Source of the DNA: an uncultured Bacteroidales bacterium
GTDB taxonomy: Bacteria; Bacteroidota; Bacteroidia; Bacteroidales; CAZJKL01
NCBI GenBank assembly: GCA_964546655.1
Contig: CAZJKL010000001.1
Location: forward strand, 69,751 to 133,750
Length of the DNA stretch: 64,000 bases
Direction of reading: 5' to 3'
In this document: piece after piece, positions 1 to 64,000 of the stretch
Layout: each line of letters begins with the position of its first letter
Numbering within the stretch: position 1 is the stretch's first letter
Position numbers and translations under genes: made by a program
The notes under the pieces: generated by a model
Told to the model about the DNA's origin: nothing
The model's database searches: none
What the model saw: the letters and a program-made list of their open reading frames with translations, nothing else

Positions 1-60
1 GCATATTTGTAAAAAGTAGATAAATTACAAAAAAGTTTATTTTTTCTCAAAAGCGAAAAA

Positions 61-367
61 TACACCAGTTGTTCGATCCCGAAAGCTTTCGGGAGTAACT
101 ACGAACAAAGTAAAAGTTAGGTTTTTAAAACAAACAAAAACAGCAACCAAATTGGGGGTAAAATCGGGGTACGAATTTGAGTCGTGCTCCGATTAAAATC
201 AATTGATTGATTGATTAGTAAGACCCCTTTGTGGTCAAAGGTTTGTAGCCAAATAAATGGCTACAAACCTCAGGACTTCTTCGAAGTCCAACATAAACAA
301 CATAAAATTTAAACAACTACAGTTTGTCAAGTGCGTTTCCGAAAGTTTTCGGAAGGAAACTACGCAC
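61..367. repeat. Palindrome-rich composite repeat block, copy 1 (module A 61-135, module B 305-367, extra hairpins between)
   Basis: Palindromes read directly: cccgaaagctttcggg 78-93; atcgggg-17nt-ctccgat 163-193; cctttg-tggt-caaagg 226-241; ggtttgtagcc-8nt-ggctacaaacc 240-269; ggacttc-ttc-gaagtcc 273-289; gtgcgt..ttccgaaagttttcggaa..acgcac 331-367. Modules A and B recur in the same order and orientation at 10885-11049. Confidence 0.8.
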
Positions 368-685
368 CACAGAAGATTATAGGTTGTGACCCTTCGCTTT
401 AGGCTCAGGGAGACAAGTTTTTTGTCATGCTGATGTTAAGAAGCATCTTTTCAAGACCACTAACTTTAATAGCTTCATTTTCTACCCGTCACTTTCTACA
501 CCATTCTGCACTCCGCCGGTGGGCGAACAGTGTTCAGATAACGAATATTAGACAGTTTTTTACATATTGAAAACTAGTAAGGTAATAAGCTGGAAAATCA
601 ATAATGTTAATTTTTGTTTTTTCTAATATTAAAGATTTTATTAAAAAATATTCTAAAAAAAAATTGTAATTTTTGAAAAACAGAT

Positions 686-693
686 TATATTTG
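686..693 (+). promoter_or_regulatory. Candidate Bacteroidota -7 promoter box (TATATTTG) upstream of abi gene
   Basis: Matches the TAnnTTTG -7 consensus. It lies 64 nt upstream of the ATG at 757. A hairpin acccgt..acgggt lies in the leader. Confidence 0.4.
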
Positions 694-756
694 CATTAAC
701 AGAACCCGTTTTGCATACCATAAGAACTGCAGACGGGTCATTTTATTTTATTGTCT

Positions 757-1656
757 ATGACAAACAAACATGCATTTACAATAAATGACCATATTATCCT
801 TCTTAAAGAAAGAGGAATGATTTTTAAAAACGAAATCTTCGCAAAACAATGCTTGAAAAACATCAGCTATTATAGACTAAAAGGCTATTGGTGGGATATG
901 CAAGAAAATAGTATAAATCACACATTTAAACCTAATTCATATTTTGAAGATGTAATTGAAAGATATAATTTTGATAAAAAATTACGATTAATTTTATTTG
1001 ATGCAATTGAATATATTGAAATTGCATTACGAACTAAAATGATTTATCATTTATCATTAAATTATGGTGGATTGTGGTATTTAAATTCTTCTTTGTTTGA
1101 TGATAGTGAAATTTATGAAAACACTATAAAAGAACTTGAAAAAGAGTTTTTAAGAAGTCAAGAAATTTTTATTAAAGATCAGCGAAATAGATATCCTAAT
1201 GAAAATGCTGATGCTTGGAAAATACTCGAAGTTGCATCTTTTGGAACATTATCAAAACTTTATAAGAATTTAAAACATCAACTTCCCGAAAAATCACTAA
1301 TTGCAAAAGAAATGGGATTAAATCTAAATAAAGAACTTTCAAGTTGGTTAGAATCAATTGGTTATGTCAGAAATATTGTAGCACACCATTCACGGCTTTT
1401 AAGCAGAAATATGGTCAAAAAACCTATTGAACATTTAAAAAATTCTAGTAGTAATTGGTTTTCTATTAATTTGCTACCTGTTCAAACTAAAAAACCATTT
1501 TTAATAATTTCATGTATGATTTATATTTGTAATAACATTGAACCAAATAATGATATTAAGAGTAAATTATTAAAATTATTTGAAGAAAGTGAAAATGTCC
1601 CTATTTATAAATTAGGCTTTTTAAATAATTGGAATAAACAACCAATTTGGGAATAA
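757..1656 (+). CDS. Abi_2 (AbiD/AbiF-like) abortive-infection family protein, HEPN-type
   Basis: N-terminal LLKERGMIF...NISYYRLKGYWW signature recalled from the Abi_2 family. Rx4H motif RNIVAH at 1369-1386. ATG at 757 preferred over the TTG at 751 used by the track. Confidence 0.8.
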   Translation: MTNKHAFTINDHIILLKERGMIFKNEIFAKQCLKNISYYRLKGYWWDMQENSINHTFKPNSYFEDVIERYNFDKKLRLILFDAIEYIEIALRTKMIYHLSLNYGGLWYLNSSLFDDSEIYENTIKELEKEFLRSQEIFIKDQRNRYPNENADAWKILEVASFGTLSKLYKNLKHQLPEKSLIAKEMGLNLNKELSSWLESIGYVRNIVAHHSRLLSRNMVKKPIEHLKNSSSNWFSINLLPVQTKKPFLIISCMIYICNNIEPNNDIKSKLLKLFEESENVPIYKLGFLNNWNKQPIWE

Positions 1657-1744
1657 TAATATTAATAATTTAAAATAAGCAACGTCAGTTTTTACGCCCT
1701 TCTGCAATAAAACAATACGAATATTACTAATGTATTTAATTATT

Positions 1745-1809
1745 TTATTTGGGTTCGTGAATGCCTTTGGAATTTCGTAATTCGTAATTATTCATTCGTA
1801 ATTCGTAAC
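1745..1809. repeat. Hairpin + TCGTAAT heptamer repeat element (short copy)
   Basis: gggttcgtgaatgcctttggaatt followed by five in-register heptads tcgtaat|tcgtaat|tattcat|tcgtaat|tcgtaac (1775-1809). Same element family as 4111-4213 and 12048-12183. Confidence 0.75.
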
Positions 1810-1814
1810 TAAAA

Positions 1815-1966
1815 CTACTCACCCCCCACCAAACTAACACTACCAGTAAACACCTGATTATTGTACGATAAAATATAAAAATAAACGCCATCGGTGAGGT
1901 TTTTGCCGTTAAAGTCGTTATTGTAAGCATTGCTTTTAAAAACCAAGTTACCCCAACGGTTAAAAA
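1815..1966 (-). pseudogene. Orphan fragment of a T9SS gliding-associated C-terminal domain (last ~50 codons only)
   Basis: Encodes [32 protein letters not shown]..., which matches the C-terminus of the 7997-10693 protein. About 100 nt (1868-1966) are almost identical to 8056-8154. Upstream of 1966 the reading frame is unrelated AT-rich filler. Confidence 0.8.
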
Positions 1967-2061
1967 AGAGGGTTGAATTAAAATATAATATATATATAAT
2001 AATGCTATAGAAAATATTTATTAAATTAGCACTCAAAATTATTTTAAATATAAAATCTATT

Positions 2062-2361
2062 ATGGAAAACAAGAATAGCATACTTGATTTTTTTAGAGCA
2101 AATAAGGAGTTATTAAGTAAACGTTTTAGAGTTATTAAAATTGGTATATTTGGTTCTTATGCAAGAGGAGAAGCAACAGAACAGAGCGATATTGACATAA
2201 TAGTTGAATTTGATGAAGATATAGATAGTATTTTTGACAGGAAATATGAATTAAAAGAATATTTAATGGCACATTTCAGAAAAAAAGTTGATTTATGTCG
2301 AGAAGGTGCAATAAAACCAATTTTCAAACAATTAATATTAAAAGATGCTATTTATGCATAA
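2062..2361 (+). CDS. mntA: MNT-type nucleotidyltransferase antitoxin
   Basis: GIFGSYARGEATEQSDIDIIVEF (GS-x10-DxD minimal nucleotidyltransferase motif). Overlaps the downstream DUF86 gene. Confidence 0.85.
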   Translation: MENKNSILDFFRANKELLSKRFRVIKIGIFGSYARGEATEQSDIDIIVEFDEDIDSIFDRKYELKEYLMAHFRKKVDLCREGAIKPIFKQLILKDAIYA

Positions 2362-2689
2362 TACCGATGAGGCAATATGCCTTAATATGTTAGAAGCTAT
2401 AAATAAAATTCAAGAAATTAGCAAGATATTCTCATCTTATGAAGATTTTGAGAAAGACTATATTAGGTTTGATGCTACATTGATGAATTTTGTAGTAATT
2501 GGGGAAATGGCAAGTAAGTTAAGCGACAAATTTAAGAAAGAACATAAAAAAACAGATTGGCGAAGAATTAGTGATTTAAGAAACATAATTGCACATGATT
2601 ATTTTGGAATTGACTCAAAAGAAGTATGGCAAATTATTAATAATAAATTACCTGAACTAAAAAAATACATTGAGGAATGTGCGATTTAA
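2345..2689 (+). CDS. hepT: HepT (DUF86) HEPN ribonuclease toxin
   Basis: Rx4HxY motif RNIIAHDY at 2579-2602. Size and pairing with the MNT gene fit the family. Confidence 0.85.
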   Translation: MLFMHNTDEAICLNMLEAINKIQEISKIFSSYEDFEKDYIRFDATLMNFVVIGEMASKLSDKFKKEHKKTDWRRISDLRNIIAHDYFGIDSKEVWQIINNKLPELKKYIEECAI

Positions 2690-2790
2690 CAACCGCAACT
2701 TTTAAACAAGAAAGTACAATTTTGTACGGAAGTGAGCGATTGGGTGAAAATAAAGAAACAAGAGTTTTGGAAAATGTAAATTATTTATAG
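2690..2790 (+). pseudogene. RHS-derived handle fragment (TTATFKQESTILYGSERLGENKETRVLENVNYL*), truncated by the TA block
   Basis: Starts immediately after the hepT stop. ttgtacggaagtgagcgattgggt at 2722-2745 recurs at 3459-3482 and 5291-5314. The frame ends where the minus-strand toxin gene ends. Confidence 0.7.
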
Positions 2791-3053
2791 TGACCTCTAA
2801 GAGAGTGAATATGAATACAATTTTCTGAAATCACTTCGTAAAACAAACGATGTTCACGATTTATTCTACGAGACCAACAGCCAGTAAGGGAGTGTTTAAG
2901 AAGTTCTGGTTTGCCAGTACCAGTAAAAGGATGTTCTGTTAGTTCTTCAAGTAGCAAAGTAATCTTATTGACAACGGCTTTATTGCCTGACTTTTTATGA
3001 TGTCTTATATCTTCTTTGGATTGTTCAGAAAAGCGTAAGGTGTAGCTACTCAT
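2781..3053 (-). CDS. Txe/YoeB-family type II toxin (copy 1)
   Basis: HHKKSGNK...HPFTGTGKPELLKHSLTGCWSRRINREHRLFYEV...GHYK matches the recalled Bacteroidota YoeB/Txe pattern. 4-nt overlap with the upstream antitoxin gene. Confidence 0.85.
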   Translation of the reverse strand: MSSYTLRFSEQSKEDIRHHKKSGNKAVVNKITLLLEELTEHPFTGTGKPELLKHSLTGCWSRRINREHRLFYEVISENCIHIHSLRGHYK

Positions 3054-3271
3054 AAACTATCAATAAACGTTTTAATATTATCGGCTTTTACTTCTGTAAA
3101 TTTTCCTTCGACAATTTGTTTTTTACTCTCTATTATTTTATTTACAAATTCTTCAGAATAAACATCTTTTGTGTTGATGCGAAACTTAATTTTTAAAGCT
3201 TTCATAATCGCTTTTAATGTTTCTAATTGAGACACATCTTCGGTATAGGCTGTAATATTAATTGTTTGCAT
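3050..3271 (-). CDS. Small antitoxin (DUF2683-like) of the YoeB-like toxin (copy 1)
   Basis: MQTINITAYTEDVSQLETLKAIMKALKIKF. Start at the internal ATG (3271), by analogy with the paralog at 11343-11558, which begins MQTINITAY. Confidence 0.7.
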   Translation of the reverse strand: MQTINITAYTEDVSQLETLKAIMKALKIKFRINTKDVYSEEFVNKIIESKKQIVEGKFTEVKADNIKTFIDSL

Positions 3272-3287
3272 AATGTTTAGTTTTTTA

Positions 3288-3295
3288 CAAAAATA
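3288..3295 (-). promoter_or_regulatory. Candidate -7 box (TATTTTTG on minus strand) for TA operon copy 1
   Basis: TAnnTTTG match 16 nt upstream of the antitoxin ATG. It sits inside a ~115-nt block almost identical to 11559-11680. Confidence 0.5.
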
Positions 3296-3386
3296 ACAAA
3301 ATACCAACTCTTAAACAAAACAAGTTATTTATATTTTTTAATATAAAAATAAAATTTTTATATCTTGCACTACCTAAACTAAACAA

Positions 3387-3497
3387 ATGAATTGCTTAAA
3401 ATTAACATATAATAAAACTGCTTTCACAACCGCAACTTTTAAACAAGAAAGCACAATTTTGTACGGAAGTGAGCGATTGGGTGTAAAATTAAAATGA
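3387..3497 (+). pseudogene. Toxin-deleted RHS cassette remnant (36 codons, MNCLKLTYNKTAFTTATFKQESTILYGSERLGVKLK*)
   Basis: Carries the RHS handle and then stops. Its TGA overlaps the ATG of the next gene (ATGA at 3494-3497). Confidence 0.65.
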
Positions 3498-3997
3498 TAA
3501 TTATGCGTGTATTTTTAGTCTTTGTTTTTGTATTAATTACAAATTTAATATTTTGTCAAAAAAAGTCAGATACTATATATATAATTATAAAAGATGCTGT
3601 TTTTAATGATAGTGTATTTTACTACAATGATGGGTTAAATAATTTATATAAAAAAATAAATAACAAATTTTACATAAATAGTAAAAAGAAATGTAACAAA
3701 AAAGCAAGATCAATTATAGGATGGCACTCTGAAGATAAATATAAAGTATTTGTTTTTAAAAATAAAAAAGGGAAAAGAATAGAGGAAGGATATTGGAGTT
3801 ATGAGGTGTGGAGAAATGGATATTATATTTTTTATCATAAAAATGGGGTCAAAAAATCAGAAGGAGTATTTTATATTAATGAAAAGATTGGGAAATGGTA
3901 CTATTATGATGAAAAAGGAGTATTGATTAAGACAGAAAACTTCCAAGATATTTATAATATATTAGAAAAATATAATCGTTACCCAAAAATAGAATAA
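3494..3997 (+). CDS. MORN-repeat, YwqK-family immunity/antitoxin-like protein with signal or lipoprotein leader
   Basis: Hydrophobic leader ending LIFCQ. Repeated G-x-W/Y motifs (EEGYWSYEVWRNGYYIFYHKNGVKKSEGVFYINEKIGKWYYYDEKG) are typical of MORN/YwqK repeats. Confidence 0.7.
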   Translation: MIIMRVFLVFVFVLITNLIFCQKKSDTIYIIIKDAVFNDSVFYYNDGLNNLYKKINNKFYINSKKKCNKKARSIIGWHSEDKYKVFVFKNKKGKRIEEGYWSYEVWRNGYYIFYHKNGVKKSEGVFYINEKIGKWYYYDEKGVLIKTENFQDIYNILEKYNRYPKIE

Positions 3998-4042
3998 ATT
4001 TAGTATTCATTCTTGGGCGATTCCAGAGATAGTCTGTAACCA

Positions 4043-4213
4043 CATGGGGCACAACTTTAAGTCGTACCCCATGTAAAAAGAGTAATTACTCACATATTTA
4101 ATTATTTTTTTGGGGTGTTCGTGAATCTTCGGTTTACTCACTTACCAAATTATTTTTATTGGGTTTCGTGAATGCCTTCGGCATTTCGTAATTCGTAATT
4201 TGTAATTCGTAAT
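4043..4213. repeat. Composite intergenic repeat element: conserved-loop hairpin, two ttcgtgaat stem-loop units, (TCGTAAT)4
   Basis: catgggg-17nt-ccccatg at 4043-4073. aatgcc-ttc-ggcatt stem-loop at ~4170-4184. Heptads at 4186-4213 (tcgtaat, tcgtaat, ttgtaat, tcgtaat). Paralogous to 11986-12183 and partly to 1745-1809. An inverted copy of the hairpin lies at 163-193. Confidence 0.85.
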
Positions 4214-4277
4214 TATTTTATGGCTTTGCGTGAAAATTTAAAAAAATCCCAATTAGTAGAAATTCGAATAAAATTAT

Positions 4278-4285
4278 TATATTTG
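4278..4285 (+). promoter_or_regulatory. Candidate -7 box (TATATTTG) for rpn-like gene
   Basis: TAnnTTTG match 18 nt upstream of the ATG at 4304. Confidence 0.45.
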
Positions 4286-4303
4286 CATAAATTTCAAAAG
4301 ATT

Positions 4304-5188
4304 ATGACCACAACTCTAAAAGACAAATATATAAACCCTTTTACCGATTTTGGGTTCAAGCGTATATTTGGAGAAGAACCTAATAAGGATATATTAATAG
4401 ACTTTTTAAATACCTTGTTTTCTGGCGAATTAATAATTAAGGAGTTATCATTAAAACCACCATATAAAACATCAAAAACAAAAGAAGAACGAAAAGTTGT
4501 ATTTGACTTATACTGCAAAACCTCAACTGACGAACGAATTATTATTGAAATGCAAAAAGCAAAACAAAAATATTTTAAAGATCGCAGTGTGTTTTACAGT
4601 ACTTTCCCCATACAAGAACAAGCACAAACAGGAGAATGGGATTTTCAACTCAATGCAGTTTATACAATAGGTATTCTCGATTTTGTTTTTGACGACCAAG
4701 ATAAAGACAGACAATTAGTTAGTGAGGTAAAATTAATAGAAACCAAAACATCAAAAGTTTTTTTCGATAAACTTACGTTTTTATACTTGCAAATGCCCAA
4801 CTTTAATAAGCAAGAGCATGAACTAGAAAATAGATTTGACCAATGGCTATACATACTAAAAAACTTACCTAAGTTTGAAAAATATCCAAATATAATTAAC
4901 GATAAGATATTTAAAAAACTATTTAAAATAAGCGAGATAGCAAATTTTAACAAAGAAGAGATAATGGCCTATGAAGAAAGTCTTAAAACATTCAGAGACC
5001 TTAAAAATTCATTAGACACAGCACGCGAAGAAGGAAGAGAAGAAGGAAGAGAAGAAGGCGAACAAATAGGAATTACAAAAATTATAATAAACGGACACAA
5101 AGAGGGCTTTTCAATAGAGATGTTGAAAAAAATAACAGGATATACCGAAAAAGAGATTAAAGAAATAATTAAAAACAACAAACTTTAA
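4304..5188 (+). CDS. Rpn-family recombination-promoting nuclease / PD-(D/E)XK putative transposase
   Basis: KYINPFTDFGFKRIFGEE...DILIDFLN...VFDLYC...IIEMQKAKQKYFKDRSVFY is the recalled Rpn/YhgA-like signature. Start moved to the ATG at 4304, downstream of the -7 box. 12-nt tandem repeat encoding EEGREEGREEGE near the C-terminus. Confidence 0.85.
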   Translation: MTTTLKDKYINPFTDFGFKRIFGEEPNKDILIDFLNTLFSGELIIKELSLKPPYKTSKTKEERKVVFDLYCKTSTDERIIIEMQKAKQKYFKDRSVFYSTFPIQEQAQTGEWDFQLNAVYTIGILDFVFDDQDKDRQLVSEVKLIETKTSKVFFDKLTFLYLQMPNFNKQEHELENRFDQWLYILKNLPKFEKYPNIINDKIFKKLFKISEIANFNKEEIMAYEESLKTFRDLKNSLDTAREEGREEGREEGEQIGITKIIINGHKEGFSIEMLKKITGYTEKEIKEIIKNNKL

Positions 5189-5203
5189 TAACCAGTTTGC
5201 GTC

Positions 5204-6547
5204 ATGAGTTATGTTGGGTTTAATACAATATCAACCTATAAGCAACAATCATCAAGCGAAGGCGGTAAATTTATTTTAGAATCGCAAGAATTGTACGGAA
5301 GTGAGCGTTTGGGCGAGAACAAAGAAACAAGACTTTTGGCAACAGTAAAATTTACATTTAATGGTTATTTAAATAATAAGTTTAAAAATATAATATACCG
5401 AACACCAATAGTTAATACACTAAATGACAGCACCTACAAAAGTTTTGGTTACACAAATTATGAGTTAACAAATCACTTAGGCAATGTTATGGCAACAGTT
5501 AGTGATAAAATTACACCAAACCAAGTTGATGTTGTAAACAATAATATTATTAACTTTAGTGCTATGGTAACAAGTGCTAATACATATTACCCATACGGTA
5601 TGCTAAAACCAAACACTAGTAGCTTAAGCGGTTATAGGTTTGGTTACCAAGGGCAAGAAAAAGATAGCGAAATAAAAGGCGAAGGCAACTCTTATAATTT
5701 TAGTTTTAGAATTTATGATAGTAGAATAGCTAAATTTTTAAGTCCTGACCCTTTAAGATTTAGATTCCCATTTTATTCTCCTTATCATTTCTCCTCAAAC
5801 TCGCCTATTGCTGCGGTTGATTTAGAAGGATTACAGCCGTGGGTTAGAAGTTACAATGTAGATATAGATAATAAAAGTTATGTTGTGAAAATAAATCCTT
5901 TACGACCACAGAGATTTAAGATAAGGTATCATAATACGAATTTTTTACAAAAAAGTGCTGCCAAATATGCTTTTAAAGGGAAAAGAAAATTTTTTGAAGA
6001 CGGTAGGAGATATAGTCCTTTTTTTCGACAAATAGGTGGTAAACCTTCTTCTATGAATTTGTTTTACCCAAATAATAGTCAGAAATTTAATGCTAATGAA
6101 TATGATGATGATGGTAAAATAACAAGGCATGGTAGTGAAGATTATAATGATTTAGCAGTTAATTCTTTAATTGATGGAAAAACTCCCAAAGAATTTGTTG
6201 ATGCTTTGTTAGAACAAAATCCCAATGTAATATTAAATATAATTCCTAATCATGCTGCTTCTCAACATAATATGCGAAATGGCGATACTACTAGATATGT
6301 TGGTAGTCCAAATGAAGCATCAGATAAATTTACTGATGATAGAGGAATTAATACTAAAATACTTTTGGGTAATTATAAAAACATTAATGTTATTCCAAGA
6401 TACAATATTTCTCCTATAGAAAAGTATACTTTTCATCATTCTATTTTAATTCCACCATATAAGCACGATGGAATGGGTATAATCCTTTATTTTGAAATAA
6501 AGAATACACCACCGGTAAGTCGAGTATATTGCCCTACATATATGTAA
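5204..6547 (+). CDS. Orphan RHS C-terminal cassette: last YD-like repeats + RHS repeat-associated core + unrecognised ~237-aa C-terminal (toxin) domain
   Basis: LYGSERLGENKETR handle (aa 30-43). YELTNHLGNVMATVSD. Core YYPYGM...YRFGYQGQEKDSE...YNFSFRIYDSRIAKFLSPDPL...SPYHFSSNSPIAAVDLEGL ends at aa 210 (nt 5833). The remainder (5834-6544) matches no family I recognise. No RHS shell lies upstream: the rpn gene ends 16 nt before the ATG. Confidence 0.85.
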   Translation: MSYVGFNTISTYKQQSSSEGGKFILESQELYGSERLGENKETRLLATVKFTFNGYLNNKFKNIIYRTPIVNTLNDSTYKSFGYTNYELTNHLGNVMATVSDKITPNQVDVVNNNIINFSAMVTSANTYYPYGMLKPNTSSLSGYRFGYQGQEKDSEIKGEGNSYNFSFRIYDSRIAKFLSPDPLRFRFPFYSPYHFSSNSPIAAVDLEGLQPWVRSYNVDIDNKSYVVKINPLRPQRFKIRYHNTNFLQKSAAKYAFKGKRKFFEDGRRYSPFFRQIGGKPSSMNLFYPNNSQKFNANEYDDDGKITRHGSEDYNDLAVNSLIDGKTPKEFVDALLEQNPNVILNIIPNHAASQHNMRNGDTTRYVGSPNEASDKFTDDRGINTKILLGNYKNINVIPRYNISPIEKYTFHHSILIPPYKHDGMGIILYFEIKNTPPVSRVYCPTYM

Positions 6548-6560
6548 ATTTTTGAAAAGT

Positions 6561-7901
6561 ATGAGACTATTATTCGTGATTTTAGTTATTATCAATTCAT
6601 TTTTTTTGTTTTCACAAGAAAATTCAAATTATAATAATTTAATTAAATCTTTAAGGAAATCTGTTTGGAAATATAAAGATAAATCTATTAGTTTATATTC
6701 TGAATGTGATAAACTCACAACATACTCAAATGATTCAGTAATTGCCTTACTTTATAGTACAGATGAAGAAATACCTGATGGTAAAATAGTTGTTTTTAAT
6801 AAATTTAACAACGAAAACAGTCTTTTTAGTAAAAAAACTATTTCAAAAAGTTCTTTTTATTTTATCAAAAATAAAATTATATATAACCAACAGAAAGATG
6901 AGGATGCTTACCAAAGTATATATAGTTTTAATTTATATAATGGAAGTATTCGTAAACTATGTGAAATGAATAATGATTATAAATTAACAGATGAATTCTT
7001 AATTACTGATTATTCCATTTATACAAATTTTCAATTATTTGAAACAGGAAAAGTTTATAATGAAGATAAGATATTAAATAATAATAAATTAATCTATTTA
7101 TTCAATGATACTATTTTATTTAAAAATGACTCAACCAAGTCATTAATACTATATGATTTAAAAGATTCAAAAATCATTAAAGAGGTAAATAATAATAGTT
7201 TATACAAAGTATTACATCAAAGAAGTAATTTATTGTTAAACAAAAAAAACGAGTTAAAACTATATATTTATAAGGTAGGAGGAGAAAAAGTAAATCATAA
7301 AATTGAAAGTAAATTATATAAAATTGATATTAATAATTTGCAAATTACCGACTCAATACATTTTATTGACATCCCTTATTATATGGATATATTTGACTAT
7401 AAAAATATAATCATAGAATCCATAAGTAATAATGTTTTATATTTTTTACAAACAGAAAAAATAAATAATAATAATATAAATTCAAGAAATGTATATTTGA
7501 GTCGTTTTAATTATGAAAACTTCAGCAGTAATTGGAGGTGTTTAATTTATAGTCTCGATTCTTCTAGTTATGGATATAAATTTTATAATAAAAACAATCT
7601 TAGTTATTATTATAAGTTTAAAGAAGATTCAAATAATATTTATGCCCTTTATTCCGAATCATTATATGTTATAAATAAAACAAGTGGCGAAAAATTACTT
7701 GAATATAAATATAACAAAACTTATATGAAGTCATTGTATTTACTAAAAGATATGATTTTAGTAAATACAGATAAAAATTATGTTATAGTTTTTGATAAAA
7801 ATAATTTGAAAATACTTGGATTTCTTGATAAAATTCAAATTATTGATGTGATTGATGATAAGTACTTATTATTTAATAATAAATTAATTAAGGTTTTTTA
7901 A
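6561..7901 (+). CDS. Secreted Asn/Lys/Tyr-rich repeat protein; candidate cognate immunity protein of the RHS tip
   Basis: Starts 13 nt after the RHS cassette stop. Leader MRLLFVILVIINSFFLFSQ. ATG at 6561 preferred over the TTG at 6552. No recognisable catalytic motif. Confidence 0.65.
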   Translation: MRLLFVILVIINSFFLFSQENSNYNNLIKSLRKSVWKYKDKSISLYSECDKLTTYSNDSVIALLYSTDEEIPDGKIVVFNKFNNENSLFSKKTISKSSFYFIKNKIIYNQQKDEDAYQSIYSFNLYNGSIRKLCEMNNDYKLTDEFLITDYSIYTNFQLFETGKVYNEDKILNNNKLIYLFNDTILFKNDSTKSLILYDLKDSKIIKEVNNNSLYKVLHQRSNLLLNKKNELKLYIYKVGGEKVNHKIESKLYKIDINNLQITDSIHFIDIPYYMDIFDYKNIIIESISNNVLYFLQTEKINNNNINSRNVYLSRFNYENFSSNWRCLIYSLDSSSYGYKFYNKNNLSYYYKFKEDSNNIYALYSESLYVINKTSGEKLLEYKYNKTYMKSLYLLKDMILVNTDKNYVIVFDKNNLKILGFLDKIQIIDVIDDKYLLFNNKLIKVF

Positions 7902-7996
7902 AACATAAATATGTTTTTATTATACGTATTTAATACCTACTTAAATGAAGTCTCCCTGCGTAAAAATCTTTGTTTCTTTGCGTAACAATAAACCCT

Positions 7997-10693
7997 CTAC
8001 CTAGTTCCAATAACGCTAACATTTCCTGTAAAAACATCACCATCAGGAGAAGATAAAATATAAAAATAAACCCCATCGGTGAGGTCTTTGCCGTTAAAGT
8101 CGTTATTGTAAGCATTGCTTTTAAAAACCAAGTTACCCCAACGGTTAAAAACTTCAAGATTCCAAGTTTGTGGTGTTATGCCACCAATAAAAAAGAAGTC
8201 ATTAACACCATCGCCATTAGGCGTAATAATATTAGGTATATTAATATTACAAAATTTTGTGCTTACATTGGTTGTTGTTGTGTAGCTTCCACAATCATTT
8301 GTAATAGTTAAACTATAAGTACCTTCTTTTGCTTCAATAGTTTGAGTTGTTTCTCCCGTTGACCAAAGAAAAGAAGAACCATTGTTTTTAGCATTTAATA
8401 AAACAGTTTCATCATTGCAAACAGTTGTATCATTAATAATAACATCATAAGGCAAAGGTTTAACATTAATAGTTAATGATTCAAAATTAAAACAATTATT
8501 ATTATAAGAAAACACCTTATATTGTACCGTATCATTAGGTTTAGCCCAAGGGTTAATAATAGTTGAGTCGCTTAAATTTAACGAAGGTCGCCATCTAATT
8601 GTTAAACCCGAAGTAATAGCATTAAGCTGAACACTATCCCCATCACAAATAGTAATATCATCACCAACTTCAATATTAGGAACTGTTGTAACCTGAACAT
8701 TAACAATATCACTATTTCTGCAATTATTATCATCGGTAACTTCAACGGTATAAGAAGTATTAATTAAAGGCGAAGCAATAGGGTTAGCAATAAAAGCATC
8801 ATTTAAACCATCGCTTGGAGTCCAAACAAAACCGCCTACGCCAGTAGCATTTAATTGAACATTTGTACCGTAGCAAATATTTTCATCATTACCCGCATTA
8901 ATATTAGGAATATTATTAACAGTAATTAAGATATCGTCAGAATTAGAACAACCATTGCCATCGGTAACAGTAGCCGAATATAAAGTAGAAATACTAGGCG
9001 AAGCAATAGGGTTAAAAATATTATAATTACTTAACCCTGCATCAGAACCCCAAACAATATTACCAACACCAGTAGCATTAATTTGGATATTATCGCCATT
9101 ACAAATACTAGCATCTAAACCAGGAGCAGGCAAAACAGTAATATTAACCGAAGCAGAACCACTGCAACCACTATTATCGGTAACAGTAACCGAATGTAAA
9201 CCCGATTGAGTAACATTAAAAGTAGCATTTTGAGAGTTATCTTGCCATAAATAAGAAGCAAAAGGATAAGAAGCATCAAGCACAAAGTTATCACCTTGGC
9301 AAATAGTAGCATCATCGCCAATATCAATAACAGGAAGTTCAGAAATTTCAATATCTTGCGAAAAAGTTTCGGTAATACCACCTAAAGTAATGTTTAGCTT
9401 AACATTATAAGTACCAATGCCACCATACAAATGAGTAGGGTTAGGTTCACTAGAAGAGCCACCATCACCAAAATCCCAAAGCACATTATCATATTCAACA
9501 TCAGGCATAAAAAACTCAGTATTACTCCCTAAACAAGCTTTATCATACGAAAACTCCTGCTTAGTAAATATCGAATTGTAAAAATTGGGAAGACCCAAAT
9601 ATACATCTCTATCTGCTGTTAAAAAACAAGGATATGTATAATTGCAAATTAATCCTTGATTATTCGGATTGCTTATAACCCCTAAAGAATATATTTTATT
9701 GGCAAAAGTTGTAGCAATTGAATAATATATTTTACCATCAGGACCTAATTGTAATGCTCCGCATATTAAAGATGTATTTGTTTCGTAAATAATTTTTTTG
9801 GAATTTTCAATATCTTGTTGATTTCCTGACAATAAATTATATTGATTTAGTTTTATTTTCCCTTGTGAAGAAATATATAATAAATTATTATCAGGTGAAA
9901 ATTCGACACCATAAGGGTTATCATTATTCAATGAAAAAGTCATTGCATTTGATAATATTCCAGTAGAATTATTAAAATCAAATAATTCAAAATTTTTCAA
10001 ATATGTATTAGCGGAAACAATTTTTTTACCATTATGTGATGCTTTTAAATATCCAATAGCATTAGTGCCGTTATTACCTAAATATAAGTTAGTTATATTA
10101 ATTATAGGAATTACATTTAAACCATCTTTCGTAAGTAAATAACAATTAAATGCATTAGAATTAAAAAGACGAGTAATAATCCAAAAATCTGAATTATTAC
10201 GATGTTTAACAACTGTAACTTTTTCACAAGTTGGAGTAATAATAAGTATATTTTTATTACTTGTAATATCCCCTCCCCCGCCATTTAAGTTCATATCTAA
10301 CTCTGAATATCTTAATCCATTTATGCCTGCTTCTGCATCAATAGTAAAAATATAATAAATATTTTTTGATTTTGGTTTTTTAACAATTATTGCTGATTGT
10401 GTACTGCTATTATGCCCCATTAACCCTATTCCATTAGGCATGATATTATGTGTTCTATCCCATACAGTTAATCCATCAGTATAAAACAATAAATTTCCTA
10501 AACTGTCACAAATAGAAGCACATCCCTCCATTGTGTTCATCTGCCCATCAGTTAAAGCAATAGGCGTTCCGCTATTAAAATCAATTCCTGCGTTATTTCC
10601 AAAATACCAAATATTACCTTCTTTTTGGGCGTAAGTATTTAATGTAAATAAAATTAAAAAAAAGAATAAAAAGTATTTAATAGTAAATTTCAT
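7997..10693 (-). CDS. T9SS-secreted adhesin-like protein with gliding-motility-associated C-terminal domain
   Basis: Signal peptide. N-terminal propeller-like region. PKD-like segment ([17 protein letters not shown]). Five tandem ~65-75-aa Cys-containing Ig-like repeats (ICxGDxxxLxA...). C-terminal [12 protein letters not shown]...FNRWGNLVF...GVYFY sorting domain. Confidence 0.85.
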
Positions 10694-10789
10694 TATTTGT
10701 GTTTAATTAAAAAACAAGCTAAAATAATAAAAGAAAATAAAAAAGTGTGATTAAATATACAGTTTTTCTTAATTGTGAGTTTTTAGAAA

Positions 10790-10897
10790 TTAGTTCTCAA
10801 TTTCTATTATTTGTTTAATTTGACATTGATTATTAGGTAAATAGTGTGATGCTACATCCCATATAATTTCATAGTCAACACCAAAATATTCCCTGTG
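10790..10897 (-). pseudogene. 3' remnant of a second HepT (DUF86) gene, truncated by a palindromic element
   Basis: Minus strand reads HREYFGVDYEIIWDVASHYLPNNQCQIKQIIEIEN*, parallel to HDYFGIDSKEVWQIINNKLPELKKYIEE of the intact HepT. The frame is cut at the palindrome 10897-10921. Confidence 0.7.
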
Positions 10898-11049
10898 GTT
10901 CGTAGTTTGTAACTACGAACCAAATAAAAGTTAGTTTTTAAAACTAACAAGTACCGCATTAATTATAAATAAATTATTTTTAATTGTAGTTAAAAAACTA
11001 CAGTTTATAAAATGCGTTTCCGAAAGTTTTCGGAAGGAAACTATCGCAT
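10885..11049. repeat. Palindrome-rich composite repeat block, copy 2 (modules A and B)
   Basis: ggttcgtagtt-tgt-aactacgaacc at 10897-10921. gttag-ttttt-aaaa-ctaac. tgtagtt-aaaaa-aactaca. atgcg..ttccgaaagttttcggaa..cgcat at 11012-11049. Collinear with 61-367. Confidence 0.8.
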
Positions 11050-11056
11050 AACACCA

Positions 11057-11100
11057 GAAAACAAAGAAACAAGAGTTTTGGCAAATGTAAATTATTTATA
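11057..11100 (+). pseudogene. RHS handle fragment (ENKETRVLANVNYL*) abutting TA block copy 2
   Basis: gaaaacaaagaaacaagagttttggcaaatgtaaattatttata aligns with 2747-2790 and with 5315-5350 inside the intact cassette. Confidence 0.6.
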
Positions 11101-11352
11101 ATGACCTTTAAGAGAATAAATAAACAAAGTGTTATTTTCAATATTATAAATAAACCGATTTGTTTTATCAATACGACGCGACCATTTTCCAGATAATTGA
11201 TGCTTTAGTGCTTCAGGTTTTCCAATGCCTTTATATGGATTTTCTAATATAGCGTTTTTAAGTTCAATAATCCTTTTCTGAATAATGGTATTATTTGTTT
11301 TTTTCCAATAATCAATATGCTCAAGAGCTAAAGGAGAAATAACTATTTCCAT
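11092..11352 (-). CDS. Txe/YoeB-family type II toxin (copy 2, diverged)
   Basis: NPYKGIGKPEALKHQLSGKWSRRIDKTNRFIYNI...SLKGHYK. Same family as 2781-3053 but with many substitutions. Confidence 0.85.
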   Translation of the reverse strand: MEIVISPLALEHIDYWKKTNNTIIQKRIIELKNAILENPYKGIGKPEALKHQLSGKWSRRIDKTNRFIYNIENNTLFIYSLKGHYK

Positions 11353-11558
11353 AAATTGTCAAATTCAATAGAAGATACTTTTTTGCCTTTACCTGATTTA
11401 ATTGTTTTTTCTGCATCAAGAACCATATCTACAAAATTCTTATTGTAGGTTTCACTAGGCGAAACATCAAACTTAATTTTTAAAGCCTTCATAAAAGCTT
11501 TTAAAGCTTCAATTTGTGAGATGTTTTCGGTATAGGCTGTAATATTAATTGTTTGCAT
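11343..11558 (-). CDS. Small antitoxin (DUF2683-like), copy 2
   Basis: MQTINITAYTENISQIEALKAFMKALKIKF. N-terminal ~30 aa are near-identical to copy 1 and the C-terminal half is diverged. 10-nt overlap with the toxin gene. Confidence 0.75.
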   Translation of the reverse strand: MQTINITAYTENISQIEALKAFMKALKIKFDVSPSETYNKNFVDMVLDAEKTIKSGKGKKVSSIEFDNLWK

Positions 11559-11574
11559 AATGTTTAGTTTTTTA

Positions 11575-11582
11575 CAAAAATA
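11575..11582 (-). promoter_or_regulatory. Candidate -7 box (TATTTTTG on minus strand) for TA operon copy 2
   Basis: Same position and sequence as 3288-3295. Confidence 0.5.
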
Positions 11583-11692
11583 ACAAAATACTAACTCTTA
11601 AACAAAACAAGTTATTTATATTTTTTAATTTGAAAATAAAATTTTTATATCTTGCAATACCTAAACAAAAACAAACAGTGAAGATGTAAATT

Positions 11693-12022
11693 ATGGTTAG
11701 TGAAAAAATAATTAAAAGACTTTTAGTTCTAGTAAAATCAACTTTCGTGATCGCAAGTTGGTTGATGTATTATTTATATAAAAGTGAAAGAATTGAATAT
11801 TCAATAAATGTATTATGGAGAAATATAAATGAATATTCTTTATATGTTTTTGTGCTTTTGATAATGGTGGAATTTTTTTTAAAGGATAAAAAACAAATTT
11901 TCCTCTCTTTTATTTGTATATTAACAGCTTTTGTTTTAAGTCAAAACATCACTGCCGAAGGAACAAAAATAGATAGTTGGATAGACACAACTTTAAGTCG
12001 TACCCCATGTAAAAAAGAGTAA
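11693..12022 (+). CDS. Small predicted membrane protein (about three hydrophobic segments); possible orphan immunity gene
   Basis: Hydrophobic stretches LLVLVKSTFVIASWLMYYLY, YSLYVFVLLIMVEFFL and IFLSFICILTAFVL. The ATG overlaps a handle-like remnant (acagtgaagatgtaaattatgg). The 3' end runs into the repeat element, so the C-terminus may be repeat-derived. Confidence 0.4.
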   Translation: MVSEKIIKRLLVLVKSTFVIASWLMYYLYKSERIEYSINVLWRNINEYSLYVFVLLIMVEFFLKDKKQIFLSFICILTAFVLSQNITAEGTKIDSWIDTTLSRTPCKKE

Positions 12023-12183
12023 TTACTCACATATTTAATTGTTTTTTTGGGGTGTTCTTGAATGCCAAAGGCATTTCGTAATTTTCACTTATATCTCGTA
12101 ATTCATAATTTGTAATTCGTAATTATTATTGGTTTTCGTGAATACCTTCGGCATTTCGTAATTCGTAATTTGTAATTCGTAAT
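11986..12183. repeat. Composite intergenic repeat element (copy with two stem-loop + heptamer units)
   Basis: cacaactttaagtcgtaccccatg (left hairpin arm missing). aatgcc-aaa-ggcatt and aatacc-ttc-ggcatt stem-loops. Heptads at 12096-12123 and 12156-12183. Confidence 0.85.
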
Positions 12184-12413
12184 TATTAATTACTTTCTAT
12201 TATGATTCAATTAACAACCTGATAAACTGGTATTAACCCTTAATAATTAAGTATTTCACATTGCGTATTAAAAAATAATTTATAAAAAGTTCAAATAAAA
12301 TAAGGTTGAAAAAATAAAAATAAAGAAGAAAAAAGTATGAAGGTTAAAATTAATTTTATAAATTTAAATGTTTAAATTATAATTTAGAAATTTAATAATT
12401 GGAGAATAAAAAT

Positions 12414-14501
12414 ATGAACAAAAAAGCATCACTAAAGGTTACTTCACCTAAAAGTTTATACTATCATATTGATGAAGTTAGCAATGAAAAAAGAAGATTT
12501 GAAAATGTATTTCAATCTGTATCGAGAATGATTCTTGGTAATCCCGACAACATAGAAAAAGTTAATATTAACGGAAAAAATACTTATGATTTTAAAGTAT
12601 TTCGTCAGGGGAAAAAGCACATTGTTGGTATGCATGAAGAAATAAACAGTTTTGTTTCGTTTGTTAAAGATGCTGCTGAAGGTGGCTCTTCTGCCGAAAT
12701 GGCTTTCGTTTTAATTGGCGAACCAGGAAACGGTAAAACTTATTTAGTTGACTACTTAACAAAAATATACCGAAATTTTATTTCTCTTCCAGAAAATCGT
12801 CGTTACACTTTTAGATATAAAAACCTAGAAAGATTAGGCGGATACGGTAAAATTAATTATATCGAATCACAAACATTCGAAGACCCTATGGTTTTAGCTA
12901 TGAACTTGTCTGAAACTAAAGCCGAAAATATTAAATTTTTATCTAATCAAGGGTTAAGCGACAAAAAGATTGAACAACTTTATAATAATTATCGTCCACT
13001 TGGAGCATGTTCGTATTATGTTTTAGAACAAATTAAAGAATACTGCAATGGCGATATTGATAAATTAATTAATGAATTTATCGAAATAGTTCCTGTTCCA
13101 ATCAGCGAATCAAGAGGAACTGTTACAGGTAAATATGCAGCTAAAGATAAAATTACATCATCGGCTGTAGATTTATTAGGAGAAGAATCTATTACAAGAT
13201 TATTACATATAACAAATACCGATAACCCTTACCGTTTCGATTTAAGAAGAGGTGCTTTAGCAAGAGTTGCTGGTGGTGGTATTCACTTTGCAGATGAAAT
13301 TTTTAAAAATAAAAAAGACCTTGTTCAAGTATATCTTGGAGTAATTCAAAACAGAACTATTGAAATAGAAGGTTTTAAATGGCCTCTTGATACTTTAATT
13401 ATTGCAACTAGTAATAACTCAGAATTTGCTCGTTTCCTTGAAGAAAAAGAACAAGCACCTATTGTTGACAGATGCAGAATTACTTATATGTCGCACAATA
13501 CAAACTTTAAACTTCAACAACAATTAACCGAATATTCAATTGGTGGTGATGGTATTAAAACTACTTTCTTAAACGAAAAACTACACATTGATCCAAACTT
13601 AAATTATGCTATTTCGGTTGCTATAATATTATCTAGAATGCCAAAATCAGATAAATTATCACCAATCGAAATGATGAAATTAGCTGCAGGTGAAGTAGCC
13701 GGAGAAAAAAGTATTAAAACTTTAGGCGAAGTTATAAGCGAACTTAATAGCGACCCAGATGTTACTAAACGCTTTGGTCAAAAAGGTTTAGGACACAGAA
13801 ACCTTGGTCGTGCTATTCAGGTTTTATTAGAACAATCTGAAACACAAGAAGGAAAATGTATGTATGCTGGAGATATTTTTAAATCTCTTGAAAGAGTAAT
13901 TCTTGATTATGTTAATGATGCTAATGATAGAGCTAAATACCTTAATGATTTAAAAATTGCTAAAGGATTACATAGAAAAAATGTTATGACAACTATTTTT
14001 AATGCATATATGGATGAACCTAATGCTGTTGAAAAAGATGTTATGAACTATGTAAATATGATTATTGGTATTGATGCTAAAAATCTTGGTGCCGATAAAA
14101 TTTGGACATATCGCGATCCTCAAACAAATAAACTTGTTCCTTTAAAAATAGATGAGTCTTTTATTAATAGTGTTGAAGATCGAATTGGTCTAAAAACTCA
14201 AGAACAAAAACAAAGCTATAGAACAACTATCTCTAAAATATATGGTCAAAAAATGATTAAAGACCCTAATTATAATTTTATGGATAATAATGATTTAGTT
14301 AAAGCTGTTACTGATGTTCGATTAAAATCTGATATAGCTGGAGCAGGTAGCTTGGTTGGTGCATTATCTAATAGAACTAATGAAGAAAACCAAGTATTAT
14401 ACAATAGAATGATTGATACAATGATAAAAAAGTTGGGCTATTGTAGAACTTGTGCCGAAAAAACAATCGAATATTTCTGTACTCAAGATGATGTGAATTA
14501 A
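12414..14501 (+). CDS. prkA: PrkA/YeaG-family AAA+ protein (putative Ser protein kinase)
   Basis: Walker A GEPGNGKT (12717-12740). Overall layout resembles E. coli YeaG / B. subtilis PrkA. ATG at 12414 preferred over the TTG at 12399. Confidence 0.85.
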   Translation: MNKKASLKVTSPKSLYYHIDEVSNEKRRFENVFQSVSRMILGNPDNIEKVNINGKNTYDFKVFRQGKKHIVGMHEEINSFVSFVKDAAEGGSSAEMAFVLIGEPGNGKTYLVDYLTKIYRNFISLPENRRYTFRYKNLERLGGYGKINYIESQTFEDPMVLAMNLSETKAENIKFLSNQGLSDKKIEQLYNNYRPLGACSYYVLEQIKEYCNGDIDKLINEFIEIVPVPISESRGTVTGKYAAKDKITSSAVDLLGEESITRLLHITNTDNPYRFDLRRGALARVAGGGIHFADEIFKNKKDLVQVYLGVIQNRTIEIEGFKWPLDTLIIATSNNSEFARFLEEKEQAPIVDRCRITYMSHNTNFKLQQQLTEYSIGGDGIKTTFLNEKLHIDPNLNYAISVAIILSRMPKSDKLSPIEMMKLAAGEVAGEKSIKTLGEVISELNSDPDVTKRFGQKGLGHRNLGRAIQVLLEQSETQEGKCMYAGDIFKSLERVILDYVNDANDRAKYLNDLKIAKGLHRKNVMTTIFNAYMDEPNAVEKDVMNYVNMIIGIDAKNLGADKIWTYRDPQTNKLVPLKIDESFINSVEDRIGLKTQEQKQSYRTTISKIYGQKMIKDPNYNFMDNNDLVKAVTDVRLKSDIAGAGSLVGALSNRTNEENQVLYNRMIDTMIKKLGYCRTCAEKTIEYFCTQDDVN

Positions 14502-14512
14502 AAAATTAACAC

Positions 14513-15886
14513 ATGACTAAAAAATATAATAAATTATTGCAATTTGTTAAAAAAAACAACATTGATGTTGATAGCAATGAAGCCGTAAAACGAGAGTTGG
14601 AAATAATAAAAAATAGCAATAATCCTGATATTAAATTTAATAGTTCTTATTTGGGTTTGTATGATTTAAGCGATTTTGAAGTTATTCAAAAAATGAATTT
14701 AACTCCAATTAATCCATTAATTTCATTAAAAACTTTAGATGAGCTATTAGATCAAGATAAACAAAGAGTTAATGATGGTTTTCCAAGACGAATTCGTCTT
14801 GGAAAACTTGTTAAACCTTTGCAGGGAAATAAATCAAAAGTTGTTATAGTACCAACTACTACCGAACCTAAATTTTATCACGATAATTCGATAACCGAAG
14901 ATGATGAAGATAGCACTGGTGGCTCGGGAGAAGGTGAAGAAGGCGAAGTTATTGGCGAACAACAAGCTCAACCGCAACAAGGCGAGGGCGAAGGTCAAGG
15001 TGCCGGTGAAGGCAATTCTGCTGGTCACGATATTAGTCAGGAAGCATTCGATTTAGGTAAAATTATAACCGAAAAATTCCAATTACCTAATCTTAAAGAT
15101 AAAGGTTCTAAAAAATCTTTTTCTAAATATATCTACGACTTAACCGATAGAAATAGAGGCTTTGGTCAATTGTTAGATAAAAAAGCAACTTTAAAAAAAG
15201 TTATAGAAACTAATATCCTTTTAGATAATATCAAAGGAGGCGAATACTTTAATCCCGAAAATCTTATTCTAAATCCTAAAGATCAAATTTTTAGAATATT
15301 ATCGCAAGAAAAAGATTTCGAAACTCAAGCAGTTGTTTTCTTTGTTCGTGATTATTCTGGCTCAATGCAAGGCGAACCTACCGAAGCAATAACAACACAA
15401 CATTTGCTTATTTATAGTTGGCTAATGTTTCAATATCAAAATAATGTTGTTACAAAATTTATTGTTCACGATACCGACGCTAAAGAAGTTGAAGATTTTT
15501 ACACCTATTATCGTTCACAAGTTGCCGGAGGAACAAAAGTTGCCCCTGCTTTTAAACTTGTAAATAAAATTATTGACGAAAATCAATATCAAAAAGATTA
15601 TAATATCTATATATTTTATGGTACCGATGGTGATGATTGGGATAATGACGGTAAAGAACTCTTAGAAAACATTGATATTCTATTAAATAAAGTAAATAGA
15701 ATAGGTATTACTGTTGCTAAAAACGGTTGGTCAAGTAATGAAGCAAAAACAACAGTAGAAAAAAACATCGAAAAATCAGGATATTTACAAAGTAAATCAG
15801 ATTTAATTAAAATGGATACATTTAAATCTAAAGGTGTTTCTGAAGATAGAATTATTGAAGGTATTAAAAAAATTGTAGGCGAATAA
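14513..15886 (+). CDS. yeaH: YeaH/YhbH (DUF444) family protein with vWA-like MIDAS motif
   Basis: Acidic Gly/Glu-rich linker (GGSGEGEEGE...GEGEGQGAGEG). DYSGSM (DxSxS) at 15350-15367. Canonical position after prkA. Confidence 0.85.
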   Translation: MTKKYNKLLQFVKKNNIDVDSNEAVKRELEIIKNSNNPDIKFNSSYLGLYDLSDFEVIQKMNLTPINPLISLKTLDELLDQDKQRVNDGFPRRIRLGKLVKPLQGNKSKVVIVPTTTEPKFYHDNSITEDDEDSTGGSGEGEEGEVIGEQQAQPQQGEGEGQGAGEGNSAGHDISQEAFDLGKIITEKFQLPNLKDKGSKKSFSKYIYDLTDRNRGFGQLLDKKATLKKVIETNILLDNIKGGEYFNPENLILNPKDQIFRILSQEKDFETQAVVFFVRDYSGSMQGEPTEAITTQHLLIYSWLMFQYQNNVVTKFIVHDTDAKEVEDFYTYYRSQVAGGTKVAPAFKLVNKIIDENQYQKDYNIYIFYGTDGDDWDNDGKELLENIDILLNKVNRIGITVAKNGWSSNEAKTTVEKNIEKSGYLQSKSDLIKMDTFKSKGVSEDRIIEGIKKIVGE

Positions 15887-17490
15887 TGGAAATAATAAAT
15901 CAACATACTAAAAAAATAATGGAAGAATGTAAGCTTCGTGCAAAAGATGCCGGACTTAAATTCGATAGTGAAACATTAGAGTATATAGTTACTAATAAAG
16001 ATATGCTCGACCTTTCACCTAAAGTTATGATTCCTACCTTATATGACTATTGGGTTAATGATGTTGAAGTTTTAAAGGGTCAAGGTAAATACAAACTATA
16101 TCCATCAAATCCTTATGAAACAGTTATAAATTCACGCCCAGCTATTTCATTTTATAATGACAATAATCCCGATTGGATGAATATTATGATTTTTTATCAT
16201 GTTATTGGGCATATTGACTTCTTTCAAAACAATAAATTATTTGAACATACTTGGAATGATGATTTTGTTGGACAAGCTTTAGCTGATAAAAGATTAATAG
16301 CAAATTTGCGATTAACTTATGGCAGATGGGTTGATTATATTATAGAATTTAGCAGAAGCATTGATAACCTTGTTGGATATTTTCCTCATTTAGCTAAATT
16401 GCAATATAAAGGAGAGATGAATCCGCCGTCTAAAGTTGATTTTTATTTTGATAAATTTTTGCAAAAAGAAATTTCGGTTTCTTATATCGAATATTTTAAA
16501 GAAGTTGACAGATATAATAATGAAATAACCAATAGTCCAGAAAACGGCGAAAATATATTTTTCTCTAATATAAGAGCTAAATACCCAGAATTTAATTCAT
16601 TATATGAAACATTTTTAAATGAAGATGATGACGATTCTATTGATTTACTCGAATTTATAAATAGAAATTCACCTCTTTTAAACAAGCGAGATAATCAATG
16701 GATGAAGTCGGTTTTAAGTATTATTCGTAATACTTCGATGTATTTTCAACCTCAAATAAGAACTAAAATTGCAAATGAAGGTTGGGCTAGTTATTGGCAC
16801 GACAATTTATTTAGAAAAGACCCACGAATAAAAGGACACGAATCTGGTTATGCAAAATTAAATGCTGGTGTTACTTCAATAAGTAGAGTTGGTTTAAATC
16901 CTTATGCTATTGGTTTAAGATTGTTTGAATATGTAGAAGACCAAGCTAATAAAGGTAAATTATCGAGAGAATTTCAACTATTAAATGATGTTCAACAGCG
17001 TGAAGACTATAATAAAAATTGTAATACAGGGAAAGATTTAATTTTTAAAATCCGTGAAAACTTCTCTGATTTTATGTTTGTAAACACATTTGTTTCGCAA
17101 GATTTTGTTGATTATTATAATTTATTTGTTGTAGGTCAAAGATATAATCAACAAAGGCAAACTATTGAATATTACATAAAAAGCCGAAAAGCTCAAGATT
17201 ATAAAAATATGTTAATAGATTCGCTTTATCATCCACCTCTTATCTCGGTTAATAAAGAAAAAACTAATGAAGATAATTTATATCTAGAACATAAATTTGA
17301 ACATAAACAATTGGTTAAAGATTTTATTCCAGATACTTTATTGGGTATAGAATTTTTATGGGGAGGTCAGGTTCAAATAGAAACTACTGAAATAACTGTA
17401 AACAAACAAAGTAAAAACGAAAATCCTTTTGAATACAAAAAAGTGTTATATACAATAAAGGATAAAAAAGTAACAAAGCAAAATCTATAA
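15886..17490 (+). CDS. spoVR: SpoVR/YcgB family protein
   Basis: Conserved SpoVR-like blocks (YHVIGHIDFF, ANEGWASYWH). 1-nt overlap with the yeaH stop. Confidence 0.85.
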   Translation: MEIINQHTKKIMEECKLRAKDAGLKFDSETLEYIVTNKDMLDLSPKVMIPTLYDYWVNDVEVLKGQGKYKLYPSNPYETVINSRPAISFYNDNNPDWMNIMIFYHVIGHIDFFQNNKLFEHTWNDDFVGQALADKRLIANLRLTYGRWVDYIIEFSRSIDNLVGYFPHLAKLQYKGEMNPPSKVDFYFDKFLQKEISVSYIEYFKEVDRYNNEITNSPENGENIFFSNIRAKYPEFNSLYETFLNEDDDDSIDLLEFINRNSPLLNKRDNQWMKSVLSIIRNTSMYFQPQIRTKIANEGWASYWHDNLFRKDPRIKGHESGYAKLNAGVTSISRVGLNPYAIGLRLFEYVEDQANKGKLSREFQLLNDVQQREDYNKNCNTGKDLIFKIRENFSDFMFVNTFVSQDFVDYYNLFVVGQRYNQQRQTIEYYIKSRKAQDYKNMLIDSLYHPPLISVNKEKTNEDNLYLEHKFEHKQLVKDFIPDTLLGIEFLWGGQVQIETTEITVNKQSKNENPFEYKKVLYTIKDKKVTKQNL

Positions 17491-17496
17491 TTATAT

Positions 17497-19740
17497 ATGG
17501 CTAAAATTAAAAAAAACGAGAATTATAGTGAGTTAGAAGAAAAAGCTAAAAAGCTAGAAGGATTACTAAATTTAACTAGCAATATAATTGAAAATGAACG
17601 AAGAAAACCAATAACTTTTAATGATTTTCTTTTTAATACTTCTAATTCTCCAGACAAAACCTTAAGAAACATATTTCAGCTATTTAATGATATGATGAGT
17701 TTTTATGTAGGTGATGGAGTTGATGAATATTCTTCTGATAAATTTACTATAGGATTTAAAAACTATAATTTTGATAAATTATTTATAGAAAATAGCGAAA
17801 ATCCATTTTTTGCAGATAGATTATTTGCTAATAGACTTATGAATTTAACCGAAACTATTAGCTTAGGTGTTCAAACCAATAGATTTTATCTTTTCGAAGG
17901 ACCTCCTGGTAGCGGTAAAAGTACATTTTTAAATAACTTCTTAAAAAAATTAGAGGATTATACTAAAACCAAAGAAGGCACACTTTATACAACTTTGTGG
18001 AGAATAGATAAAAATAAAATAAATGATAAAGATTTAAAAATAGCAAATTCATTAAAAGATAATAAAAACGATTTTCTAGAAATTAGTTGTCCTAGTAATG
18101 ACCACCCTATTTTACAAATACCAAAATATTATAGACGCCAGTTTTTAGAAACTTTAATTTCAGACGAAGCTCTAAAAAAAGAAATATTTGAATCAAAAAA
18201 ATATGAATGGATTTTTAAAGATGATCCTTGTAGTATTTGTAGCTCAATTTTTAATTCATTAATTGATAAGGTTGATCAACCTCTTGAAGTTTTTGATATG
18301 ATTTATGCTAAAGCTCTCGATTTTAGTCGTCAGTTTGGACGAGGAATAAGTGTTTATAACCCTGGAGATATTATTTATAAAAATCCAATTGAAAATAACG
18401 AATTACAAAATAAAATATCGTCACTTTTTAATACCGATGAAATAAAATATGTTTATTCGCCTTTGTCTAGTACAAACAACGGTGTTTATTCATTAATGGA
18501 TATTAAAGAATATAATATCGACCGATTATTATCATTACATGGTATCATTAGTGATGGAGTTCACAAGGTAAAACATTTAGAAGAACATATTAGAACAATG
18601 TTTATCGGAGTTATTAACCCAGAAGATAAACGACATTATGAAAATATTAAATCGTTTCAAGATAGAATTACAACGATAAATGTGCCTTATATTCTTGATT
18701 ACAATACCGAAGTTAATATTTATAAAAATAAATTTGGCGAAAATATCGAAGCTTTGTTTTTACCAAGAGTATTGAAAAATTTTGCTAAAATAATTATTTC
18801 AACAAGGTTAGAAAGAAACTCACCTGCTATTCGTAAATGGATAAATCCTGACAATTATAGTAAACATATTGATAAAAATATGCTTTTATTAAAAATGGAT
18901 ATTTATACCGGAAAAATTCCAACTTGGATAAAAGAAAATGATTTAGATACATTTACTCCTGAAATTAGACGAAATGTTATTGGTGAAGCTGAAAAAGAAG
19001 GTGTAGCTGGTTTCTCTGGACGACAATCTTTAGTGATTTTCAATAACTTAATTAAAAAACATTCTTGTAAAAAGAAACTTATAACAATGGAAAACATTAA
19101 AAGTTTCTTTATCGAATATGATAATTTAGAGGCTAATGTTCCTGAAGGATTTATTGATTCATTAAACCAATTATATGAATTTAATATTTTAGAAGAAGTA
19201 AAAGAATCAATCTATTATTACAATAAAAATCAAATAGCTAAAGATATTCAAAACTATATCGAAAGTGTTAATTATGAAATAGGCGAACAATTTGTTTCTA
19301 AATACACAAATGATAATATCGAAGTAACCGAAGATTTTTATAAAAATTTCGAGTTTATTGTTTTAGGTTCAACGGTAAGTAATAATGAACGAAGACAATT
19401 TAGAAATAATGTTTTAAATGAATATATTAAAAAAACTTTGTCTCAAGAAATTAATGTAGAAAGATTAAAAATTACTGAAACAGAATTGTTTAATGCTTTA
19501 ATGGATAGATATATCCGTAACTTAAAAGATAATGCTTTAGCTCCTTATAGTAATAATGATAATTTCAGAAGGGCAATATTAGATTATAACAACAATGAGT
19601 TTAAAAACTATGATAACAAAATTAAAAAGAGCATAGAATTCCTTGTAAATAATATGATAAACAAATTTAATTATACAAAAGAAGGAGCTTTGCAAACAAT
19701 AATTTATGTAATTGATAAAAAATTAGATAGTCAATTTTAA
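17497..19740 (+). CDS. Second, divergent PrkA-like P-loop protein
   Basis: Walker A GPPGSGKST (17899-17925), preceded by a PrkA-like N-terminal region (FADRLFANRLMNL...FYLFEGPPGSGKS). Same operon, 6-nt gap after spoVR. Confidence 0.7.
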   Translation: MAKIKKNENYSELEEKAKKLEGLLNLTSNIIENERRKPITFNDFLFNTSNSPDKTLRNIFQLFNDMMSFYVGDGVDEYSSDKFTIGFKNYNFDKLFIENSENPFFADRLFANRLMNLTETISLGVQTNRFYLFEGPPGSGKSTFLNNFLKKLEDYTKTKEGTLYTTLWRIDKNKINDKDLKIANSLKDNKNDFLEISCPSNDHPILQIPKYYRRQFLETLISDEALKKEIFESKKYEWIFKDDPCSICSSIFNSLIDKVDQPLEVFDMIYAKALDFSRQFGRGISVYNPGDIIYKNPIENNELQNKISSLFNTDEIKYVYSPLSSTNNGVYSLMDIKEYNIDRLLSLHGIISDGVHKVKHLEEHIRTMFIGVINPEDKRHYENIKSFQDRITTINVPYILDYNTEVNIYKNKFGENIEALFLPRVLKNFAKIIISTRLERNSPAIRKWINPDNYSKHIDKNMLLLKMDIYTGKIPTWIKENDLDTFTPEIRRNVIGEAEKEGVAGFSGRQSLVIFNNLIKKHSCKKKLITMENIKSFFIEYDNLEANVPEGFIDSLNQLYEFNILEEVKESIYYYNKNQIAKDIQNYIESVNYEIGEQFVSKYTNDNIEVTEDFYKNFEFIVLGSTVSNNERRQFRNNVLNEYIKKTLSQEINVERLKITETELFNALMDRYIRNLKDNALAPYSNNDNFRRAILDYNNNEFKNYDNKIKKSIEFLVNNMINKFNYTKEGALQTIIYVIDKKLDSQF

Positions 19741-19856
19741 TATTATATTTTTGTATTTTAATATATTGAAAGTAAGTATATTAAATAATTTTGTTTAATC
19801 GTAACTTTATAAATATAAATTTAGGTTGTTGAAATAGGATATTAAAATAATTTTTA

Positions 19857-19864
19857 TAAATTTG
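19857..19864 (+). promoter_or_regulatory. Candidate -7 box (TAAATTTG) for thx-like gene, overlapping two TCGTAAT-type heptads
   Basis: TAnnTTTG match 33 nt upstream of the ATG at 19898. ttgtaat tcgtaat at 19862-19875. Confidence 0.45.
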
Positions 19865-19897
19865 TAATTCGTAATAACATTTTTAACAGTTAATTTT

Positions 19898-20200
19898 ATG
19901 GGAAAAGGTGATATTAAATCAAAAAAAGGTAAAATTTTAAATGGCTCTTATGGGGTTCGAAGAAGAAGAAAAAAATCTAATTCTTATATCCCGGTTGTTA
20001 AAGAAAAAACCGAAAAAGTAAAAAAAATTGAAGTTGCTGAAATAAAGAATGAAGTTTTAATTGAAACAGAAGTTCAAGAAACAGCTGACAAAAAAACTAA
20101 AGCTCCTGTAGCTAAGAAAAAAGCTCCTGCAGCTAAAAAAGAAACAACAGAAGAAACTGCTCCTAAAGCAAAGAAAGCAACAAGCAAGAAAAAGGAATAG
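19898..20200 (+). CDS. Ribosomal protein Thx-like N-terminus fused to Lys/Ala/Glu-rich tail
   Basis: MGKGDIKSKKGKILNGSYGVRRRRKK parallels Thermus Thx ([25 protein letters not shown]). The C-terminal ~70 aa are KAPVAKKKAPAAKK...APKAKKATSKKKE. Confidence 0.65.
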   Translation: MGKGDIKSKKGKILNGSYGVRRRRKKSNSYIPVVKEKTEKVKKIEVAEIKNEVLIETEVQETADKKTKAPVAKKKAPAAKKETTEETAPKAKKATSKKKE

Positions 20201-20229
20201 TATAAATTTATTTTTTTTGAAAAATTTTA

Positions 20230-20269
20230 TTAAGGGTTTTGCTTTCTAAGTAAAACCCTTAAGTTTTTT
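20230..20269 (+). terminator. Rho-independent terminator after thx-like gene
   Basis: ttaagggtttt-11nt-aaaacccttaa followed by gtttttt. Confidence 0.8.
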
Positions 20270-20366
20270 ATAGAACATTGTATCTAATCAATCTGTAAGT
20301 TAGCGGTCATGCTAAGAAGACACAGCGTTTCATAAATTATGGTTTTGTTTTTTAGATAAAAAGTTG

Positions 20367-20374
20367 TATTTTTG
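20367..20374 (+). promoter_or_regulatory. Candidate -7 box (TATTTTTG) just upstream of the immA-like ATG (near-leaderless)
   Basis: TAnnTTTG ends 6 nt before the ATG at 20381. Confidence 0.35.
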
Positions 20375-20380
20375 CAATAT

Positions 20381-21559
20381 ATGGCAGAGAAAGCATACAT
20401 AACGGCAAAAGTTTTTAAATGGGCAAGAGAATCAGCTAAAATGACTGAAGAAATTGCTGCATCTAAAGTTGCTGTTTCTATTGATAAGTTTAAGGATTGG
20501 GAAACAGGAGAAGATTATCCGACTATTCGACAGGCACAGACATTAGCGAAAGCGTATAGAAGACCATTTGCATTATTTTTTCTGCCTGATGTACCAAAAG
20601 ATTTTCAACCTCTTCAAGATTTCAGGAAAATAGGCTCAAAAGAATTAAGTACATCTTCAATTTTTATAATTCGAGAAATACAACAAAAACAAGCTTGGAT
20701 TAGCGAAGTAAACGAAGATAATAATGAAAATATAGTTCCATTTATTGGCAAATTCACTATTAAAGATAATCCAGTACTTGTTGCTAAGGATATTCTCGCT
20801 ACGTTAAATATCAACCCATTAAATTATAAATCTAATAATCCAATCATTGAATGGATTGATAAAGCTGAATCTAATGGGATTTTTATTTCAAGGACTAGTT
20901 TTATCCATTCAAGGCTAAAGTTAGACTCAAATGAAATTCAAGGTTTTGCAATTGCAGACGACTTTGCTCCTTTCGTATTTATTAATTCTGACGATTGGAA
21001 TGCTCCTCAATTATTTACTTTAGTTCACGAACTTTCTCACCTTTGGATTGCCGAGACGGGGATATCAAATGACGTAGAGCCATCAATAAAAAAAGCTGGT
21101 GATTATAATCCAATTGAATTATTCTGCAATGAAGTTGCTGCAAACGCACTAATGCCTATGGAATTTATTGATAGTCTTGATAGTAAGGCTTTTAATAATG
21201 CTAAAGAAGTTTTTGAAAATGCTAAAATAATTGGGGTTAGCTCTTTTGCATTATTGGTTAGAGCATTAAACCTTAACATTATTTCATTAAGTGCATATAA
21301 ACAATTGAAGCATATAGCCGACATTGAATATAACGAATTCTTAAAAAGAGAAGAAGCAAAAAAAATAAAGCAGAAAGAGAAAGAAAAACGAGGCGGGCCA
21401 AATTATTTTTTACTGCAACTAAACAGAAATAGTAGATTATTTACACAAACTGTATTAGATGCTTTTCGTGGTGGGGTAATTGAACCATCTATGGCAAGTA
21501 ACTTATTAAATGTTCAGGTAAATAAGTTTCCCAAACTTGAAGCACAAATATACAGATGA
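20381..21559 (+). CDS. XRE-type HTH fused to ImmA/IrrE (DUF955) zinc metallopeptidase
   Basis: N-terminal HTH-like segment (TIRQAQTLAKAYRRPFALFF). HEXXH = HELSH at 21026-21040. ATG at 20381 preferred over the TTG at 20372. Confidence 0.8.
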   Translation: MAEKAYITAKVFKWARESAKMTEEIAASKVAVSIDKFKDWETGEDYPTIRQAQTLAKAYRRPFALFFLPDVPKDFQPLQDFRKIGSKELSTSSIFIIREIQQKQAWISEVNEDNNENIVPFIGKFTIKDNPVLVAKDILATLNINPLNYKSNNPIIEWIDKAESNGIFISRTSFIHSRLKLDSNEIQGFAIADDFAPFVFINSDDWNAPQLFTLVHELSHLWIAETGISNDVEPSIKKAGDYNPIELFCNEVAANALMPMEFIDSLDSKAFNNAKEVFENAKIIGVSSFALLVRALNLNIISLSAYKQLKHIADIEYNEFLKREEAKKIKQKEKEKRGGPNYFLLQLNRNSRLFTQTVLDAFRGGVIEPSMASNLLNVQVNKFPKLEAQIYR

Positions 21560-22062
21560 GTATGATTAATAAAAAATTCTGCTTAGATGCTAATGTGCTT
21601 ATTCAAGCATGGCAAAAATACTACTCTCCAAAAATATGTCCAAGCTATTGGGATATGCTTAATGAATTAGGTGCTAATAATGTCATTTTCATGCCAGTGA
21701 TGGTCTATGATGAAATTGTTCGAACGGATGATGATTTATCAAAATGGTTGAAGTCAAGTAAAATTCCTATTAGAAAAATTGACGAGCAAGTAACAAAATG
21801 CTTAAAAGACATTTATTCTGCTGACCCTAACCACAAATATTTAGTTGATAATACAAAGGCAAGATCTTTGGCAGACCCATGGGTGATTGCACATGCATTA
21901 AGAGAGAACGCAACAGTCGTAACAAAAGAAGAAAAAGTAACAGCCATAAATACTACAAAAATAAAAATTCCTAATGTGTGTGAAAAGATGAATGTATCAT
22001 GGATTAATGATTTTCAATTGATTATTGAGTTAGGGATTATATTTAAGTGTGAAATGGAATAA
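21556..22062 (+). CDS. DUF4411 (PIN-like) protein, partner of the ImmA gene
   Basis: FCLDANVLIQAW...YY...DPWVIAHA...VVTKE pattern recalled for DUF4411. 4-nt overlap with the immA-like gene. Confidence 0.75.
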   Translation: MSMINKKFCLDANVLIQAWQKYYSPKICPSYWDMLNELGANNVIFMPVMVYDEIVRTDDDLSKWLKSSKIPIRKIDEQVTKCLKDIYSADPNHKYLVDNTKARSLADPWVIAHALRENATVVTKEEKVTAINTTKIKIPNVCEKMNVSWINDFQLIIELGIIFKCEME

Positions 22063-22275
22063 TAACAAAGCACGAACCGCAAACAATGCATATAAGCAAT
22101 GGCAGGGTTTGTGAGTGGTTGAAAGTTTTGTAACTTGCATTAAAAGTAACTCTGCTCGACAGAGAAGTTCTCCGAAGTCCGCCAAAGCTCATATGCTTTC
22201 CGTTAGCTATACCATTTAGAGAACCAACCTCATTTTGTTTATGCGTCGGTAACATACTGTGAATTGCAAACAAAT
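22063..22275. other. Relatively G+C-rich non-coding block of unknown nature
   Basis: Visibly higher G+C than its surroundings. The only ORF is an implausible 76-aa minus-strand one. Short hairpins ctctg-ctcga-cagag (22150-22164) and aaagc-tcatat-gcttt (22184-22199). Confidence 0.4.
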
Positions 22276-22341
22276 TATTCTTTTCTTGTTAACATCAATT
22301 ATTTTTTCTAATTTTGAAACTGATTTATTTCAAATAATTTA

Positions 22342-23346
22342 ATGTTTTTATCAATGAATTTACCAATTTATTTTTCGGCGATATATAATAAATATTTGGA
22401 AATAAAGGTTCAGAAAAAATTCAACAAAAGTTTCCTTATTCCTTATCTAAACGAACTAGAAGTAAAGTATAACGGTAATTTTGATCCTGTGCAGGTTCAA
22501 AAAATACTAAATTATTATGGATTATTTATTACTTCTTTTCTTTGCAGCAGCTATAAACAATTGTATGGTAAAAAATTAACCTCAGAAGAAAGAAAAAGAG
22601 CAACATTGTTTGGAATTTTAACTCCGGTAGTAGATGATATGTTTGATGTTGAAAAATCTGATATAGAAAGTATAAAAGCTATTGCTTTAAATCCCGAAAA
22701 TAGTTCACCTGAATCATTTTCTTCAAAAGTGTCTAGAGAAATACATGTTTTTGAAAAGCAAAATGTGCGTTATAAAAAAGAATACCTTGAAGCTTGCGAA
22801 AATTTACTGGAAATACAAATAGAAACTATAAAACAAACTAATCCCGAAATTTCACCAGAAGAAATTGAGCGAATTACTTATACCAAAGGTGCATGGTCGG
22901 TAATTATTTATCATCAAGTGCTTGATGATATTGCCGATAAACAAATGAAAGAAGTTTTATTTTTAATTGGCAGTTTATTTCAGCTTGGAAATGATACTTT
23001 TGATTGTTATAAAGATGTGAAAGATAATATTTATACTCCAGTCACAACCTGTGTTGATTTCGTCGCTTTTAAAAAGAAATTTCTCAACATATTACAGGAA
23101 ATGAATGTTAAAATAATGGATTTGCCATATAATAAAAAAAATAAAAAAGAATTTTGTATTGTTATAAATGCAATTAATGCAAGAAGTTTGGTGGCAATAG
23201 ATATGTTTATCAGGTTACAGAAAAAAATAGGCACAAAAATTAATTGGCATAATTTGGATAGAAAATCTATGATTTGTGATATGGGAAAACCTATTAATAT
23301 TATAAGGTGGGTTTATTATATTTTTCGTTTGCCGCTTTTGAAATAA
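22342..23346 (+). CDS. Uncharacterised helical protein with Asp-rich motifs (isoprenoid-synthase-like?)
   Basis: DDMFD (aa 98-102, nt 22633-22647), DDIAD (aa 195-199), NDTFDCYKD (aa 217-225, nt 22990-23016). No long hydrophobic TM segments. Confidence 0.7.
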   Translation: MFLSMNLPIYFSAIYNKYLEIKVQKKFNKSFLIPYLNELEVKYNGNFDPVQVQKILNYYGLFITSFLCSSYKQLYGKKLTSEERKRATLFGILTPVVDDMFDVEKSDIESIKAIALNPENSSPESFSSKVSREIHVFEKQNVRYKKEYLEACENLLEIQIETIKQTNPEISPEEIERITYTKGAWSVIIYHQVLDDIADKQMKEVLFLIGSLFQLGNDTFDCYKDVKDNIYTPVTTCVDFVAFKKKFLNILQEMNVKIMDLPYNKKNKKEFCIVINAINARSLVAIDMFIRLQKKIGTKINWHNLDRKSMICDMGKPINIIRWVYYIFRLPLLK

Positions 23347-23386
23347 ATATTAACCCAACGATAAAATATTTATAGTTATACTTCGG

Positions 23387-24637
23387 ATGAAAAAGTATAA
23401 TTTTGTTTCTGTATTATTTGAGTTATTTTTTATGAAATATATAATTTTAAAATTTATAAAATACTTTAGAGCCTTTTGGGTGTTTGGTGTTTGTTTTTCA
23501 TTTGTTTTTTTTCTAACAAATAATACTATTACAGCACAAACTCCTGATACAATTTTAATCAATCAACTTATAAAAGAAATAGCAAAAGAACAGGTAAAAA
23601 CTAAAACAGAATTATTTGAGGGAATGTTTCCTTCTTTTCGTGAATGCAGCGGAATACCACATAATTACCAACCCGATAATACAGTTTTTTTTACTGCTAT
23701 TTCAATTTTTACATTACAAAATCTTCTGCCTTATCTGAAAAATGAAAATAAAATTATTGCCGAAAATGTGATTGAAAACGGTATTAAAAGCTTTATTTAT
23801 TATAAAAATAAAAAAGGGCCTTTTTATGGTTTTTGGCCTACCGATAGTATTATTATGCCGCATACATATTATTTAAAATATCTTAAATGTATTTTCGGAC
23901 AAGGTGACGATGCTGATGACGCAGTGATGATTTTGATGGCTTCTAAAAGTAATGATAGTATTTGTAGCGTTTTAAAAAAACGTTTGATTGAAGTAAGTAA
24001 TTTGAACAGTAAAAGAATTTTTTCTACGTTCAAAAGATATAAAAACATACAAGCTTATAGCACTTATTTGGGATATAAAATGCCTGTGGATTTTGATCTT
24101 GGAGTTCAATGCAATATTCTTTATTTTATGTTCGACAGAAAATTACCTTTGGTTAAGCAGGATAGTGCTACAATTAAATTACTTCAACAAATTATTGCAA
24201 ATAGGGATTACATGAAACACCCTATTTATTTATCGCCATATTATGTAACATCGCCCATTCTTTTATATCATATTTCGAGGTTGATTGGGAAATTTAAAAT
24301 TAATGAATTAGAACCATATAGGCAACAATTGATTGATGATATAAGAAAATTATATAATAGTGGGAATACAATGGATAATATTATTCTAAATACATCTTTA
24401 ATTAGGTTAAAAGCAAAACCGTTTAGTTCAGAAATTAACTCATTAAGCGAATTTAAAAAAAGTGACCAAAATAAATTTATTTTTTTTCAGGCAAGAGCTG
24501 CATTTTGGTACCCAACACCTTTGAAACAAATTTTTCTTCATTTCAGATATATCAACTATTATTTTTATTGCCCTACTTATAACAAATTATTATGGTTGGA
24601 ATATCTTGTTGAAAAAAATAGCATCAGTTGGTGGTAA
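23387..24637 (+). CDS. Uncharacterised protein with N-terminal signal/anchor and a DxDD-like motif
   Basis: Hydrophobic leader ...FFLTNNTITAQ. GQGDDADDAVMILMA (aa 171-185, DDADD at nt 23906-23920). 41-nt gap after the previous gene. An alternative start is at 23432. Confidence 0.7.
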   Translation: MKKYNFVSVLFELFFMKYIILKFIKYFRAFWVFGVCFSFVFFLTNNTITAQTPDTILINQLIKEIAKEQVKTKTELFEGMFPSFRECSGIPHNYQPDNTVFFTAISIFTLQNLLPYLKNENKIIAENVIENGIKSFIYYKNKKGPFYGFWPTDSIIMPHTYYLKYLKCIFGQGDDADDAVMILMASKSNDSICSVLKKRLIEVSNLNSKRIFSTFKRYKNIQAYSTYLGYKMPVDFDLGVQCNILYFMFDRKLPLVKQDSATIKLLQQIIANRDYMKHPIYLSPYYVTSPILLYHISRLIGKFKINELEPYRQQLIDDIRKLYNSGNTMDNIILNTSLIRLKAKPFSSEINSLSEFKKSDQNKFIFFQARAAFWYPTPLKQIFLHFRYINYYFYCPTYNKLLWLEYLVEKNSISWW

Positions 24638-24744
24638 CCCTATAGACGAGATTGCAGACAATAACAGACAGTTAAGAAGTAGTAAATCTCATTTAACACT
24701 TTAGTTTCTTGGATAATAAATAATAAATAACTAAGGAAAATAGC

Positions 24745-24752
24745 TAAATTTG
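24745..24752 (+). promoter_or_regulatory. Candidate -7 box (TAAATTTG) for fic gene
   Basis: TAnnTTTG match 14 nt upstream of the ATG at 24767. Confidence 0.45.
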
Positions 24753-24766
24753 TAAAAAAATAAACA

Positions 24767-25795
24767 ATGGAAAACTTTGATGAATATTTAAGACAAGGCG
24801 AACCAAACAAAACTGAGAAAGCAAAAGTTTGGAAAACGGCTATCGGCTTGCAACAAGTTGACGGCTTAAAACCATCTGAATATCTCATTGATACTGCTAA
24901 ACAAAACATTGAAGGAGACATAACCATTGACGAAGTAAAAAAACGCATTGACAGTTATTATCAGCAATACCCAACCAAAACAAACGAAGACCGCACTGAA
25001 GAAGCCGACAAGGTTTCGGTAAGAATTGCTGAAATGTTGAGTGAGCAAACCTTTACGTTTTCACCCGCAGAATACTTATCAATTCATCGAAGATTGTTTT
25101 CAGGTATTTACAAATTTGCAGGAAAAATTCGTGATTACAATATCACCAAAAAAGAATGGGTTTTGAATGGCGAAACCGTTCTTTATGCAAGTGCAGACAG
25201 TTTGAAAGAAACTTTGGAATATGATTTTGAACAAGAAAGAAAATTTAGTTACAAAGGATTAAGCGAACAGGAAATAATAGAACACTTAACACGCTTTATT
25301 TCTTACCTGTGGCAAATCCACATTTTTGGCGAAGGCAACACACGAACAACAGCAATTTTCTTAATAAAATATTTGCGAAAATTAGGGTTCAAAAACGTAA
25401 ACAACGATTTGTTTGCAGATAACTCTTGGTATTTCCGAAATGCACTTTTAAGAGCCAACTACGAAGACTTATCAAGAGGAATTTACAGAACAGAAAAATA
25501 TTTGATTCGCTTTCTTTCAAACTTATTACTCAAAGAAAATTATTCGCTAAAAAATCGTGAAATGTATATTTTAGCAGAAAATGCAGATGACACTGTAAAG
25601 CTACAAATTGAAACTGTAAATGATACTGTATTTTCATTGATTAAGCAAGATAACAAAATAAAGGCGAACGAAATTAGTGAACGATTGAGATTGAGTTTAA
25701 GTACTGTGAGACGAAAAATCAAAGAACTCAAAAACAACAGTAAAATAGAACGTATTGGTAGTGATAAAACAGGATATTGGAAAATAAAGGTATAA
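24767..25795 (+). CDS. fic: Fic/DOC family protein with C-terminal winged-helix domain
   Basis: Fic motif HIFGEGNTRTT. C-terminal ISERLRLSLSTVRRKIKELK...GYWKI is HTH-like. N-terminal helix contains NIEG. Confidence 0.85.
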   Translation: MENFDEYLRQGEPNKTEKAKVWKTAIGLQQVDGLKPSEYLIDTAKQNIEGDITIDEVKKRIDSYYQQYPTKTNEDRTEEADKVSVRIAEMLSEQTFTFSPAEYLSIHRRLFSGIYKFAGKIRDYNITKKEWVLNGETVLYASADSLKETLEYDFEQERKFSYKGLSEQEIIEHLTRFISYLWQIHIFGEGNTRTTAIFLIKYLRKLGFKNVNNDLFADNSWYFRNALLRANYEDLSRGIYRTEKYLIRFLSNLLLKENYSLKNREMYILAENADDTVKLQIETVNDTVFSLIKQDNKIKANEISERLRLSLSTVRRKIKELKNNSKIERIGSDKTGYWKIKV

Positions 25796-25857
25796 TAGAC
25801 AAAAATAATTGCTTTTTAACTTACACACTTAACGGAGTAATGTCTTACAACAAACCA

Positions 25858-26433
25858 TTAAACATCTATCCATTTAGGCATAGGCTGAATGTTTGTATTA
25901 TTTAGTTTTGTTAAAAGTTCTTTATAGTTTTTATCAACTATTAATGCTTCGTAAACATTTAATGGCATAAGCTTTTCGTCAACTGTATGCTTTAAGTATT
26001 TTAATAAAGAATCAAAATATTTATTTATATTTAAAAGACCTATCGGCTTATTAATTAAACTTAATTGAATATAACCTAAAACTTCGCTTAACTCATCTAA
26101 AGTACCAATACCTCCAGGTAAAACAATATAAGCGTCTGCTTTGTCATAAAGCAAATGCTTTCTTTCTTGCATTGTTTTAGTTACAATTAATTCGGTTAAA
26201 TTATTATGAACAACTTCTTTTTTTGTTAAAAAATTCGGAATAATACCTATCGCTTTGCCGCCGTTATCCATAACACCTTGAGCAACACTTCCCATAATTC
26301 CAATTTTTGCTCCACCATAAACTAAACAAATATTATTTTTAGCAAGGAAAGCTCCTAAATTATATGCGGTTTCGGTATAAATTTTATTATTTCCATTATT
26401 TGAACCACAAAAAACTGTTAAATATCTAATCAT
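25858..26433 (-). CDS. LOG-family (TIGR00730-type) nucleotide phosphoribohydrolase
   Basis: VYGGAKIGIMG and PGGIGTLDE motifs. Confidence 0.85.
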   Translation of the reverse strand: MIRYLTVFCGSNNGNNKIYTETAYNLGAFLAKNNICLVYGGAKIGIMGSVAQGVMDNGGKAIGIIPNFLTKKEVVHNNLTELIVTKTMQERKHLLYDKADAYIVLPGGIGTLDELSEVLGYIQLSLINKPIGLLNINKYFDSLLKYLKHTVDEKLMPLNVYEALIVDKNYKELLTKLNNTNIQPMPKWIDV

Positions 26434-26446
26434 ATAGTAATGTTTT

Positions 26447-26962
26447 TTACCAATTTTCTTTTATTGTACTTGATTTTAATTCATCCATCTTTTTTACAAA
26501 ACTTTCAGTAAGTTTCTTAATGTAATTATCAATAAATATTAGTTTTTTCGAGTATTTTGCTTCGTTCTCAGACCAAAATTCAATTGTTTCGTAAGGTTGT
26601 TTTTTTTGTTTAAATTCGGTAATGATATATCTGTATTTATTGTCTTTTATCTGAATTGTCATTATATATCCAACTTTATCATTACTACCTCCAACTTCCG
26701 AATATTCAATATAATAATCACATTCAATAATACCCTGTGTCAGATCTCGTTTTTTAGTAACGCTTTGCGAATTACTATAAAACTGATTAACCCATGCTAT
26801 TGCCTGATTATATAGTTTGTCTTTTGTAGTATTCTGAATATCAAATGATTTTGAATATATAACTTTTTTTGTTGTTTCGTCTATATTAAATTTAATGCTC
26901 TGAGAATTTACAGTGTTATGTAAAAATAGAAATGCGAAAATAATTAATGTTAATGGTTTCAT
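26447..26962 (-). CDS. Secreted DUF4468-like protein
   Basis: Signal peptide. Size and KDKLYNQAIAWVNQ-type segment resemble the recalled DUF4468 family. Low certainty. Confidence 0.45.
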   Translation of the reverse strand: MKPLTLIIFAFLFLHNTVNSQSIKFNIDETTKKVIYSKSFDIQNTTKDKLYNQAIAWVNQFYSNSQSVTKKRDLTQGIIECDYYIEYSEVGGSNDKVGYIMTIQIKDNKYRYIITEFKQKKQPYETIEFWSENEAKYSKKLIFIDNYIKKLTESFVKKMDELKSSTIKENW

Positions 26963-27028
26963 GTTTATGATTTTAAAATAAAACCTAAGTTATAAAACTA
27001 ATATTTAAAGAAAAAGCAATTTTTAAAT

Positions 27029-28501
27029 TTATTTGCAAATATTTGCTTTTGCTTTTTGAGACAAGCTATTATAATAAGGATGATTATCAATAGATAAGCA
27101 TAAGTTAAAATATTGATTAGCTAGTTTTTTTTCATCAAGCGTCTTATACAATAGTCCAATGTTTAGAGCCGAATTTGCAGAAAAAAAGCTGTAGTTTGGA
27201 TTTTCTTTTTCAATAACAATTTTATAATATTTTATTGCATTATTAATATTGTTTTGTTTGTCATAAATTCTTGCTAATCTGTAATTATATTCAATATTTT
27301 CAATTTTAATATTAAATCCAATATTTTTTTCATAATCAGTCAGAAGAGTTAAAGCTTTATTGTAATATCCACCATCAAAAAAAAGCCTTGCTTTTAGTAA
27401 TGTTTTGTTTGGAATTTTCTTCGAATTAAATTCTTCTAAAGCTTGTTTATCTTCATCAACATCAGTACTACCATATATACTCACATTTTTCATGTATTCA
27501 TTGTATTTTTCATCATTGTTTTTTAATAAATAATACCATGCAATTTTCTGATTACATTCTTTTATATAGTTTTTTCCTTTAAAATTATCTTTAAAAATTG
27601 ATAAATATTTAATAGCATCTTCATCTAATCTATACATTTTAGCTTTAGCTAATAAATAATATAAGTAATAAAAAGTAAATTGGTTATTAGTTTTGTATGT
27701 GCTTAAAATAGTTATAACTTTATCATTGTCACCTAATTTATGGGCAACCTGAGATGCTGCGAAAATAATAAAAGGAGAAGAAGCAAGTCTTGCGTTTAAC
27801 ATTTCAAGATATTTTTTTGTTTTCTCTTTTTCATAATTAAAGTTTATTTCCAAAAAAACTAAATAAAACAAAACTTCATTTTCAATAAATTTATAATTGT
27901 TGTCAGCATGAACATTATTATAGGTTTTTATTAATTCATTTATACCCTGTTTAATGCTTCCATTCATACCAGACAACTTTAACATCCATGAATAACTTTC
28001 GGGTATAGTACCAATAATCGAATGTAATACACCCAATGATTTATCATTTAAAATGAAGTCAGGAAACTTTGATTTATTCTCAATTAAAAGATTGTAAGCT
28101 TTATATATTTCCATTCCGGCGGTGTAGTATTCACCAAACTTAACTCTCATAATAGCCCACTGTATATTAACTTCAGCTTGGGTATATAAATAATAAGGTG
28201 AATTTATATTTCCGGTTTTTAATTTATTTATTCTAATATCTTTATTCCCTTTAATTTTCTCAAAATACTCTTTGTCTTCTGAAATAAAAATCTTGTAAAA
28301 ATCAAGGCAATTTTCAAGATAAAAAGGAATTAGATTATTGTTGTTAAGTTTTTCGGTTTTAATAATTTCTCTAGCTTCATTGAAATTAAGTTTAAGAATT
28401 TCTTGATAAGCTTTTTGGCAATTTGCATTCATATTAAACGAAGCATTAGCGTATAAGCTAAACAATAAAAAATAAAAACAGATAATTATTTTTTTATTCA
28501 T
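27029..28501 (-). CDS. Secreted TPR-like repeat protein
   Basis: Signal peptide. Repeated helical A/Y/L-rich TPR-like units (e.g. YNYRLARIYDKQNNINNAIKYYKIV). Confidence 0.5.
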   Translation of the reverse strand: MNKKIIICFYFLLFSLYANASFNMNANCQKAYQEILKLNFNEAREIIKTEKLNNNNLIPFYLENCLDFYKIFISEDKEYFEKIKGNKDIRINKLKTGNINSPYYLYTQAEVNIQWAIMRVKFGEYYTAGMEIYKAYNLLIENKSKFPDFILNDKSLGVLHSIIGTIPESYSWMLKLSGMNGSIKQGINELIKTYNNVHADNNYKFIENEVLFYLVFLEINFNYEKEKTKKYLEMLNARLASSPFIIFAASQVAHKLGDNDKVITILSTYKTNNQFTFYYLYYLLAKAKMYRLDEDAIKYLSIFKDNFKGKNYIKECNQKIAWYYLLKNNDEKYNEYMKNVSIYGSTDVDEDKQALEEFNSKKIPNKTLLKARLFFDGGYYNKALTLLTDYEKNIGFNIKIENIEYNYRLARIYDKQNNINNAIKYYKIVIEKENPNYSFFSANSALNIGLLYKTLDEKKLANQYFNLCLSIDNHPYYNSLSQKAKANICK

Positions 28502-28545
28502 TTAATTATTTCTGGAAGGTAATAAATATTTATAGATTAATATAA

Positions 28546-28574
28546 ATAAAAAAGGGGGCTAAAATAACCCCCAA
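28546..28574 (-). terminator. Rho-independent terminator after 28582-29343 gene
   Basis: ggggg-9nt-ccccc with a T-run on the minus strand (A-run 28548-28553 on plus). Confidence 0.7.
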
Positions 28575-28581
28575 AAAACTA

Positions 28582-29343
28582 TTAAACTTCTTCGGTAATT
28601 TCGGAATCAACCAAAAGTCTTCCGCAATATTCGCAAACTATTATTTTTTTACGATTTCTTATATCTAATTGTCTTTGAGGTGGAATTTTATTAAAACAAC
28701 CACCGCAAGCATCTCTATCAACAACAACTACTGCAAGTCCATTTCTAACTTTAGCTCTAATTCTTTTATAAGCAGTAATTAATCTATCTTCAATTATTTT
28801 TTCATTTTCTTCAGATTGTTTCATTAACCTTTTTTCATCTTTTTCGGTTTCTGCAACGATATCATTTAATTCTTTTTTCTTAGATTTTATATCTTCTTTT
28901 CTTTCTTTTAGTTTTTGTGAAGTTTGATCTAATAATATTTTTTTCTCTTCAACAGTAGCTGCATATTCTTTAATTCTTTTCTCGCAAAGTTGAATTTCTA
29001 AACCTTGGAATTCAACTTCTTTTAATAAAGAATCATATTCGCGGCTATTTCTAACATTACGTTGTTGCTTTTCGTATTTTTCCATAGCAACTTTTGATTC
29101 TTTTATTTTGGTTTCTTTTTCAGAAACAGATTTTTTCAACTGACTAATTTCTTCTAAAAAATTTTTCTCGCGAGTTTCTAATCCTGCTATTTCGTCTTCT
29201 AAGTCTTGAACTTCTAAAGGTAGCTCACCTCTAATAATTCTGATTTTATCTATTTCAGAATCAATTTTTTGTAAAGCGTATAATGCTTTTAATTTACTTT
29301 CTACTGTGCTTTCAAGTATTTCGGTGTCTTTTTTTTTCGCCAT
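28582..29343 (-). CDS. Coiled-coil protein with C-terminal zinc ribbon (COG1579-like)
   Basis: Long heptad-rich E/K region. CGGC...CEYCGR ribbon. Typical neighbour of Nif3. Confidence 0.75.
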   Translation of the reverse strand: MAKKKDTEILESTVESKLKALYALQKIDSEIDKIRIIRGELPLEVQDLEDEIAGLETREKNFLEEISQLKKSVSEKETKIKESKVAMEKYEKQQRNVRNSREYDSLLKEVEFQGLEIQLCEKRIKEYAATVEEKKILLDQTSQKLKERKEDIKSKKKELNDIVAETEKDEKRLMKQSEENEKIIEDRLITAYKRIRAKVRNGLAVVVVDRDACGGCFNKIPPQRQLDIRNRKKIIVCEYCGRLLVDSEITEEV

Positions 29344-29344
29344 A

Positions 29345-30439
29345 TTAAAAATAATTAATTGGATTAGTTTTTATTTCTGATAATAAGATTGCAAATGTAG
29401 GAAATTTTTTATTAATAATTTCAAACATTAAATCTTTTGTGTAAAATTCACTTTCAAAATGACCAATATCTGCTAAAATAATTTTTTGTTCAGCATCAAA
29501 AAACTGATGATATTTAATATCACTTGTTAAAAATATATCGGCTTTTTGTTTTATTGCATCATTAATTAAAAAACTACCTGACCCGCCACATAATGCAACT
29601 GTTTTAATAGTTTTATTTTCGCAATCGGTATGCTTAATTACAGGAATATTAAATATTTCTTTTACTTCTTTTAAGAAATCGAAAACTTTAATTTTTTTAT
29701 CTAATTCTCCAATAATACCTGCACCAATAGTTGAACATTTATTGTCTAAAGAATAAATATCGTAAGCTACTTCTTCGTAAGGATGAGCTTTTATTATATT
29801 TTTTATTATTTTATCTTCTTTATCTTTATGGAATATTGTTTCAATTTTAATTTCTTTTTCTTTATGCATTTCACCTTTTTGTCCAACATAAGGATTGCTA
29901 GTTTCGGACCCTTTAAATGTGCCGAAGCCTAAGGTATTGTAGCTGCAATTATCATAATTTCCAATATTGCCTCCACCTGCATCAAAAATAGCTTCTCTAA
30001 CTTTATCTGCATCATTTTCAGGGACATAAACAACTATTTTCTTTAAAACACCTTTTTCTTGTTTTAAAATTTTACAATTATTTAATCCAATTTTAGATGC
30101 TATTTTGAAGTTAACACCATTAATAATATTATCAAGGTTTGTATGAGCCGAATAAATAGCAATATTATTTTTAATAGCTTTTATTATAATTCGTTCGATA
30201 TAATTATTTCCGTTAATTTTTTTTATGCCTTGAAAAATTAAAGGGTGGTGCGTTACTATTAAATCACATTTCTTTTCAATAGCTTCTTCTAAAACTTCTT
30301 CGGTACAATCAAGTGCAATTAAAACTTTCTTTGTTGAATCGTTAATGTTTCCTATTATTAAACCTGCATTATCATACGAATCTTGGTATAATAATGGAGC
30401 ATAATCTTCGAAACACTTAATTAAATCTCCAATTTTCAT
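29345..30439 (-). CDS. Nif3-like dinuclear metal centre protein (YbgI/GTP cyclohydrolase 1 type 2 homolog)
   Basis: N-terminal YDNAGLIIG, ...THHPLIF..., C-terminal GHFESE. An inserted PII-like domain gives ~364 aa. Confidence 0.85.
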   Translation of the reverse strand: MKIGDLIKCFEDYAPLLYQDSYDNAGLIIGNINDSTKKVLIALDCTEEVLEEAIEKKCDLIVTHHPLIFQGIKKINGNNYIERIIIKAIKNNIAIYSAHTNLDNIINGVNFKIASKIGLNNCKILKQEKGVLKKIVVYVPENDADKVREAIFDAGGGNIGNYDNCSYNTLGFGTFKGSETSNPYVGQKGEMHKEKEIKIETIFHKDKEDKIIKNIIKAHPYEEVAYDIYSLDNKCSTIGAGIIGELDKKIKVFDFLKEVKEIFNIPVIKHTDCENKTIKTVALCGGSGSFLINDAIKQKADIFLTSDIKYHQFFDAEQKIILADIGHFESEFYTKDLMFEIINKKFPTFAILLSEIKTNPINYF

Positions 30440-30477
30440 AATTAAAATTTAATCAAAACAAATAACTATATAAATAA

Positions 30478-30506
30478 AAAAAGGAAGAAAAAATTCTTCC
30501 TTTTTT
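30478..30506 (-). terminator. Rho-independent (bidirectional-type) terminator after ompA-like gene
   Basis: aaggaagaa-aaaa-ttcttcctt flanked by an A-run and a T-run. Confidence 0.75.
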
Positions 30507-30526
30507 ATAAAAAATATTTTTTAATA

Positions 30527-31552
30527 TTAGTCAGCTATTTCGAAATGAACTCTTCTATTAAAGTTTAATGCGTTAAATTGAGTTAAGTCAACTAAATGAT
30601 CAGTTTCACCTTTGCTTTCGATAATAAGTCTTTCTTCTTCAATTCCTAAAGCTATAATAGCATCAGCAACAGCTTGAGCTCTTCTCATCCCTAATCTAAA
30701 GTTATATTCATCAGTTCCAAAAGAATCAGTATGACCAATAACTCTAATTTTTGCACTAGGATTAGCTTTCATATAATTATAAACAACCATTAATAAAGAA
30801 CAATTATGTGGTCCTAAAACAAACTCTCTTTCAAAGAAAATTACAGGAAGAAAATCTCCACCTTTTCCGCCAACAGCATTTCCGCTTCCGCTTCCACCAG
30901 CATTTTTTAATGAAATACCTTTAAAGTTAACATATTTTGCATCTTCTGGTTTTGTATCTTTTTCTTCGTCAATAATATCAGCAACACCATCATTATCAGA
31001 ATCAATAGCTCTACCATATTTATCAACTTGAGTTCCAACAGGAGAAAATCTTTCTTTGTCAACATTGTCAGAAATACCGTCTCCGTCAGTATCATTAGCT
31101 GAAGAGAGTGCTATTTTTGCTGTGTCACAATTAACTGCATAAGCTGTATTTCTTGCATACATAGAATACATACTTGCATTCATTTTATATTTTTTACCTT
31201 TTTCATTAATTTCAGGAGTTAAAAATTCAAGAACTATATAATATTTATACATTCCAAAATTTATTTCATTAAAAGAAGTATAAGTTCCCATCGCCTCACC
31301 GCTTTTACCAACGTTAATTTTTAAAACGCCATTTCCATCTGTATCAGTGCTAGAACCTTCTTGCCAAACTAATTGTTTGCCTTTGTTCTTTTCGTATATT
31401 TTAACGCTCCATGTTACTGTGCCATTAGAATAAGGATCTTTTGTTTTAGCTGCAGTTACTGGTATAGAAAATGTAAATGGAACATTTTTTTGTTGAGCAT
31501 ATAATCCAATGCAAAATAAGATTATTGTTGAAATTAGTACTAATCTTTTCAT
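30527..31552 (-). CDS. OmpA-family protein with thrombospondin type-3-like Ca-binding repeats
   Basis: DTDGDGISDNVD and DSDNDGVADIID repeats. OmpA C-terminal motif GHTDSFGTDEYNFRLGMRRAQAV. Confidence 0.85.
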   Translation of the reverse strand: MKRLVLISTIILFCIGLYAQQKNVPFTFSIPVTAAKTKDPYSNGTVTWSVKIYEKNKGKQLVWQEGSSTDTDGNGVLKINVGKSGEAMGTYTSFNEINFGMYKYYIVLEFLTPEINEKGKKYKMNASMYSMYARNTAYAVNCDTAKIALSSANDTDGDGISDNVDKERFSPVGTQVDKYGRAIDSDNDGVADIIDEEKDTKPEDAKYVNFKGISLKNAGGSGSGNAVGGKGGDFLPVIFFEREFVLGPHNCSLLMVVYNYMKANPSAKIRVIGHTDSFGTDEYNFRLGMRRAQAVADAIIALGIEEERLIIESKGETDHLVDLTQFNALNFNRRVHFEIAD

Positions 31553-31849
31553 AAGATATTTCTTTAATTTTTTTTATAATAAATTTAAACTTTTCCAAAA
31601 ATACTAAATATTAAATCTTTTCAAATAATATTATTAATTTTTTTTGAATTTATTTATTAATAAGAAATCAACAATGTTATTCTATTGTGTTTAAGTAATT
31701 GATTTGCAATATTTTAATCAATAATTTACTAATATTATGACTTTTTATTTTTTTTTAAGTTTTTTATATAAATAAATAAAAAAATGAAACTAATATATAT
31801 TTAATTTTATATTTTATAATTTTGGAGCAATAATTTTCTAAAAAATGAT

Positions 31850-32890
31850 ATGTATAAAATAGTCATAATTTTTGTTATTCTTTTAGCCAGAATATCATTT
31901 ATTCAAGGCCAGCAAAACAATATTCTTCCACAAGCAATTAAGTGGTATTCTCTTGAAGAAGCCCAAAAATTAGTGAAAGAAAATCCGAAAAAAATATTAA
32001 TCGATTTTTATACAGAATGGTGTGGCCCTTGTAAAATGATGTTTAAAAACACATACTCAAATCCTGTTATAATTAATTATATAAACAATAATTTTTATCC
32101 AGTTAAATTTAATGCAGAGGGTAGTGACACCGTCTTGTTTAAAGACAGCACATATTATAATAATGGTTATGATAAAGAAAAAACAGGAAGAAATTCGACT
32201 CATAGTTTAACATATATTCTTTCAAATTTAAATAATAGTATAAAATACCCTTCAACTACTTTTCTTGATGAAAATTTAAATGTTTTAACTGTAGTGCAAG
32301 GAGTTATTGCTCCAAATGAGTTTTTGTCAATATTAATTTTCTTTGCCGAAGATGTTTACAAAAACATTGATTTTAATGCATTTAATAAAAATTATATAAA
32401 CACTTTTGATACAATCCCCGAAATTCAAAAAATTAATTGGGTGAGTTTTGAAAAAGCATTAGAAATACAAAAATCTGAAAAAAAGAAAATTCTACTTTAT
32501 TTATATGGAGAATGGAATTATTCTTCTAAAATAATGTTTAACACTACTTTTTCTAATCAATTTATTAGTGATTATATTAATAAGAATTTTATTTGCGTAA
32601 ATTTTAATTCAATTTCACAAGACACATTAAAATATAAAGATAAGATTTTTATTAATGAAAATAAAGGTCACCCATTTCATCAATTCCCTGTTTTTCTACT
32701 TCAAGGAGTAATGAAAATGCCATCAAGTGTTTTATTTGATGAAGAAGGAAATATAATAACACCTATTCCAGGATATTTTGATCCCATAAATTATGAGGTA
32801 ATATTAAACTTTTTTGGCGGAAATATCTATAAGGATAAGAACACATCATGGACTCAATTCAAAAAAGATTTTAGTGGATTTGTAAAATAA
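31850..32890 (+). CDS. Secreted double thioredoxin-fold protein
   Basis: Signal peptide. FYTEWCGPCKMM in domain 1. The second thioredoxin-like half lacks CxxC. Confidence 0.65.
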   Translation: MYKIVIIFVILLARISFIQGQQNNILPQAIKWYSLEEAQKLVKENPKKILIDFYTEWCGPCKMMFKNTYSNPVIINYINNNFYPVKFNAEGSDTVLFKDSTYYNNGYDKEKTGRNSTHSLTYILSNLNNSIKYPSTTFLDENLNVLTVVQGVIAPNEFLSILIFFAEDVYKNIDFNAFNKNYINTFDTIPEIQKINWVSFEKALEIQKSEKKKILLYLYGEWNYSSKIMFNTTFSNQFISDYINKNFICVNFNSISQDTLKYKDKIFINENKGHPFHQFPVFLLQGVMKMPSSVLFDEEGNIITPIPGYFDPINYEVILNFFGGNIYKDKNTSWTQFKKDFSGFVK

Positions 32891-32926
32891 TTTTCGATTT
32901 TAATTTTTTGTTATTTATATTTATAT

Positions 32927-32934
32927 TACATTTG
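32927..32934 (+). promoter_or_regulatory. Candidate -7 box (TACATTTG) for csp gene
   Basis: TAnnTTTG match 30 nt upstream of the ATG at 32965. Confidence 0.45.
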
Positions 32935-32964
32935 CATAATTATTAAATTTAATCAATTACAAAA

Positions 32965-33156
32965 ATGAATGACGGAATAGTAAAATTTTTCAATGAATCT
33001 AAAGGTTTTGGATTTATTATTGACTCAAAAACAAAAAAAGAATACTTTGTACATGTGTCTGGTTTAATCGACAAAATCAAAGAAAATGACGAAGTTGTTT
33101 TTAACCTTCAAGAAGGTAAAAAAGGTCTAAATGCAGTAAATGTAAAAATAGCTTAA
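32965..33156 (+). CDS. cspA: Cold-shock domain protein
   Basis: GIVKFFNESKGFGFI (RNP1) and FVHVS (RNP2). Confidence 0.9.
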   Translation: MNDGIVKFFNESKGFGFIIDSKTKKEYFVHVSGLIDKIKENDEVVFNLQEGKKGLNAVNVKIA

Positions 33157-33213
33157 GAAAAGAAACTATATATATTATAAATATAATTGAAAGTTTTTTT
33201 ATTATTTATTGTG

Positions 33214-33244
33214 AAAGTGGAGTTTAACAACTCCACTTTTTTAT
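33214..33244 (+). terminator. Rho-independent terminator after csp
   Basis: aaagtggagtt-taac-aactccacttt followed by a T-run. Confidence 0.85.
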
Positions 33245-33308
33245 TTAAATTAATTAGTGTTTAATACAAAAAAAACAAATAAACATTTGCAAATAATAAT
33301 TTTATGAT

Positions 33309-33316
33309 TAATTTTG
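33309..33316 (+). promoter_or_regulatory. Candidate -7 box (TAATTTTG) for rpmE2
   Basis: TAnnTTTG match 28 nt upstream of the ATG at 33345. Confidence 0.45.
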
Positions 33317-33344
33317 CAAATCGAAAAAAATAAAATTAAATAAA

Positions 33345-33617
33345 ATGAAAAAAGACATTCATCCATCGGATTATAGATTAGTTGTTTTCAAAGATATGTC
33401 AAATGAAACTTCATTCTTAACAAAATCTACCGTTAAAACTAAAGAAACTATTCAATGGGAAGACGGAAAAGAGTATCCTCTAATTAAATTGGAAATTTCT
33501 AATACTTCTCATCCTTATTTTACTGGTAAAATGAAATTAGTTGATACAGCTGGTAGAATTGATAAATTTAAAAATAAATATAAAAATCATATCACTAAAA
33601 AAACTCAAGAAGAATAA
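33345..33617 (+). CDS. rpmE2: 50S ribosomal protein L31, type B (no Zn-ribbon cysteines)
   Basis: [19 protein letters not shown]...SHPYFTGK. Confidence 0.9.
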
Positions 33618-33633
33618 AATTTATTTTTTCTTT

Positions 33634-33661
33634 AAAAAAAGCCCTTTTAAGGGCTTTTTTT
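33634..33661 (+). terminator. Rho-independent terminator after rpmE2
   Basis: aaaaaagccctt-tt-aagggcttttttt. Confidence 0.85.
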
Positions 33662-33692
33662 ATGTATATTTATTGACAAAAAAATAAAATAT

Positions 33693-34871
33693 ATGAATTT
33701 TATATTATTTGATGATAAAAATTTTCGTGAAAGTTTACTGCCTTTAACCTATACACGTCCAATTTGTGATATTCGAATAGGGATATTAACTATAAGAGAA
33801 AAATGGGAGTTTTTATTAAACACGAAAACGTCTTCTTTAACACAAGATTATTTAAGTGAAAAATTTCAATTAATAATGCAATCAAATAATTGTTTTATTA
33901 ATGGGGCTATTTTACCTGATAAAATAATAATTAATGAAATTCAAAAATTAAAGCAAAATCAAGCTTTAATAAATAATGATATAATAATTGCCGTTAACTC
34001 TAATTCAAACGAAGATATTTTTGATTTAGAAAAATTTGAAATCATTAAATATAATAACAGTATCAATTTCATTAAAAACACTTGGGATATTTTCACGAAA
34101 AATAATAATGAATTAATTAGTGATTTCGACCTCGTAACATCAAATAAAACAAGTGAACCTCTTTCTTCAACAAATACAAAAATAGGTAATTATCCTGTTT
34201 TTATAGAAAAAGGAGCCATTGTTGAATGCTCTGTTTTTAATACAACTAGTGGCCCTATTTATATTGGCAAAGAAGCCGAAGTAATGGAAGGAAGTTTAAT
34301 AAGAGGTCCTTTTGCCTTATGTGAATATTCGACTTTAAAAATGGGTGCAAAAATTTATGGAGCAACCACAATAGGTCCTTACTGTAAAGTTGGTGGCGAA
34401 GTTAATAATAGCGTTTTTTTAGGATATTCGAACAAGGCTCATGATGGATTCATAGGGAATTCTGTTATTGGTGAATGGTGTAATATAGGAGCTGATTCAA
34501 ATAATTCTAATTTAAAAAACAATTATGCCGAAGTAAAACTTTGGGATTATTCACAAGAAAAATTTATTAATACAAATCTACAGTTTTGTGGATTAATTAT
34601 GGGTGATCATTCAAAATGTGGCATTAATACTATGTTTAATACCGGTACTGTTGTAGGATTTAGCTCTAATATTTATGGAAGTGGTTTTCCAAGGAATTTT
34701 GTACCTTCATTTTCATGGGGAGGTGCATTAGGTTTTACCGACTTTAAGCTAGATAAAGCAGTTGAAATCGCAAAAATAGTAATGGAAAGAAGAAATTTAA
34801 TATTTGATGAAAAAGAATATAAAATTTTTGAACATATTTATAGTTATAGTCATAAATACAGAAAAATTTAA
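33693..34871 (+). CDS. Putative sugar nucleotidyltransferase with left-handed beta-helix (GlmU-like)
   Basis: N-terminal LLPLTYTRP motif. C-terminal hexapeptide-repeat region. Confidence 0.6.
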   Translation: MNFILFDDKNFRESLLPLTYTRPICDIRIGILTIREKWEFLLNTKTSSLTQDYLSEKFQLIMQSNNCFINGAILPDKIIINEIQKLKQNQALINNDIIIAVNSNSNEDIFDLEKFEIIKYNNSINFIKNTWDIFTKNNNELISDFDLVTSNKTSEPLSSTNTKIGNYPVFIEKGAIVECSVFNTTSGPIYIGKEAEVMEGSLIRGPFALCEYSTLKMGAKIYGATTIGPYCKVGGEVNNSVFLGYSNKAHDGFIGNSVIGEWCNIGADSNNSNLKNNYAEVKLWDYSQEKFINTNLQFCGLIMGDHSKCGINTMFNTGTVVGFSSNIYGSGFPRNFVPSFSWGGALGFTDFKLDKAVEIAKIVMERRNLIFDEKEYKIFEHIYSYSHKYRKI

Positions 34872-34885
34872 TAAAAAATAATACT

Positions 34886-37291
34886 ATGAATGATAAACCT
34901 TTTTTTCATTCCGCAATTATTAATGATGACGAAGATTCAATTTCTATAATTACAGATGAATTTGAAGATAAAACATTTTCAGAAACTTTGCCAGAAGAAT
35001 TACCAATTTTACCATTAAGAAATACAGCACTTTTTCCTGGAATATTGATTCCTATTACAATAGGAAGAGAAATGTCTATAAAACTTGTTAATGACGCATA
35101 TAAAGGGAATAAAATTATTGGCGTTGTAGCTCAAAAAGATACATCTATAGAAAATCCAACAAAAGAAGATCTACATAATATTGGAACCGTTGCTGTTATT
35201 ATTAAAACTTTGAAAATGCCCGATGATAATACTACGGTTATTATTCAAGGTAAAGTTAGGTTCGAAATTCAAGAAATGGTTAAAACAGAGCCTTATTTTA
35301 TTGGTAAAATTAAGAAATTAGAAGAAGAAAAACCTGAAGATAAGGATAAAGAGTTTAATGCTATTTCGGATTCTCTTAAAGAAACAGCATTGCAAATAAT
35401 TAAAAGTTCACCCAATATCCCCCCTGAAGCTTCTTTTGCAATAACAAACATCGAAACGCCAAACTTTCTTATAAATTTTATTTGCACAAATAATAATATT
35501 CCGATTAGCGACAAACAAAAGCTATTAGAAACAAGTAACTTAAAAAACAGAGCATTATTAGCTTTAGAAAATTTAAATAAAGAATTACAGCTTTTAGAAT
35601 TAAAAAATAAAATTCAGAAAAAAGTTAGAACTGATATCGACAATCAACAAAAAGAATATTTTCTTCATCAACAAATAAAAACTATTCAAGAAGAACTTGG
35701 AAATGGAGGAACAGAGCTTGAAATAGAAGAACTAAAAAAGAAAGCTAAAAACAAAAAGTGGTCAAAAGAAGTTAGCGATAAATTTGAAAAAGAAATTCAG
35801 AAATTACAAAGAATGAATTCGGCTAGTCCCGAATATTCGATTCAGGTTAATTATCTTGAAACACTCGTTGAAATGCCATGGAATCTGTTCACAAAAGATA
35901 ATTTCGATTTATCAAAAGCCGAAAAAATATTAGAAAGAGACCATTATGGTTTAGATAAAGTTAAAGAAAGAATAATTGAATATTTAGCTGTTTTAAAATT
36001 AAAAGGTGATATGAAATCGCCAATATTATGTTTTTATGGCCCGCCTGGCGTTGGTAAAACATCACTTGGAAAATCTATCGCTGAGGCGCTTAACAGAAAA
36101 CATGTGCGTATTTCTTTAGGTGGTATTAGAGACGAAGCTGAGATAAGAGGGCATCGAAAAACATATATAGGAGCAATGCCCGGTCGAATAATTAAAAATA
36201 TTAAAAAAGTTAATTCATCTAATCCTGTATTTGTTTTAGATGAAATAGATAAGTTAACCTATAATATACAGGGAGACCCGTCATCAGCTCTTTTAGAGGT
36301 TCTTGACCCAGAACAAAATTATTCTTTTCACGATAATTTTTTAGAAGTTGATTTCGATTTGTCTAAAGTTATGTTTATTGCAACGGCTAATTCTTTAGAG
36401 ACAATTCAACCTGCTTTAAGAGATAGAATGGAAATTATTGAAATAAACAGCTATCTACTTGAAGAAAAAATATTAATTGCAAAAAAACACCTTATTCCTA
36501 AGCAATTAAAAGAGCACGGTTTAACTAAAACAGATATAATATTTGATAAAGAAATAATAGAAAAAATTGTTTCAGAATATACTCACGAAGCAGGAGTTAG
36601 AGCTTTAGAAAAAGTTATAGCGAAAATAATTAGAAAAATAGCAAAATATAAAGCTTTTAATCAAGATTATAATAAGAAATTAAAGGCAGAAGATATTAGC
36701 ACAATATTAGGGCCTCAATTAATTACAAAAGACCGCTACGAAGGCAATGATATACCTGGTGTTGTTACTGGTTTAGCTTGGACACAAGTAGGAGGAGATA
36801 TTTTATTTATAGAGGTAAGTCTAAGTAAAGGGAAAGGTAATTTTAGTATAACAGGTAATTTAGGTTCTGTAATGAAAGAATCAGCTACCATTGCTTTAGA
36901 ATATCTAAAATCAAACTATAAAAAGTTTAATATTGATTATAAAATATTTGAAAATACAAATATTCATATACATGTTCCAGAAGGAGCAACTCCTAAAGAT
37001 GGACCTTCTGCAGGTATTACGCTTTTAACAGCTTTGGTTTCGGCAATAACAAAACGAAAAGTTAAAAAAGCTATTGCAATGACAGGTGAAATAACATTGA
37101 GAGGTAAAGTATTGCCTGTTGGCGGAATTAAAGAAAAAATATTAGCTGCTAAAAGAGCTAATATCAAAGAAATTATTTTAAGCAAGTCTAATAAAAAAGA
37201 TGTTGATGATATAAATAAACTTTATGTTGAAGGACTTAAATTTAGTTATGTTGAAACAATGGATGAGGTTATTTCTTTAGCTATAATATAG
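34886..37291 (+). CDS. lon: ATP-dependent Lon protease
   Basis: [14 protein letters not shown]. Walker [10 protein letters not shown]. Catalytic PKDGPSAG and K in ...GGIKEK. Confidence 0.95.
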
Positions 37292-37322
37292 ATGTAAAAC
37301 AAATTTTTAAAAATAATTATAT

Positions 37323-37868
37323 ATGAGAAAAATATACTTAATAATTTTAATTGCGATAATTTTTATTGCGGCCGAAGAAAATAATAAAAATAATTTTTAT
37401 AATCTTAAAGCTAAAACAATTAATGGTAAAGATTTCGATTTTAATTCTTTAAGAGGCAAAAAAGTATTGATTGTAAATGTCGCATCTAATTGCGGATACA
37501 CAAATCAATATAAAGGATTAGAAGAATTATATCAAACATATAAAGACAGTAATTTTGTTATCATTGGATTTCCTTCTAATGATTTTAGTAATCAAGAACC
37601 TGGTACAAATAAAGAAATTGCTAAATTTTGCGAAAAAAATTATGGGGTCTCATTTTTAATGATGGAAAAAATTGTAGTAAAAGGAGAAGAAATGCATCCT
37701 GTTTACAAATGGCTAACTAAAAAAAGCGAGAATGGGATTCTAGATTCAGAAGTAAAATGGAATTTTCAAAAATATATGATAAATGCAGATGGAATTTTAT
37801 TCGGATTTGCTTTAACTCAAGAATTGCCAAATTCAACAAAAATTGTATCTTGGATAGGAGGTAAATGA
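37323..37868 (+). CDS. Glutathione peroxidase family protein
   Basis: LIVNVASNCGYT, FPSNDF, KWNFQKY motifs. Confidence 0.9.
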   Translation: MRKIYLIILIAIIFIAAEENNKNNFYNLKAKTINGKDFDFNSLRGKKVLIVNVASNCGYTNQYKGLEELYQTYKDSNFVIIGFPSNDFSNQEPGTNKEIAKFCEKNYGVSFLMMEKIVVKGEEMHPVYKWLTKKSENGILDSEVKWNFQKYMINADGILFGFALTQELPNSTKIVSWIGGK

Positions 37869-38037
37869 TATTTTTTACAATTATTAATTGCAATGTAATT
37901 GTTTGAATTTCAGTGCTTTTTGTTTGAATAAAAAAAAAATAAAAAAAAGGGGTGAAAAAAAAAATTGTGATTTAATATATTTTTAAAAAAAATGCATTTA
38001 TTTGCAAAAAAAAATATATTAATATATGATTACGTAG

Positions 38038-39477
38038 ATGAAAAATACTTATTTCGATTTAATAGAGCAAAGTTATTATTTTCCTCAAGAAGGCTTTGAT
38101 TTAAGAGACAACTCTTTAACTTTCCAAGGAATTTCATTAACTTACTTGATAAAAAAGTACGGCACACCGTTCAGATTTTTTTATTTACCTAAGATAGGTG
38201 AACAAATTAAAAAAGCCAGAAATTTATTTAATAAGTCGATAAAAAAGCATAACTACAAAGGTAAGTATTTTTATTGCTATTGCACCAAATGTAATCACTT
38301 TTCGCATGTTATAAACGAAGCGTTAAAACATAATGTTAACTTAGAAACATCATCATCTTACGATATAGATTTAATACTAAACCTATATCATGATGGTAAA
38401 ATTAATAAAGACAGAACAATAATTCATAACGGATATAAAACGGATGAACATTTAAAGAAAATAATTGATTTAAATAATTTTGGATTTAAAAACTCAATCA
38501 TCATTATAGACAGTATTAATGAATTAGAAAGAATACAACAGTTTATTGGAACTAAGAAAATAAAGATAGGTATTAGAATGGCTATAAACGAACAGTCACA
38601 GTCTTCGTATTACACATCAAGATTAGGTCTTAGAAATACCGATGTTTTAAGTTTTTATAGAAATCATATAAAAACAAATAAAAATTTAGAATTTACAATG
38701 CTTCATTTCTTTGTTGATTCAGGAATTAAAGACAGCGTGTATTATTGGGGTGAATTCCATAGAGCTTTAAGTTTGTATATTGAATTAAAAAAAGAATGTA
38801 AGTCTTTAAATTCGTTCAACTTAGGTGGAGGATTCCCAATTAGAAATCATTTAGGTTTTGAGTATAGCTATGAATATATTATTGGTGAAATAATTAATAA
38901 TATTAAAGAAGCTTGTGTTAAATATGATATTGATGAACCAGATATTTATACTGAATTTGGTAAATATACAGTAGGAGAATGTGGTGCTATTATATTTAAA
39001 GTACTAGAGCAGAAACAACAAAATGATTCTGAATTATGGTATATAGTTGATAATAGCTTAATGAATACAATTCCAGATGCTTGGTCGATTCATGAAAAAT
39101 TTATATTACTGCCAATCAACAAATGGGAAAATGCATATAAAAGAATTAATATTGGAGGTATAAGTTGTGATCATTCAGATTATTACAATTCTGAAGACTT
39201 AAATCAAGAAGTTTATTTGCCAACATTTTCAAATGAAGAAGAAGAACCGCTTTATCTTGGCTTTTTTCATACAGGAGCATATCAAGATTCAATAAGTGGT
39301 TATGGTGGAATAAAACATTGTTTAATCCCTTCTCCTAAGCATGTAATTATCGATAGAGATGAAAAGGGTAATTTTGTTGATTTTGTTTATAGAAACGAAC
39401 AATCTTATGATGAAATGTTTAAAATTTTAGGATATAATACAAATATTGAGAATACGGTTAAAATAGAGAAAAAATAA
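38038..39477 (+). CDS. Type III PLP-dependent decarboxylase (short arginine-decarboxylase-like form seen in Bacteroidota)
   Basis: Orn/DAP/Arg decarboxylase-like blocks (YCTKCNHF, LGGGFP, GAYQDS). Assignment to arginine is by recollection only. Confidence 0.65.
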   Translation: MKNTYFDLIEQSYYFPQEGFDLRDNSLTFQGISLTYLIKKYGTPFRFFYLPKIGEQIKKARNLFNKSIKKHNYKGKYFYCYCTKCNHFSHVINEALKHNVNLETSSSYDIDLILNLYHDGKINKDRTIIHNGYKTDEHLKKIIDLNNFGFKNSIIIIDSINELERIQQFIGTKKIKIGIRMAINEQSQSSYYTSRLGLRNTDVLSFYRNHIKTNKNLEFTMLHFFVDSGIKDSVYYWGEFHRALSLYIELKKECKSLNSFNLGGGFPIRNHLGFEYSYEYIIGEIINNIKEACVKYDIDEPDIYTEFGKYTVGECGAIIFKVLEQKQQNDSELWYIVDNSLMNTIPDAWSIHEKFILLPINKWENAYKRINIGGISCDHSDYYNSEDLNQEVYLPTFSNEEEEPLYLGFFHTGAYQDSISGYGGIKHCLIPSPKHVIIDRDEKGNFVDFVYRNEQSYDEMFKILGYNTNIENTVKIEKK

Positions 39478-39489
39478 TAAATTAAATGT

Positions 39490-39993
39490 ATGAAGAAGCA
39501 AAATAAACTTAGAGTTATTCAAGATTATGAAAAAATTAGTAAAGACATTAAAGAGCAAATTAAACTAGTTTATCCTGAAGGTTTTTCAGACAATCTTATT
39601 GAATTTAGAAATGCAAAAGGAGAAAAAGTTAGTGCATTGCCATTTGAAACAGACGACAAAATTTATATGATTAGAATGTCGGTTAGTAAAGCTGAACAAA
39701 TAATTAAAGATGATGAGGATTATGATGAATATGGAATATTAAAAGTAAGCACTAAAGAAAAATATGAAGATAAATATTCTGATATTGATTATATGTCTGA
39801 ATACATTGGTAATCCAGAGGTTGAATTAGAAATTGATAAAGATGAAAAAGATGATGATTATGATGATAAAGATGATGATTACGGTGATGGCATTAAAAAT
39901 AGTGGTGACGATGACGATGACGACGAAGATGATGACGATGATAGCATTGAGCTAGATGATGACGATTTAGACGATGAAGACGACATCAAATAA
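39490..39993 (+). CDS. Hypothetical protein with extreme poly-Asp/Glu C-terminal tail
   Basis: The C-terminal ~55 aa are almost entirely D/E (GDDDDDDEDDDDDSIELDDDDLDDEDD). Confidence 0.6.
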   Translation: MKKQNKLRVIQDYEKISKDIKEQIKLVYPEGFSDNLIEFRNAKGEKVSALPFETDDKIYMIRMSVSKAEQIIKDDEDYDEYGILKVSTKEKYEDKYSDIDYMSEYIGNPEVELEIDKDEKDDDYDDKDDDYGDGIKNSGDDDDDDEDDDDDSIELDDDDLDDEDDIK

Positions 39994-40005
39994 AAAAATA
40001 GAAAT

Positions 40006-40040
40006 AAAAAAAGGGGAATTTGAAAAATTCCCCTTTTTTT
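40006..40040. terminator. Bidirectional rho-independent terminator between convergent genes
   Basis: ggggaattt-gaa-aaattcccc flanked by A7 and T7 runs. Confidence 0.85.
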
Positions 40041-40057
40041 ATTTAATATAATAAATA

Positions 40058-40504
40058 TTATTCAGCAATAACTTCAAATTCAATATCAAGATTGATGTCT
40101 TTATATAAACCAACATTTGCTTTATATTTTCCAAGTTCTTTAATTGAATCAGCTTTAACCGAAATCTTTTTTCTATCAACTTTCAATCCGTTAGCATTTA
40201 TCGCATCTGCAATTTGAATAGCATTAACAGAACCAAATATTTTTCCTGTTGAACTAACTTTTGCACCTACTTTAATGCTTAATTTTTGAAGTTTTTCTAG
40301 TTCAGCTTGTGCTTCTTTTCTAAGTTTTTCTTCTTTGAAAGCCCTTTGTTTAAGGTTTTCAGCTAAAACTTTTTTATTAGAACCAGTAGCTTCAATAGCT
40401 TTACCCTGTGGAATAAGAAAATTTCTGCCGTAACCGTTTTTAACACTTACAACATCATCTTTGTATCCAAGGTTTTTAATATCTGTTTTTAAAATCACTT
40501 CCAT
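40058..40504 (-). CDS. rplI: 50S ribosomal protein L9
   Basis: MEVILKTDIKNLGYKDDVVSVKNGYGRNFLIPQGKA. Confidence 0.95.
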   Translation of the reverse strand: MEVILKTDIKNLGYKDDVVSVKNGYGRNFLIPQGKAIEATGSNKKVLAENLKQRAFKEEKLRKEAQAELEKLQKLSIKVGAKVSSTGKIFGSVNAIQIADAINANGLKVDRKKISVKADSIKELGKYKANVGLYKDINLDIEFEVIAE

Positions 40505-40516
40505 AATAATGTCTCC

Positions 40517-40780
40517 TTATTTTAATAAATCTCCAACATAAGGTAAAATAGCTAAATGTCTAGCTCTTTTAACTGCTTGTGTAACTTTTCTTTGGTATTT
40601 TAAAGAAGTGCCAGTTATTCTTCTAGGTAAAAGCTTACCTTGTTCATTAATAAATCTTTTTAAAAATTCACCATCTTTATAGTCAATGTATTTAATACCA
40701 CTTCTTTTAAAACGGCAATATTTTTTCTTCTTAACCTCTACCTGCGGAGGTGTTAGATATCTAATTTCACTTTCTGCCAT
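40517..40780 (-). CDS. rpsR: 30S ribosomal protein S18
   Basis: CRF...IKYIDYKD...LPRRITG...QR..T.A.KRAR.LA.LPY pattern. Confidence 0.95.
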
Positions 40781-40783
40781 AGC

Positions 40784-41134
40784 TTAAGCCTCCACTTTTT
40801 CTATTTTGTTTTTATTTCTTTTTTTAATATTATAAGCAAGAGAATGCTTATCTAACTTAACAGTTAAAAAACGCATGATTTTTTCATCATGTTTTAATTC
40901 TGTTTCAAACTTTTGAATGATAGGGCCATCAGCCTTATATTCAATTAAATGATAAAAACCAGTCGACTTCTTTTGAATAGGATAAGTCAACTTTTTTAAA
41001 CCCCAGTGATCTTCAAAGATTATCTCAGAACCCAAAGAAACTAATATTTCTTTGAATTTTTTGATAACATCCTTTACTTGATCTTCGGATAAAACCGGAG
41101 TAATAATGAACGTTGTTTCGTATTGATTAACCAT
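40784..41134 (-). CDS. rpsF: 30S ribosomal protein S6
   Basis: YETTFIITPVLSEDQV...WG.KKLTYPI. rpsF-rpsR-rplI gene order. Confidence 0.95.
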   Translation of the reverse strand: MVNQYETTFIITPVLSEDQVKDVIKKFKEILVSLGSEIIFEDHWGLKKLTYPIQKKSTGFYHLIEYKADGPIIQKFETELKHDEKIMRFLTVKLDKHSLAYNIKKRNKNKIEKVEA

Positions 41135-41231
41135 TTTAATTTAATTTAATTTATTTAAGATTTTTAAAAAATGAACCGCAAAATAACAAAAAATATTTTT
41201 AATTTACAACTTTTTCAAAATAAACTTTGTT

Positions 41232-43727
41232 TTATTCGTCTTCCCATTCAAATATTACATTGTTTTTCTTAGTTGTACTGTTGTCTTTATTGTTGTTAGA
41301 ATCGGTGTCCTTGGGCCTTTTTGAGAATAAATTTTTAAAATTATCTTTCTCTGTTTTTAAATCTTCTTTAATCTTTTTTGCAACACTTTTAGTATCATAC
41401 GAAAATTTTGGATTATCGACAGTTCCTGTTAATGATACATATAAAGATGTTCTTCCTTTTGTTTCTTCTTCGTTTATTAAGAATTCTGAATTTTCTTTTT
41501 TGTTCTTTTTTGCTTTGTTTGACAATAATTCAGATAAAAGTAATTTAATTTTATAGTCAATTTTATTGTCAAATGTGTGATTTCCACTTAAATCAATATC
41601 TAATGCACTCGATTTTATTTCCATATATGGAATAGAAATAACTTTGTTTTTTATTGAAATATTATTTTTTAAGGTCGAGAATTTTATATGTTCTAATTCA
41701 CTTAAACTAATAAAACGAGATAGGCTTTCGAGCGATTTATAATTTATTAATTCACCATTTTTTACAATAACATCGCAGTTTACAATTAAATTATCTTGAA
41801 ATAGTTTAATGTCGCCTAAAATTGAACTAAAATTTATGTTTGCATTTAAAACGCCATTTATATTTTTTGATGTAATATTGGTTTGATTAAAGTTGTTAAA
41901 GCTTGAGAATAATTGCTGAATATTAATGTTGGTTAAATTTAAGCTACTGTTTATCAAATATTTATTATTATTGTTTTTTAAATTAATATCTCCAATAAAA
42001 CTGCCATTTAGAATTAATGAATTAATATTCTGAACCGAGATAATATTATCTTTTATATATAAAATACAATTGAAATTTGTTGCTTTTAGTTTTTCGTAAA
42101 CAACCTTTTTTGAATTAATATCACATAACAATTCAATTTTTTTATCAGAATAAGTACTAGTATTAGATTCCGTTTCATCAAAAAACAATATTTCATCAAG
42201 GTTTATTAGTTTAGAATTAACATCAATATCTATTAATAAATCTGAATTATCATTAGTAAATTCTTTTACATTTCCATTGATATTAAAATCCGAATCAGAA
42301 TATATTCCAACTAACTTTTGAATTAAAATTTCATCTTTTTTTAATTCAAAAACACCATTAATATCTTGAAATGAATATGGGTATTGTTTTAATTTTATGT
42401 TAGTTTCAGTTAATTTAATTGAACCGGTATTTTCTCCATTAAAAAAGTTTTTATACGTGAATTCATTAATATTGTTAATTATACCATTGAGTTCAAATTT
42501 TAAACTGCAAACGCCATTAATTTTTTCAATATCATCATTGTTTATTTGTTCATTTATATCCGATAAATCTATTTCTCCGTTAATTGTTCCTTTGTAATTT
42601 ATTGTATTTAAGTTATTTAAATCAATATTTCCAGTTAAAATATTATTGTTAATGCTAAATTCGTATTTGCTAATCGTGATAGAACTATTTTCTAAATCAT
42701 AGTTTTTATCTTGCTCATAAACACCAATTAGATTAATATCTTCAAATTTATATTTCTTGTATTTATAAATACCTTTTTCTATATCAAAGTTAATTAATAT
42801 TTTAGGGCATCTACTGCTACTTAAAATCCCATTAATTTTTCCATTAAAATTAATATTACCATTAACTTCTAAACTATCAAAATTATGCTTAAAGCAAATA
42901 GGAATAATGCCTTTAACTTCATTAATATCAGAATTATCGGCTTTAAAATCAATATTTACCAACAAATCATTTTTCATATTAAAAGAACCATTTATAAAAA
43001 AATCAATATTATTAAAATTTAGTTCACAATCTTTTAATTCAAGTTTATCGTTAAAATATTTAAGGTTTGAATTTATTTTCCCATTTATATTTTCGTAATA
43101 TCTTTTATTGCTCAGGTAAAGATATTTTACTAAGAAATTATTATTTAAATTAGTTTCAATATTTGAAGAATTAAAATCTCCTTTCAATGAAAGGTTGTCG
43201 AAAAAAAGATGTGTTTTAATAATTGTTTCTTCATTAACATATATAAAATTAGAATTTGTAAGTTCAATTTTATTAAGTTTAATATTAGCTTTTGAATTTG
43301 AATTTTTGGTCTCTTTTAGGCAGTAATAGTTGTAGTATCCGTTTTTATTTGCTTTTATTTTTATTTTAGAATTGTCTAGAGCAATTTTTTTAATTGAAAA
43401 GTTTTCAGAGATAATATCCCAAATATTAAAATAAACATAAAGTTTTTCGGTAAATAAAAGAGTATCATTGTTGAAATTATCTTTTTTGTTTTTATAATTT
43501 TCAATTATTAGAACTTCATTAAATAGGATTGTTGTATTAGGGAAAGTTTTTAAAAAAGTAATATCAATCTCTTTTATTGAAATTTTTGATTCGAAATAAT
43601 TATTTAGTTCCGCTTTAGCAATATTTTTAATTTTATCGCCTTTTAAAAATAATATTAACGAAATAGCTGATATTATAACTAAAAATAAAATAAGTAAGGA
43701 TATTATGACTGCTTTAAAAATCTTCAT
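41232..43727 (-). CDS. AsmA-family large membrane-anchored protein
   Basis: Single N-terminal TM (MKIFKAVIISLLILFLVII) followed by a long beta-rich Asn/Ile-rich region. Start set at the internal ATG before the TM helix. Confidence 0.5.
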   Translation of the reverse strand: MKIFKAVIISLLILFLVIISAISLILFLKGDKIKNIAKAELNNYFESKISIKEIDITFLKTFPNTTILFNEVLIIENYKNKKDNFNNDTLLFTEKLYVYFNIWDIISENFSIKKIALDNSKIKIKANKNGYYNYYCLKETKNSNSKANIKLNKIELTNSNFIYVNEETIIKTHLFFDNLSLKGDFNSSNIETNLNNNFLVKYLYLSNKRYYENINGKINSNLKYFNDKLELKDCELNFNNIDFFINGSFNMKNDLLVNIDFKADNSDINEVKGIIPICFKHNFDSLEVNGNINFNGKINGILSSSRCPKILINFDIEKGIYKYKKYKFEDINLIGVYEQDKNYDLENSSITISKYEFSINNNILTGNIDLNNLNTINYKGTINGEIDLSDINEQINNDDIEKINGVCSLKFELNGIINNINEFTYKNFFNGENTGSIKLTETNIKLKQYPYSFQDINGVFELKKDEILIQKLVGIYSDSDFNINGNVKEFTNDNSDLLIDIDVNSKLINLDEILFFDETESNTSTYSDKKIELLCDINSKKVVYEKLKATNFNCILYIKDNIISVQNINSLILNGSFIGDINLKNNNNKYLINSSLNLTNINIQQLFSSFNNFNQTNITSKNINGVLNANINFSSILGDIKLFQDNLIVNCDVIVKNGELINYKSLESLSRFISLSELEHIKFSTLKNNISIKNKVISIPYMEIKSSALDIDLSGNHTFDNKIDYKIKLLLSELLSNKAKKNKKENSEFLINEEETKGRTSLYVSLTGTVDNPKFSYDTKSVAKKIKEDLKTEKDNFKNLFSKRPKDTDSNNNKDNSTTKKNNVIFEWEDE

Positions 43728-43775
43728 AAAAAATGTTTTGTCAAAAATATTTAAAAAAAACACAAATAAAAAAAA

Positions 43776-44501
43776 TTATTGAAAATATTCAGAAAGCACA
43801 TCAATAGATAAAATATCAATATTTTTATCTAGATGAAAACTAATATGATTAATTAATGTTTTAAGTATAATAATTTTATCTGCGTTTTCTATTTTTAAAT
43901 TATTTAAATCATTTATTTTTGTTTGAATTAAATTGTTTAAAATATTAGAATGTTTTGTTTCAAATGTCGGTGAACTGTCAAGTATATTTGCAGAAAACTC
44001 ACCTTCTTTTATATTAAAACTTGTATTTTTAATAGAATAATTATTAAGAGGGTTTATGCCTAAAAACCTAGAATAGTTTAATAAAAAATAAAGATGAAAA
44101 TTTGCAGATAATTCTTTTTCGCTATTAATATATTCAATTGTATTTGATAAAAAGTTGAATAATGCTATATTTTCTTCTTCTTCTATTATTGTTTTATAAA
44201 TAATTTCGGAAATAAATATAGAAATAGCTGTTTTGATAGGATTAAAATTAATATAAGAATTGTAAATATTTTTACTTAATTCTTTAATAGTATTTAAGTT
44301 GTTTTTTTCATTTTTGGTTACAACCATTTCAATTATAGATAAAGGTTGCAATTGATTAACTCTTATTTTTGAGTTTTTATTTTTAATCCCTTTTATTATA
44401 TATGACTGTATTCCAAAGCTTTGTGTGTAAATTTTTGAAATTATGCTCGAATCAGAGTAATTAAAATTTTTAAGGACAATGCCTTTAGTATTATAATACA
44501 T
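43776..44501 (-). CDS. recO: DNA repair protein RecO
   Basis: N-terminal OB-fold signature TKGIVLKNFNYSDSSIISKIYT. Size fits. Confidence 0.8.
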   Translation of the reverse strand: MYYNTKGIVLKNFNYSDSSIISKIYTQSFGIQSYIIKGIKNKNSKIRVNQLQPLSIIEMVVTKNEKNNLNTIKELSKNIYNSYINFNPIKTAISIFISEIIYKTIIEEEENIALFNFLSNTIEYINSEKELSANFHLYFLLNYSRFLGINPLNNYSIKNTSFNIKEGEFSANILDSSPTFETKHSNILNNLIQTKINDLNNLKIENADKIIILKTLINHISFHLDKNIDILSIDVLSEYFQ

Positions 44502-44502
44502 T

Positions 44503-46812
44503 TTAATTAATAACTAATATTTTTGTGGTATATGTTTTAGAACCATCTGTATTTGTACAAAAGACAACATAAACACCAGTTTTCACTCTTTCTCCACTAA
44601 AGTTTTTCCCGTCCCAAACAGCCTGTCCGCCTTCTGCAAATACTTCATAAACTAAATTGCCTGATATATCGGTAATTTTAACATTAGCATCTTTAACCAA
44701 TCCTTTAATAGCTATTAACCCGGTATAATCAGATTCAACAGGATTAGGGTAAGCAAATACATTGTTATATTCATCTTCACCTTTTGTTGCAGTTCCTTTA
44801 AACGAAATTAAACCTTTGTCTGTTCCAAAAAAAACTTCGCCATTTTTTTCATTAATAGTAATTGATATAATATTATCAGAGAATAATGGGCTATTTTCTG
44901 ATGTGAAATGGTAAATTTCTTCTTGACCATCTTTTGAGAACAAATAAACTCCTGATGTTTTTGTTCCACACCATTTTCTATTAGCACCATCAACTGCAAT
45001 ATCAGTAACAGTTTCTGTTCCTAGTAGATATTGAACATAACTATCTTGTTCAATTTTAATTTGTTGGGCATCAAAGTTTTCGTCAGAAAAAATATTTTCA
45101 GGATTATAAAATACAGCTAATCCTTTGGTTGTTCCAATCCAAATACTCCCATCTAAATCCATCGCTATACTATGAACGTCATTTGATGGTAAATTCCCTT
45201 TGCCAACACTATTGCTTAATGTTATTAAGTTATCGTCAGTTGTATTGTCTAGTGTATTATTGTCGTTAAAAACAGCTATGCCTTTGCCTTTAGGACAAAT
45301 AACCCATTTGTAATTATTGTTATCTATTAAAATTTTAGATACTTCTGCATTTTTAAAAATAGGACCTAATGAATATGAATGCCAAGAATTAGTTTTTGTT
45401 TTAACAACAAGTTGTTTTTCTACATTTGCATTAGACATCCATAGGTTGCCATTTTTGTCATATTTTAATCCACCTATTCCAGCCCAATAATATGAAATGG
45501 CTACTCTAGATATTGCATTATTGGTATTAAGTTCATTGTAAATGTTTATTAGCTCATTGTTTTTAAATTCTAATAAACCTTGTTTCCAAGAACCAGCAAA
45601 AAAATGATTTTTATCTTCTGGGTTATATGCTACACATACAATATCAAATATTGTATCCATTTTACTTGTATTTTCTTTATTTATTTGTTTCCATGAAGAT
45701 CCGTTAAAAGAACAAACACCATCAGTACTCCATGTGTTTCCCATTGATTCATTATAGCTTCCACTAGCTATACATATATTATCGTCTAATATATCTAAAT
45801 CAAAAGCACTTGAGATTAATGGAGAATTTGGAGTTAATAGTTCATAATTCCAAGTATCAGTAGTTTTTAGTAAACCAAGTTTTTTATCTGCCAACCAAAA
45901 TACATTTTCGTCATCAACAGTTATTTCAAGAATATTGCATGAAGGTCCGGTTAAATTGGTATAGTTCCAAAAATCTAAATTTCTTTCAAAATTTGTATTA
46001 TAAGAAATAGCGTTATAATGAGTGCATAAAAATAGTTTATCTTTATGTGCCTTCAAATTAGCTGCCTGAAACATTAATGATGAATCAATAATATTAAATG
46101 TACTTCCGTCATAATAATAAATTGCGTCAGTATTTGTTAAAACTATATTAACAATAATCTTATCATTAAAAACTTCAATTTGAGAAATTTTATTGTCAGG
46201 ATAAAAATTGATTAGACTCCAAGATGATGGGTTTGAAAGATTTACTCCAGAAACAGGGGCTTTATAAATACCTTTATCTGTTGCTACATAAAAATAATTA
46301 TTAAATTCAACAATATCATTAACTGATAAATTATAATCAACGTAATATGTATCTTTAATTTCCTCTTTATTTATGTCAAGTACAATTATTCCAAAACCAC
46401 AAGAAATATAAGCCAAATTGTCTTTTATGTATATATTATTTATGCTTTTATTTCCTTGAATAATTTTTCTTTTTATATCAGATAAATTTACAATTCTATT
46501 GTCTTTAATTAAATCTATATTTGAATTTGAATATGCAATAATTAATGTTTTTAATAAATCACTATAATCTATTTTTTTTATGCCAATATCAGATAAACCA
46601 TTAATTTTTGAATATTTAGTTATTTCACCACTTGATTTATTGTATGAAAAAAGAGCCAAATCAGAAGCACAATAAACTAATTCACCTGCATTTACAACAT
46701 TATTGGCATTATTGTATGGAACATAATCTTTCCATTGCTGAATACCTACGTCTTGAGAAAATATATTAATAGTACAAAATAAAAATAAGAGAATAAAAAT
46801 AAATTGTTGCAT
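44503..46812 (-). CDS. Double beta-propeller protein with T9SS type A C-terminal domain (PorZ-like)
   Basis: Signal peptide. Two-component-regulator-propeller-like repeats. C-terminal YPNPV...GVYVVF...ILVIN sorting domain. The PorZ assignment is tentative. Confidence 0.5.
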   Translation of the reverse strand: MQQFIFILLFLFCTINIFSQDVGIQQWKDYVPYNNANNVVNAGELVYCASDLALFSYNKSSGEITKYSKINGLSDIGIKKIDYSDLLKTLIIAYSNSNIDLIKDNRIVNLSDIKRKIIQGNKSINNIYIKDNLAYISCGFGIIVLDINKEEIKDTYYVDYNLSVNDIVEFNNYFYVATDKGIYKAPVSGVNLSNPSSWSLINFYPDNKISQIEVFNDKIIVNIVLTNTDAIYYYDGSTFNIIDSSLMFQAANLKAHKDKLFLCTHYNAISYNTNFERNLDFWNYTNLTGPSCNILEITVDDENVFWLADKKLGLLKTTDTWNYELLTPNSPLISSAFDLDILDDNICIASGSYNESMGNTWSTDGVCSFNGSSWKQINKENTSKMDTIFDIVCVAYNPEDKNHFFAGSWKQGLLEFKNNELINIYNELNTNNAISRVAISYYWAGIGGLKYDKNGNLWMSNANVEKQLVVKTKTNSWHSYSLGPIFKNAEVSKILIDNNNYKWVICPKGKGIAVFNDNNTLDNTTDDNLITLSNSVGKGNLPSNDVHSIAMDLDGSIWIGTTKGLAVFYNPENIFSDENFDAQQIKIEQDSYVQYLLGTETVTDIAVDGANRKWCGTKTSGVYLFSKDGQEEIYHFTSENSPLFSDNIISITINEKNGEVFFGTDKGLISFKGTATKGEDEYNNVFAYPNPVESDYTGLIAIKGLVKDANVKITDISGNLVYEVFAEGGQAVWDGKNFSGERVKTGVYVVFCTNTDGSKTYTTKILVIN

Positions 46813-47084
46813 ACTAAATTTTAATATAATTACAAATAAAGATATTTATAAATTCAAAAATATAAACCCAAAACGAACTTACCTAAAAAATATTACTTTT
46901 TATTGATTTTTTTAACTCTCAAAAGAAAATAACAAATAATAAGTTGAAAATTTTTAAAGAAAAAATACAAGAAATGAAACTTATATGTTTTAACGTCGTA
47001 ATTAGAAGCATAAAGTTGAAAATAATTTTTATAAAATATTGCTTAAGTAAGCCAATTGCTTACCCTACTTAAATGATGAATGAT

Positions 47085-47122
47085 AAATCAGGTTTTGTTT
47101 GTAAAATGGAACCTGATTTTTT
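47085..47122. terminator. Perfect 10-bp hairpin terminator next to the gldD stop (stronger T-run on the plus strand)
   Basis: aaatcaggtt-15nt-aacctgattt followed by ttt on the plus strand. Confidence 0.6.
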
Positions 47123-47693
47123 ATTTCCACTTTATCGTTTTAACAAGATAACTAATATCTTCTTTAATAAAATTTACTACTGGTAATAAACTGTCTATAT
47201 TAGGTTTTGCATAAAAATAAAGAGACCCTCTAATAAAATGCAAATTACTATCTGTAACAAAAAACTGGCAAGAAGAAGCAACATTTCCTTCAATATTATA
47301 AATAATACCAAATTTTCTGTTAATGGTATCATTTATTAATTCTTCTTCTATTCCATTTGCTTTACTTATATGTCTATTTAAAAATTTTCTATTGTCTTCC
47401 AAAAAATTATTTAAATCACTTTTATTATTAATTCTTTCGTAGCTAATATATAATGTTGCTTTATATTTGGGGAATAAAATATTAATCCAGCATGGATTAA
47501 CAGAATCTTTTCTTTTATCTATAAATGAGTAATTTGGAATTTTAAATGAAAAAGAACAATCTGATTTGTATTCAATATAAGATTTTTTCGGAAAATCTAT
47601 TCTCATATAACCTTTAGGTTTTGGAGTGTAATTTTCTTTACATGAAAAAAATGCAAATAAAAGCAGGAGTAAAATTGTTGTGTTTAGTTTCAT
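47121..47693 (-). CDS. gldD: Gliding motility lipoprotein GldD
   Basis: Lipoprotein leader ...FFSCKENYTPKPKGYMRIDFP. Located immediately downstream of gldE, as in Flavobacterium. Confidence 0.8.
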   Translation of the reverse strand: MKLNTTILLLLLFAFFSCKENYTPKPKGYMRIDFPKKSYIEYKSDCSFSFKIPNYSFIDKRKDSVNPCWINILFPKYKATLYISYERINNKSDLNNFLEDNRKFLNRHISKANGIEEELINDTINRKFGIIYNIEGNVASSCQFFVTDSNLHFIRGSLYFYAKPNIDSLLPVVNFIKEDISYLVKTIKWK

Positions 47694-49019
47694 TTATTTA
47701 ATGGTTACAAGTATTTTATTGATTTTTCTGTTGTTCGAATCTTCAATTTTAAAAATAAAATTATGAAAATAAAATGTGTCGCCAATATTAGGTATCTCAC
47801 CTTTTAATTCAAGTATAAAACCTCCAATAGAATCGCAATGTTCGGTATAATTATCGAAAACATTGCTGTTAATTCCAAGAATTTTTGAAAAGTCATTTAA
47901 TGATATTTTTGCTTCGAATGTATAATTGTTTTCATCAATTTTTTTGAATAATGTGTTTGTGTCATCATCTTCATCAATTTCACCAACAATTTCTTCTAAA
48001 ATATCTTCTAAAGTAACAATACCTGATGTGCCTCCGTATTCATCAACAATTATCGCTATATGTGTTTTCTTTTGTTGGAATTCTTTTAATAAATCATCTA
48101 ATTTTTTGTTTTCGGGAATAAAATAAGGCTTTCGCATCAAACTATTCCATTTAAAGTCATCGTCTTTATCGGTATGATCAATAAGATCTTTTATATGAAG
48201 AATGCCAATAACAGTATCAAAATTTTTCTTGTAAATAGGAAAACGAGAGTAGCCAGAATTTAATGCATTTTGTAAAAGTTCTTTAAATGGAGTATTCTCA
48301 TCAAAAGCAATAATATCAAGTCGCGATTTCATTATTTCTGTAACTTCTATCTGGCCAAAATTAATTATGCTTTTTAAAATATTTTCCTGATCATTGTTTT
48401 TATTAGTTGCAGTTATTTCAAGTGCTTTAGATATCTCATCAACTGTTAAATTGTTATTAATTATATTTGTTTTTTCAATAATATTATCAATTATAGAAGT
48501 AGTTGAAACTATAATTTTATTTAAAGGATAAAATATTTTATTTAAAATATACACAGGTTTTGCAGATAAAGAAGCTAATTTCAATTTATGTTTAGAAGCA
48601 TATCCTTTGGGAATAATCTTTCCCATAAATAGCATCAATAAAGTAATTACTAATATTTGAATAATATAAACATATAAATAAAATTTTCCATTTAATATTA
48701 TTGATGTAATATATGTTGATAAAATTATTATTCCGATATTAATAAAAATATTAGTTATAAGAATTGTAGAAATTAAATATTTTGGTGATTCTAATAATTT
48801 AATTATTGTGTTTTTGTTTTTGACTTTTGAAGATTTTATTTTTTCTATATCATTTTTTGTTAATGAAAAATAAGCAAATTCTGAACTTGAGATTAAAGTA
48901 GATAAAACAAATAAAAATAAAGAAAAGAATATTCCTAATCCTAAATAAATATCGATTATATCTATTTGATTTTCAATAAAAAGAAGGCTGTTATTAAATA
49001 TGTTTTCTGTAATTTTCAA
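47694..49019 (-). CDS. gldE: Gliding motility-associated CBS-pair/CorC-HlyC membrane protein GldE
   Basis: N-terminal DUF21-like TM region, CBS pair, and C-terminal CorC_HlyC-like domain. Confidence 0.8.
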   Translation of the reverse strand: MKITENIFNNSLLFIENQIDIIDIYLGLGIFFSLFLFVLSTLISSSEFAYFSLTKNDIEKIKSSKVKNKNTIIKLLESPKYLISTILITNIFINIGIIILSTYITSIILNGKFYLYVYIIQILVITLLMLFMGKIIPKGYASKHKLKLASLSAKPVYILNKIFYPLNKIIVSTTSIIDNIIEKTNIINNNLTVDEISKALEITATNKNNDQENILKSIINFGQIEVTEIMKSRLDIIAFDENTPFKELLQNALNSGYSRFPIYKKNFDTVIGILHIKDLIDHTDKDDDFKWNSLMRKPYFIPENKKLDDLLKEFQQKKTHIAIIVDEYGGTSGIVTLEDILEEIVGEIDEDDDTNTLFKKIDENNYTFEAKISLNDFSKILGINSNVFDNYTEHCDSIGGFILELKGEIPNIGDTFYFHNFIFKIEDSNNRKINKILVTIK

Positions 49020-49040
49020 AATTGCTGTTTTTTTGCAAAA

Positions 49041-49745
49041 TTAACAATAATATAAAATATTCTCTTTATTCAATATTTTTTTTATTTCATCTATAAAAAA
49101 ATCATCATCAAATGAGTTTATATTATTATCAATAAGATTGTTGTTTTTTAATGTTTTTTGTAAAGTAAATTTTTTTGTTCCTTTAATCCATTTGGCAATT
49201 TCTTTAAAATCATTTAAGGTATGAAACTCTTTAACTAGAGTAGTCCTAAATTCATAATCAATATTGCTATTTTTAATTAAATCAACTGATAATTCAATAT
49301 TATTCATTGTAGCTTCTGATAATTTAACACCGCAAATATCGCTATATTTATTAATATTATTAGATGTTTTAATATCCATAGCGACGTATGATAAAAGATT
49401 TTTATCTAATAAGTTTTTAATTTGTTTGGGATTTGTTCCATTTGTATCAAGTTTTATTTTAAACCCTATGTTTTTAAAATTCACTATAAAATCTTCTAAA
49501 TCATCATGTATTGTTGGTTCACCGCCAGTAATAACAATAGCATCAATCATCTTCTTGTTTTTATTTAGAAAATGGTTAATGCTATCTATTTCAATATTAA
49601 TATTTTGCTCCATTAAATTAGGTAATACCAATTCTGGATTATGGCAAAACCCGCACTTGAAATTGCAACCTTTGGTGAAAACAACAGATGCTAAATGACC
49701 TGGATAATCAATAAAACTTTGCTTTAAAAAACCGCCAATTTTCAT
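49041..49745 (-). CDS. nrdG: Anaerobic ribonucleotide reductase activating protein (radical SAM)
   Basis: CNFKCGFCHN cluster motif. Overlaps the nrdD stop. Confidence 0.9.
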   Translation of the reverse strand: MKIGGFLKQSFIDYPGHLASVVFTKGCNFKCGFCHNPELVLPNLMEQNINIEIDSINHFLNKNKKMIDAIVITGGEPTIHDDLEDFIVNFKNIGFKIKLDTNGTNPKQIKNLLDKNLLSYVAMDIKTSNNINKYSDICGVKLSEATMNNIELSVDLIKNSNIDYEFRTTLVKEFHTLNDFKEIAKWIKGTKKFTLQKTLKNNNLIDNNINSFDDDFFIDEIKKILNKENILYYC

Positions 49746-52006
49746 TAATTATTAATATAAATCTCTCTGTCTTCTTTAACATTACTTAATATTTCACTTC
49801 TTTTATCTGCTAAAGATTTTATGCTATTATCAAAAATTCTTCTGTCGAAAAGTTTTCTTAAGTCATATTCAGCTCTTTTTCCATTGTTCCAAGTGTCAAT
49901 AGGTCTAAGATAACCAACTATTCTTGCAAAAACCTCACATTTTTGTTCAATACCATTAGCTTTACATTTAGGGCATTCAAGATGTTCTCCATAAATATAT
50001 CCATGGCTTGGGCAAATGCTAAATGTCGGAGAAATTGTTATATAAGGCAAGTGATAATTATCTGTAATTTTTTTGATTAACATTTTAACCGATTCTGCCG
50101 AAATTTGTTTTTCGCCTACAAATGTATGAAATACAGTTCCTCCGGTATATTTAGTTTGCAAACCATCTTGAATATCTAATGCTTCGAATAAGTCATCGGT
50201 GTAATTTACTGGTAACTGAGTTGAATTAGTATAATAAGGGTCAGCTCCTTTTTTTACATATTCTTCATTAGCTGTTATAATATCAGGGTATTGCATTTTA
50301 TCAATTCTTGCCAATCTGTAAGATGTACCTTCAGCAGGAGTAGCTTCTAAGTTGAAGTTGTTTCCGGTTTCTTCTTGAAATTCGCTCATTCTTTCTCTCA
50401 TAAAATCTAAAACTTTTATTGAAAAATTATAACCTTCTTTATCAACAAGTCTTTTTCCTAAGAAATTTAAGCAACATTCATTCATTCCAACAATTCCTAT
50501 TGTTGAAAAGTGATTTTTCCAGTAAGCACCGTTTTTGTTTTTAAGATGGCGTAAGTAAAAGCGAGAATAAGGGAATAAACCTTTGTCAGTAAATCTTTCA
50601 ATTACTTTACGTTTAATTTCTAAACTGTCTTTTGCACTATCCATTAATTTAGAGAGTTTTTGAAAGAAGTCTTCTTCTGATTTTGCTTCATAACCAAGTT
50701 TTGGTAAGTTTATAGTAACAACACCCACCGAGCCTGTTAAAGGATTTGCACCAAACAAACCGCCACCTTTATTAGCTAATTCTCGTTTATCTAATCTTAA
50801 TCTGCAGCACATACTTCTAACATCGTCTGGTTTTAAATCAGAATTAACAAAATTTGAGAAGTAAGGAATACCGTATTTACCAGCTATTTCAAATATTTTA
50901 TCATAATCAGAATTATCCCATTCAAAATCTTTTGTTATGTTATATGTTGGAATAGGAAATGAGAAAACACTACCATTAGCATCACCTTCAGCCATTACGT
51001 CTGCAAAAGCTTTGTTAAAAATAGTAACCTCATTTTGAAATTCGCCATAGGTTGCTGATTGAGGAACGCCTCCAATTATTACTGGTTGGTCTTTTAAAAA
51101 TTCAGGAACTTTTAAATCTAATGTTATATTAGTAAAAGGTGTTTGAAAACCAACCCTTGTTGGAACATTTATATTAAACATAAACTCTTGCAAGCATTGC
51201 TTTACATGTTTAAAGTCTAAATCATCATATCTAATAAATGGAGCTAAATATGTGTCGAAATTAGAAAAAGCCTGAGCTCCAGCTGCTTCTCCTTGCATTG
51301 TATAAAAGAAATTAACTATTTGTCCTAAAGCTGTTCTTAAATGTTTAGCCGGTTTGCTTTCGGTTTTCCCAGAAACACCTTTAAATCCAGAGATTAATAA
51401 ATCTTGTAAATCCCAACCAACACAATAAACACTTAAAAAGCCTAAATCATGAACATGAAATTTACCTTGTTTGTGAAGTTCACCTATTTCTTTAGGGTAA
51501 ATTTTTTCTAACCAATATTGTGAGCTAATTATAGTTGAAACATGCTGATTCAATCCTTGTAATGAATAAGATGAATTAGCACTTTCTTTTATTCTCCAGT
51601 CCTCAAGATTAATATAATCATCAATTAAATCTAAATTGCTAAAAATATCTTTAGTTGTTCTTAATGAATGACGTTGATTCCTGTATATCATGTAAGCCTT
51701 AGCAATATCAAAATCTCCAAATTCAAACAATTGTTTTTCAACCATATCCTGAATGGTTTCAACTTCTGGCATTGAATTATTGTTTAATGAAATTTTATTA
51801 ATAACTTCTTTTGTTATTTCTATAGCTTTTTGTCTGTCGGGTTTGCTAACCGCTCTCATAGCCTTAAAAATTGCATGTACTATTTTTTCTTCTTCAAAAT
51901 TTACTATTCTACCATCTCGTTTTTTTATTGAATTAAGGCTTACTGTTTTGTTCATCATAATTGTTTTGTTTTGCTTGGTTTGTTTCTTATTAACATTATT
52001 AATCAT
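49745..52006 (-). CDS. nrdD: Anaerobic ribonucleoside-triphosphate reductase
   Basis: ATP-cone (IKKRDGRIVNFEEEKI). Zn ribbon CPSHG...CPKC. Glycyl-radical motif ARIVGYLRP. The true start is possibly the internal ATG at 51958. Confidence 0.95.
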   Translation of the reverse strand: MINNVNKKQTKQNKTIMMNKTVSLNSIKKRDGRIVNFEEEKIVHAIFKAMRAVSKPDRQKAIEITKEVINKISLNNNSMPEVETIQDMVEKQLFEFGDFDIAKAYMIYRNQRHSLRTTKDIFSNLDLIDDYINLEDWRIKESANSSYSLQGLNQHVSTIISSQYWLEKIYPKEIGELHKQGKFHVHDLGFLSVYCVGWDLQDLLISGFKGVSGKTESKPAKHLRTALGQIVNFFYTMQGEAAGAQAFSNFDTYLAPFIRYDDLDFKHVKQCLQEFMFNINVPTRVGFQTPFTNITLDLKVPEFLKDQPVIIGGVPQSATYGEFQNEVTIFNKAFADVMAEGDANGSVFSFPIPTYNITKDFEWDNSDYDKIFEIAGKYGIPYFSNFVNSDLKPDDVRSMCCRLRLDKRELANKGGGLFGANPLTGSVGVVTINLPKLGYEAKSEEDFFQKLSKLMDSAKDSLEIKRKVIERFTDKGLFPYSRFYLRHLKNKNGAYWKNHFSTIGIVGMNECCLNFLGKRLVDKEGYNFSIKVLDFMRERMSEFQEETGNNFNLEATPAEGTSYRLARIDKMQYPDIITANEEYVKKGADPYYTNSTQLPVNYTDDLFEALDIQDGLQTKYTGGTVFHTFVGEKQISAESVKMLIKKITDNYHLPYITISPTFSICPSHGYIYGEHLECPKCKANGIEQKCEVFARIVGYLRPIDTWNNGKRAEYDLRKLFDRRIFDNSIKSLADKRSEILSNVKEDREIYINN

Positions 52007-52253
52007 TCTTTCTCAATGAGAATGATTGTATATATTGTTTTTTATTAAATTGTCTCGATAAAAACTAATAAAACTAAAATATTATTTAAAAAAATATAAA
52101 TAAATATTTTTGCTTTACAATTATAGTTAATACAAACAATTTTTCTTATTATTTTCAATCTCCTTTTACTAACACAATTATGTTAAAAAATATTTAACAT
52201 ACTGTTTTTTCGAAAGTTAACAAAATACAAACAGCCAAATGTTGATAAATAAA

Positions 52254-53246
52254 TTAGCTTATTAAAAGATTGCAACCTCTTATGTCGCTATTGTCAAAAC
52301 GACCTAAAACGCTAAACGAATTATTGCTGTTTATTTTGCCTAAATCTTTAGTTGCAATGAAAGAACATGAGTTTATATTTGCTAAATCAATAACATTTAT
52401 GCCTCCGCTATTGTTTATTATATTTAAAGGGTCATTTATGTCTCTTATTAGTACATTCATCCATGGTGGAGTTCTGTATTCGCCATTATTAGTAGAGTAT
52501 GCTTGTGATAAAAGTTCGGTCATACCATATTCAGAATGAATATTTGTTACTCCAAAACATTTTTTTAATGCGTTATAAAATTCTTCTTTTATAATTTCTT
52601 TTCTTCTTCCCTTCATTCCACCAGTTTCCATAACAATAAGTTCTGGAAAATCTAATTTATAATTTTCCGAAAAATCTATTAAAGCATAAGAAACACCGAG
52701 TAAAATTACTTTTTTATTCCTCTTCTTTAAATCTAATAGCTTATTAAATAATTCTGCAAAATTATTTAAATAATACCCACTATCTTTACTGCTATTTTCA
52801 ATTAAATAATTACACATATAAAGCAATGAAGAGCTTTTTTGTTCAAAATAGGAGGGCAGAAGCATTAAGAAAACATAATCTTTTATTTTTCCATAAAAAC
52901 TTTCGAATCCTTTTATAAAACTTTTTTCATATATTTTTAAATCAGTAATATGATGCTTTGATTTAATAATATCTGTTGTGCCACTACTATAAAAAGTTAT
53001 CTCAACTTTGTTATTACAAACAACATTATGAGTTTTAAAAAATTCAATAGGTAAGAAAGGAATATTTTCGATTTTATTAATATTGTTAATGTTAATTCCA
53101 AGAAAATCAACAAAATTTTTATAAACAATATTATTTTTATATTGGAATTTTAAAACTTCAAAAGTCAATTCTTCAAAATTATTATTATCGGTAATTTTAA
53201 AAATTCTTTCAATAATTTCTTTTGTAAGATTAGAAGACATTGACAA
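52254..53246 (-). CDS. LuxE/PaaK-like acyl-adenylate-forming 'acyl transferase' family protein
   Basis: N-terminal FE...FQYKNN.VYK.F......IENIPFLPIEFFK pattern recalled from Bacteroidota LuxE-like proteins. Confidence 0.55.
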   Translation of the reverse strand: MSMSSNLTKEIIERIFKITDNNNFEELTFEVLKFQYKNNIVYKNFVDFLGININNINKIENIPFLPIEFFKTHNVVCNNKVEITFYSSGTTDIIKSKHHITDLKIYEKSFIKGFESFYGKIKDYVFLMLLPSYFEQKSSSLLYMCNYLIENSSKDSGYYLNNFAELFNKLLDLKKRNKKVILLGVSYALIDFSENYKLDFPELIVMETGGMKGRRKEIIKEEFYNALKKCFGVTNIHSEYGMTELLSQAYSTNNGEYRTPPWMNVLIRDINDPLNIINNSGGINVIDLANINSCSFIATKDLGKINSNNSFSVLGRFDNSDIRGCNLLIS

Positions 53247-54227
53247 TTAAAACTTTATAGTATTTATAATAGCTTCCAATTGTTTTACATAATCTCTTTT
53301 ATTTTTACTTGGAGCATAAACATAGCCATCTATAACAAGAACTCTATTATTTTTTTTATCTAAAAAAGTATAATTAATAAAAGGGCCACCCATAAAATCA
53401 TTTTCAACCGACCACAACCCTCTCATAATATAAGTGTCATTATTCTCTATTTTGATTGAATCTAAATTTATAATTTCTGGTAAGGTTGTTTTCATATAAC
53501 TATTAGGACGTTGTGACGCTATATATTTTTTTAGAACAGAATCTCTTTTATTTATTAAAAGTTCTTTTGTTATATTTTGATTAGTTAGTTTAAATTCATA
53601 AATAATAATTCCTTGACTAATTTCCTGTGGCTCAAAGCTTAACCATGAAAATTTTTCTTCTTTTAAATTGTCATGAACAACAAATCCTTTAGGAATACTA
53701 AGTTCAATATTATGGCATTTTTTAATTTTTTCTTTTATTAAATCATCATTTTTCTTTTTGTAAGAATAGCTTAGGTTCTGCATGCTTTTTTTATATAAAA
53801 CATCAATTATATAGTTTATTTTACTTTTTAATACAGTTATGCAGTTTGCTTCATTTTTACATTTCACATCAACTACTACTTGTGGTCTGGCCCAAACATT
53901 TTCATGAATAGTAATTCCCTCAACTATATTATTATCAATATTTATAATAACAATATTTTTATATTTAGTAAATAAGTTTTTAAAAGATGATTTTTTTACA
54001 TGAATAATATCAAATATTGGCTCATCTTGAGGAATGCCTTTAAAAGACTGTGTGAAATTATCTTTAATTATTTTACCTATTTCAGAGTCCCACTGAGATT
54101 TTTCAACAATAAACAAAACTTCGCTTGGTTTGCTTAGTGATTCTGGTAAATATTTTGTTTTATCTTTTGAATTATTACAAGAATAACAAAATATCACAAT
54201 GACAAAGATTATTATTATATTTTTCAT
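53247..54227 (-). CDS. DUF4837-like lipoprotein
   Basis: Lipoprotein leader (..FCYSCNN). LPESLSKPSEVLFIVEKSQWDSEIGK resembles the recalled DUF4837 N-terminus. Confidence 0.5.
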   Translation of the reverse strand: MKNIIIIFVIVIFCYSCNNSKDKTKYLPESLSKPSEVLFIVEKSQWDSEIGKIIKDNFTQSFKGIPQDEPIFDIIHVKKSSFKNLFTKYKNIVIINIDNNIVEGITIHENVWARPQVVVDVKCKNEANCITVLKSKINYIIDVLYKKSMQNLSYSYKKKNDDLIKEKIKKCHNIELSIPKGFVVHDNLKEEKFSWLSFEPQEISQGIIIYEFKLTNQNITKELLINKRDSVLKKYIASQRPNSYMKTTLPEIINLDSIKIENNDTYIMRGLWSVENDFMGGPFINYTFLDKKNNRVLVIDGYVYAPSKNKRDYVKQLEAIINTIKF

Positions 54228-54244
54228 TAATTGAGTTGAAAAAA

Positions 54245-55762
54245 TTATGCTGATTTATAAATTTTTAATTTCATACCTGGCTTAACAACATTAGTATTTA
54301 AATTGTTTAATGATTTTATATCATTAACAGAAATATTGTTAAACTTTTTAGAAATACTCCAAAGTGTATCTCCATGTTTTACTGTATAATATGTAAACTC
54401 TTCTGTTTTATTAGGTTTTTCATGATTACTATTATTGTCTTTGTTGTTATTACAGCTGCTTTCGGTGTAATTACTATTATTTTTTTTAATTTTCAGTCTT
54501 TGTCCTACGGCTAAACTTGAAGATCGTAAATTATTCCAGTTTTTTATATCAGTTACACTTACATTATATTTATTTGCAATTTGACCAAGATAATCTCCTC
54601 TTTTAACAATATGAGTTATAGGTTCATTAACAACAACAGGTTCAGGTATTTCTTCATTAGCTTGAACTAGTTCTCCTGTTTGTTCTTCTTTAAGTTGATA
54701 TATAGCGATCTCATTATTAATAAATTCTCCAATATACTTTGTAGGAAGTGTTAAAATATTATTTTTTGAATCAGCAATAATAATATTTTTAGTATAAGCA
54801 GGGTTCAAATACTGTAATGCTTCAACGGTAATTCCTAAAACATTAGATATTTGTTCGAAATTAACATCATGTTTAACACAAACTGTATCAACTTCAAAAG
54901 CATTATAAGGTGCTTTTATTGGATGCATATTATGCTCTTTTGAATAGTTCATAAAATATACAGCAGCATTAAAAGCAGGAACATAACTACGGGTTTCGGC
55001 CGGTAAAAATTGATAAATAGCCCAAAAACTCTTTTTCCCACCACTTCTTCTAATAGCTTTATTCACATTTCCAGGACCAGCATTATAAGCAGCCAAAACC
55101 AAGTTCCAATCATGAAACATACCATGTAAGTATTGTAAATATTTGCAAGCTGCTTCTGTTGATTTTATAGGATCTCTTCTGTCGTCAACATAAGAAGTAA
55201 TATTTATCTTTAGCCATTTACCTGTTCCATACATAAATTGCCAAAGTCCAGTTGCTCCAACTCGTGAACGAGCATTCGGGTTTAATGCCGATTCTATTAT
55301 AGCTAAATATTTTAATTCTAAAGGAAGCCCGTGTTTATCTAGAATTTCTTCAAATAAAGGAAAGTACAAATCAGCTAATCCCATTATTTGCTGGGCCTTT
55401 TCTCTTTTTTGGACAGTGTAAACATTAATATAACTTTTAACGTATTGGTTGTATGCAAGAGGTAAAGGGCTTTTTTGTTTCAATTCTTTCATTCTTGCCG
55501 ATAAAATTGAATCTGAAAATGTAGGTATTTTATATATTTCTTTTTTAGGTAAAATATAATTAGGTTTAATTAATCTTTTTATTCTGTCACTTGCCCATAA
55601 GCTATCTAACATTTGTAAAATAGGGTCATCGGTAACATATAAAAGATATGTAGAATCTTTTAAAGAAATAGTATCACGAGGCGATTTTGAATATAGTTTA
55701 TTGTTAAGGAAAAAAACAAAAAACAATGAAATAAAGGCAATTCTTAATATATAACTATTCAT
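54245..55762 (-). CDS. Membrane-bound lytic transglycosylase with two LysM domains (MltD-like)
   Basis: SLT catalytic block IIESALNPNARSRVGATGLWQFM. Two LysM repeats (HIVKRGDYLGQIANKY..., YTVKHGDTLWSISKKF...). Confidence 0.85.
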   Translation of the reverse strand: MNSYILRIAFISLFFVFFLNNKLYSKSPRDTISLKDSTYLLYVTDDPILQMLDSLWASDRIKRLIKPNYILPKKEIYKIPTFSDSILSARMKELKQKSPLPLAYNQYVKSYINVYTVQKREKAQQIMGLADLYFPLFEEILDKHGLPLELKYLAIIESALNPNARSRVGATGLWQFMYGTGKWLKINITSYVDDRRDPIKSTEAACKYLQYLHGMFHDWNLVLAAYNAGPGNVNKAIRRSGGKKSFWAIYQFLPAETRSYVPAFNAAVYFMNYSKEHNMHPIKAPYNAFEVDTVCVKHDVNFEQISNVLGITVEALQYLNPAYTKNIIIADSKNNILTLPTKYIGEFINNEIAIYQLKEEQTGELVQANEEIPEPVVVNEPITHIVKRGDYLGQIANKYNVSVTDIKNWNNLRSSSLAVGQRLKIKKNNSNYTESSCNNNKDNNSNHEKPNKTEEFTYYTVKHGDTLWSISKKFNNISVNDIKSLNNLNTNVVKPGMKLKIYKSA

Positions 55763-56106
55763 AATTGATTAATAAGAGAATTAAAATTTTTCGAATATAA
55801 TAATATTTTTTTATAACATCAAATATTAATTTTCTTAAAAGCTCTTAAAATATATTAACTTAATGTAAATAAAAATATATTGAAGGTTTTATAAAAAATA
55901 AAAAACACCCTTTTTTAGAATGTAAATTGTCATTATTAATTCATAATTGTTTGTATATGTATTAATTATGTTTTGTTGAAAAAATGTTAAATAAATCTCT
56001 CTAAAATATTTTTTTCAATACTTATTAACATTAGTTTTTTATCACTTTTTTTTGTTATATTTTTATTGATTCAAAAATTAACCTCATTTTATAATTACAA
56101 AAATAT

Positions 56107-59100
56107 ATGTTTACTCATTTACACGTACATACTCAATATTCGATTTTAGACGGTGCTGCCGACATTGAAACTCTTATAAAAAAAGCCATAGAGTATAAAA
56201 TGCCTGCTATTGCTATAACCGATCATGGAAATATGTTTGGTGTTTATGAATTTTTTGATACTGCTCGTAAAAATAATATTAAGCCTATTGTTGGGTGTGA
56301 AGTTTATGTTTCAGTAAATAATATTGAAAGTAAATCAGAAAAAGAAGACAGAAGTGGCTACCATTTAATTTTATTAGCAAAAAATTTTATAGGATATCAA
56401 AATTTATTGAAATTATGTAGTATAGGATATAAAGAAGGTTTTTATTATACACCAAGAGTTGATAAAAACTTATTAAGAAAATATAAAGAAGGATTAATTG
56501 CTTGTTCTGCTTGTATAGGCGGAGAAATAGCAAGAAGTATTATTGAAAAAGGTGAAGAAAGTGCGTTAAAAGTTTATAAAGAGTATAAAGAAATTTATGG
56601 TGATGACTTTTATTTAGAATTACAAAATCATGGAATACCTGAACAAAAAATTTGCAATAATGTTTACATTAAATGGTCAAAAGAATATGATCAAAAAATT
56701 ATTGCGACTAATGATGTTCATTATGTTAATAAAGATGATGCAGAGGCTCACGATATTTTAGTTTGTTTAAATACAGGGAAAGATTATAATGATACAAATA
56801 GATTGAAATATACAGGCTTTGAGTATTTAAGGTCTATTGAAGAAATGCAAGAACTCTTTTTTAATACTCCAGAAGCTATTAGCAATACTTTAGAAATTGT
56901 TGAAAAAATTGAAGATTTTTCTATAGAAAAAGACGTTATATTACCTGTTTTTAAACTTCCTGAAAATTTTGATGACCCTGATAAATATTTAGAACACCTT
57001 ACATATATTGGAGCCGAAAAACTGTATGCCGAAATAACACCTGAAATTAGAGAAAGAATAGACTTTGAATTAGCTACGGTTAAAAGAATGGGTTTTGCGG
57101 GTTATTTTTTAATTGTTCAAGATTTAATTCAAGCTGCCCGTGATATGGATGTTGCTGTTGGACCTGGAAGAGGATCTGCTGCTGGTTCGGTTGTGGCTTA
57201 TTGCATCGGAATAACAAATGTTGACCCTATTAGATATAAGCTACTTTTTGAAAGGTTTTTAAATCCAGATAGAATTTCGATGCCTGATATTGATATAGAT
57301 TTTGATGAAGATGGAAGACAAAAAGTTATTGATTGGGTTGTAGATAAATATGGCGAAGATAAAGTTGCTCAAATAATAACATTTGGAACAATGGCTGCAA
57401 AAATGTCGATTCGAGATGTAGCTCGTGTTCTTTCTTTGCCTTTACCAGATGCCGATTATTTGGCTAAATTAGTTCCAAAACAATGCACAAAACTTAAAGA
57501 AGCTTTTAAAGAAGTTCCTGAGTTAAAAGAAGCTCTTAATAGTAGCAATAAATTAATTGCCAAAACATTGCGTATAGCAACACAATTAGAAGGTTCGGTT
57601 AGACAAACAGGTGTTCATGCCTGCGGAATTATTATTGGCCCAGATTCTTTGATTAATTATATACCTCTTAGTACATCAAAAGAATCTAGTCTTATGGTTA
57701 CTCAATATGAGGGTAAATATGTTGAGAGTGCCGGAATGTTAAAAATGGATTTTTTAGGGCTTAAAACATTATCTTTAATTAAAGATACTATTAAAAATGT
57801 TAAAGAACGTTTAAATATAACCATAGATATAGAAAATGTTTCATTAGAAGATACTAAAACGTATGAATTATATCAGAAAGGAGATACAGTAGGTACATTC
57901 CAGTTCGAATCTGAAGGTATGAGGAAGTATTTGCAAGACTTGAAACCTTCTAATATCGAAGATTTAATAGCTATGAATGCTTTGTATCGTCCTGGTCCAA
58001 TGGATAATATACCAAGCTTTATTAAAAGAAAACATGGAATAGACAAGGTTGAATATCCTCATGAAATGCTTACCGATATTTTGAAAGATACCTATGGTAT
58101 TATGATTTATCAGGAGCAGATTATGCAAATTTCTCAGGTAATGGCTGGTTTTACAAAAGGTGAAGCCGACGGACTTAGAAAAGCTATGGGGAAAAAGGTT
58201 AAAGAGCTAATTGATAAATTAAAAAGCAAATTTGTTGAAGGATCTAAAAATAATGGTGTTGATGAAAAATTAGCATCTTCGATATACGATACAATGGCTA
58301 AGTTTGGTGAGTATGGATTTAACCGTTCTCATGCCGCAGCGTATTCATTAGTTGCTTTTAAAACCGCTTACCTTAAAGCTAATTATCTTGCCGACTATAT
58401 GGCTGCTGTTTTATCTCGTAATATTAACGATATTAAGAAAGTTGCTTTTTTTACCGATGAATGTTTGCGAATGAATATTCCTGTTCTCGGACCTTGTATT
58501 AATGAAAGTAATTATTATTTTGTAGTAAACAGCAAGGAACAAATTAGATTTGGAATTGGTGCAATTAAAGGTGTTGGCGAAAATGCTGTAAACGAAATTG
58601 TAGATGAACGTAAAAAAAATGGTCATTATAAAGATATTTTTGATTTTATTAAAAGAGTAAATTTGCATATTGTAAGTAAAAAAACAATAGAAGGATTAGT
58701 TTTGGCTGGGGCTTTTGATGTTTTTGCCGACATTCACAGAGCACAATATTTTTGTCCTGTTTCTTACGATAAAAACAATATTAGTTTTATTGAATATTTA
58801 ATTAAATACTCGAATAAACTAAGTTCTAACGCAGATTCAAATCAAATTTCGTTGTTTGGAGAAGTTCAAGATGTTGAAGTCCCTAAACCAGAAATTCCAA
58901 AGTGTACAGAATGGTCTATGCTAGAAATATTAGAAAAAGAAAAAGAAATCACAGGCTTTTATATTTCAGGTCATCCGCTCGACAGATTTAAATTAGAATT
59001 TGAACATTTTACAAATTTTAAAATTGAAGATTTTGCTGAAATAGAAAGTTTTAAAAATAAAAAAATTGCTATTGCAGGTATGGTTTCAGAAGTTAAAAAA

Positions 59101-59559
59101 GGAACTACTAAAAATGGTAAACCATTTGCAAGTTTTAATATAGAGGATTATACCGGCTCTTATAAATTAGCTTTATTTTCAGACGATTACGCAAAATATG
59201 GTGGATATTTAATTGAAGGAGCTTTTCTTTATATTAATGGAGTAATTGATAAAAGATTTAAAACAAGTGAAAGGTTCGAGTTTATCGTTTCTAACATTCA
59301 GTTTCTTAATGATATTAGAGAAAAATTGTCTAAAAAAATAACATTAATAATTTCTTTGGCAGAAGTTAAGCCAGTACTTATTTCAAAAATAAACGAATTA
59401 GCTTCTAAATACATTGGGAAATGTGAACTAAATATTGTTATTGAAGATAATTTAGATAAAATAAATATTGAAATGCCATCAAGAAATATTAAATTTGATA
59501 TTTCAAACGAATTCTTTAATGAATTAAAACAAATTAATCTTAAATATAAACTAAATTAA
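56107..59559 (+). CDS. dnaE: DNA polymerase III alpha subunit
   Basis: PHP domain FTHLHVHTQYSILDGA. Palm/fingers blocks (PDIDIDF, GLLKMDFLGL). OB fold. Confidence 0.95.
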   Translation: MFTHLHVHTQYSILDGAADIETLIKKAIEYKMPAIAITDHGNMFGVYEFFDTARKNNIKPIVGCEVYVSVNNIESKSEKEDRSGYHLILLAKNFIGYQNLLKLCSIGYKEGFYYTPRVDKNLLRKYKEGLIACSACIGGEIARSIIEKGEESALKVYKEYKEIYGDDFYLELQNHGIPEQKICNNVYIKWSKEYDQKIIATNDVHYVNKDDAEAHDILVCLNTGKDYNDTNRLKYTGFEYLRSIEEMQELFFNTPEAISNTLEIVEKIEDFSIEKDVILPVFKLPENFDDPDKYLEHLTYIGAEKLYAEITPEIRERIDFELATVKRMGFAGYFLIVQDLIQAARDMDVAVGPGRGSAAGSVVAYCIGITNVDPIRYKLLFERFLNPDRISMPDIDIDFDEDGRQKVIDWVVDKYGEDKVAQIITFGTMAAKMSIRDVARVLSLPLPDADYLAKLVPKQCTKLKEAFKEVPELKEALNSSNKLIAKTLRIATQLEGSVRQTGVHACGIIIGPDSLINYIPLSTSKESSLMVTQYEGKYVESAGMLKMDFLGLKTLSLIKDTIKNVKERLNITIDIENVSLEDTKTYELYQKGDTVGTFQFESEGMRKYLQDLKPSNIEDLIAMNALYRPGPMDNIPSFIKRKHGIDKVEYPHEMLTDILKDTYGIMIYQEQIMQISQVMAGFTKGEADGLRKAMGKKVKELIDKLKSKFVEGSKNNGVDEKLASSIYDTMAKFGEYGFNRSHAAAYSLVAFKTAYLKANYLADYMAAVLSRNINDIKKVAFFTDECLRMNIPVLGPCINESNYYFVVNSKEQIRFGIGAIKGVGENAVNEIVDERKKNGHYKDIFDFIKRVNLHIVSKKTIEGLVLAGAFDVFADIHRAQYFCPVSYDKNNISFIEYLIKYSNKLSSNADSNQISLFGEVQDVEVPKPEIPKCTEWSMLEILEKEKEITGFYISGHPLDRFKLEFEHFTNFKIEDFAEIESFKNKKIAIAGMVSEVKKGTTKNGKPFASFNIEDYTGSYKLALFSDDYAKYGGYLIEGAFLYINGVIDKRFKTSERFEFIVSNIQFLNDIREKLSKKITLIISLAEVKPVLISKINELASKYIGKCELNIVIEDNLDKINIEMPSRNIKFDISNEFFNELKQINLKYKLN

Positions 59560-59585
59560 ATTACTAATTTTTAAATTTTTTTAAT

Positions 59586-59903
59586 ATGGCTGTAGAATTT
59601 ACCGACACAAACTTTGAAGACAAAGTTATTAACTCAGACAAATTAGTTGTTGTTGATTTTTGGGCAGAATGGTGTGGCCCATGCAGAATGATAACTCCAA
59701 TAATCGAAGAATTATCTAAAGAATATGAAGGCAGAGTTGTTATAGGAAAAGTTAATGTTGACGAATGTATCGAAGTTTCTTCAAAATACGGAATAAGAAG
59801 TATTCCAACTATTTTATTTATTAAAAATGGTGAAGTTGTTGAAAAACAAGTTGGTGCATTACCAAAAAACACTTTAGAAGAAAAAATTAAATCGTTAATG
59901 TAG
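59586..59903 (+). CDS. trxA: Thioredoxin
   Basis: VVDFWAEWCGPCR active site. 105 aa. Confidence 0.95.
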   Translation: MAVEFTDTNFEDKVINSDKLVVVDFWAEWCGPCRMITPIIEELSKEYEGRVVIGKVNVDECIEVSSKYGIRSIPTILFIKNGEVVEKQVGALPKNTLEEKIKSLM

Positions 59904-59956
59904 AAAATCGAAGTTTTTACTTAATAGTTTAGAAATAAACAATAAAAACTATAATG

Positions 59957-60075
59957 AGGCTGACCTAAAAGCGAAAAGATGTCTTTCTGAGCAAAGCGAA
60001 GAATCTAATAATCAATGTGCTAAGATTTTTCACTTCGTTCAAAATGACAAAAATTCGTTCTTTTTAGACAGCCCC
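59957..60075. repeat. Long imperfect palindromic REP-like element / trxA terminator
   Basis: Arms gtctttctgagcaaagcgaagaatct (59981-60006) and agatttttcacttcgttcaaaatgac (60023-60048), plus outer arms gaggctgacctaaaag / ctttttagacagcccc. Followed by a T-run at 60077-60082. Confidence 0.75.
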
Positions 60076-60116
60076 ATTTTTTATTAGCTTTGCATCATAA
60101 ATAAAAAAGATAAATT

Positions 60117-61088
60117 ATGTCATTTCCACAAACAAGACTCAGAAGACTTAGAACAAATCCAATTATTAGAAATATGATTTCCGAAACAATAATTAGGAAA
60201 GAAGATTTAATAATGCCATTATTTGTTTGCCCAGGCGAAAAAATAAATAACCCGATAAAATCAATGCCAGGAAATTCGCAACTATCAGTTGACTTATTAG
60301 TTAAAGAGTGTGAAGATTTGCTTAAAAATGGTATAAATAAAGTTCTTTTATTCGGAATACCAGAATCAAAAGATGAGCATGGTCATGTTGCATGCCATGA
60401 AAACGGAATAGTTCAAAAAGCAATTAGAGCTTTAAAAGAGAATTATTCGAAAGATATAATGATAGTTGCAGATGTTTGTAATTGTGAATATACAACCCAT
60501 GGGCATTGTGGAACTATAGTAGATGGAGATGTTCATAATGATTTAACATTAGAAACACTTGCAAAACAATCATTATCACTAACAATAGCTGGTGCTGACA
60601 TTATAGCACCAAGCGATATGATGGACGGAAGAATACAAAAAATTAGAAAAATACTAGATGATAATAATTTTTACAATACACCAATAATGTCGTATTCGGC
60701 AAAATATGCATCAGGTTTTTATGGTCCTTTTAGAGAAGCAGCTGAGTCGGCTCCAAAATTTGGCGACAGAAAAACATATCAAATGAATCCAGCTAATTCA
60801 GATGAAGCAATTAGAGAAATAGCTTTAGATATTGAAGAAGGAGCTGATATAGTTATGGTAAAACCTGCACTAAGCTATTTGGATGTGATATACAGAGCAA
60901 AAACAACATTTAATATTCCAGTAGCCGCATATAATGTTAGTGGCGAATTTTCGATGATAAAAGCAGCAGGAGCAAATGGTTGGATTGATGAAGAACGAAT
61001 AATGATGGAAGTTATTACTTCTATAAAAAGGGCTGGTGCTGATATTATTATTACTTACTTCGCAAAAGATATTGCCAAAATATTGTAA
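60117..61088 (+). CDS. hemB: Porphobilinogen synthase (delta-aminolevulinate dehydratase)
   Basis: RLRRLR near the N-terminus. Cys-rich Zn site DVCNCEYTTHGHCG. Active-site Lys blocks. Confidence 0.95.
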   Translation: MSFPQTRLRRLRTNPIIRNMISETIIRKEDLIMPLFVCPGEKINNPIKSMPGNSQLSVDLLVKECEDLLKNGINKVLLFGIPESKDEHGHVACHENGIVQKAIRALKENYSKDIMIVADVCNCEYTTHGHCGTIVDGDVHNDLTLETLAKQSLSLTIAGADIIAPSDMMDGRIQKIRKILDDNNFYNTPIMSYSAKYASGFYGPFREAAESAPKFGDRKTYQMNPANSDEAIREIALDIEEGADIVMVKPALSYLDVIYRAKTTFNIPVAAYNVSGEFSMIKAAGANGWIDEERIMMEVITSIKRAGADIIITYFAKDIAKIL

Positions 61089-61115
61089 ATTTATAATAAA
61101 CCTTAAAACAACGCC

Positions 61116-61916
61116 ATGAAAAAAATTATACTAATAACAATTATATCTACATTTTTAAGCTTGAGTAGCTTTACACAAGTAGCTAACTTTAATTTAACCG
61201 ACACCGACGCAACAAACCATGATTTATACACTTATTTATCTGCTAACAAAGCTGTTGTTTTAGAGTTTTTTATGACAACTTGTTATTATTGTCAAAACTC
61301 GGTTGTTGAAATGGAAGAACTATATAATTATTATGGTCAAAATACCGATAATGTAATAGTTTTGAGTATTGAGATAAATAATGCAACGGATATTGCCATA
61401 GAGGCATTTAAAACAAGTTATGGCCCTGCTAATTATCCTAAAATTGGAGGTTCTGGTGCAAATCAGTATTGGGGAACAAATTTTTATGGAGATTTAGGTG
61501 GTTCAATGGCCGAATTGGTTGTTATTATTCCTAATTCATCAAACCCATCACAAAGCTCTATTGTTTATGAGTTTGCTGCAGGTCAATTGACTTCAACCCA
61601 TGTTTTAGATGTTAAAACAGCTTTAAGTAATGCTGGATATAATAATATTTCTAATGAGTTTAATTCAAATCCAAATTATATTAATATATATCCTATTCCA
61701 GCAAATAACCATATTAATATTAGCACAATAAATGCAACCGACGAAAATTTAAATATTGTTATTTATGATTTTAAAGGTAGTTTAGTTAAAAATGAAATAG
61801 TAAAAAATAGCAATCTTATTAGTTTAAATATTTCTGATTTAAATATTGGAATATACACCGCTATGATACAATCAGAAAATAATTTATATATAAAAAGATT
61901 CCAAATTGTAAGGTAA
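61116..61916 (+). CDS. Secreted thioredoxin-fold (CYYC) protein with T9SS type A C-terminal sorting domain
   Basis: Signal peptide. FFMTTCYYCQ CxxC. C-terminal IYPIPANNHINIS...GIYTAMIQ...KRFQIVR. Confidence 0.7.
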   Translation: MKKIILITIISTFLSLSSFTQVANFNLTDTDATNHDLYTYLSANKAVVLEFFMTTCYYCQNSVVEMEELYNYYGQNTDNVIVLSIEINNATDIAIEAFKTSYGPANYPKIGGSGANQYWGTNFYGDLGGSMAELVVIIPNSSNPSQSSIVYEFAAGQLTSTHVLDVKTALSNAGYNNISNEFNSNPNYINIYPIPANNHINISTINATDENLNIVIYDFKGSLVKNEIVKNSNLISLNISDLNIGIYTAMIQSENNLYIKRFQIVR

Positions 61917-62011
61917 GCGACTTAAATACAATTGTTTTATTGCTTGATAAATTTCACTGCTTTTCAGTTGCCACTGTATTTGAATTTATAAAAATATTAA
62001 TATGAGTATTT

Positions 62012-62053
62012 AAATAAAAACGCTATTGCCTTTGAATAAAAGCAATAACGTTT
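62012..62053 (-). terminator. Rho-independent terminator downstream of tRNA-Leu
   Basis: Minus strand: aacgttattgc-12nt-gcaatagcgtt (one mismatch) followed by tttttattt. Confidence 0.65.
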
Positions 62054-62079
62054 AAAATTAGGAAATGTAGGGGGGAATT

Positions 62080-62164
62080 GTGGTGCGGATAAAGGGACTC
62101 GAACCCCCACGTCTCTCGACACTAGATCCTAAGTCTAGCGCGGCTACCAATTACGCCATATCCG
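62080..62164 (-). tRNA. tRNA-Leu (anticodon UAG), class II with long variable arm, CCA encoded
   Basis: Reverse complement folds by hand. Acceptor gcggata/tatccgc. Anticodon stem ctaga/tctag with loop cuUAGga. Variable arm tgtcgagagacg. T-loop ggttcgagtcc. 3' ACCA. Confidence 0.9.
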
Positions 62165-62220
62165 CATAATTTCAAATTAAGTGTGCAAAAATAACAAATT
62201 ATTTTATAAATAAATAATTT

Positions 62221-64000
<1,780 letters not shown>

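Follow-up and report, generated by a model that had tools for sequence, protein, structure and literature searches.

Probable remnants of a decayed RHS orphan cluster, with embedded toxin-antitoxin modules, in a Bacteroidota genome

The locus studied here was identified in a 64,000-nt stretch of DNA (hereafter the window) from an AT-rich Bacteroidota MAG (27% GC). It occupies a variable island of ~12 kb between meaB and prkA, with genes for LepA, an M28 peptidase, dNK, MeaB, Abi_2 and MNT/HepT upstream, and prkA and housekeeping genes downstream. No tRNA was found at the island borders and no compositional anomaly at the locus, and an Rfam scan of positions 1-13000 gave no matches. The features of the locus are as follows:

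2685..2787, plus strand: RHS remnant 1, reading TTATFKQESTILYGSERLGENKETRVLENVNYL and a stop (repeat alignment, tblastn)
2781..3053, minus strand: YoeB-family toxin 1, 90 aa (Pfam PF06769, 78.8 bits)
3050..3271, minus strand: DUF2683 antitoxin 1, 73 aa (Pfam PF10884)
3380..3497, plus strand: RHS remnant 2, with the 36-aa ORF 3387-3497 (P0126), reading MNCLKLTYNKTAFTTATFKQESTILYGSERLGVKLK and a stop (repeat alignment)
3494..3997, plus strand: ORFan of 167 aa, with a signal/TM helix at the N-terminus and MORN-like repeats
4050..4217, no strand: right-end block of unit A, a gene 3' end remnant followed by a REP-like hairpin/heptad repeat
4220..5188, plus strand: PDDEXK_2 (Rpn/transposase_31-like) gene (Pfam PF12784, 238.8 bits)
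5192..6547, plus strand: intact orphan rhs 3' cassette, ATG 5204, 447 aa (TIGR03696, homologues)
6552..7901, plus strand: 449-aa ORF (446 aa from ATG 6561) with a signal peptide
11057..11098, plus strand: RHS remnant 4, reading ENKETRVLANVNYL and a stop (repeat alignment)
11092..11352, minus strand: YoeB-family toxin 2, 86 aa, 43% identical to toxin 1 (PF06769)
11343..11558, minus strand: DUF2683 antitoxin 2, 71 aa, 51% identical to antitoxin 1 (PF10884)
11693..12022, plus strand: hydrophobic 109-aa ORFan
11986..12192, no strand: right-end block of unit B, containing REP-like repeats

The frame of the intact cassette opens at 5192, immediately after the stop codon of the PDDEXK_2 gene, which is thus its 5' truncation point, and from its first residues the product is homologous to an internal part of the Fluviicola main rhs gene. 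It comprises the segment shared with the remnants (the handle, 5291-5354), the last shell repeats (YELTNHLGNV…), an RHS-associated core (5585-5833) ending in VDLEGL and a C-terminal ORFan domain of 237 aa (5834-6547); it is therefore a 5'-truncated gene retaining core and variable tip, with only ~125 aa of shell-end sequence before the core. The TIGR03696 model matches residues 128-210, ending in PIAAVDLEGL, with 46.6 bits against a cut-off of 32.5, so that the RHS-type core proposed for 5204-6547 in the initial annotation is recovered. Pfam searches with residues 1-211 gave no match even at E<=10, and the gene is not a full-length shell. The protein has 261 homologues, all of which match its N-terminal half, and no protein among 5.8 billion is more than 52% identical to the RHS part. 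A degenerate core was also considered and ruled out: YDSRIAKF is a common variant in the clade, being present in 18-31 of 88 homologues, and DLEG occurs in 10 of 71. The C-terminal domain (residues 211-447) recovered only itself and a weakly matching PKD-repeat protein from 1.84 billion representatives, had no Pfam or PDB matches and gave an unusable AlphaFold single-sequence model (pLDDT 31). When 120 RHS homologues were compared with the whole window by tblastn, RHS-like sequence was detected only at 2689-2784 and 5195-6547; together with the TIGR03696 match, this agrees with the earlier view that a single copy of the repeat continues into an RHS core.

The gene preceding the cassette is a full-length match to PF12784 (profile positions 1-229 of 229) and probably starts at ATG 4304, in front of which there is a Bacteroidota-type -7 box, TATATTTG, at 4278-4285. 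The Rpn-like neighbour had been correctly recognized, but the gap between it and the cassette ATG is 15 nt rather than 16. Given this spacing behind a same-strand gene with a -7 box, the cassette may be co-transcribed with the PDDEXK_2 gene, and the "silent" status suggested for the supposed reservoir does not follow. A sigma-70 promoter scan was uninformative (98 sites against 85 expected; Bacteroidota promoters differ).

A window scan found the 24-nt string TTGTACGGAAGTGAGCGWTTGGGY on the plus strand at precisely the reported positions (2722, 3459 and 5291), with no further copies in the window even when three mismatches were allowed; it was matched in none of 100 dinucleotide shuffles (0 expected by chance). 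The continuation of the handle, ENKETR(V/L)L, is present at 2746, 5315 and 11057. On comparison of the window with itself, the copies align at 85-94%, far above chance: 2685-2754 with 3422-3492 (94% over 71 nt), 2722-2787 with 5291-5354 (85% over 66 nt), 2746-2811 with 11057-11122 (91% over 66 nt) and 11057-11098 with 5315-5354 (86% over 42 nt). The weaker trace at ~11670 does exist as a 14/15 match (GAAGATGTAAATTAT), but 7-20 of 500 shuffles reach the same alignment score, making it marginal in DNA of 27% GC. The longest perfect run is 31 nt between remnants 1 and 2 and only 17 nt between the intact cassette and either of them; hence, with its present sequence, the handle is ill suited to the recombination that had been proposed for it.

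The remnants themselves are short. Remnant 1 corresponds to a 37-aa small ORF (P0127, 2677-2790); its left edge is the HepT stop codon, and the YoeB cassette cuts it off at the right. In remnant 2, RHS homology ends after LG, and the stop codon of the ORF overlaps the start of the 167-aa ORF, in keeping with the reported fusion of this copy to a small gene. Both remnants translate to a block found in the intact cassette and in RHS proteins of other genera. The toxin-antitoxin blocks said to cut the other copies are the minus-strand pairs, which are YoeB/Txe-DUF2683 type II modules (toxins 78.8 and 81.2 bits; antitoxins 59.2 and 60.3 bits). Remnant 4, which directly follows a REP-like hairpin (10990-11048), has a junction to its YoeB cassette identical to that of remnant 1. 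The two modules are mosaics, with flanks that are 91% (left) and 87-97% (right) identical and a centre of only 47-50% identity; the right-hand similarity comprises the 5' part of antitoxin 1 and the non-coding DNA upstream of it (3182-3379). Further right, the end block of unit A is 77% identical to 11986-12187. The module is thus carried by a duplicated unit of 1.1-1.5 kb and is inserted at the same junction in both units. It is because this unit was duplicated that there are scraps at both 2746 and 11057, and with their common junction and shared ends they are not independently displaced cassettes. Rather than the array of cassettes that had been described, the locus comprises a single toxin cassette, a handle joined to a candidate immunity gene, and a pair of scraps. 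A specific association of such modules with RHS handles was unsupported: among nine genomes with the same antitoxin N-terminus, the handle scrap occurred in none and RHS-core fragments lay nearby in one (L006).

Three small or secreted ORFs are candidate immunity genes. The 449-aa ORF, separated from the end of the cassette by a gap of 4-13 nt, is a candidate from its position; it had no family match and no relative in a metagenome scan. The 167-aa ORFan is a candidate orphan immunity gene, the toxin part of which would have been deleted. It matches MORN_2 with 15.4 bits (E=0.022), under the cut-off of 29.6, has no homologues among 5.8 billion proteins and gave an unusable AlphaFold single-sequence model (pLDDT 45) in which only the N-terminal helix is confident. 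In unit B, the 109-aa ORFan sits in the slot that corresponds to remnant 2 plus the 167-aa gene of unit A; it too may be an orphan immunity gene.

The expectation that no RHS shell gene lies in the 64 kb was borne out by tblastn and by the identities of the large ORFs in the window (DnaE, Lon, PorZ, NrdD, GyrB and PrkA-like), and it extends to 9.2 kb upstream: there is no shell gene in these 73 kb, and the cassette does not lie downstream of a full-length rhs gene within them. A degenerate protein-level pattern of the handle, which matches the window itself twice, had no hits in the metagenome_contigs and genome_contigs collections; as neither includes the source contig, the scan carries no information on a parent gene. 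From 5.8 billion proteins, the 48-aa handle peptide recovered nothing beyond this contig's two small ORFs; the search also missed P0001 and is too insensitive to argue against a parent gene.

Comparison with complete arrays clarifies what the handle represents. In Fluviicola taffensis (L002), a block that starts 24-26 nt before the YGSxRLG motif is common to the main gene and two orphans (291-383 nt at 90-93% identity), and a like pattern is seen in Chitinophaga caeni (L004) and in a further array (L003). More generally, the …Q.E..LYGSxRLG… block lies at or near the point where similarity between the orphans of these arrays and the main rhs gene, or among the orphans, sets in (85-96% nucleotide identity), and 19 of 120 homologues start no more than 35 aa upstream of the motif. 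Because the block aligns with the orphan start point in complete Bacteroidota arrays, the reading of the shared segment as an orphan handle is sound, and by alignment it is equivalent to the boundary in those arrays. The Fluviicola and Chitinophaga systems belong to the same clade (35-43% identical across the first ~215 aa), with the motif in an aligned position and orphans of similar size (370-490 aa); however, their shared blocks span 290-680 nt at 85-96% identity, as against 42-71 nt here, and the Fluviicola array directly follows a main gene of >3000 aa, whereas here the main gene is missing and one tip is left.

The locus also resembles the orphan rhs-CT/rhsI modules of Enterobacteria (Poole et al. 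2011, PMC3150448; for a Salmonella orphan, PMC7043789), for which a C-terminal displacement model has been proposed (Jackson et al. 2009, PMC2935791). In both, 5'-truncated fragments that keep the shell end, core and variable tip have a gene downstream of them, a block of sequence recurs among the copies, and scraps and immunity-only remnants occur. Unlike in the enterobacterial loci, there is no main rhs gene in the window or within 9.2 kb upstream, and the copies have their common block not at the core but ~180 residues ahead of its end. The presence of toxin-antitoxin modules within RHS scraps is a further difference, as are the large size (449 aa) and secretion of the candidate immunity protein. 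A further parallel is offered by the clusters of orphan immunity genes in gut Bacteroidales, as presented in a preprint (PMC12247911): they too are small, fast-evolving, homologue-poor genes kept without a toxin near toxin-system debris, although the 167-, 109- and 449-aa ORFs here are only candidate immunity genes and no T6SS link is seen in the window.

Taken together, these observations indicate that the region ~2685-12190 is probably what remains, after decay, of an orphan cluster of Bacteroidota-type RHS polymorphic toxins, a real but ordinary example of a kind already well known. The fragments are of RHS origin and their truncation points are defined. In intact systems of the clade, 3' cassettes follow a giant DUF6443/RHS gene. 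Each opens near …Q.E..LYGSxRLG…, with about 180 residues still to run to the end of the RHS core, and continues through the final shell repeats and the core to a variable toxin tip and an immunity gene; recombination within the shared block places a new tip onto the main gene and displaces the old one. We infer that the present cluster formerly lay downstream of such a main gene, since lost or separated. Its whole survivor is the single cassette with the secreted 449-aa ORF behind it; a second cassette would have lost everything between the handle and the secreted 167-aa gene, and two more scraps are attached to the YoeB/DUF2683 modules. The module would have entered RHS sequence once, just after ENKETRVL, the unit being duplicated later and its toxin-antitoxin core then exchanged or diverged. 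The intact cassette would be a spare, of use only where the genome carries a matching main gene at another site, with the surviving small genes acting, at most, as retained immunity genes. Against this reading, random ORFs are short in DNA of 27% GC; since frames of 447 and 449 codons have stayed intact in this genome, the central cassette is not old debris and selection may be acting on it. The nearby same-strand gene with its promoter-like box would also allow the cassette to be expressed.

The locus leaves the current understanding of RHS systems unchanged. As a Bacteroidota example of the decay of an RHS orphan array, it illustrates the loss of the main gene and the deletion of tips down to handle-plus-immunity stubs, along with toxin-antitoxin modules inside the handle. 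In three unrelated Bacteroidota arrays, the orphan boundary recurs at the …LYGSxRLG… block, which can help annotate the many MAG proteins of 350-500 aa labelled 'RHS repeat-associated core'. The 237-aa tip and the 167-, 449- and 109-aa candidate immunity genes are all ORFans and thus possible sources of new toxin and immunity folds.

Other readings were weighed against that of a decayed cluster. The least tenable, with next to no chance of being correct, is that the repeats reflect chance similarity in AT-rich DNA or belong purely to a toxin-antitoxin cassette unrelated to RHS. It is true that the duplicated toxin-antitoxin unit accounts for two of the four copies and that the ~11670 trace is marginal, but the shuffles yielded not one match and remnants 1 and 2 encode a block shared with the RHS proteins of other genera; the shuffles, TIGR03696, tblastn and the Fluviicola alignment refute it. 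An active silent reservoir, in which a full-length rhs gene elsewhere bears the same handle and recombination moves the 5204-6547 tip with its immunity gene, is rather unlikely. It would fit the position of the handle at or near the point where orphans of complete arrays start matching the main gene, the intact state of the cassette and downstream ORF with normal core motifs, the tip switching documented in Salmonella, as cited in PMC7043789, and the displacement model of PMC2935791. Against it are the lack of a main gene within 73 kb, where the Fluviicola orphans lie directly downstream of theirs, the ceiling of 52% identity to the RHS part, the restriction of the copy-1/2 handle to this contig in an insensitive search, and a perfect identity among copies of only 17-31 nt.

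It is less probable that the 447-aa protein is a shell-less, stand-alone module, co-transcribed with the PDDEXK_2 gene and forming an addiction-like pair with the gene downstream. Its own ATG behind a same-strand gene with a -7 box and the close spacing of the next ORF (4-13 nt) would suit such a pair, for which there is precedent in the Salmonella orphan Rhs-CT/RhsI, acting as an addiction or toxin-antitoxin-like pair (PMC7043789). A second short RHS-core gene lacking a shell (557 aa) also occurs in the same sample on a different contig (L016), probably from the same organism. However, the ATG falls within what is ordinary internal shell sequence in homologues, and the signal peptide of the 449-aa protein would keep it apart from a toxin in the cytoplasm. 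The L016 gene also counts against a decayed cluster, since short RHS-core forms could be functional in this organism rather than relics. In the broadest version, to which we assign a very low probability, the 447- and 557-aa proteins would both be functional stand-alone forms transcribed with mobile or defence neighbours such as the PDDEXK_2 gene at this locus, the handle doubling as a landing or exchange site for toxin-antitoxin modules and tips; were that so, the locus would be an active hotspot of cassette exchange and not a relic.

The RHS-derived sequence in the window is a genuine remnant of a Bacteroidota DUF6443/RHS-type orphan cluster, which lies within a small toxin/defence island and has been remodelled both by toxin-antitoxin modules and by a PDDEXK_2 gene. 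Loci of this kind are well known, as both C-terminal displacement and orphan modules have already been described (PMC2935791, PMC3150448), and the local peculiarities of this one are of modest interest: the main gene is absent nearby; a toxin-antitoxin module sits inside the handle (the shared RHS block made up of a 24-nt string encoding LYGSERLG and the segment ENKETR(V/L)L, the presumed exchange site of the orphan cassettes) and is duplicated together with it; and the toxin tip and candidate immunity genes are ORFans. Family searches identified the following neighboring genes:

751-1656, Abi_2 protein
2062-2689, MntA/HepT pair
2781-3307, minus strand, YoeB/DUF2683 pair 1
4220-5188, PDDEXK_2 protein
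7997-10693, minus strand, 898-aa T9SS-sorted protein
11092-11558, minus strand, YoeB/DUF2683 pair 2

The 167-aa, 449-aa and 109-aa ORFs gave no significant family match; the first has a sub-threshold match to MORN_2 (E=0.022) and an empty homologue search, and the second carries a signal peptide and has no relative in a metagenome scan. The remainder of the window (27% GC) is made up of housekeeping genes (PrkA, SpoVR, Lon, PorZ, NrdD, DnaE, GyrB), and the 9.2 kb upstream of it encode LepA, an M28 peptidase, dNK and MeaB. The stretch is part of a metagenome-assembled contig (JGI Ga0207193_1000226, 103 kb), for which PorZ, the T9SS sorting domains and the taxonomy of the homologues indicate a Bacteroidota origin. 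Since these flanks are housekeeping and tblastn of 120 RHS homologues against the window found RHS-like sequence nowhere beyond 2689-2784 and 5195-6547, the shell, i.e., the long RHS/YD-repeat part of a main rhs gene, is absent over 73 kb (the window and the 9.2 kb of upstream genes), in agreement with the initial annotation. Directly to the right of the island, at 12399-19740, a prkA/DUF444/spoVR operon is followed by a gene for a second PrkA-C-domain protein (747 aa), and this conserved stress-kinase cluster marks the island's right border.

A scan of the window places the 24-nt string on the plus strand at exactly 2722, 3459 and 5291, as initially annotated, with no further copy in the window even at 3 mismatches and no match in 100 dinucleotide shuffles. 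The additional trace reported near 11670 does exist as a 14/15 match, but its significance is marginal, since 7-20 of 500 shuffles equal its score. Repeat finding and self-BLAST recovered the handle copies at 85-94% identity over 42-71 nt, in the following pairs:

2685-2754 and 3422-3492, 94% over 71 nt
2722-2787 and 5291-5354, 85% over 66 nt
2746-2811 and 11057-11122, 91% over 66 nt
11057-11098 and 5315-5354, 86% over 42 nt

The in-frame translations of these copies are as follows:

2685-2787, remnant 1, TTATFKQESTILYGSERLGENKETRVLENVNYL, then a stop
3380-3497, remnant 2, MNCLKLTYNKTAFTTATFKQESTILYGSERLGVKLK, then a stop
5192-6547, intact cassette, handle region of its ORF, …GGKFILESQELYGSERLGENKETRLLATVKF…
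11057-11098, remnant 4, ENKETRVLANVNYL, then a stop

The sole copy that continues into an RHS core and a C-terminal tip is, as had been proposed, the 447-aa ORF at 5204-6547. It has no Pfam match and passes the NCBIfam model TIGR03696 (RHS repeat-associated core) over residues 128-210, scoring 46.6 bits (cut-off, 32.5 bits). A search of 5.8 billion proteins returned 261 matches, mostly named RHS repeat-associated proteins of Bacteroidota with top identities of 43-52%, all of them to the N-terminal ~30-60% of the protein. Its core motifs YDSRIAKF and VDLEGL look odd but are frequent variants among the homologues, and hence the core is not degenerate. In pairwise alignments to the best homologues, similarity fades immediately past DLEGL. 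A search of 1.84 billion representative proteins with the final 237 residues gave no relative except a single weak hit, to a PKD-repeat protein; the PDB gave no match, and a single-sequence structure model of these residues was of no use. Both long ORFs (447 and 449 aa) are unbroken although stop codons are frequent in this DNA.

For the clade, there are good grounds to read the handle as the boundary at which orphan cassettes recombine or are displaced, because the blocks common to other Bacteroidota arrays start near the motif, as do 19 of the 120 listed homologues (at most 35 residues upstream of YGSxRLG). In Fluviicola taffensis, orphans encoding 418, 458 and 490 aa, each trailed by a small gene, lie downstream of the gene for a main protein of >3000 aa, which has DUF6443 and, near its end, TIGR03696. 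Between this main gene and orphans one and two, identity is 90-93% over 291-383 nt, in a block that begins 24-26 nt ahead of the YGSSRLG codons. Chitinophaga caeni and a further comparison locus (L003) display the same pattern: their blocks are 360-680 nt long and 85-96% identical, and several start 12-27 nt ahead of the motif. At the protein level, the window's FKQESTILYGSERLG aligns with FAQTEKHIYGSSRLG of the Fluviicola main gene, with colinear homology across YELTNHLGNV…, the core and the DxxG end. However, whereas copies in working Bacteroidota arrays have hundreds of nucleotides in common, those in the window are far shorter: the intact cassette matches remnants 1 and 2 perfectly over 17 nt, and these two remnants match each other perfectly over at most 31 nt. 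RecA-dependent recombination requires a perfect match of roughly 25-30 nt or more, and by perfect-match length the copies in the window would be marginal substrates.

The initial description of an array of orphan cassettes holds only in part: the RHS orphan remnants are real, but core and tip are found in one copy only and the rest are scraps. Remnant 2 starts ~75 nt ahead of the motif, ends just past LG and passes directly into the 167-aa gene, bearing out the fusion described at 3387-3497; a handle-plus-immunity stub of this kind is what would remain if the toxin-coding part were deleted. The copies annotated at 2690-2790 and 11057-11100 as cut by a toxin-antitoxin block (remnants 1 and 4) indeed both stop at an identical junction with a YoeB gene. 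Alignment of 2640-3500 with 10980-11760 gave 91% identity over the scrap and last YoeB codons, 47-50% over the remaining toxin-antitoxin genes (43% and 51% at the protein level) and 87-97% over the 5' part of the antitoxin gene and upstream non-coding DNA; the right ends (4050-4217 and 11986-12187) are 77% identical. The shared junction, flanks and right ends indicate that remnants 1 and 4 represent duplicates of a single unit, ordered as ENKETRVL scrap, toxin-antitoxin module, variable slot, end block and REP element, and not two independently displaced cassettes. Further, the HepT stop codon marks the start of remnant 1, and the reading frame of the intact cassette opens at the PDDEXK_2 stop codon; thus, both 5' ends were set by rearrangement with island genes.

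The YoeB/DUF2683 cassettes themselves (2746-3379 and 11057-11678) are mosaics, in which the conserved flanks take in the first ~28 codons of the antitoxin and ~100 nt of non-coding DNA upstream of it, and only the toxin and the C-terminal part of the antitoxin are diverged. Conserved flanks around a diverged core suggest either that the toxin/neutralising core was swapped between conserved ends or that the ends underwent gene conversion. In Flavobacterium sp. UBA5153 (L006 3595-4546), ~0.5 kb downstream of two orphan cassettes with an RHS core, a DUF2683 antitoxin with a matching N-terminus (84% nucleotide identity over 114 nt) is partnered with a MazF/PemK-like toxin rather than YoeB, and the N-terminal module of the antitoxin thus appears to serve with more than one toxin.

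With regard to the proposed silence of the array, the 15-nt gap between the PDDEXK_2 stop codon and the rhs cassette and the 4-13 nt between the cassette and the next ORF make co-transcription of the three possible. The Bacteroidota -7 box has the consensus TAnnTTTG, and a candidate, TATATTTG, is found at 4278-4285, with an in-frame ATG (4304) 18 nt beyond it. Together with the Pfam match, which takes in the long form only from residue 40 onward, this makes it probable that PDDEXK_2 starts further downstream than the annotated 4220. Internal promoters drive the orphan Rhs-CT/RhsI pairs of Salmonella, which act as toxin-antitoxin modules (PMC7043789); in contrast, the signal peptide of the downstream 449-aa protein argues against such a cytoplasmic pairing here.

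As to a parent gene, a degenerate pattern for YGSERLGENK(E/D) had two matches in the window and none in metagenome and genome collections, both of which lack the source genome. A handle-peptide search returned only this contig's two small ORFs, and was insensitive, in that it failed to return even protein P0001. Another contig from the same sample (L016; JGI Ga0207193_1000852) encodes at 10001-11674 a 557-aa RHS-core protein, P0062 (TIGR03696, 35.8 bits), whose N-terminal 200 aa are non-RHS-like and resemble a beta-propeller/lactonase. On that contig it is preceded by no shell gene and followed by RelE and MNT/HEPN toxin-antitoxin modules, and the locus matches window 5631-5691 (61 nt, 93% identity). 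Given its GC content (27.9%) and the REP-like repeats common to both, L016 probably derives from the same organism, which would then carry two or more RHS-core genes that lack a shell and lie amid toxin-antitoxin modules, P0062 joining the 447-aa ORF.

The REP-like intergenic repeats (1723-1811, 4085-4217 and 12022-12192), which have no Rfam match, consist of a hairpin, GAATGCCTTCGGCATT, followed by TTCGTAA heptad repeats and lie where the gene blocks of the island end. A 100-nt patch (1867-1966 and 8052-8151) is 98% identical between an 88-aa CHU_C (T9SS type B sorting domain) fragment (1815-2081, minus strand) and the 3' end of the 898-aa T9SS gene (7997-8260, minus strand); with its diverged flanks, it looks like a short gene-conversion tract. 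A second pair of hairpin-containing repeats (GTAACTACGAAC… and GTTTCCGAAAGTTTTCGGAAGGAAAC) matches 95-145 with 10909-10958 and 309-366 with 10990-11048, at the island's left edge and just ahead of remnant 4, and as it also occurs at L016 15317-15396, it probably represents a genome-wide family.

Follow-up and report, generated by a model that had tools for sequence, protein, structure and literature searches.

A chromosomal four-gene operon with two PrkA paralogues as a probable cross-phylum variant of the PrkA-YeaH-SpoVR starvation module

The window, i.e. the whole 64-kb stretch of DNA that was analysed, harbours a cassette of four co-oriented genes, which encode two PrkA-type proteins together with members of the YeaH/YhbH and SpoVR/YcgB families and are preceded by a presumed promoter region:

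12191..12413, plus strand: AT-rich leader 5' of prkA1, presumed operon promoter region, as read from the sequence
12414-19740, plus strand: prkA1-yeaH-spoVR-prkA2 cassette, four co-oriented ORFs
12414..14501, plus strand: prkA1, PrkA-family AAA+ ATPase of 695 aa
14513..15886, plus strand: yeaH/yhbH-like gene, DUF444 (vWA-like) protein of 457 aa
15886..17490, plus strand: spoVR/ycgB-like gene, SpoVR protein of 534 aa
17497..19740, plus strand: prkA2, deeply divergent PrkA paralogue of 747 aa

The tight packing described in an earlier sequence-only reading was borne out by the ORF calls and by reading of the junctions, which yield intergenic spacings of 11, -1 and 6 nt. The yeaH stop and the spoVR start share a single nucleotide (TAATG), an overlap that suggests translational coupling, while prkA1 features an alternative TTG start at 12399. 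A scan for terminator-like sites on the plus strand found none within 12414-19740, and the GC content of the cassette matches that of its surroundings. Scanning of the leader with a sigma-70 model, which is not of the Bacteroidota type, gave no signal above chance. Moreover, the leader lacks a sigma-54 motif, in contrast to the Desulfobacterota-type loci, which possess one.

The same contig carries genes for Lon, DnaE, a gyrase-B-type topoisomerase, NrdD and PorZ as well as CHU_C type IX secretion genes, in agreement with a chromosome from the Bacteroidota lineage assumed in that reading. The closer surroundings of the cassette comprise AbiD (234 bits), MNT/HepT (PDC-S09) and YoeB/DUF2683 on the left, and an ImmA protein with RmrA-like matches plus DUF4411 and a Fic-HTH protein (PDC-S72 at 474 bits) on the right, in addition to the following elements:

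7997-10693, minus strand: left neighbour, PKD/Ig_7/CHU_C type IX secretion substrate of 898 aa, according to domain matches
11986-12190: dispersed intergenic repeat left of the cassette, also present at 1750-1810 and 4050-4214
19898-20200: bTHX-like ribosomal protein gene, located between the PrkA2 and ImmA genes

The defence-type and toxin-antitoxin genes proposed as flanks are real, but the left neighbour had been mistaken for an RHS protein; its domain matches are to PKD, Ig_7 and CHU_C type IX secretion only. The repeat, which had been regarded as a mobile-looking boundary, likewise exists but is a dispersed intergenic element that does not bracket the cassette, since no full partner was found on the right side. 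Neither an integrase nor a tRNA gene was found adjoining the cassette.

Profile searches corroborated the PrkA, YeaH/DUF444 and SpoVR assignments, and every motif quoted beforehand, including GEPGNGKT, GPPGSGKST, DYSGSM and the acidic Gly/Glu linker, is present. In PrkA1, an AAA_PrkA domain (PF08298, 50.9 bits) at the N-terminus is combined with a PrkA domain (PF06798, 119.9 bits) at the C-terminus, and each match exceeds the gathering score of 25. Its motifs GEPGNGKT (Walker A), HFADE (a canonical Walker B), ATSNN (sensor-1) and DRCR are conserved to 98-100% among 78 cassettes. Between phyla, PrkA1 sequences are 64-82% identical, and ancient horizontal transfer could be a partial cause of this cross-phylum identity (~70%), rather than constraint alone. 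YeaH matches PF04285 (DUF444) with 114.9 bits and NCBIfam NF003712 with 585 bits (cut-off 421); it contains RDYSGSM as its MIDAS motif and GTDGDDWD as a second element, and an acidic Gly/Glu-rich linker was read from the sequence at approximately residues 128-172. In the 78 cassettes its MIDAS residues are 98-100% conserved, with D280, S282 and S284 at 100%. SpoVR matches PF04293 with 203 bits (cut-off 27).

The fourth protein is more difficult to place. PrkA2 matches PF06798 with 122.4 bits through its C-terminal PrkA domain, whereas AAA_PrkA (PF08298, 23.1 bits) falls slightly below the cut-off of 25. Comparison of PrkA1 and PrkA2 by BLASTP gave an E value of 0.11 only, but the profile-profile comparison returned a collinear alignment over 590 columns (probability 90.8%, E = 1.2e-6), in which the N-terminal half of PrkA2 is collinear with PrkA1, as it is with PDB 9xip. 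These comparisons uphold the earlier proposal of PrkA homology and indicate that PrkA2 is a genuine, albeit very divergent, PrkA paralogue and a full-length homologue of PrkA1. More than 2,000 homologues of PrkA2 exist, of which the nearest database relative is 57% identical; the sole nearer sequences reside on identical contigs with identical flanks from three samples. Besides its Walker A motif (GPPGSGKST), PrkA2 possesses a CP...CxxC cysteine cluster and a Walker-B-like motif (LMD-I-K) with a single acidic residue, both of which it shares with canonical PrkA proteins. On the contrary, PrkA1 has lost the cysteine cluster and is alone in having a Walker B 'DE', which is missing from PrkA2 and from the canonical PrkA proteins compared.

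The four-gene arrangement is widespread. The full prkA1-yeaH-spoVR-prkA2 order was present in 39 of the 46 PrkA2-seeded genome loci with sufficient upstream sequence, and SpoVR adjoined PrkA2 in 22 of 23 partial ones; conversely, YeaH-SpoVR-PrkA2 followed downstream of PrkA1 in 37/45 PrkA1-seeded metagenome loci. PrkA2, which had been taken for an extra paralogue at this locus, is therefore the usual fourth member of an operon type that spans phyla. Judged by record titles, this order occurs in Bacteroidota, Kapabacteria, Desulfobacterota, Aminicenantes, Omnitrophota, Spirochaetota (or Spirochaetes-labelled records) and Geobacteraceae, and the isolate Desulfatitalea alkaliphila M08but (L056) is among the carriers. 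Mean identities across the 78 cassettes amount to 75% for PrkA1, 60% for YeaH, 61% for SpoVR and 54% for PrkA2, and the pairwise identities of the four proteins correlate with each other (r = 0.89-0.94). Furthermore, the synteny of the flanks fades gradually as divergence grows, which is the pattern of ordinary genes on a chromosome.

The operon is probably a chromosomal, essentially vertically inherited, cross-phylum variant of the PrkA-YeaH-SpoVR starvation or growth-arrest module, and neither mobile nor anti-phage. An accessory anti-phage module had initially been suggested, in which an NTP-dependent AAA+/vWA system within a defence island would sense infection and trigger growth arrest. 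The position of the cassette between AbiD, MNT/HepT, YoeB/DUF2683 and ImmA/DUF4411, Fic-HTH fits this proposal, as does the occurrence of distant PrkA-like genes in Thermus phages and a 595-kb megaphage. However, searches of the four proteins against PADLOC models produced P-loop noise only (PtuA, E = 0.004; mad8, 21 bits over 35 residues) and no meaningful match, and no close homologue, only distant matches, turned up in 72,556 plasmids and 50,697 phages. The flanks are not conserved elsewhere (224 flank proteins fall into 183 clusters), and the leading families in a ranking of 150 flank proteins from ~40 other genomes, which represents a sample and not a formal enrichment score, are of a housekeeping kind, namely response regulators, RNase D domains, histidine kinases, P-type ATPases and tRNA synthetases. 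PADLOC matches among these flanks are sparse and mostly to generic domains; no recurrent defence-island location was found in the ~40 genomes sampled, and the combination of AbiD, MNT/HepT, YoeB, ImmA/DUF4411 and Fic is confined to the present one. The very strong constraint and the co-divergence across phyla are unlike fast-evolving, patchily distributed defence systems, the gradual decay of synteny likewise speaks against such a role, and no paper linking bacterial PrkA to anti-phage defence was found in the literature searched. A defence function, which draws no support beyond the neighbours in this one genome, is thus extremely improbable, and the accessory TA/Abi/Fic genes appear to be ones that happen to adjoin the operon here.

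Another explanation holds that two units with different targets share one operon, i.e. a PrkA1-YeaH-SpoVR triad resembling yeaG-yeaH-ycgB and PrkA2 acting alone or with SpoVR. The four genes are indeed not strictly inseparable, given that they are split in a minority of genomes: among PrkA2-seeded loci, SpoVR-PrkA2 stands without adjoining PrkA1-YeaH in L004, and PrkA2 is alone in L005, L006, L014, L015 and L018, while PrkA1 is alone in six PrkA1-seeded metagenome loci. In addition, the most constant neighbour of PrkA2 is SpoVR (directly upstream in 63/69 informative PrkA2-seeded loci), and the relationship between both PrkA proteins lies beyond BLASTP detection. This division is nonetheless unlikely in view of the single order of all four genes at >80% of informative loci, of the divergence of PrkA1 and PrkA2, which tracks best of all pairs (r = 0.94), and of the gap of just 6 nt between spoVR and prkA2 in the window. 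Alternatively, PrkA2 might be a catalytically dead pseudo-ATPase, retained only structurally as a scaffold. PrkA2 is devoid of a glutamate beside the acidic residue of Walker B (E338 occurs in a minority of sequences only), and low confidence in its AlphaFold model falls on the AAA core (residues 279-400). On the other hand, a single D/E followed by I/M at this position is also found in YeaG, in the PrkA of T. roseum and in the PrkA-like cluster representatives P0271 and P0273, which are ~25% (24-26%) identical; since canonical PrkA proteins display the same style, the lack of a 'DE' constitutes the family norm and not decay. Moreover, the Walker A residues G, G, G, K and S as well as N374, D377 and R390 of PrkA2 are 100% conserved across phyla, which renders a dead scaffold very unlikely.

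For the favoured starvation or growth-arrest variant, a joint scheme may be envisaged by analogy with the cofitness of yeaG, yeaH and ycgB and with AAA+/vWA pairs. PrkA1 and PrkA2, both AAA+ ATPases, would cooperate, either in a mixed oligomer or as two rings, in which PrkA1 with its canonical 'DE' may serve as an efficient motor, while PrkA2 with its family-typical single acidic residue and cysteine cluster may act as a more specialised or regulatory partner; a physical interaction of both proteins is an inference from such analogies. YeaH would function as a MIDAS-dependent adaptor for both ATPases, and together with SpoVR the ensemble would perform ATP-dependent remodelling of, or signalling on, target proteins when growth stops. 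A further-reaching idea, which is tentative and rather doubtful at present, envisions a distinct 'two-motor' class of PrkA systems: PrkA1, under extreme constraint, would have acquired the 'DE', whereas PrkA2 would have kept the ancestral cysteine cluster and PrkA-style Walker B, and the two would form an obligate AAA+ machine, heteromeric or of the relay kind, whose ancient architecture may be that of a two-PrkA cluster of haloarchaea. If this were true, the conservation across phyla, mostly in anaerobic sediment lineages, would mark the operon as a core dormancy or growth-arrest device.

The closest known system is the PrkA/YeaG-YeaH/YhbH-SpoVR/YcgB module, which consists of the same three Pfam families in the same PrkA-YeaH-SpoVR order and is exemplified by yeaGH plus ycgB of E. 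coli, prkA-yhbH plus spoVR of B. subtilis and prkA-yhbH-spoVR of Thermomicrobium roseum, the last of which matches the order in the window. The module is employed by other bacteria in starvation, stationary phase, osmotic stress or sporulation, and it is also found in non-sporulating bacteria. A role in starvation or stress adaptation would be expected here. The order PrkA-YeaH-SpoVR has been reported for most bacteria, and in six bacteria yeaG, yeaH and ycgB have one another as their closest cofitness partners (bioRxiv 10.1101/072470). PrkA of B. anthracis is an AAA+ protein required for sporulation and osmotic stress, for which kinase or protease activity was not detectable (PMC13001217), and YeaG is reported to be required in sustained nitrogen starvation (PMC4664914). 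The physiological role of the present operon would be carried over from relatives of only ~25% identity: E. coli YeaG is 25% identical to PrkA1 over 295 aa and to PrkA2 over 142 aa, and both proteins lie far below the cut-off of NCBIfam PRK15455 (576), which PrkA1 matches with 34.8 and PrkA2 not at all. The operon also differs by its fourth gene, the second PrkA paralogue, and represents a little-described variant of a module that is itself known but poorly understood.

Among solved structures, only the 'Serine protein kinase' of PDB 9xip/9xiq/9xir (692 aa) has detectable sequence similarity, which is low (77.8 bits over residues 41-621 of PrkA2, 53.6 bits for PrkA1). Like PrkA2, it possesses a CP...CxxC cluster and this style of Walker B, but its Walker A reads HGPVGSAKST, and a Foldseek search with the PrkA2 model did not list 9xip. 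MoxR-type AAA+/vWA-MIDAS pairs, e.g. RavA-ViaA, offer a functional analogy only, in that an AAA+ gene stands beside a gene for a vWA-like protein whose MIDAS motif is intact. The PrkA proteins, however, carry a large C-terminal domain specific to their family and match PrkA models only, an AAA_5 match (24.7 bits) being confined to the Walker A region, and MoxR systems have no counterpart of SpoVR. Finally, a haloarchaeal signature cluster that is conserved throughout a large clade encodes two PrkA-related kinases, DUF444 and SpoVR (PMC3102087) and likewise consists of four genes, i.e. two PrkA paralogues, one DUF444 and one SpoVR; its PrkA genes are reported to be adjacent (PMC3102087), whereas yeaH and spoVR lie between them in the operon described here.

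The four co-oriented genes of the cassette, whose products are termed PrkA1, YeaH, SpoVR and PrkA2, form a tight operon.

Genes of the cassette
12414-14501, + strand: prkA1, 695 aa from ATG, alternative TTG start at 12399
14513-15886, + strand: yeaH, 457 aa
15886-17490, + strand: spoVR, 534 aa
17497-19740, + strand: prkA2, 747 aa

Inspection of the junction sequences revealed a gap of 11 nt between prkA1 and yeaH, a TAATG overlap of yeaH with spoVR, and a gap of 6 nt between spoVR and prkA2. A simple scan of 12414-19740 on the + strand detected no terminator-like sites, and σ70 promoter-like sites were in no excess over chance (55 seen vs 59 expected); the sole convincing terminator of the scan is located 3' of the bTHX-like gene downstream of prkA2. 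In Pfam searches, PrkA1 matched the PrkA C-domain (119.9 bits) and AAA_PrkA (50.9 bits), YeaH matched DUF444 (114.9 bits), SpoVR its namesake family (203 bits), and PrkA2 the PrkA C-domain (122.4 bits) as well as AAA_PrkA at 23.1 bits, slightly below the cut-off. Moreover, YeaH scored 585 bits against the NCBIfam equivalog model NF003712 (cut-off 421), while NCBIfam offers no adequate model for PrkA1 or PrkA2, and its curated models separate neither paralogue. Since these assignments hold and every motif quoted in the sequence-only reading is present, its account of four co-oriented ORFs and their identities is borne out.

The two PrkA proteins are strongly divergent. BLASTP detected no similarity between them (E = 0.11); despite this, the two are collinear over 590 columns in a profile-profile comparison (probability 90.8%, E = 1.2e-6, identity 18%) and are therefore ancient paralogues. 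Against E. coli YeaG, PrkA1 shows 25% identity over 295 aa and PrkA2 25% over 142 aa. More than 2,000 PrkA2 homologues are present in databases. Full-length identity is 50-57% for the best of them, most of which stem from MAGs of Bacteroidales and Bacteroidota, and a search of a library clustered at 50% identity matched 127 clusters at E <= 1e-30. Judged by a small family comparison, PrkA2 is the more 'classical' paralogue. Its Walker B with a single acidic residue (LMD-I-K) also occurs in YeaG, in the PrkA of T. roseum and in two PrkA-like cluster representatives, P0271 and P0273, which are 24-26% identical to PrkA2, and PrkA2, P0271 and the T. roseum protein have in common a CP...CxxC cysteine cluster, formed in PrkA2 by C198, C245 and C248. 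Among solved structures, only PDB 9xip ('Serine protein kinase') is related, and it is matched by PrkA2 at 77.8 bits vs 53.6 bits for PrkA1; a literature search returned nothing relevant on this entry or on PrkA in anti-phage defence. PrkA1, on the other hand, is the sequence outlier, featuring a canonical HFxDE Walker B and lacking the cysteine cluster. An AlphaFold2 model of PrkA2 built from a 51-sequence alignment reached a pLDDT of 75 and a pTM of 0.66 with a poorly resolved AAA core (279-400), and Foldseek yielded no match of this model to the PDB at E <= 0.001.

The additional paralogue pointed out by the sequence-only reading is not peculiar to this genome. Among genomes sampled at one per GTDB species, a PrkA2-seeded pattern scan gave at least 376 matches, and 80 loci were returned. 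Among the 80 loci listed, the order PrkA1-YeaH-SpoVR-PrkA2 is found in 39 of the 46 that extend 7.6 kb or more upstream, and SpoVR adjoins PrkA2 in 22 of 23 shorter ones. Metagenome contigs were scanned with PrkA1 as seed, which removes the PrkA2 seeding bias, and YeaH-SpoVR-PrkA2 was located downstream of PrkA1 in 37/45 informative loci. According to record titles, the carriers comprise Bacteroidota, Kapabacteria, Desulfobacterota, Geobacteraceae, Aminicenantes, Omnitrophota and Spirochaetes, including at least one cultured organism, Desulfatitalea alkaliphila M08but (locus L056). The cassette of the window is an ordinary member of a cross-phylum four-gene variant. Departures from this order consist of SpoVR-PrkA2 pairs, solitary PrkA2 or PrkA1 genes, and a single tandem duplication. 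The latter concerns the Deltaproteobacteria MAG Meg22_1012_Bin_121 (locus L063, 1-12226), in which the whole operon is duplicated in the order …YeaH-SpoVR-PrkA2-PrkA1-YeaH-SpoVR-PrkA2. In some complete Kapabacteria-like genomes (loci L005, L014 and L015), prkA2 is solitary, with no spoVR next to it: in L005 (OW818654.1, 8586-12295) it is preceded by a 449-aa protein without Pfam match, and in L014 prkA1 is situated about 9.5 kb downstream of prkA2.

Within these cassettes, the four genes evolve as a single unit under strong purifying selection. Across 78 non-redundant cassettes the pairwise identities of the four proteins correlate with r = 0.89-0.94, at mean identities of 75% for PrkA1 (minimum 64%), 60% for YeaH, 61% for SpoVR and 54% for PrkA2, PrkA1 being by far the most constrained. 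In the same 78 cassettes, 98-100% conservation was observed for Walker A, Walker B, the sensor-1-like ATSNN and DRCR of PrkA1, for the Walker A glycines, lysine and serine as well as M334, D335, K337, N374, D377 and R390 of PrkA2, and for the MIDAS residues of YeaH.

The immediate surroundings of the cassette in the window do contain genuine defence and toxin-antitoxin (TA) type genes on both sides, as had been noted.

Surroundings of the cassette
751-1656: defence/TA-type
2062-2689: defence/TA-type
5204-6547: ORF without Pfam match, 447 aa
6552-7901: ORF without Pfam match, 449 aa
11092-11558: defence/TA-type
19898-20200, + strand: bTHX-like gene, 100 aa, directly downstream of prkA2
20372-22062: defence/TA-type
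22342-23346: ORF without Pfam match, 334 aa
23387-24637: ORF without Pfam match, 416 aa
24767-25795: defence/TA-type

These neighbours include AbiD (234 bits), MNT/HepT (PDC-S09), YoeB/DUF2683, an ImmA/M78 protein with RmrA-like matches plus DUF4411, and a Fic-HTH protein matching the PADLOC candidate PDC-S72 (474 bits). For the four accessory-stretch ORFs without Pfam match, two pairs were tested with PADLOC and gave no match. The RHS label given to the 898-aa left neighbour proved wrong, as this protein carries PKD/Ig/CHU_C domains and is a type IX secretion substrate. The ORF 3' of prkA2 matches ribosomal protein bTHX over its first 26 residues (Pfam Thx at 23.8 bits, short of the cut-off of 29.7), continues with a long Lys/Ala/Glu-rich tail and possibly encodes an extended form of bTHX; its strong terminator hairpin lies at 20230-20262. 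Elsewhere on the contig core chromosomal genes are found, namely those for Lon, DnaE, a gyrase-B-type topoisomerase, anaerobic ribonucleotide reductase and PorZ, and the GC content is uniform (about 0.23-0.32).

The 'mobile-looking' element to the left of prkA1 is a real repeat, though a dispersed one and not one of a pair of element ends.

Intergenic repeat copies (about 165-205 nt)
1750-1810, + strand
4050-4214, + strand, abutting the ATG of a PDDEXK_2 transposase-like gene
11986-12190, + strand

It is composed of a GAATGCC-N4-GGCATTC hairpin followed by tandem TTCGTAATT units, gave no match in Rfam, and is located in every case on the + strand upstream of + strand genes. Candidate readings are a MITE/REP-like element and a regulatory leader common to these genes. 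A role as boundary of a mobile cassette is rejected, because copies reside in other intergenic regions and the right side of the cassette holds the 15-nt core alone (19861-19875).

The suggestion of a mobile, defence-linked module is largely unsupported. The main value of the analysis in this respect is negative: that TA and Abi genes lie next to the cassette in a single genome does not constitute evidence for a role in defence. PADLOC returned no meaningful match for any of the four cassette proteins. When the three ORFs closest to the cassette on either side were collected from about 40 other genomes, the resulting 224 proteins fell into 183 clusters, and thus there is no conserved neighbour. 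Among 150 of these flank proteins, the leading Pfam families are response regulators, RNase D domains, histidine kinases, P-type ATPases, hydrolases and tRNA synthetases, and their few PADLOC matches are mainly to generic domains. A tblastn search of 72,556 plasmids and 50,697 phage records retrieved distant PrkA genes only: that of the classical triad carried by the T. roseum megaplasmid, and matches in Thermus phages and one megaphage. The PrkA-like 'serine kinase' proteins of large phages are 21-24% identical to PrkA1 or PrkA2 and occur in the Thermus phages TMA, phiYS40 and YS40_Isch (AP011617.1, NC_008584.1, MK257744.1); in the 595-kb uncultured phage LR756511.1 the gene lies at 347760-348953. 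Flank genes are shared by 2/2 pairs of cassettes at 80% PrkA2 identity or more, by 7/17 at 70-80% and by few below, and this smooth loss with divergence is the behaviour of ordinary chromosomal genes. The closest database PrkA2 is 57% identical to that of the window; the only other contigs, from three samples, are identical including their flanks, and the clusters are single-member. The flank genes of the window were not found in the 80 genome loci, as these are too distant, except for a weak match of the CHU_C protein in one locus (L010; 26% identity, E = 1e-11). Taken together, the PADLOC, flank, plasmid/phage and co-divergence data are unlike those of a fast-evolving, patchy, mobile defence system.

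With respect to expression, σ54-type motifs upstream of prkA1 in related loci echo the NtrC activation that has been reported for E. coli yeaG (bioRxiv 10.1101/254623). The 350 nt upstream of prkA1 were searched for the -24/-12 motif TGGCAC-N5-TTGCW with up to two mismatches, which was detected in 26/124 related loci vs 0/124 shuffled controls, mostly in Desulfobacterota-type loci (e.g. L123, L124, L149 and L163). Upstream of prkA1 in the window this motif is absent.

The PrkA-YeaH-SpoVR triad is well known in non-sporulating bacteria and is among the most widespread bacterial gene clusters with unsolved biochemistry, recent work disputing kinase and protease activity of the module alike. The genes named yeaG, yeaH and ycgB in E. 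coli are mutual best cofitness partners in six bacteria, and one pathway has been proposed for them (bioRxiv 10.1101/072470); a further study reports that YeaG matters in sustained nitrogen starvation (PMC4664914). In B. anthracis, PrkA is required under osmotic stress and for sporulation; it is an AAA+ protein, forms oligomers with ATP and in pure form displays neither kinase nor protease activity (PMC13001217). At the present operon, the basis consists of tight gene linkage, co-divergence, invariant nucleotide-binding residues in both PrkA proteins and an invariant YeaH MIDAS. From these data and from published work on distant relatives, it is proposed that the operon encodes an ATP-driven device that serves growth arrest by remodelling or signalling, in which PrkA1 and PrkA2 would form a mixed ring or two cooperating rings, with YeaH as a MIDAS adaptor working with SpoVR alongside both AAA+ partners. 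One may hypothesise that labour is split between PrkA1, with its canonical catalytic glutamate, and PrkA2, with its family-style Walker B and cysteine cluster.

The interest of the operon rests on the unsolved biochemistry of PrkA and on the contrast of its paralogues rather than on a role in conflict systems. Two very different PrkA ATPases, one with a canonical catalytic Walker B, the other with the family-typical motif and a cysteine cluster, are kept together across phyla and constitute a natural dissection of the family; as a cultured carrier exists in D. alkaliphila, the variant could help to explain the function of the module. Within the literature that could be searched, no account was found of prkA1-yeaH-spoVR-prkA2 as a bacterial gene order, nor of its cross-phylum spread, and we class it as a little-described variant of the known PrkA module. 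A 2011 study reported a signature shared by all haloarchaea, a four-gene cluster consisting of two PrkA-related genes, DUF444 and SpoVR (PMC3102087); there the two kinase genes are adjacent, whereas in the bacterial order yeaH and spoVR lie between the two prkA genes.

Follow-up and report, generated by a model that had tools for sequence, protein, structure and literature searches.

A linked gene pair that very likely forms a new two-enzyme terpenoid pathway: a class I-type isoprenoid synthase and an apparently exported cyclase

Two adjacent, unannotated genes in a 64,000-nucleotide stretch of DNA from an uncultured Bacteroidales bacterium (contig CAZJKL010000001.1; this whole stretch is referred to here as the window) very likely constitute a new two-enzyme terpenoid pathway, in which a metal-dependent isoprenoid synthase is paired with an apparently exported, acid-catalysed cyclase. 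Our preferred reading of how this pathway is organised, to which we attach a probability of roughly 0.55, is a compact one: gene 1 would act in the cytoplasm to make a diphosphate-free isoprenoid, and gene 2, once exported, would cyclise that lipid. That a class I-like and a class II-like enzyme are paired at this site had been suggested from aspartate-rich motifs in an earlier, sequence-only reading, and the suggestion is now supported computationally, neither unrelated folds nor a lack of co-occurrence having been found.

Gene 1 (22342..23346, + strand, 334 aa) encodes a class I-type protein with the isoprenoid-synthase alpha fold. Its probable true start is M5 (nt 22354, + strand), as indicated by 330-aa NCBI and Logan calls and by its homologs. 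Gene 2 (23387..24637, + strand, 416 aa) follows after a spacer of 40 nt. Both open reading frames were confirmed, and the positions and residues of all the Asp motifs proved on rechecking to be exactly as first described. Neither gene reaches the cut-off of any model in the copies of Pfam and NCBIfam that were used, and a literature search found no description of either family; that of gene 1 comprises ∼475 clusters at 90% identity and the wider family of gene 2 comprises 447 clusters at 50% identity. The idea that the pair sits in an accessory island holds only in part. The flanking ImmA/DUF4411 and Fic genes do match defence-type models, but the GC content of the pair, at 27%, equals that of the window, and in other genomes the pair is surrounded by housekeeping genes.

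The AF2 model of gene 1 is all-helical (pLDDT 93.9, pTM 0.90), and isoprenoid-synthase folds account for all 50 of the 50 PDB matches listed for it, 44 of them having the alpha fold and six the UbiA-type membrane fold. Model and matches thus agree on the terpenoid-synthase alpha fold that had been expected. Among the matches listed, TMq does not exceed 0.59 and TMt does not exceed 0.67, and the Foldseek E-values are modest, at about 2e-3. The matching structures include CrtM, Sat1646/7e4o, BjKS, the class IB beta-prene synthase and prenyl diphosphate synthases, with the best TM-scores belonging to the class I diterpene synthases Sat1646, 7e4o and BjKS.

Conservation points to two metal-binding motifs in this model. 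The first, DDMFD (aa 98-102; 22633..22647, + strand), a predicted Mg2+/diphosphate site, lies at the C-terminal end of a predicted helix spanning residues 81-102. The predicted second motif, NDTFDCYKD (aa 217-225; 22990..23016, + strand), begins 119 residues after the first and places N217, D221 and D225, spaced as i, i+4 and i+8, where helix 200-220 ends. Eight residues, D98, D99, D102, N217, D218, D221, K224 and D225, do not vary among 29 homologs, and all of these except D99 are also invariant in 25 deep relatives with identities down to 24%; over the whole range of 24-65% identity D98 and D102 never change, whereas D99 varies, and in the L090 clade DxxxDE replaces DDxxD. The second motif, in the form NDxFDxYKD, keeps the spacing of the NSE/DTE triad, with Asp taking the place both of Ser/Thr and of Glu. 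A middle motif, DDIAD (aa 195-199), which had been counted alongside these two, is not conserved among the homologs and is probably irrelevant.

The caution that such motifs may be chance matches weighs differently on the two genes. Among the 41 ORFs in the window that are 150 aa or longer, gene 1 alone has a DDxxD motif followed 100-160 aa on by an NSE-like motif, and composition-preserving shuffles of its sequence produce the motif pair at a frequency of only 5e-5. For gene 2, in contrast, a DxDD motif arises in 2.3% of shuffles, and the weight of this motif therefore rests on its conservation.

The AF2 model of gene 2 (pLDDT 82) is that of a class II cyclase beta domain, in agreement with the alpha/alpha-barrel that had been anticipated. 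Its ten top Foldseek matches are all to the drimenol synthase AsDMS (E 2e-8 to 8e-7, TMq 0.51-0.55), followed by SHC-like cyclases, SsDMS, ent-CPS and MstE. The relationship to AsDMS is also found at the level of sequence, with an identity of only about 15%: a broad profile made from 73 diverse family members matches AsDMS at E 6.6e-7 and the related AstC at E 4e-4, and these are its only sequence-level matches in the PDB. A profile of the close family found no PDB match, the Pfam copy used gave no match for the 99 members searched (26 + 73), and the precomputed matches of distant members to PF28380 (AstC-like_C) are faint or weak.

The catalytic residues can be placed by this homology. The motif stretch of gene 2, GDDADDAVMILMA, contains D175, D177 and D178, which form the DxDD motif D175-A-D177-D178 (23909..23920, + strand). 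All three are invariant in 26 homologs, and in 73 sequences of 24-55% identity, which share the consensus LPDDxDDT, conservation of D175 and D177 is 90% or higher. In the HMM alignment this motif is matched with D321-L-D323-T-T of AsDMS, in which D323 (D333 in full-length numbering) has been proven to act as general acid (PMC12232559, PMC12365925). The interpretation of DxDD as a class II proton-donor motif is thus upheld residue for residue on the catalytic Asp pair of AsDMS, general acid included, and the same role in gene 2 is predicted for D177. This acid is predicted to be partnered by Y285-Y286 (24239..24244, + strand), which aligns with Y426-Y427 of AsDMS. Y427 (Y417 in 9mhs numbering) hydrogen-bonds the general acid in AsDMS, and the Y427F mutation abolishes activity (PMC12365925); the equivalent Y286 is invariant in the 73 diverse gene 2 members. 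Aromatic residues make up 28% of the invariant positions of gene 2, compared with a background of 16%.

Sequence features at the N-terminus of gene 2 define a predicted Sec signal peptide (aa 1-50; 23387..23536, + strand). Six basic residues, K2, K3, K17, K22, K25 and R28, precede a hydrophobic core, windows resembling transmembrane segments are confined to aa 6-44, and from the core and a TAQ site cleavage is predicted after A50, with Q51 as the next residue. Signal peptides in Bacteroidota commonly follow a rule of Q at the +1 position. Among 100 close homologs, a hydrophobic core with a K/R-containing n-region is present in 86-88, and in 66-72 the signal region closes with small-x-small and then Q or H. 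The N-terminal segment had previously been described as a signal or anchor; the features are indeed those of a typical Bacteroidota signal peptide, whereas a permanent anchor is probably not present. Gene 2 thus appears to be exported, and we found no precedent in the literature for an exported terpene cyclase.

The two genes travel together. In 75 of 84 loci, mostly from reference genomes of Chitinophagaceae, gene 2 lies directly after gene 1, and it is the sole conserved neighbour of gene 1 (71/80 loci, against 16/80 for the runner-up). In the metagenome set, gene 2 adjoins every close relative of gene 1 for which the contig is long enough, and a divergent clade, with identities of only 25% for gene 1 and 32% for gene 2, keeps the pair in convergent orientation. 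Co-occurrence, which the earlier reading had proposed as a check, is in this way seen in ∼100 genomes and metagenome contigs, despite divergence and a change of orientation. Six genomes carry gene 1 with no adjacent gene 2, and for one signal-bearing homolog of gene 2 no gene 1 lies within 6 kb; the association of the two genes is therefore not strict.

How might the two enzymes work together? In the mechanism that we favour, gene 1 would bind a prenyl diphosphate in the cytoplasm through Mg2+ held by D98/D102 and N217/D221/D225, and would strip the diphosphate either by ionisation and elimination, in the manner of class I and class IB enzymes, or by head-to-head condensation, giving a diphosphate-free, membrane-soluble isoprenoid. 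Gene 2 would work on the periplasmic face of the envelope, where D177, aided by D175 and Y286, would protonate a terminal C=C bond of the gene 1 lipid and the chain would fold into rings. A periplasmic location for gene 2 fits well with cyclisation of this kind, for which no cofactor is required. An attractive candidate for the substrate is heptaprenyl diphosphate, an intermediate of the menaquinone-7 pathway. We infer that gene 1 acts before gene 2, and that the lipid passed between them carries no diphosphate, from the apparent export of gene 2 and its missing diphosphate-binding arginines, both of which alter the likely sequence of steps.

The alternative order is that of the labdane pathways, with gene 2 cyclising farnesyl or geranylgeranyl diphosphate (FPP or GGPP) to drimenyl or copalyl diphosphate, which gene 1 would then ionise, and with the N-terminal hydrophobic segment of gene 2 merely tethering the protein to the cytoplasmic face of the membrane. 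We consider this unlikely, but two observations do run against the order that we propose: FPP is the substrate of AsDMS, AstC and the AsDMS-like beta-domain enzyme from Sorangium, and the proteins that give the best TM-scores for gene 1 (Sat1646, 7e4o and BjKS) are class I diterpene synthases that use copalyl diphosphate and so act downstream of a class II cyclase. In addition, Y373 and Y426 of AsDMS, which are essential and serve in phosphate recognition, correspond to the aromatic residues Y227 and Y285 in gene 2, the former position being Trp in most family members. The arginines tell a different story. Three of the four that bind diphosphate in AsDMS, R378, R380 and R425, are replaced in gene 2 by M232, D235 and P284, which are invariant in the close family, and mutation of R378 alone costs AsDMS 96% of its activity; the fourth, R513, falls outside the region aligned with gene 2. 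The gene 2 family has conserved arginines of its own, R85 and R298, which might bind an anionic head group. The tethering is also hard to reconcile with the N-terminus of gene 2, in which the succession of n-region, h-region and small-x-small before Q is the architecture of a cleaved Sec signal peptide, and in which positive charge at the very start of the chain would direct the domain to the outside. Finally, the relatives of gene 2 that have no signal, and that are presumably cytoplasmic, are the ones with no gene 1 nearby (five loci at three distinct genomic places, in Cytophagales-type genomes).

As to its chemistry, gene 1 may be an ionising synthase, or may catalyse head-to-head condensation or prenyl transfer. 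At the level of sequence it connects to a known family only through a local match, below threshold, to the polyprenyl synthase model PF00348, which recurs in 23 of the 29 close members (best E 3e-4) and 9 of the 25 deep members (best E 6e-5). Gene 1 also aligns locally with the KT and FQxxDDxxD regions of S. aureus FPPS and E. coli IspA, its second motif falling on the second Asp-rich motif of FPP synthases, and in the drimenol clusters of marine Flavobacteriaceae an FPPS gene stands beside that for DMS (bioRxiv 10.1101/2025.09.20.677545). Gene 1 could on these grounds be a highly divergent, chain-elongating trans-prenyl diphosphate synthase that merely supplies the cyclase with substrate, but we regard this as very unlikely. 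The window protein scores only 18.1 bits against PF00348, below the gathering cut-off of 27, and its hhalign comparison with IspA gives a probability of 1% over a local alignment. The trans-polyprenyl signature is absent from the second motif, (F/Y)QLxNDxFD, in which Asn replaces the first Asp in every member, as in the NSE-like state of terpene synthases; no RRG is found downstream of the first motif, and that motif itself is not DDxxD in the clade that has DxxxDE. A supplier of diphosphates would also fit poorly with a partner that has lost the diphosphate-binding arginines of AsDMS and is apparently exported.

Other affiliations for gene 1 find little in the profiles. The terpene synthase models PF03936 and PF19086 match none of the 29 close members and one of the 25 deep members (PF03936, at E 5e-3), and the squalene/phytoene synthase model PF00494 has no match at E≤1 in 54 family members. 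Kinship to YtpB-type enzymes with a DxxDxxxD motif, which had been proposed, could not be supported at the sequence level: neither gene 1 profile matches the class IB structures 5yo8 and 6loo at E≤10, the gene 1 family does not preserve the DxxDxxxD motif, and the acidic flanks beyond D98/D102 vary among its deep members.

A non-terpenoid role, with gene 2 as a periplasmic six-hairpin glycosidase-like or carbohydrate-binding protein and gene 1 as an unrelated helical metal-binding protein, might be suggested by a signal peptide typical of Bacteroidota glycan-processing proteins, by weak Foldseek matches of gene 2 to GH88, GH76 and GH8 barrels and by the UniRef labels DUF3131 and DUF2264 on two homologs, but is highly improbable given that the glycosidase matches (∼1e-3 or weaker) are ∼5 orders of magnitude weaker than those to AsDMS, that the family profile matches only terpene cyclases in the PDB, with the catalytic DxD and Tyr aligned, that no Pfam glycosidase, DUF3131 or DUF2264 match is found at E≤1 in the 26 + 73 members, that gene 1 independently has an isoprenoid-synthase fold, and that no SusC/SusD or glycan-utilisation genes are conserved near the pair.

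We conclude that two unannotated families can now be given a testable function, and experiments are feasible because there are cultured carriers, which include Parafilimonas terrae DSM 28286, Ilyomonas limi, Limnovirga soli, Segetibacter aerophilus and Panacibacter species. If the cyclase is exported and takes as substrate a diphosphate-free lipid supplied by the neighbouring enzyme, this would be a new compartment logic for terpenoid biosynthesis. More tentatively still, Chitinophagaceae and some other Bacteroidota may use this new class I-type family and the exported cyclase to make polycyclic isoprenoid envelope lipids that have so far gone unseen. Cyclic isoprenoid lipids would then await discovery in a common family of soil and freshwater bacteria; they would be surrogates for hopanoids or sterols whose synthesis has nothing in common with that by squalene-hopene cyclase, and cyclic terpane biomarkers might come in part from this so far overlooked source. 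The pair also enlarges the pool of single-beta-domain class II cyclases, whose characterised members are few (MstE, AsDMS/AstC and one Sorangium enzyme). Such cyclases are central to arguments on the origin of terpene cyclase domains (PMC12414744), and a stand-alone beta-domain family of 447 clusters provides a large natural sample for the question of a 'monodomain root'.

How does the pair compare with known systems? The route from dehydrosqualene/squalene synthase (CrtM, SQS_PSY family) to squalene-hopene cyclase offers one parallel, with CrtM giving the lowest Foldseek E-value for gene 1 (2.4e-3); its TM-scores to gene 1, 0.43-0.48, are nevertheless below those of the class I diterpene synthases. 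The deeply invariant residues D98/D102 and N217/D221/D225 of gene 1, with a spacing of ∼119 aa, may resemble D48/D52 and N168/D172/D176 of CrtM. The labdane pairs, BjCPS/BjKS and those of Sat1646 and Stt4548, have separate class II and class I genes side by side, as here, and their class I partners give the best TM-scores for gene 1 (7e4n, TMq 0.59; 4xlx, rmsd 4.8). Their class II enzymes, however, are beta-gamma didomain proteins that bind GGPP via Mg2+ and act first, whereas gene 2 is an apparently exported beta monodomain that lacks the diphosphate-binding site; neither a GGPP synthase gene nor a P450 gene is found near the pair.

The sesquarterpene pathway of Bacillus follows the same logic as that proposed here. 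A long prenyl diphosphate is drawn from menaquinone synthesis and loses its diphosphate through the class IB enzyme YtpB/BalTS, after which the class II enzyme SqhC acts on the hydrocarbon; the structures 5yo8 and 6loo match the gene 1 fold with TMq 0.53-0.54. SqhC differs from gene 2 in being a cytoplasmic or membrane beta-gamma didomain protein, compared with an apparently exported beta monodomain, and the YtpB and SqhC genes of Bacillus are not known to be adjacent.

MstE, the merosterolic acid synthase from Scytonema, is, like gene 2, a class II cyclase that consists of a beta domain only (∼350 aa), and it matches the gene 2 fold with TMq 0.49. It recognises a head group other than diphosphate, carrying a DxD motif and acting on a prenylated dihydroxybenzoate (PMC12324236). 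Unlike the case of AsDMS, no sequence-level match between MstE and gene 2 was found, and the surroundings of the pair show no conserved gene for an aromatic prenyltransferase.

AsDMS, from Aquimarina spongiae, and the fungal AstC, which belong to the 'DMS-1'/AstC-like lineage of class II cyclase beta domains, share with gene 2 both a single alpha/alpha-barrel beta domain and an aligned DxD(D/T) motif and catalytic Tyr. There are differences, however, in what surrounds this core. AsDMS has a fused HAD phosphatase domain; gene 2 gives no HAD Pfam match, only the signal peptide precedes its barrel, and all 150 family representatives listed are shorter than 485 aa. The motif is DxDD in gene 2, compared with DxDTT or DxDVT in the AsDMS/AstC lineage, and gene 2 is set apart from this lineage by its signal peptide and its substituted arginines. 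The partners differ too, a class I-like protein for gene 2 and FPPS, AraC or ABM proteins for the AsDMS lineage. That a beta domain can be active on its own is demonstrated by the stand-alone beta-domain sesquiterpene synthase of Sorangium cellulosum.

Gene 1 (22342-23346, + strand, 334 aa) and gene 2 (23387-24637, + strand, 416 aa), separated by 40 nt, are both real open reading frames, and every Asp-rich motif from which a sequence-only reading had proposed a class I/class II terpenoid pair lies at the residues that it gave. In the gene calls of NCBI and Logan, gene 1 begins at M5 (330 aa), and its homologs concur. The terpenoid reading is supported by the folds of the two proteins, by their catalytic residues and by the co-occurrence of the genes; the mechanism beyond these is what we infer.

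The AlphaFold2 model of gene 1 is all-helical and very confident (pLDDT 93.9, pTM 0.90); in it, helix 81-102 terminates in DDMFD and helix 200-220/222-227 in NDTFDCYKD. All 50 of the matches listed by Foldseek against the PDB are isoprenoid-synthase folds, six of them of the distinct UbiA-type membrane fold. They include CrtM (E 2.4e-3), the class I diterpene synthases Sat1646/7e4o (TMq 0.58-0.59, TMt 0.65-0.67), BjKS (rmsd 4.8), a class IB beta-prene synthase (TMq 0.53-0.54), and also sesquiterpene cyclases and prenyl diphosphate synthases. At the level of the predicted model, the isoprenoid-synthase fold of gene 1 can be regarded as settled. Pfam and NCBIfam scans yielded a single weak match, to polyprenyl_synt at aa 140-227 (E 0.0016; 18 bits where the cut-off is 27), centred on GSLFQLGNDxFD, a sequence similar to GxxFQxxDDxxD, the second motif in FPP synthases. 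Since 23 of 29 close homologs and 9 of 25 deep relatives show the same sub-threshold match, it is probably a genuine, though remote, signal. A close-family profile had no significant match among PDB sequences; because the deep profile gave insignificant local FPPS matches only, and hhalign aligned gene 1 with E. coli IspA locally at 1% probability, membership of the polyprenyl synthase family is not claimed. Gene 1 likewise fails the sequence models for terpene synthases, polyprenyl synthases, squalene/phytoene synthases and class IB enzymes. With the fold and first motif of a class I enzyme and a variant of the second, it is likely to be a diphosphate-utilising enzyme of isoprenoid-synthase fold.

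The window has 41 ORFs of 150 aa or more, and in gene 1 alone does an NSE-like motif lie 100-160 aa beyond a DDxxD motif, an arrangement that shuffles of its sequence reproduce at a frequency of 5e-5. For gene 2, 2.3% of shuffles contain DxDD, which is thus weak proof by itself. It is conservation among homologs that lifts the motifs of both proteins above chance: 29 homologs of gene 1, at 59-66% identity, all share D98, D99, D102, N217, D218, F220, D221, K224, D225 and D228, and 26 homologs of gene 2 all share D175, D177 and D178. DDIAD (195-199), also proposed as a gene 1 motif, is unconserved in the same 29 sequences and is set aside. The deep relatives of gene 1 (24-65% identity) all retain Y59, E83, D98, D102, Q165, I178, K182, G183, G210, Q214, N217, D218, D221, K224, D225 and D313, with R307 at least 90% conserved, and one clade carries FDYFVDE instead of GDDLFD. 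The core metal-binding set is therefore predicted to be DxxxD plus NDxxDxxKD.

In the AlphaFold2 model of gene 2 (pLDDT 82), an N-terminal helix precedes an alpha/alpha barrel. The ten best Foldseek matches of this model are all to AsDMS, the drimenol synthase of Aquimarina spongiae (E 2e-8 to 8e-7); small SHC-like cyclases, SsDMS, ent-CPS and the Scytonema merosterolic acid synthase MstE rank after it, and glycosidase and complement TED barrels reach no better than about 1e-3. Pfam and NCBIfam scans gave no match, and a close-family profile found nothing relevant among PDB sequences. The family is large, an exhaustive profile search returning 447 clusters at 50% identity (226 at E<=1e-30), most of whose members have DxD[DT] at the same position. 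In a broad alignment of 73 members (24-55% identity), D175, D177, N243, Y286, Y294, H295 and R298 are kept and the motif consensus is LPDDxDDT; the corresponding profile matched AsDMS (E 6.6e-7) and its fungal relative AstC (E 4e-4) among PDB sequences. Faint or weak precomputed matches to PF28380, 'AstC-like_C', occur on some distant members. The profile alignment places D175-x-D177 on D321-L-D323 of AsDMS and Y285-Y286 on Y426-Y427. In AsDMS, the general acid is D323 (D333 when the full-length protein is numbered) and Y426 binds phosphate (PMC12232559, PMC12365925), while Y427 hydrogen-bonds the general acid, the Y427F mutant being inactive (PMC12365925). Stand-alone beta domains of class II cyclases are known from MstE (PMC12324236), and a Sorangium enzyme of this kind is active on FPP. 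Given its fold and its alignment with AsDMS and AstC, gene 2 is very likely to be such a stand-alone class II cyclase beta domain. It has no QW motifs; as these repeats are typical of beta-gamma triterpene cyclases, their lack is no argument against a beta-monodomain cyclase.

Do the two genes work together? A scan found gene 1 in 96 species-representative genomes, the named carriers all being Chitinophagaceae, Chitinophagales or 'Bacteroidetes' MAGs, including Parafilimonas, Ilyomonas, Ferruginibacter, Segetibacter, Limnovirga and Ginsengibacter. Gene 2 lies directly 3' of gene 1 in 75 of 84 loci, which supports the interpretation of the two as a pair; three of the remaining nine stop at a contig edge and six have unrelated downstream genes. 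Gene 2 is also the sole conserved neighbour of gene 1 (71/80 loci, the next best reaching 16/80), and the flanks of the pair vary from genome to genome. Among 80 metagenome loci, those whose gene 1 relative scores below 1e-110 and whose contig is long enough all have gene 2 within about 160 nt. In a divergent clade (25% identity for gene 1, 32% for gene 2), the genes stay together, touching or sharing a few nt, but are convergent, tail to tail, as in the homologous loci L090 (8001-10182), L093 (3552-5812) and L174 (6001-8270); the first gene 1 motif of this clade is FD(Y/N)F(V/F)DE, not DDxxD. We put the probability that the pair acts jointly on a terpenoid at about 0.75.

Each gene also occurs without the other beside it. 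Thirty-six more divergent gene 1 relatives (among others at loci L094, L097, L099, L103, L105, L111, L112, L115, L124, L136, L139-L144, L151, L155, L157, L159, L163, L164, L167, L170 and L172) have neither gene 2 within 5 kb nor any conserved neighbour, so that the gene 1 family is broader than the pair. They carry DDFFD and NDIFDVYKD, stand solitary amid housekeeping genes and presumably yield an end product by themselves. Conversely, gene 1 is missing from the vicinity of the signal-less gene 2 relatives in Cytophagales-type genomes (Dyadobacter, Emticicia and related metagenome contigs). An Emticicia-type group, in which a Zn-dependent ADH_N_2/ADH_zinc_N oxidoreductase lies 3-40 nt upstream of the cyclase homolog (L089 6996-9146, L091 6962-9101, L092 322-2461), is a different, likewise uncharacterised conserved pairing of the gene 2 family; in Dyadobacter sp. 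Leaf189 a FAD_binding_6/NAD_binding_1/Fer2 reductase lies 2 nt downstream of the homolog (L087 8001-10164). A signal-bearing homolog on a Chitinophaga sp. contig (L173 6001-7152) has no gene 1 within 6 kb and adjoins a GH18 chitinase-like gene and a Fic-like fragment.

The surroundings of the pair are particular to this genome. The window matches a JGI metagenome contig (3300020048, 103 kb) and a 149.7-kb NCBI contig. Upstream lies a PrkA/DUF444/SpoVR operon, a conserved stress-kinase module, followed directly upstream of the region by a second PrkA-like AAA protein of 747 aa (together about 12000-19740; also seen in locus L085, 1-6354). Then come a small Lys-rich ORF and an ImmA/IrrE-type HTH-metallopeptidase gene, with PADLOC matches to the RmrA and CapP models, which overlaps a DUF4411 PIN-like gene by 4 nt (the two at 20372-22062), and a Fic-HTH gene (24767-25795; candidate defence model PDC-S72, E 5e-143) lies 3' of the pair. 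These matches bracket the terpenoid pair with defence or toxin-antitoxin-like genes, in this genome only; a reading of the pair itself as a defence system is rejected, PADLOC matching the neighbours and neither gene 1 nor gene 2. Recent horizontal transfer has no compositional support, as the pair and the window share a GC content of 27%. All 80 pair-carrying Chitinophagaceae loci (L005-L084) have 33-45% GC, the best homologs are only 66-68% identical, and the host is an unusually AT-rich lineage, absent from the species-representative genome matches. Within the 280 nt that separate the DUF4411 gene from gene 1 lies a unique segment (22060-22300) of 37% GC, against 27-31% around it, with no Rfam or tRNA match and no second copy in the window or fetched loci; this could be the remains of a gene or an RNA of unknown kind. 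Searches around the pair found no structured RNA or tRNA, and promoter and terminator counts were at chance level in a scan not designed for Bacteroidota promoters, which placed no terminator between the genes. Polyprenyl or phytoene synthases, sought in the fetched loci for comparison profiles, were not found.

The topology of gene 2 bears on the order of steps. Its N-terminus has a hydrophobic core, with TM-like windows at aa 6-44 only, and ends in T-A50|Q51, Q at +1 being typical of signal peptidase I substrates in Bacteroidota. Among 100 close homologs, a K/R n-region with the hydrophobic core is shared by 86-88, and a small-x-small|Q/H site by 66-72; gene 1 has no comparable TM-like or signal segment. 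AsDMS grips the FPP diphosphate through R378, R380, R425 and R513 with Y373 and Y426, and its R378A mutant loses 96% of activity (PMC12365925). R378, R380 and R425 correspond to M232, D235 and P284 of gene 2, invariant in the close family, with R513 outside the alignment. A labdane-type order, in which gene 2 cyclises a prenyl diphosphate and gene 1 then ionises the cyclic diphosphate, is a serious rival, as FPP is the substrate of all characterised gene 2 relatives and the best TM-score matches of gene 1 use copalyl diphosphate. The combination of apparent export, a missing diphosphate site and a class I-type partner nevertheless suggests that gene 1 precedes gene 2, with cyclisation beyond the cytoplasm: gene 1 would produce a diphosphate-free lipid, which gene 2 would cyclise outside the cytoplasm. 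For this full model, export with the class I step first, we hold a slight preference.

Our literature search returned no description of either family or of their pairing, and nothing relevant on class II cyclases that are exported. Precedents exist for the class I plus class II logic and for a monodomain cyclase; both families, their pairing and the apparent export, as predicted from sequence, are new. In the sesquarterpene pathway of Bacillus, YtpB acts first and SqhC second, a logic that the proposed order from gene 1 to gene 2 mirrors. Gene 2 itself resembles the AstC/AsDMS beta-domain lineage in fold, general acid and Tyr residues, but has neither the HAD domain of AsDMS nor the Arg cluster with which AsDMS binds diphosphate, and carries an apparent signal peptide in addition.
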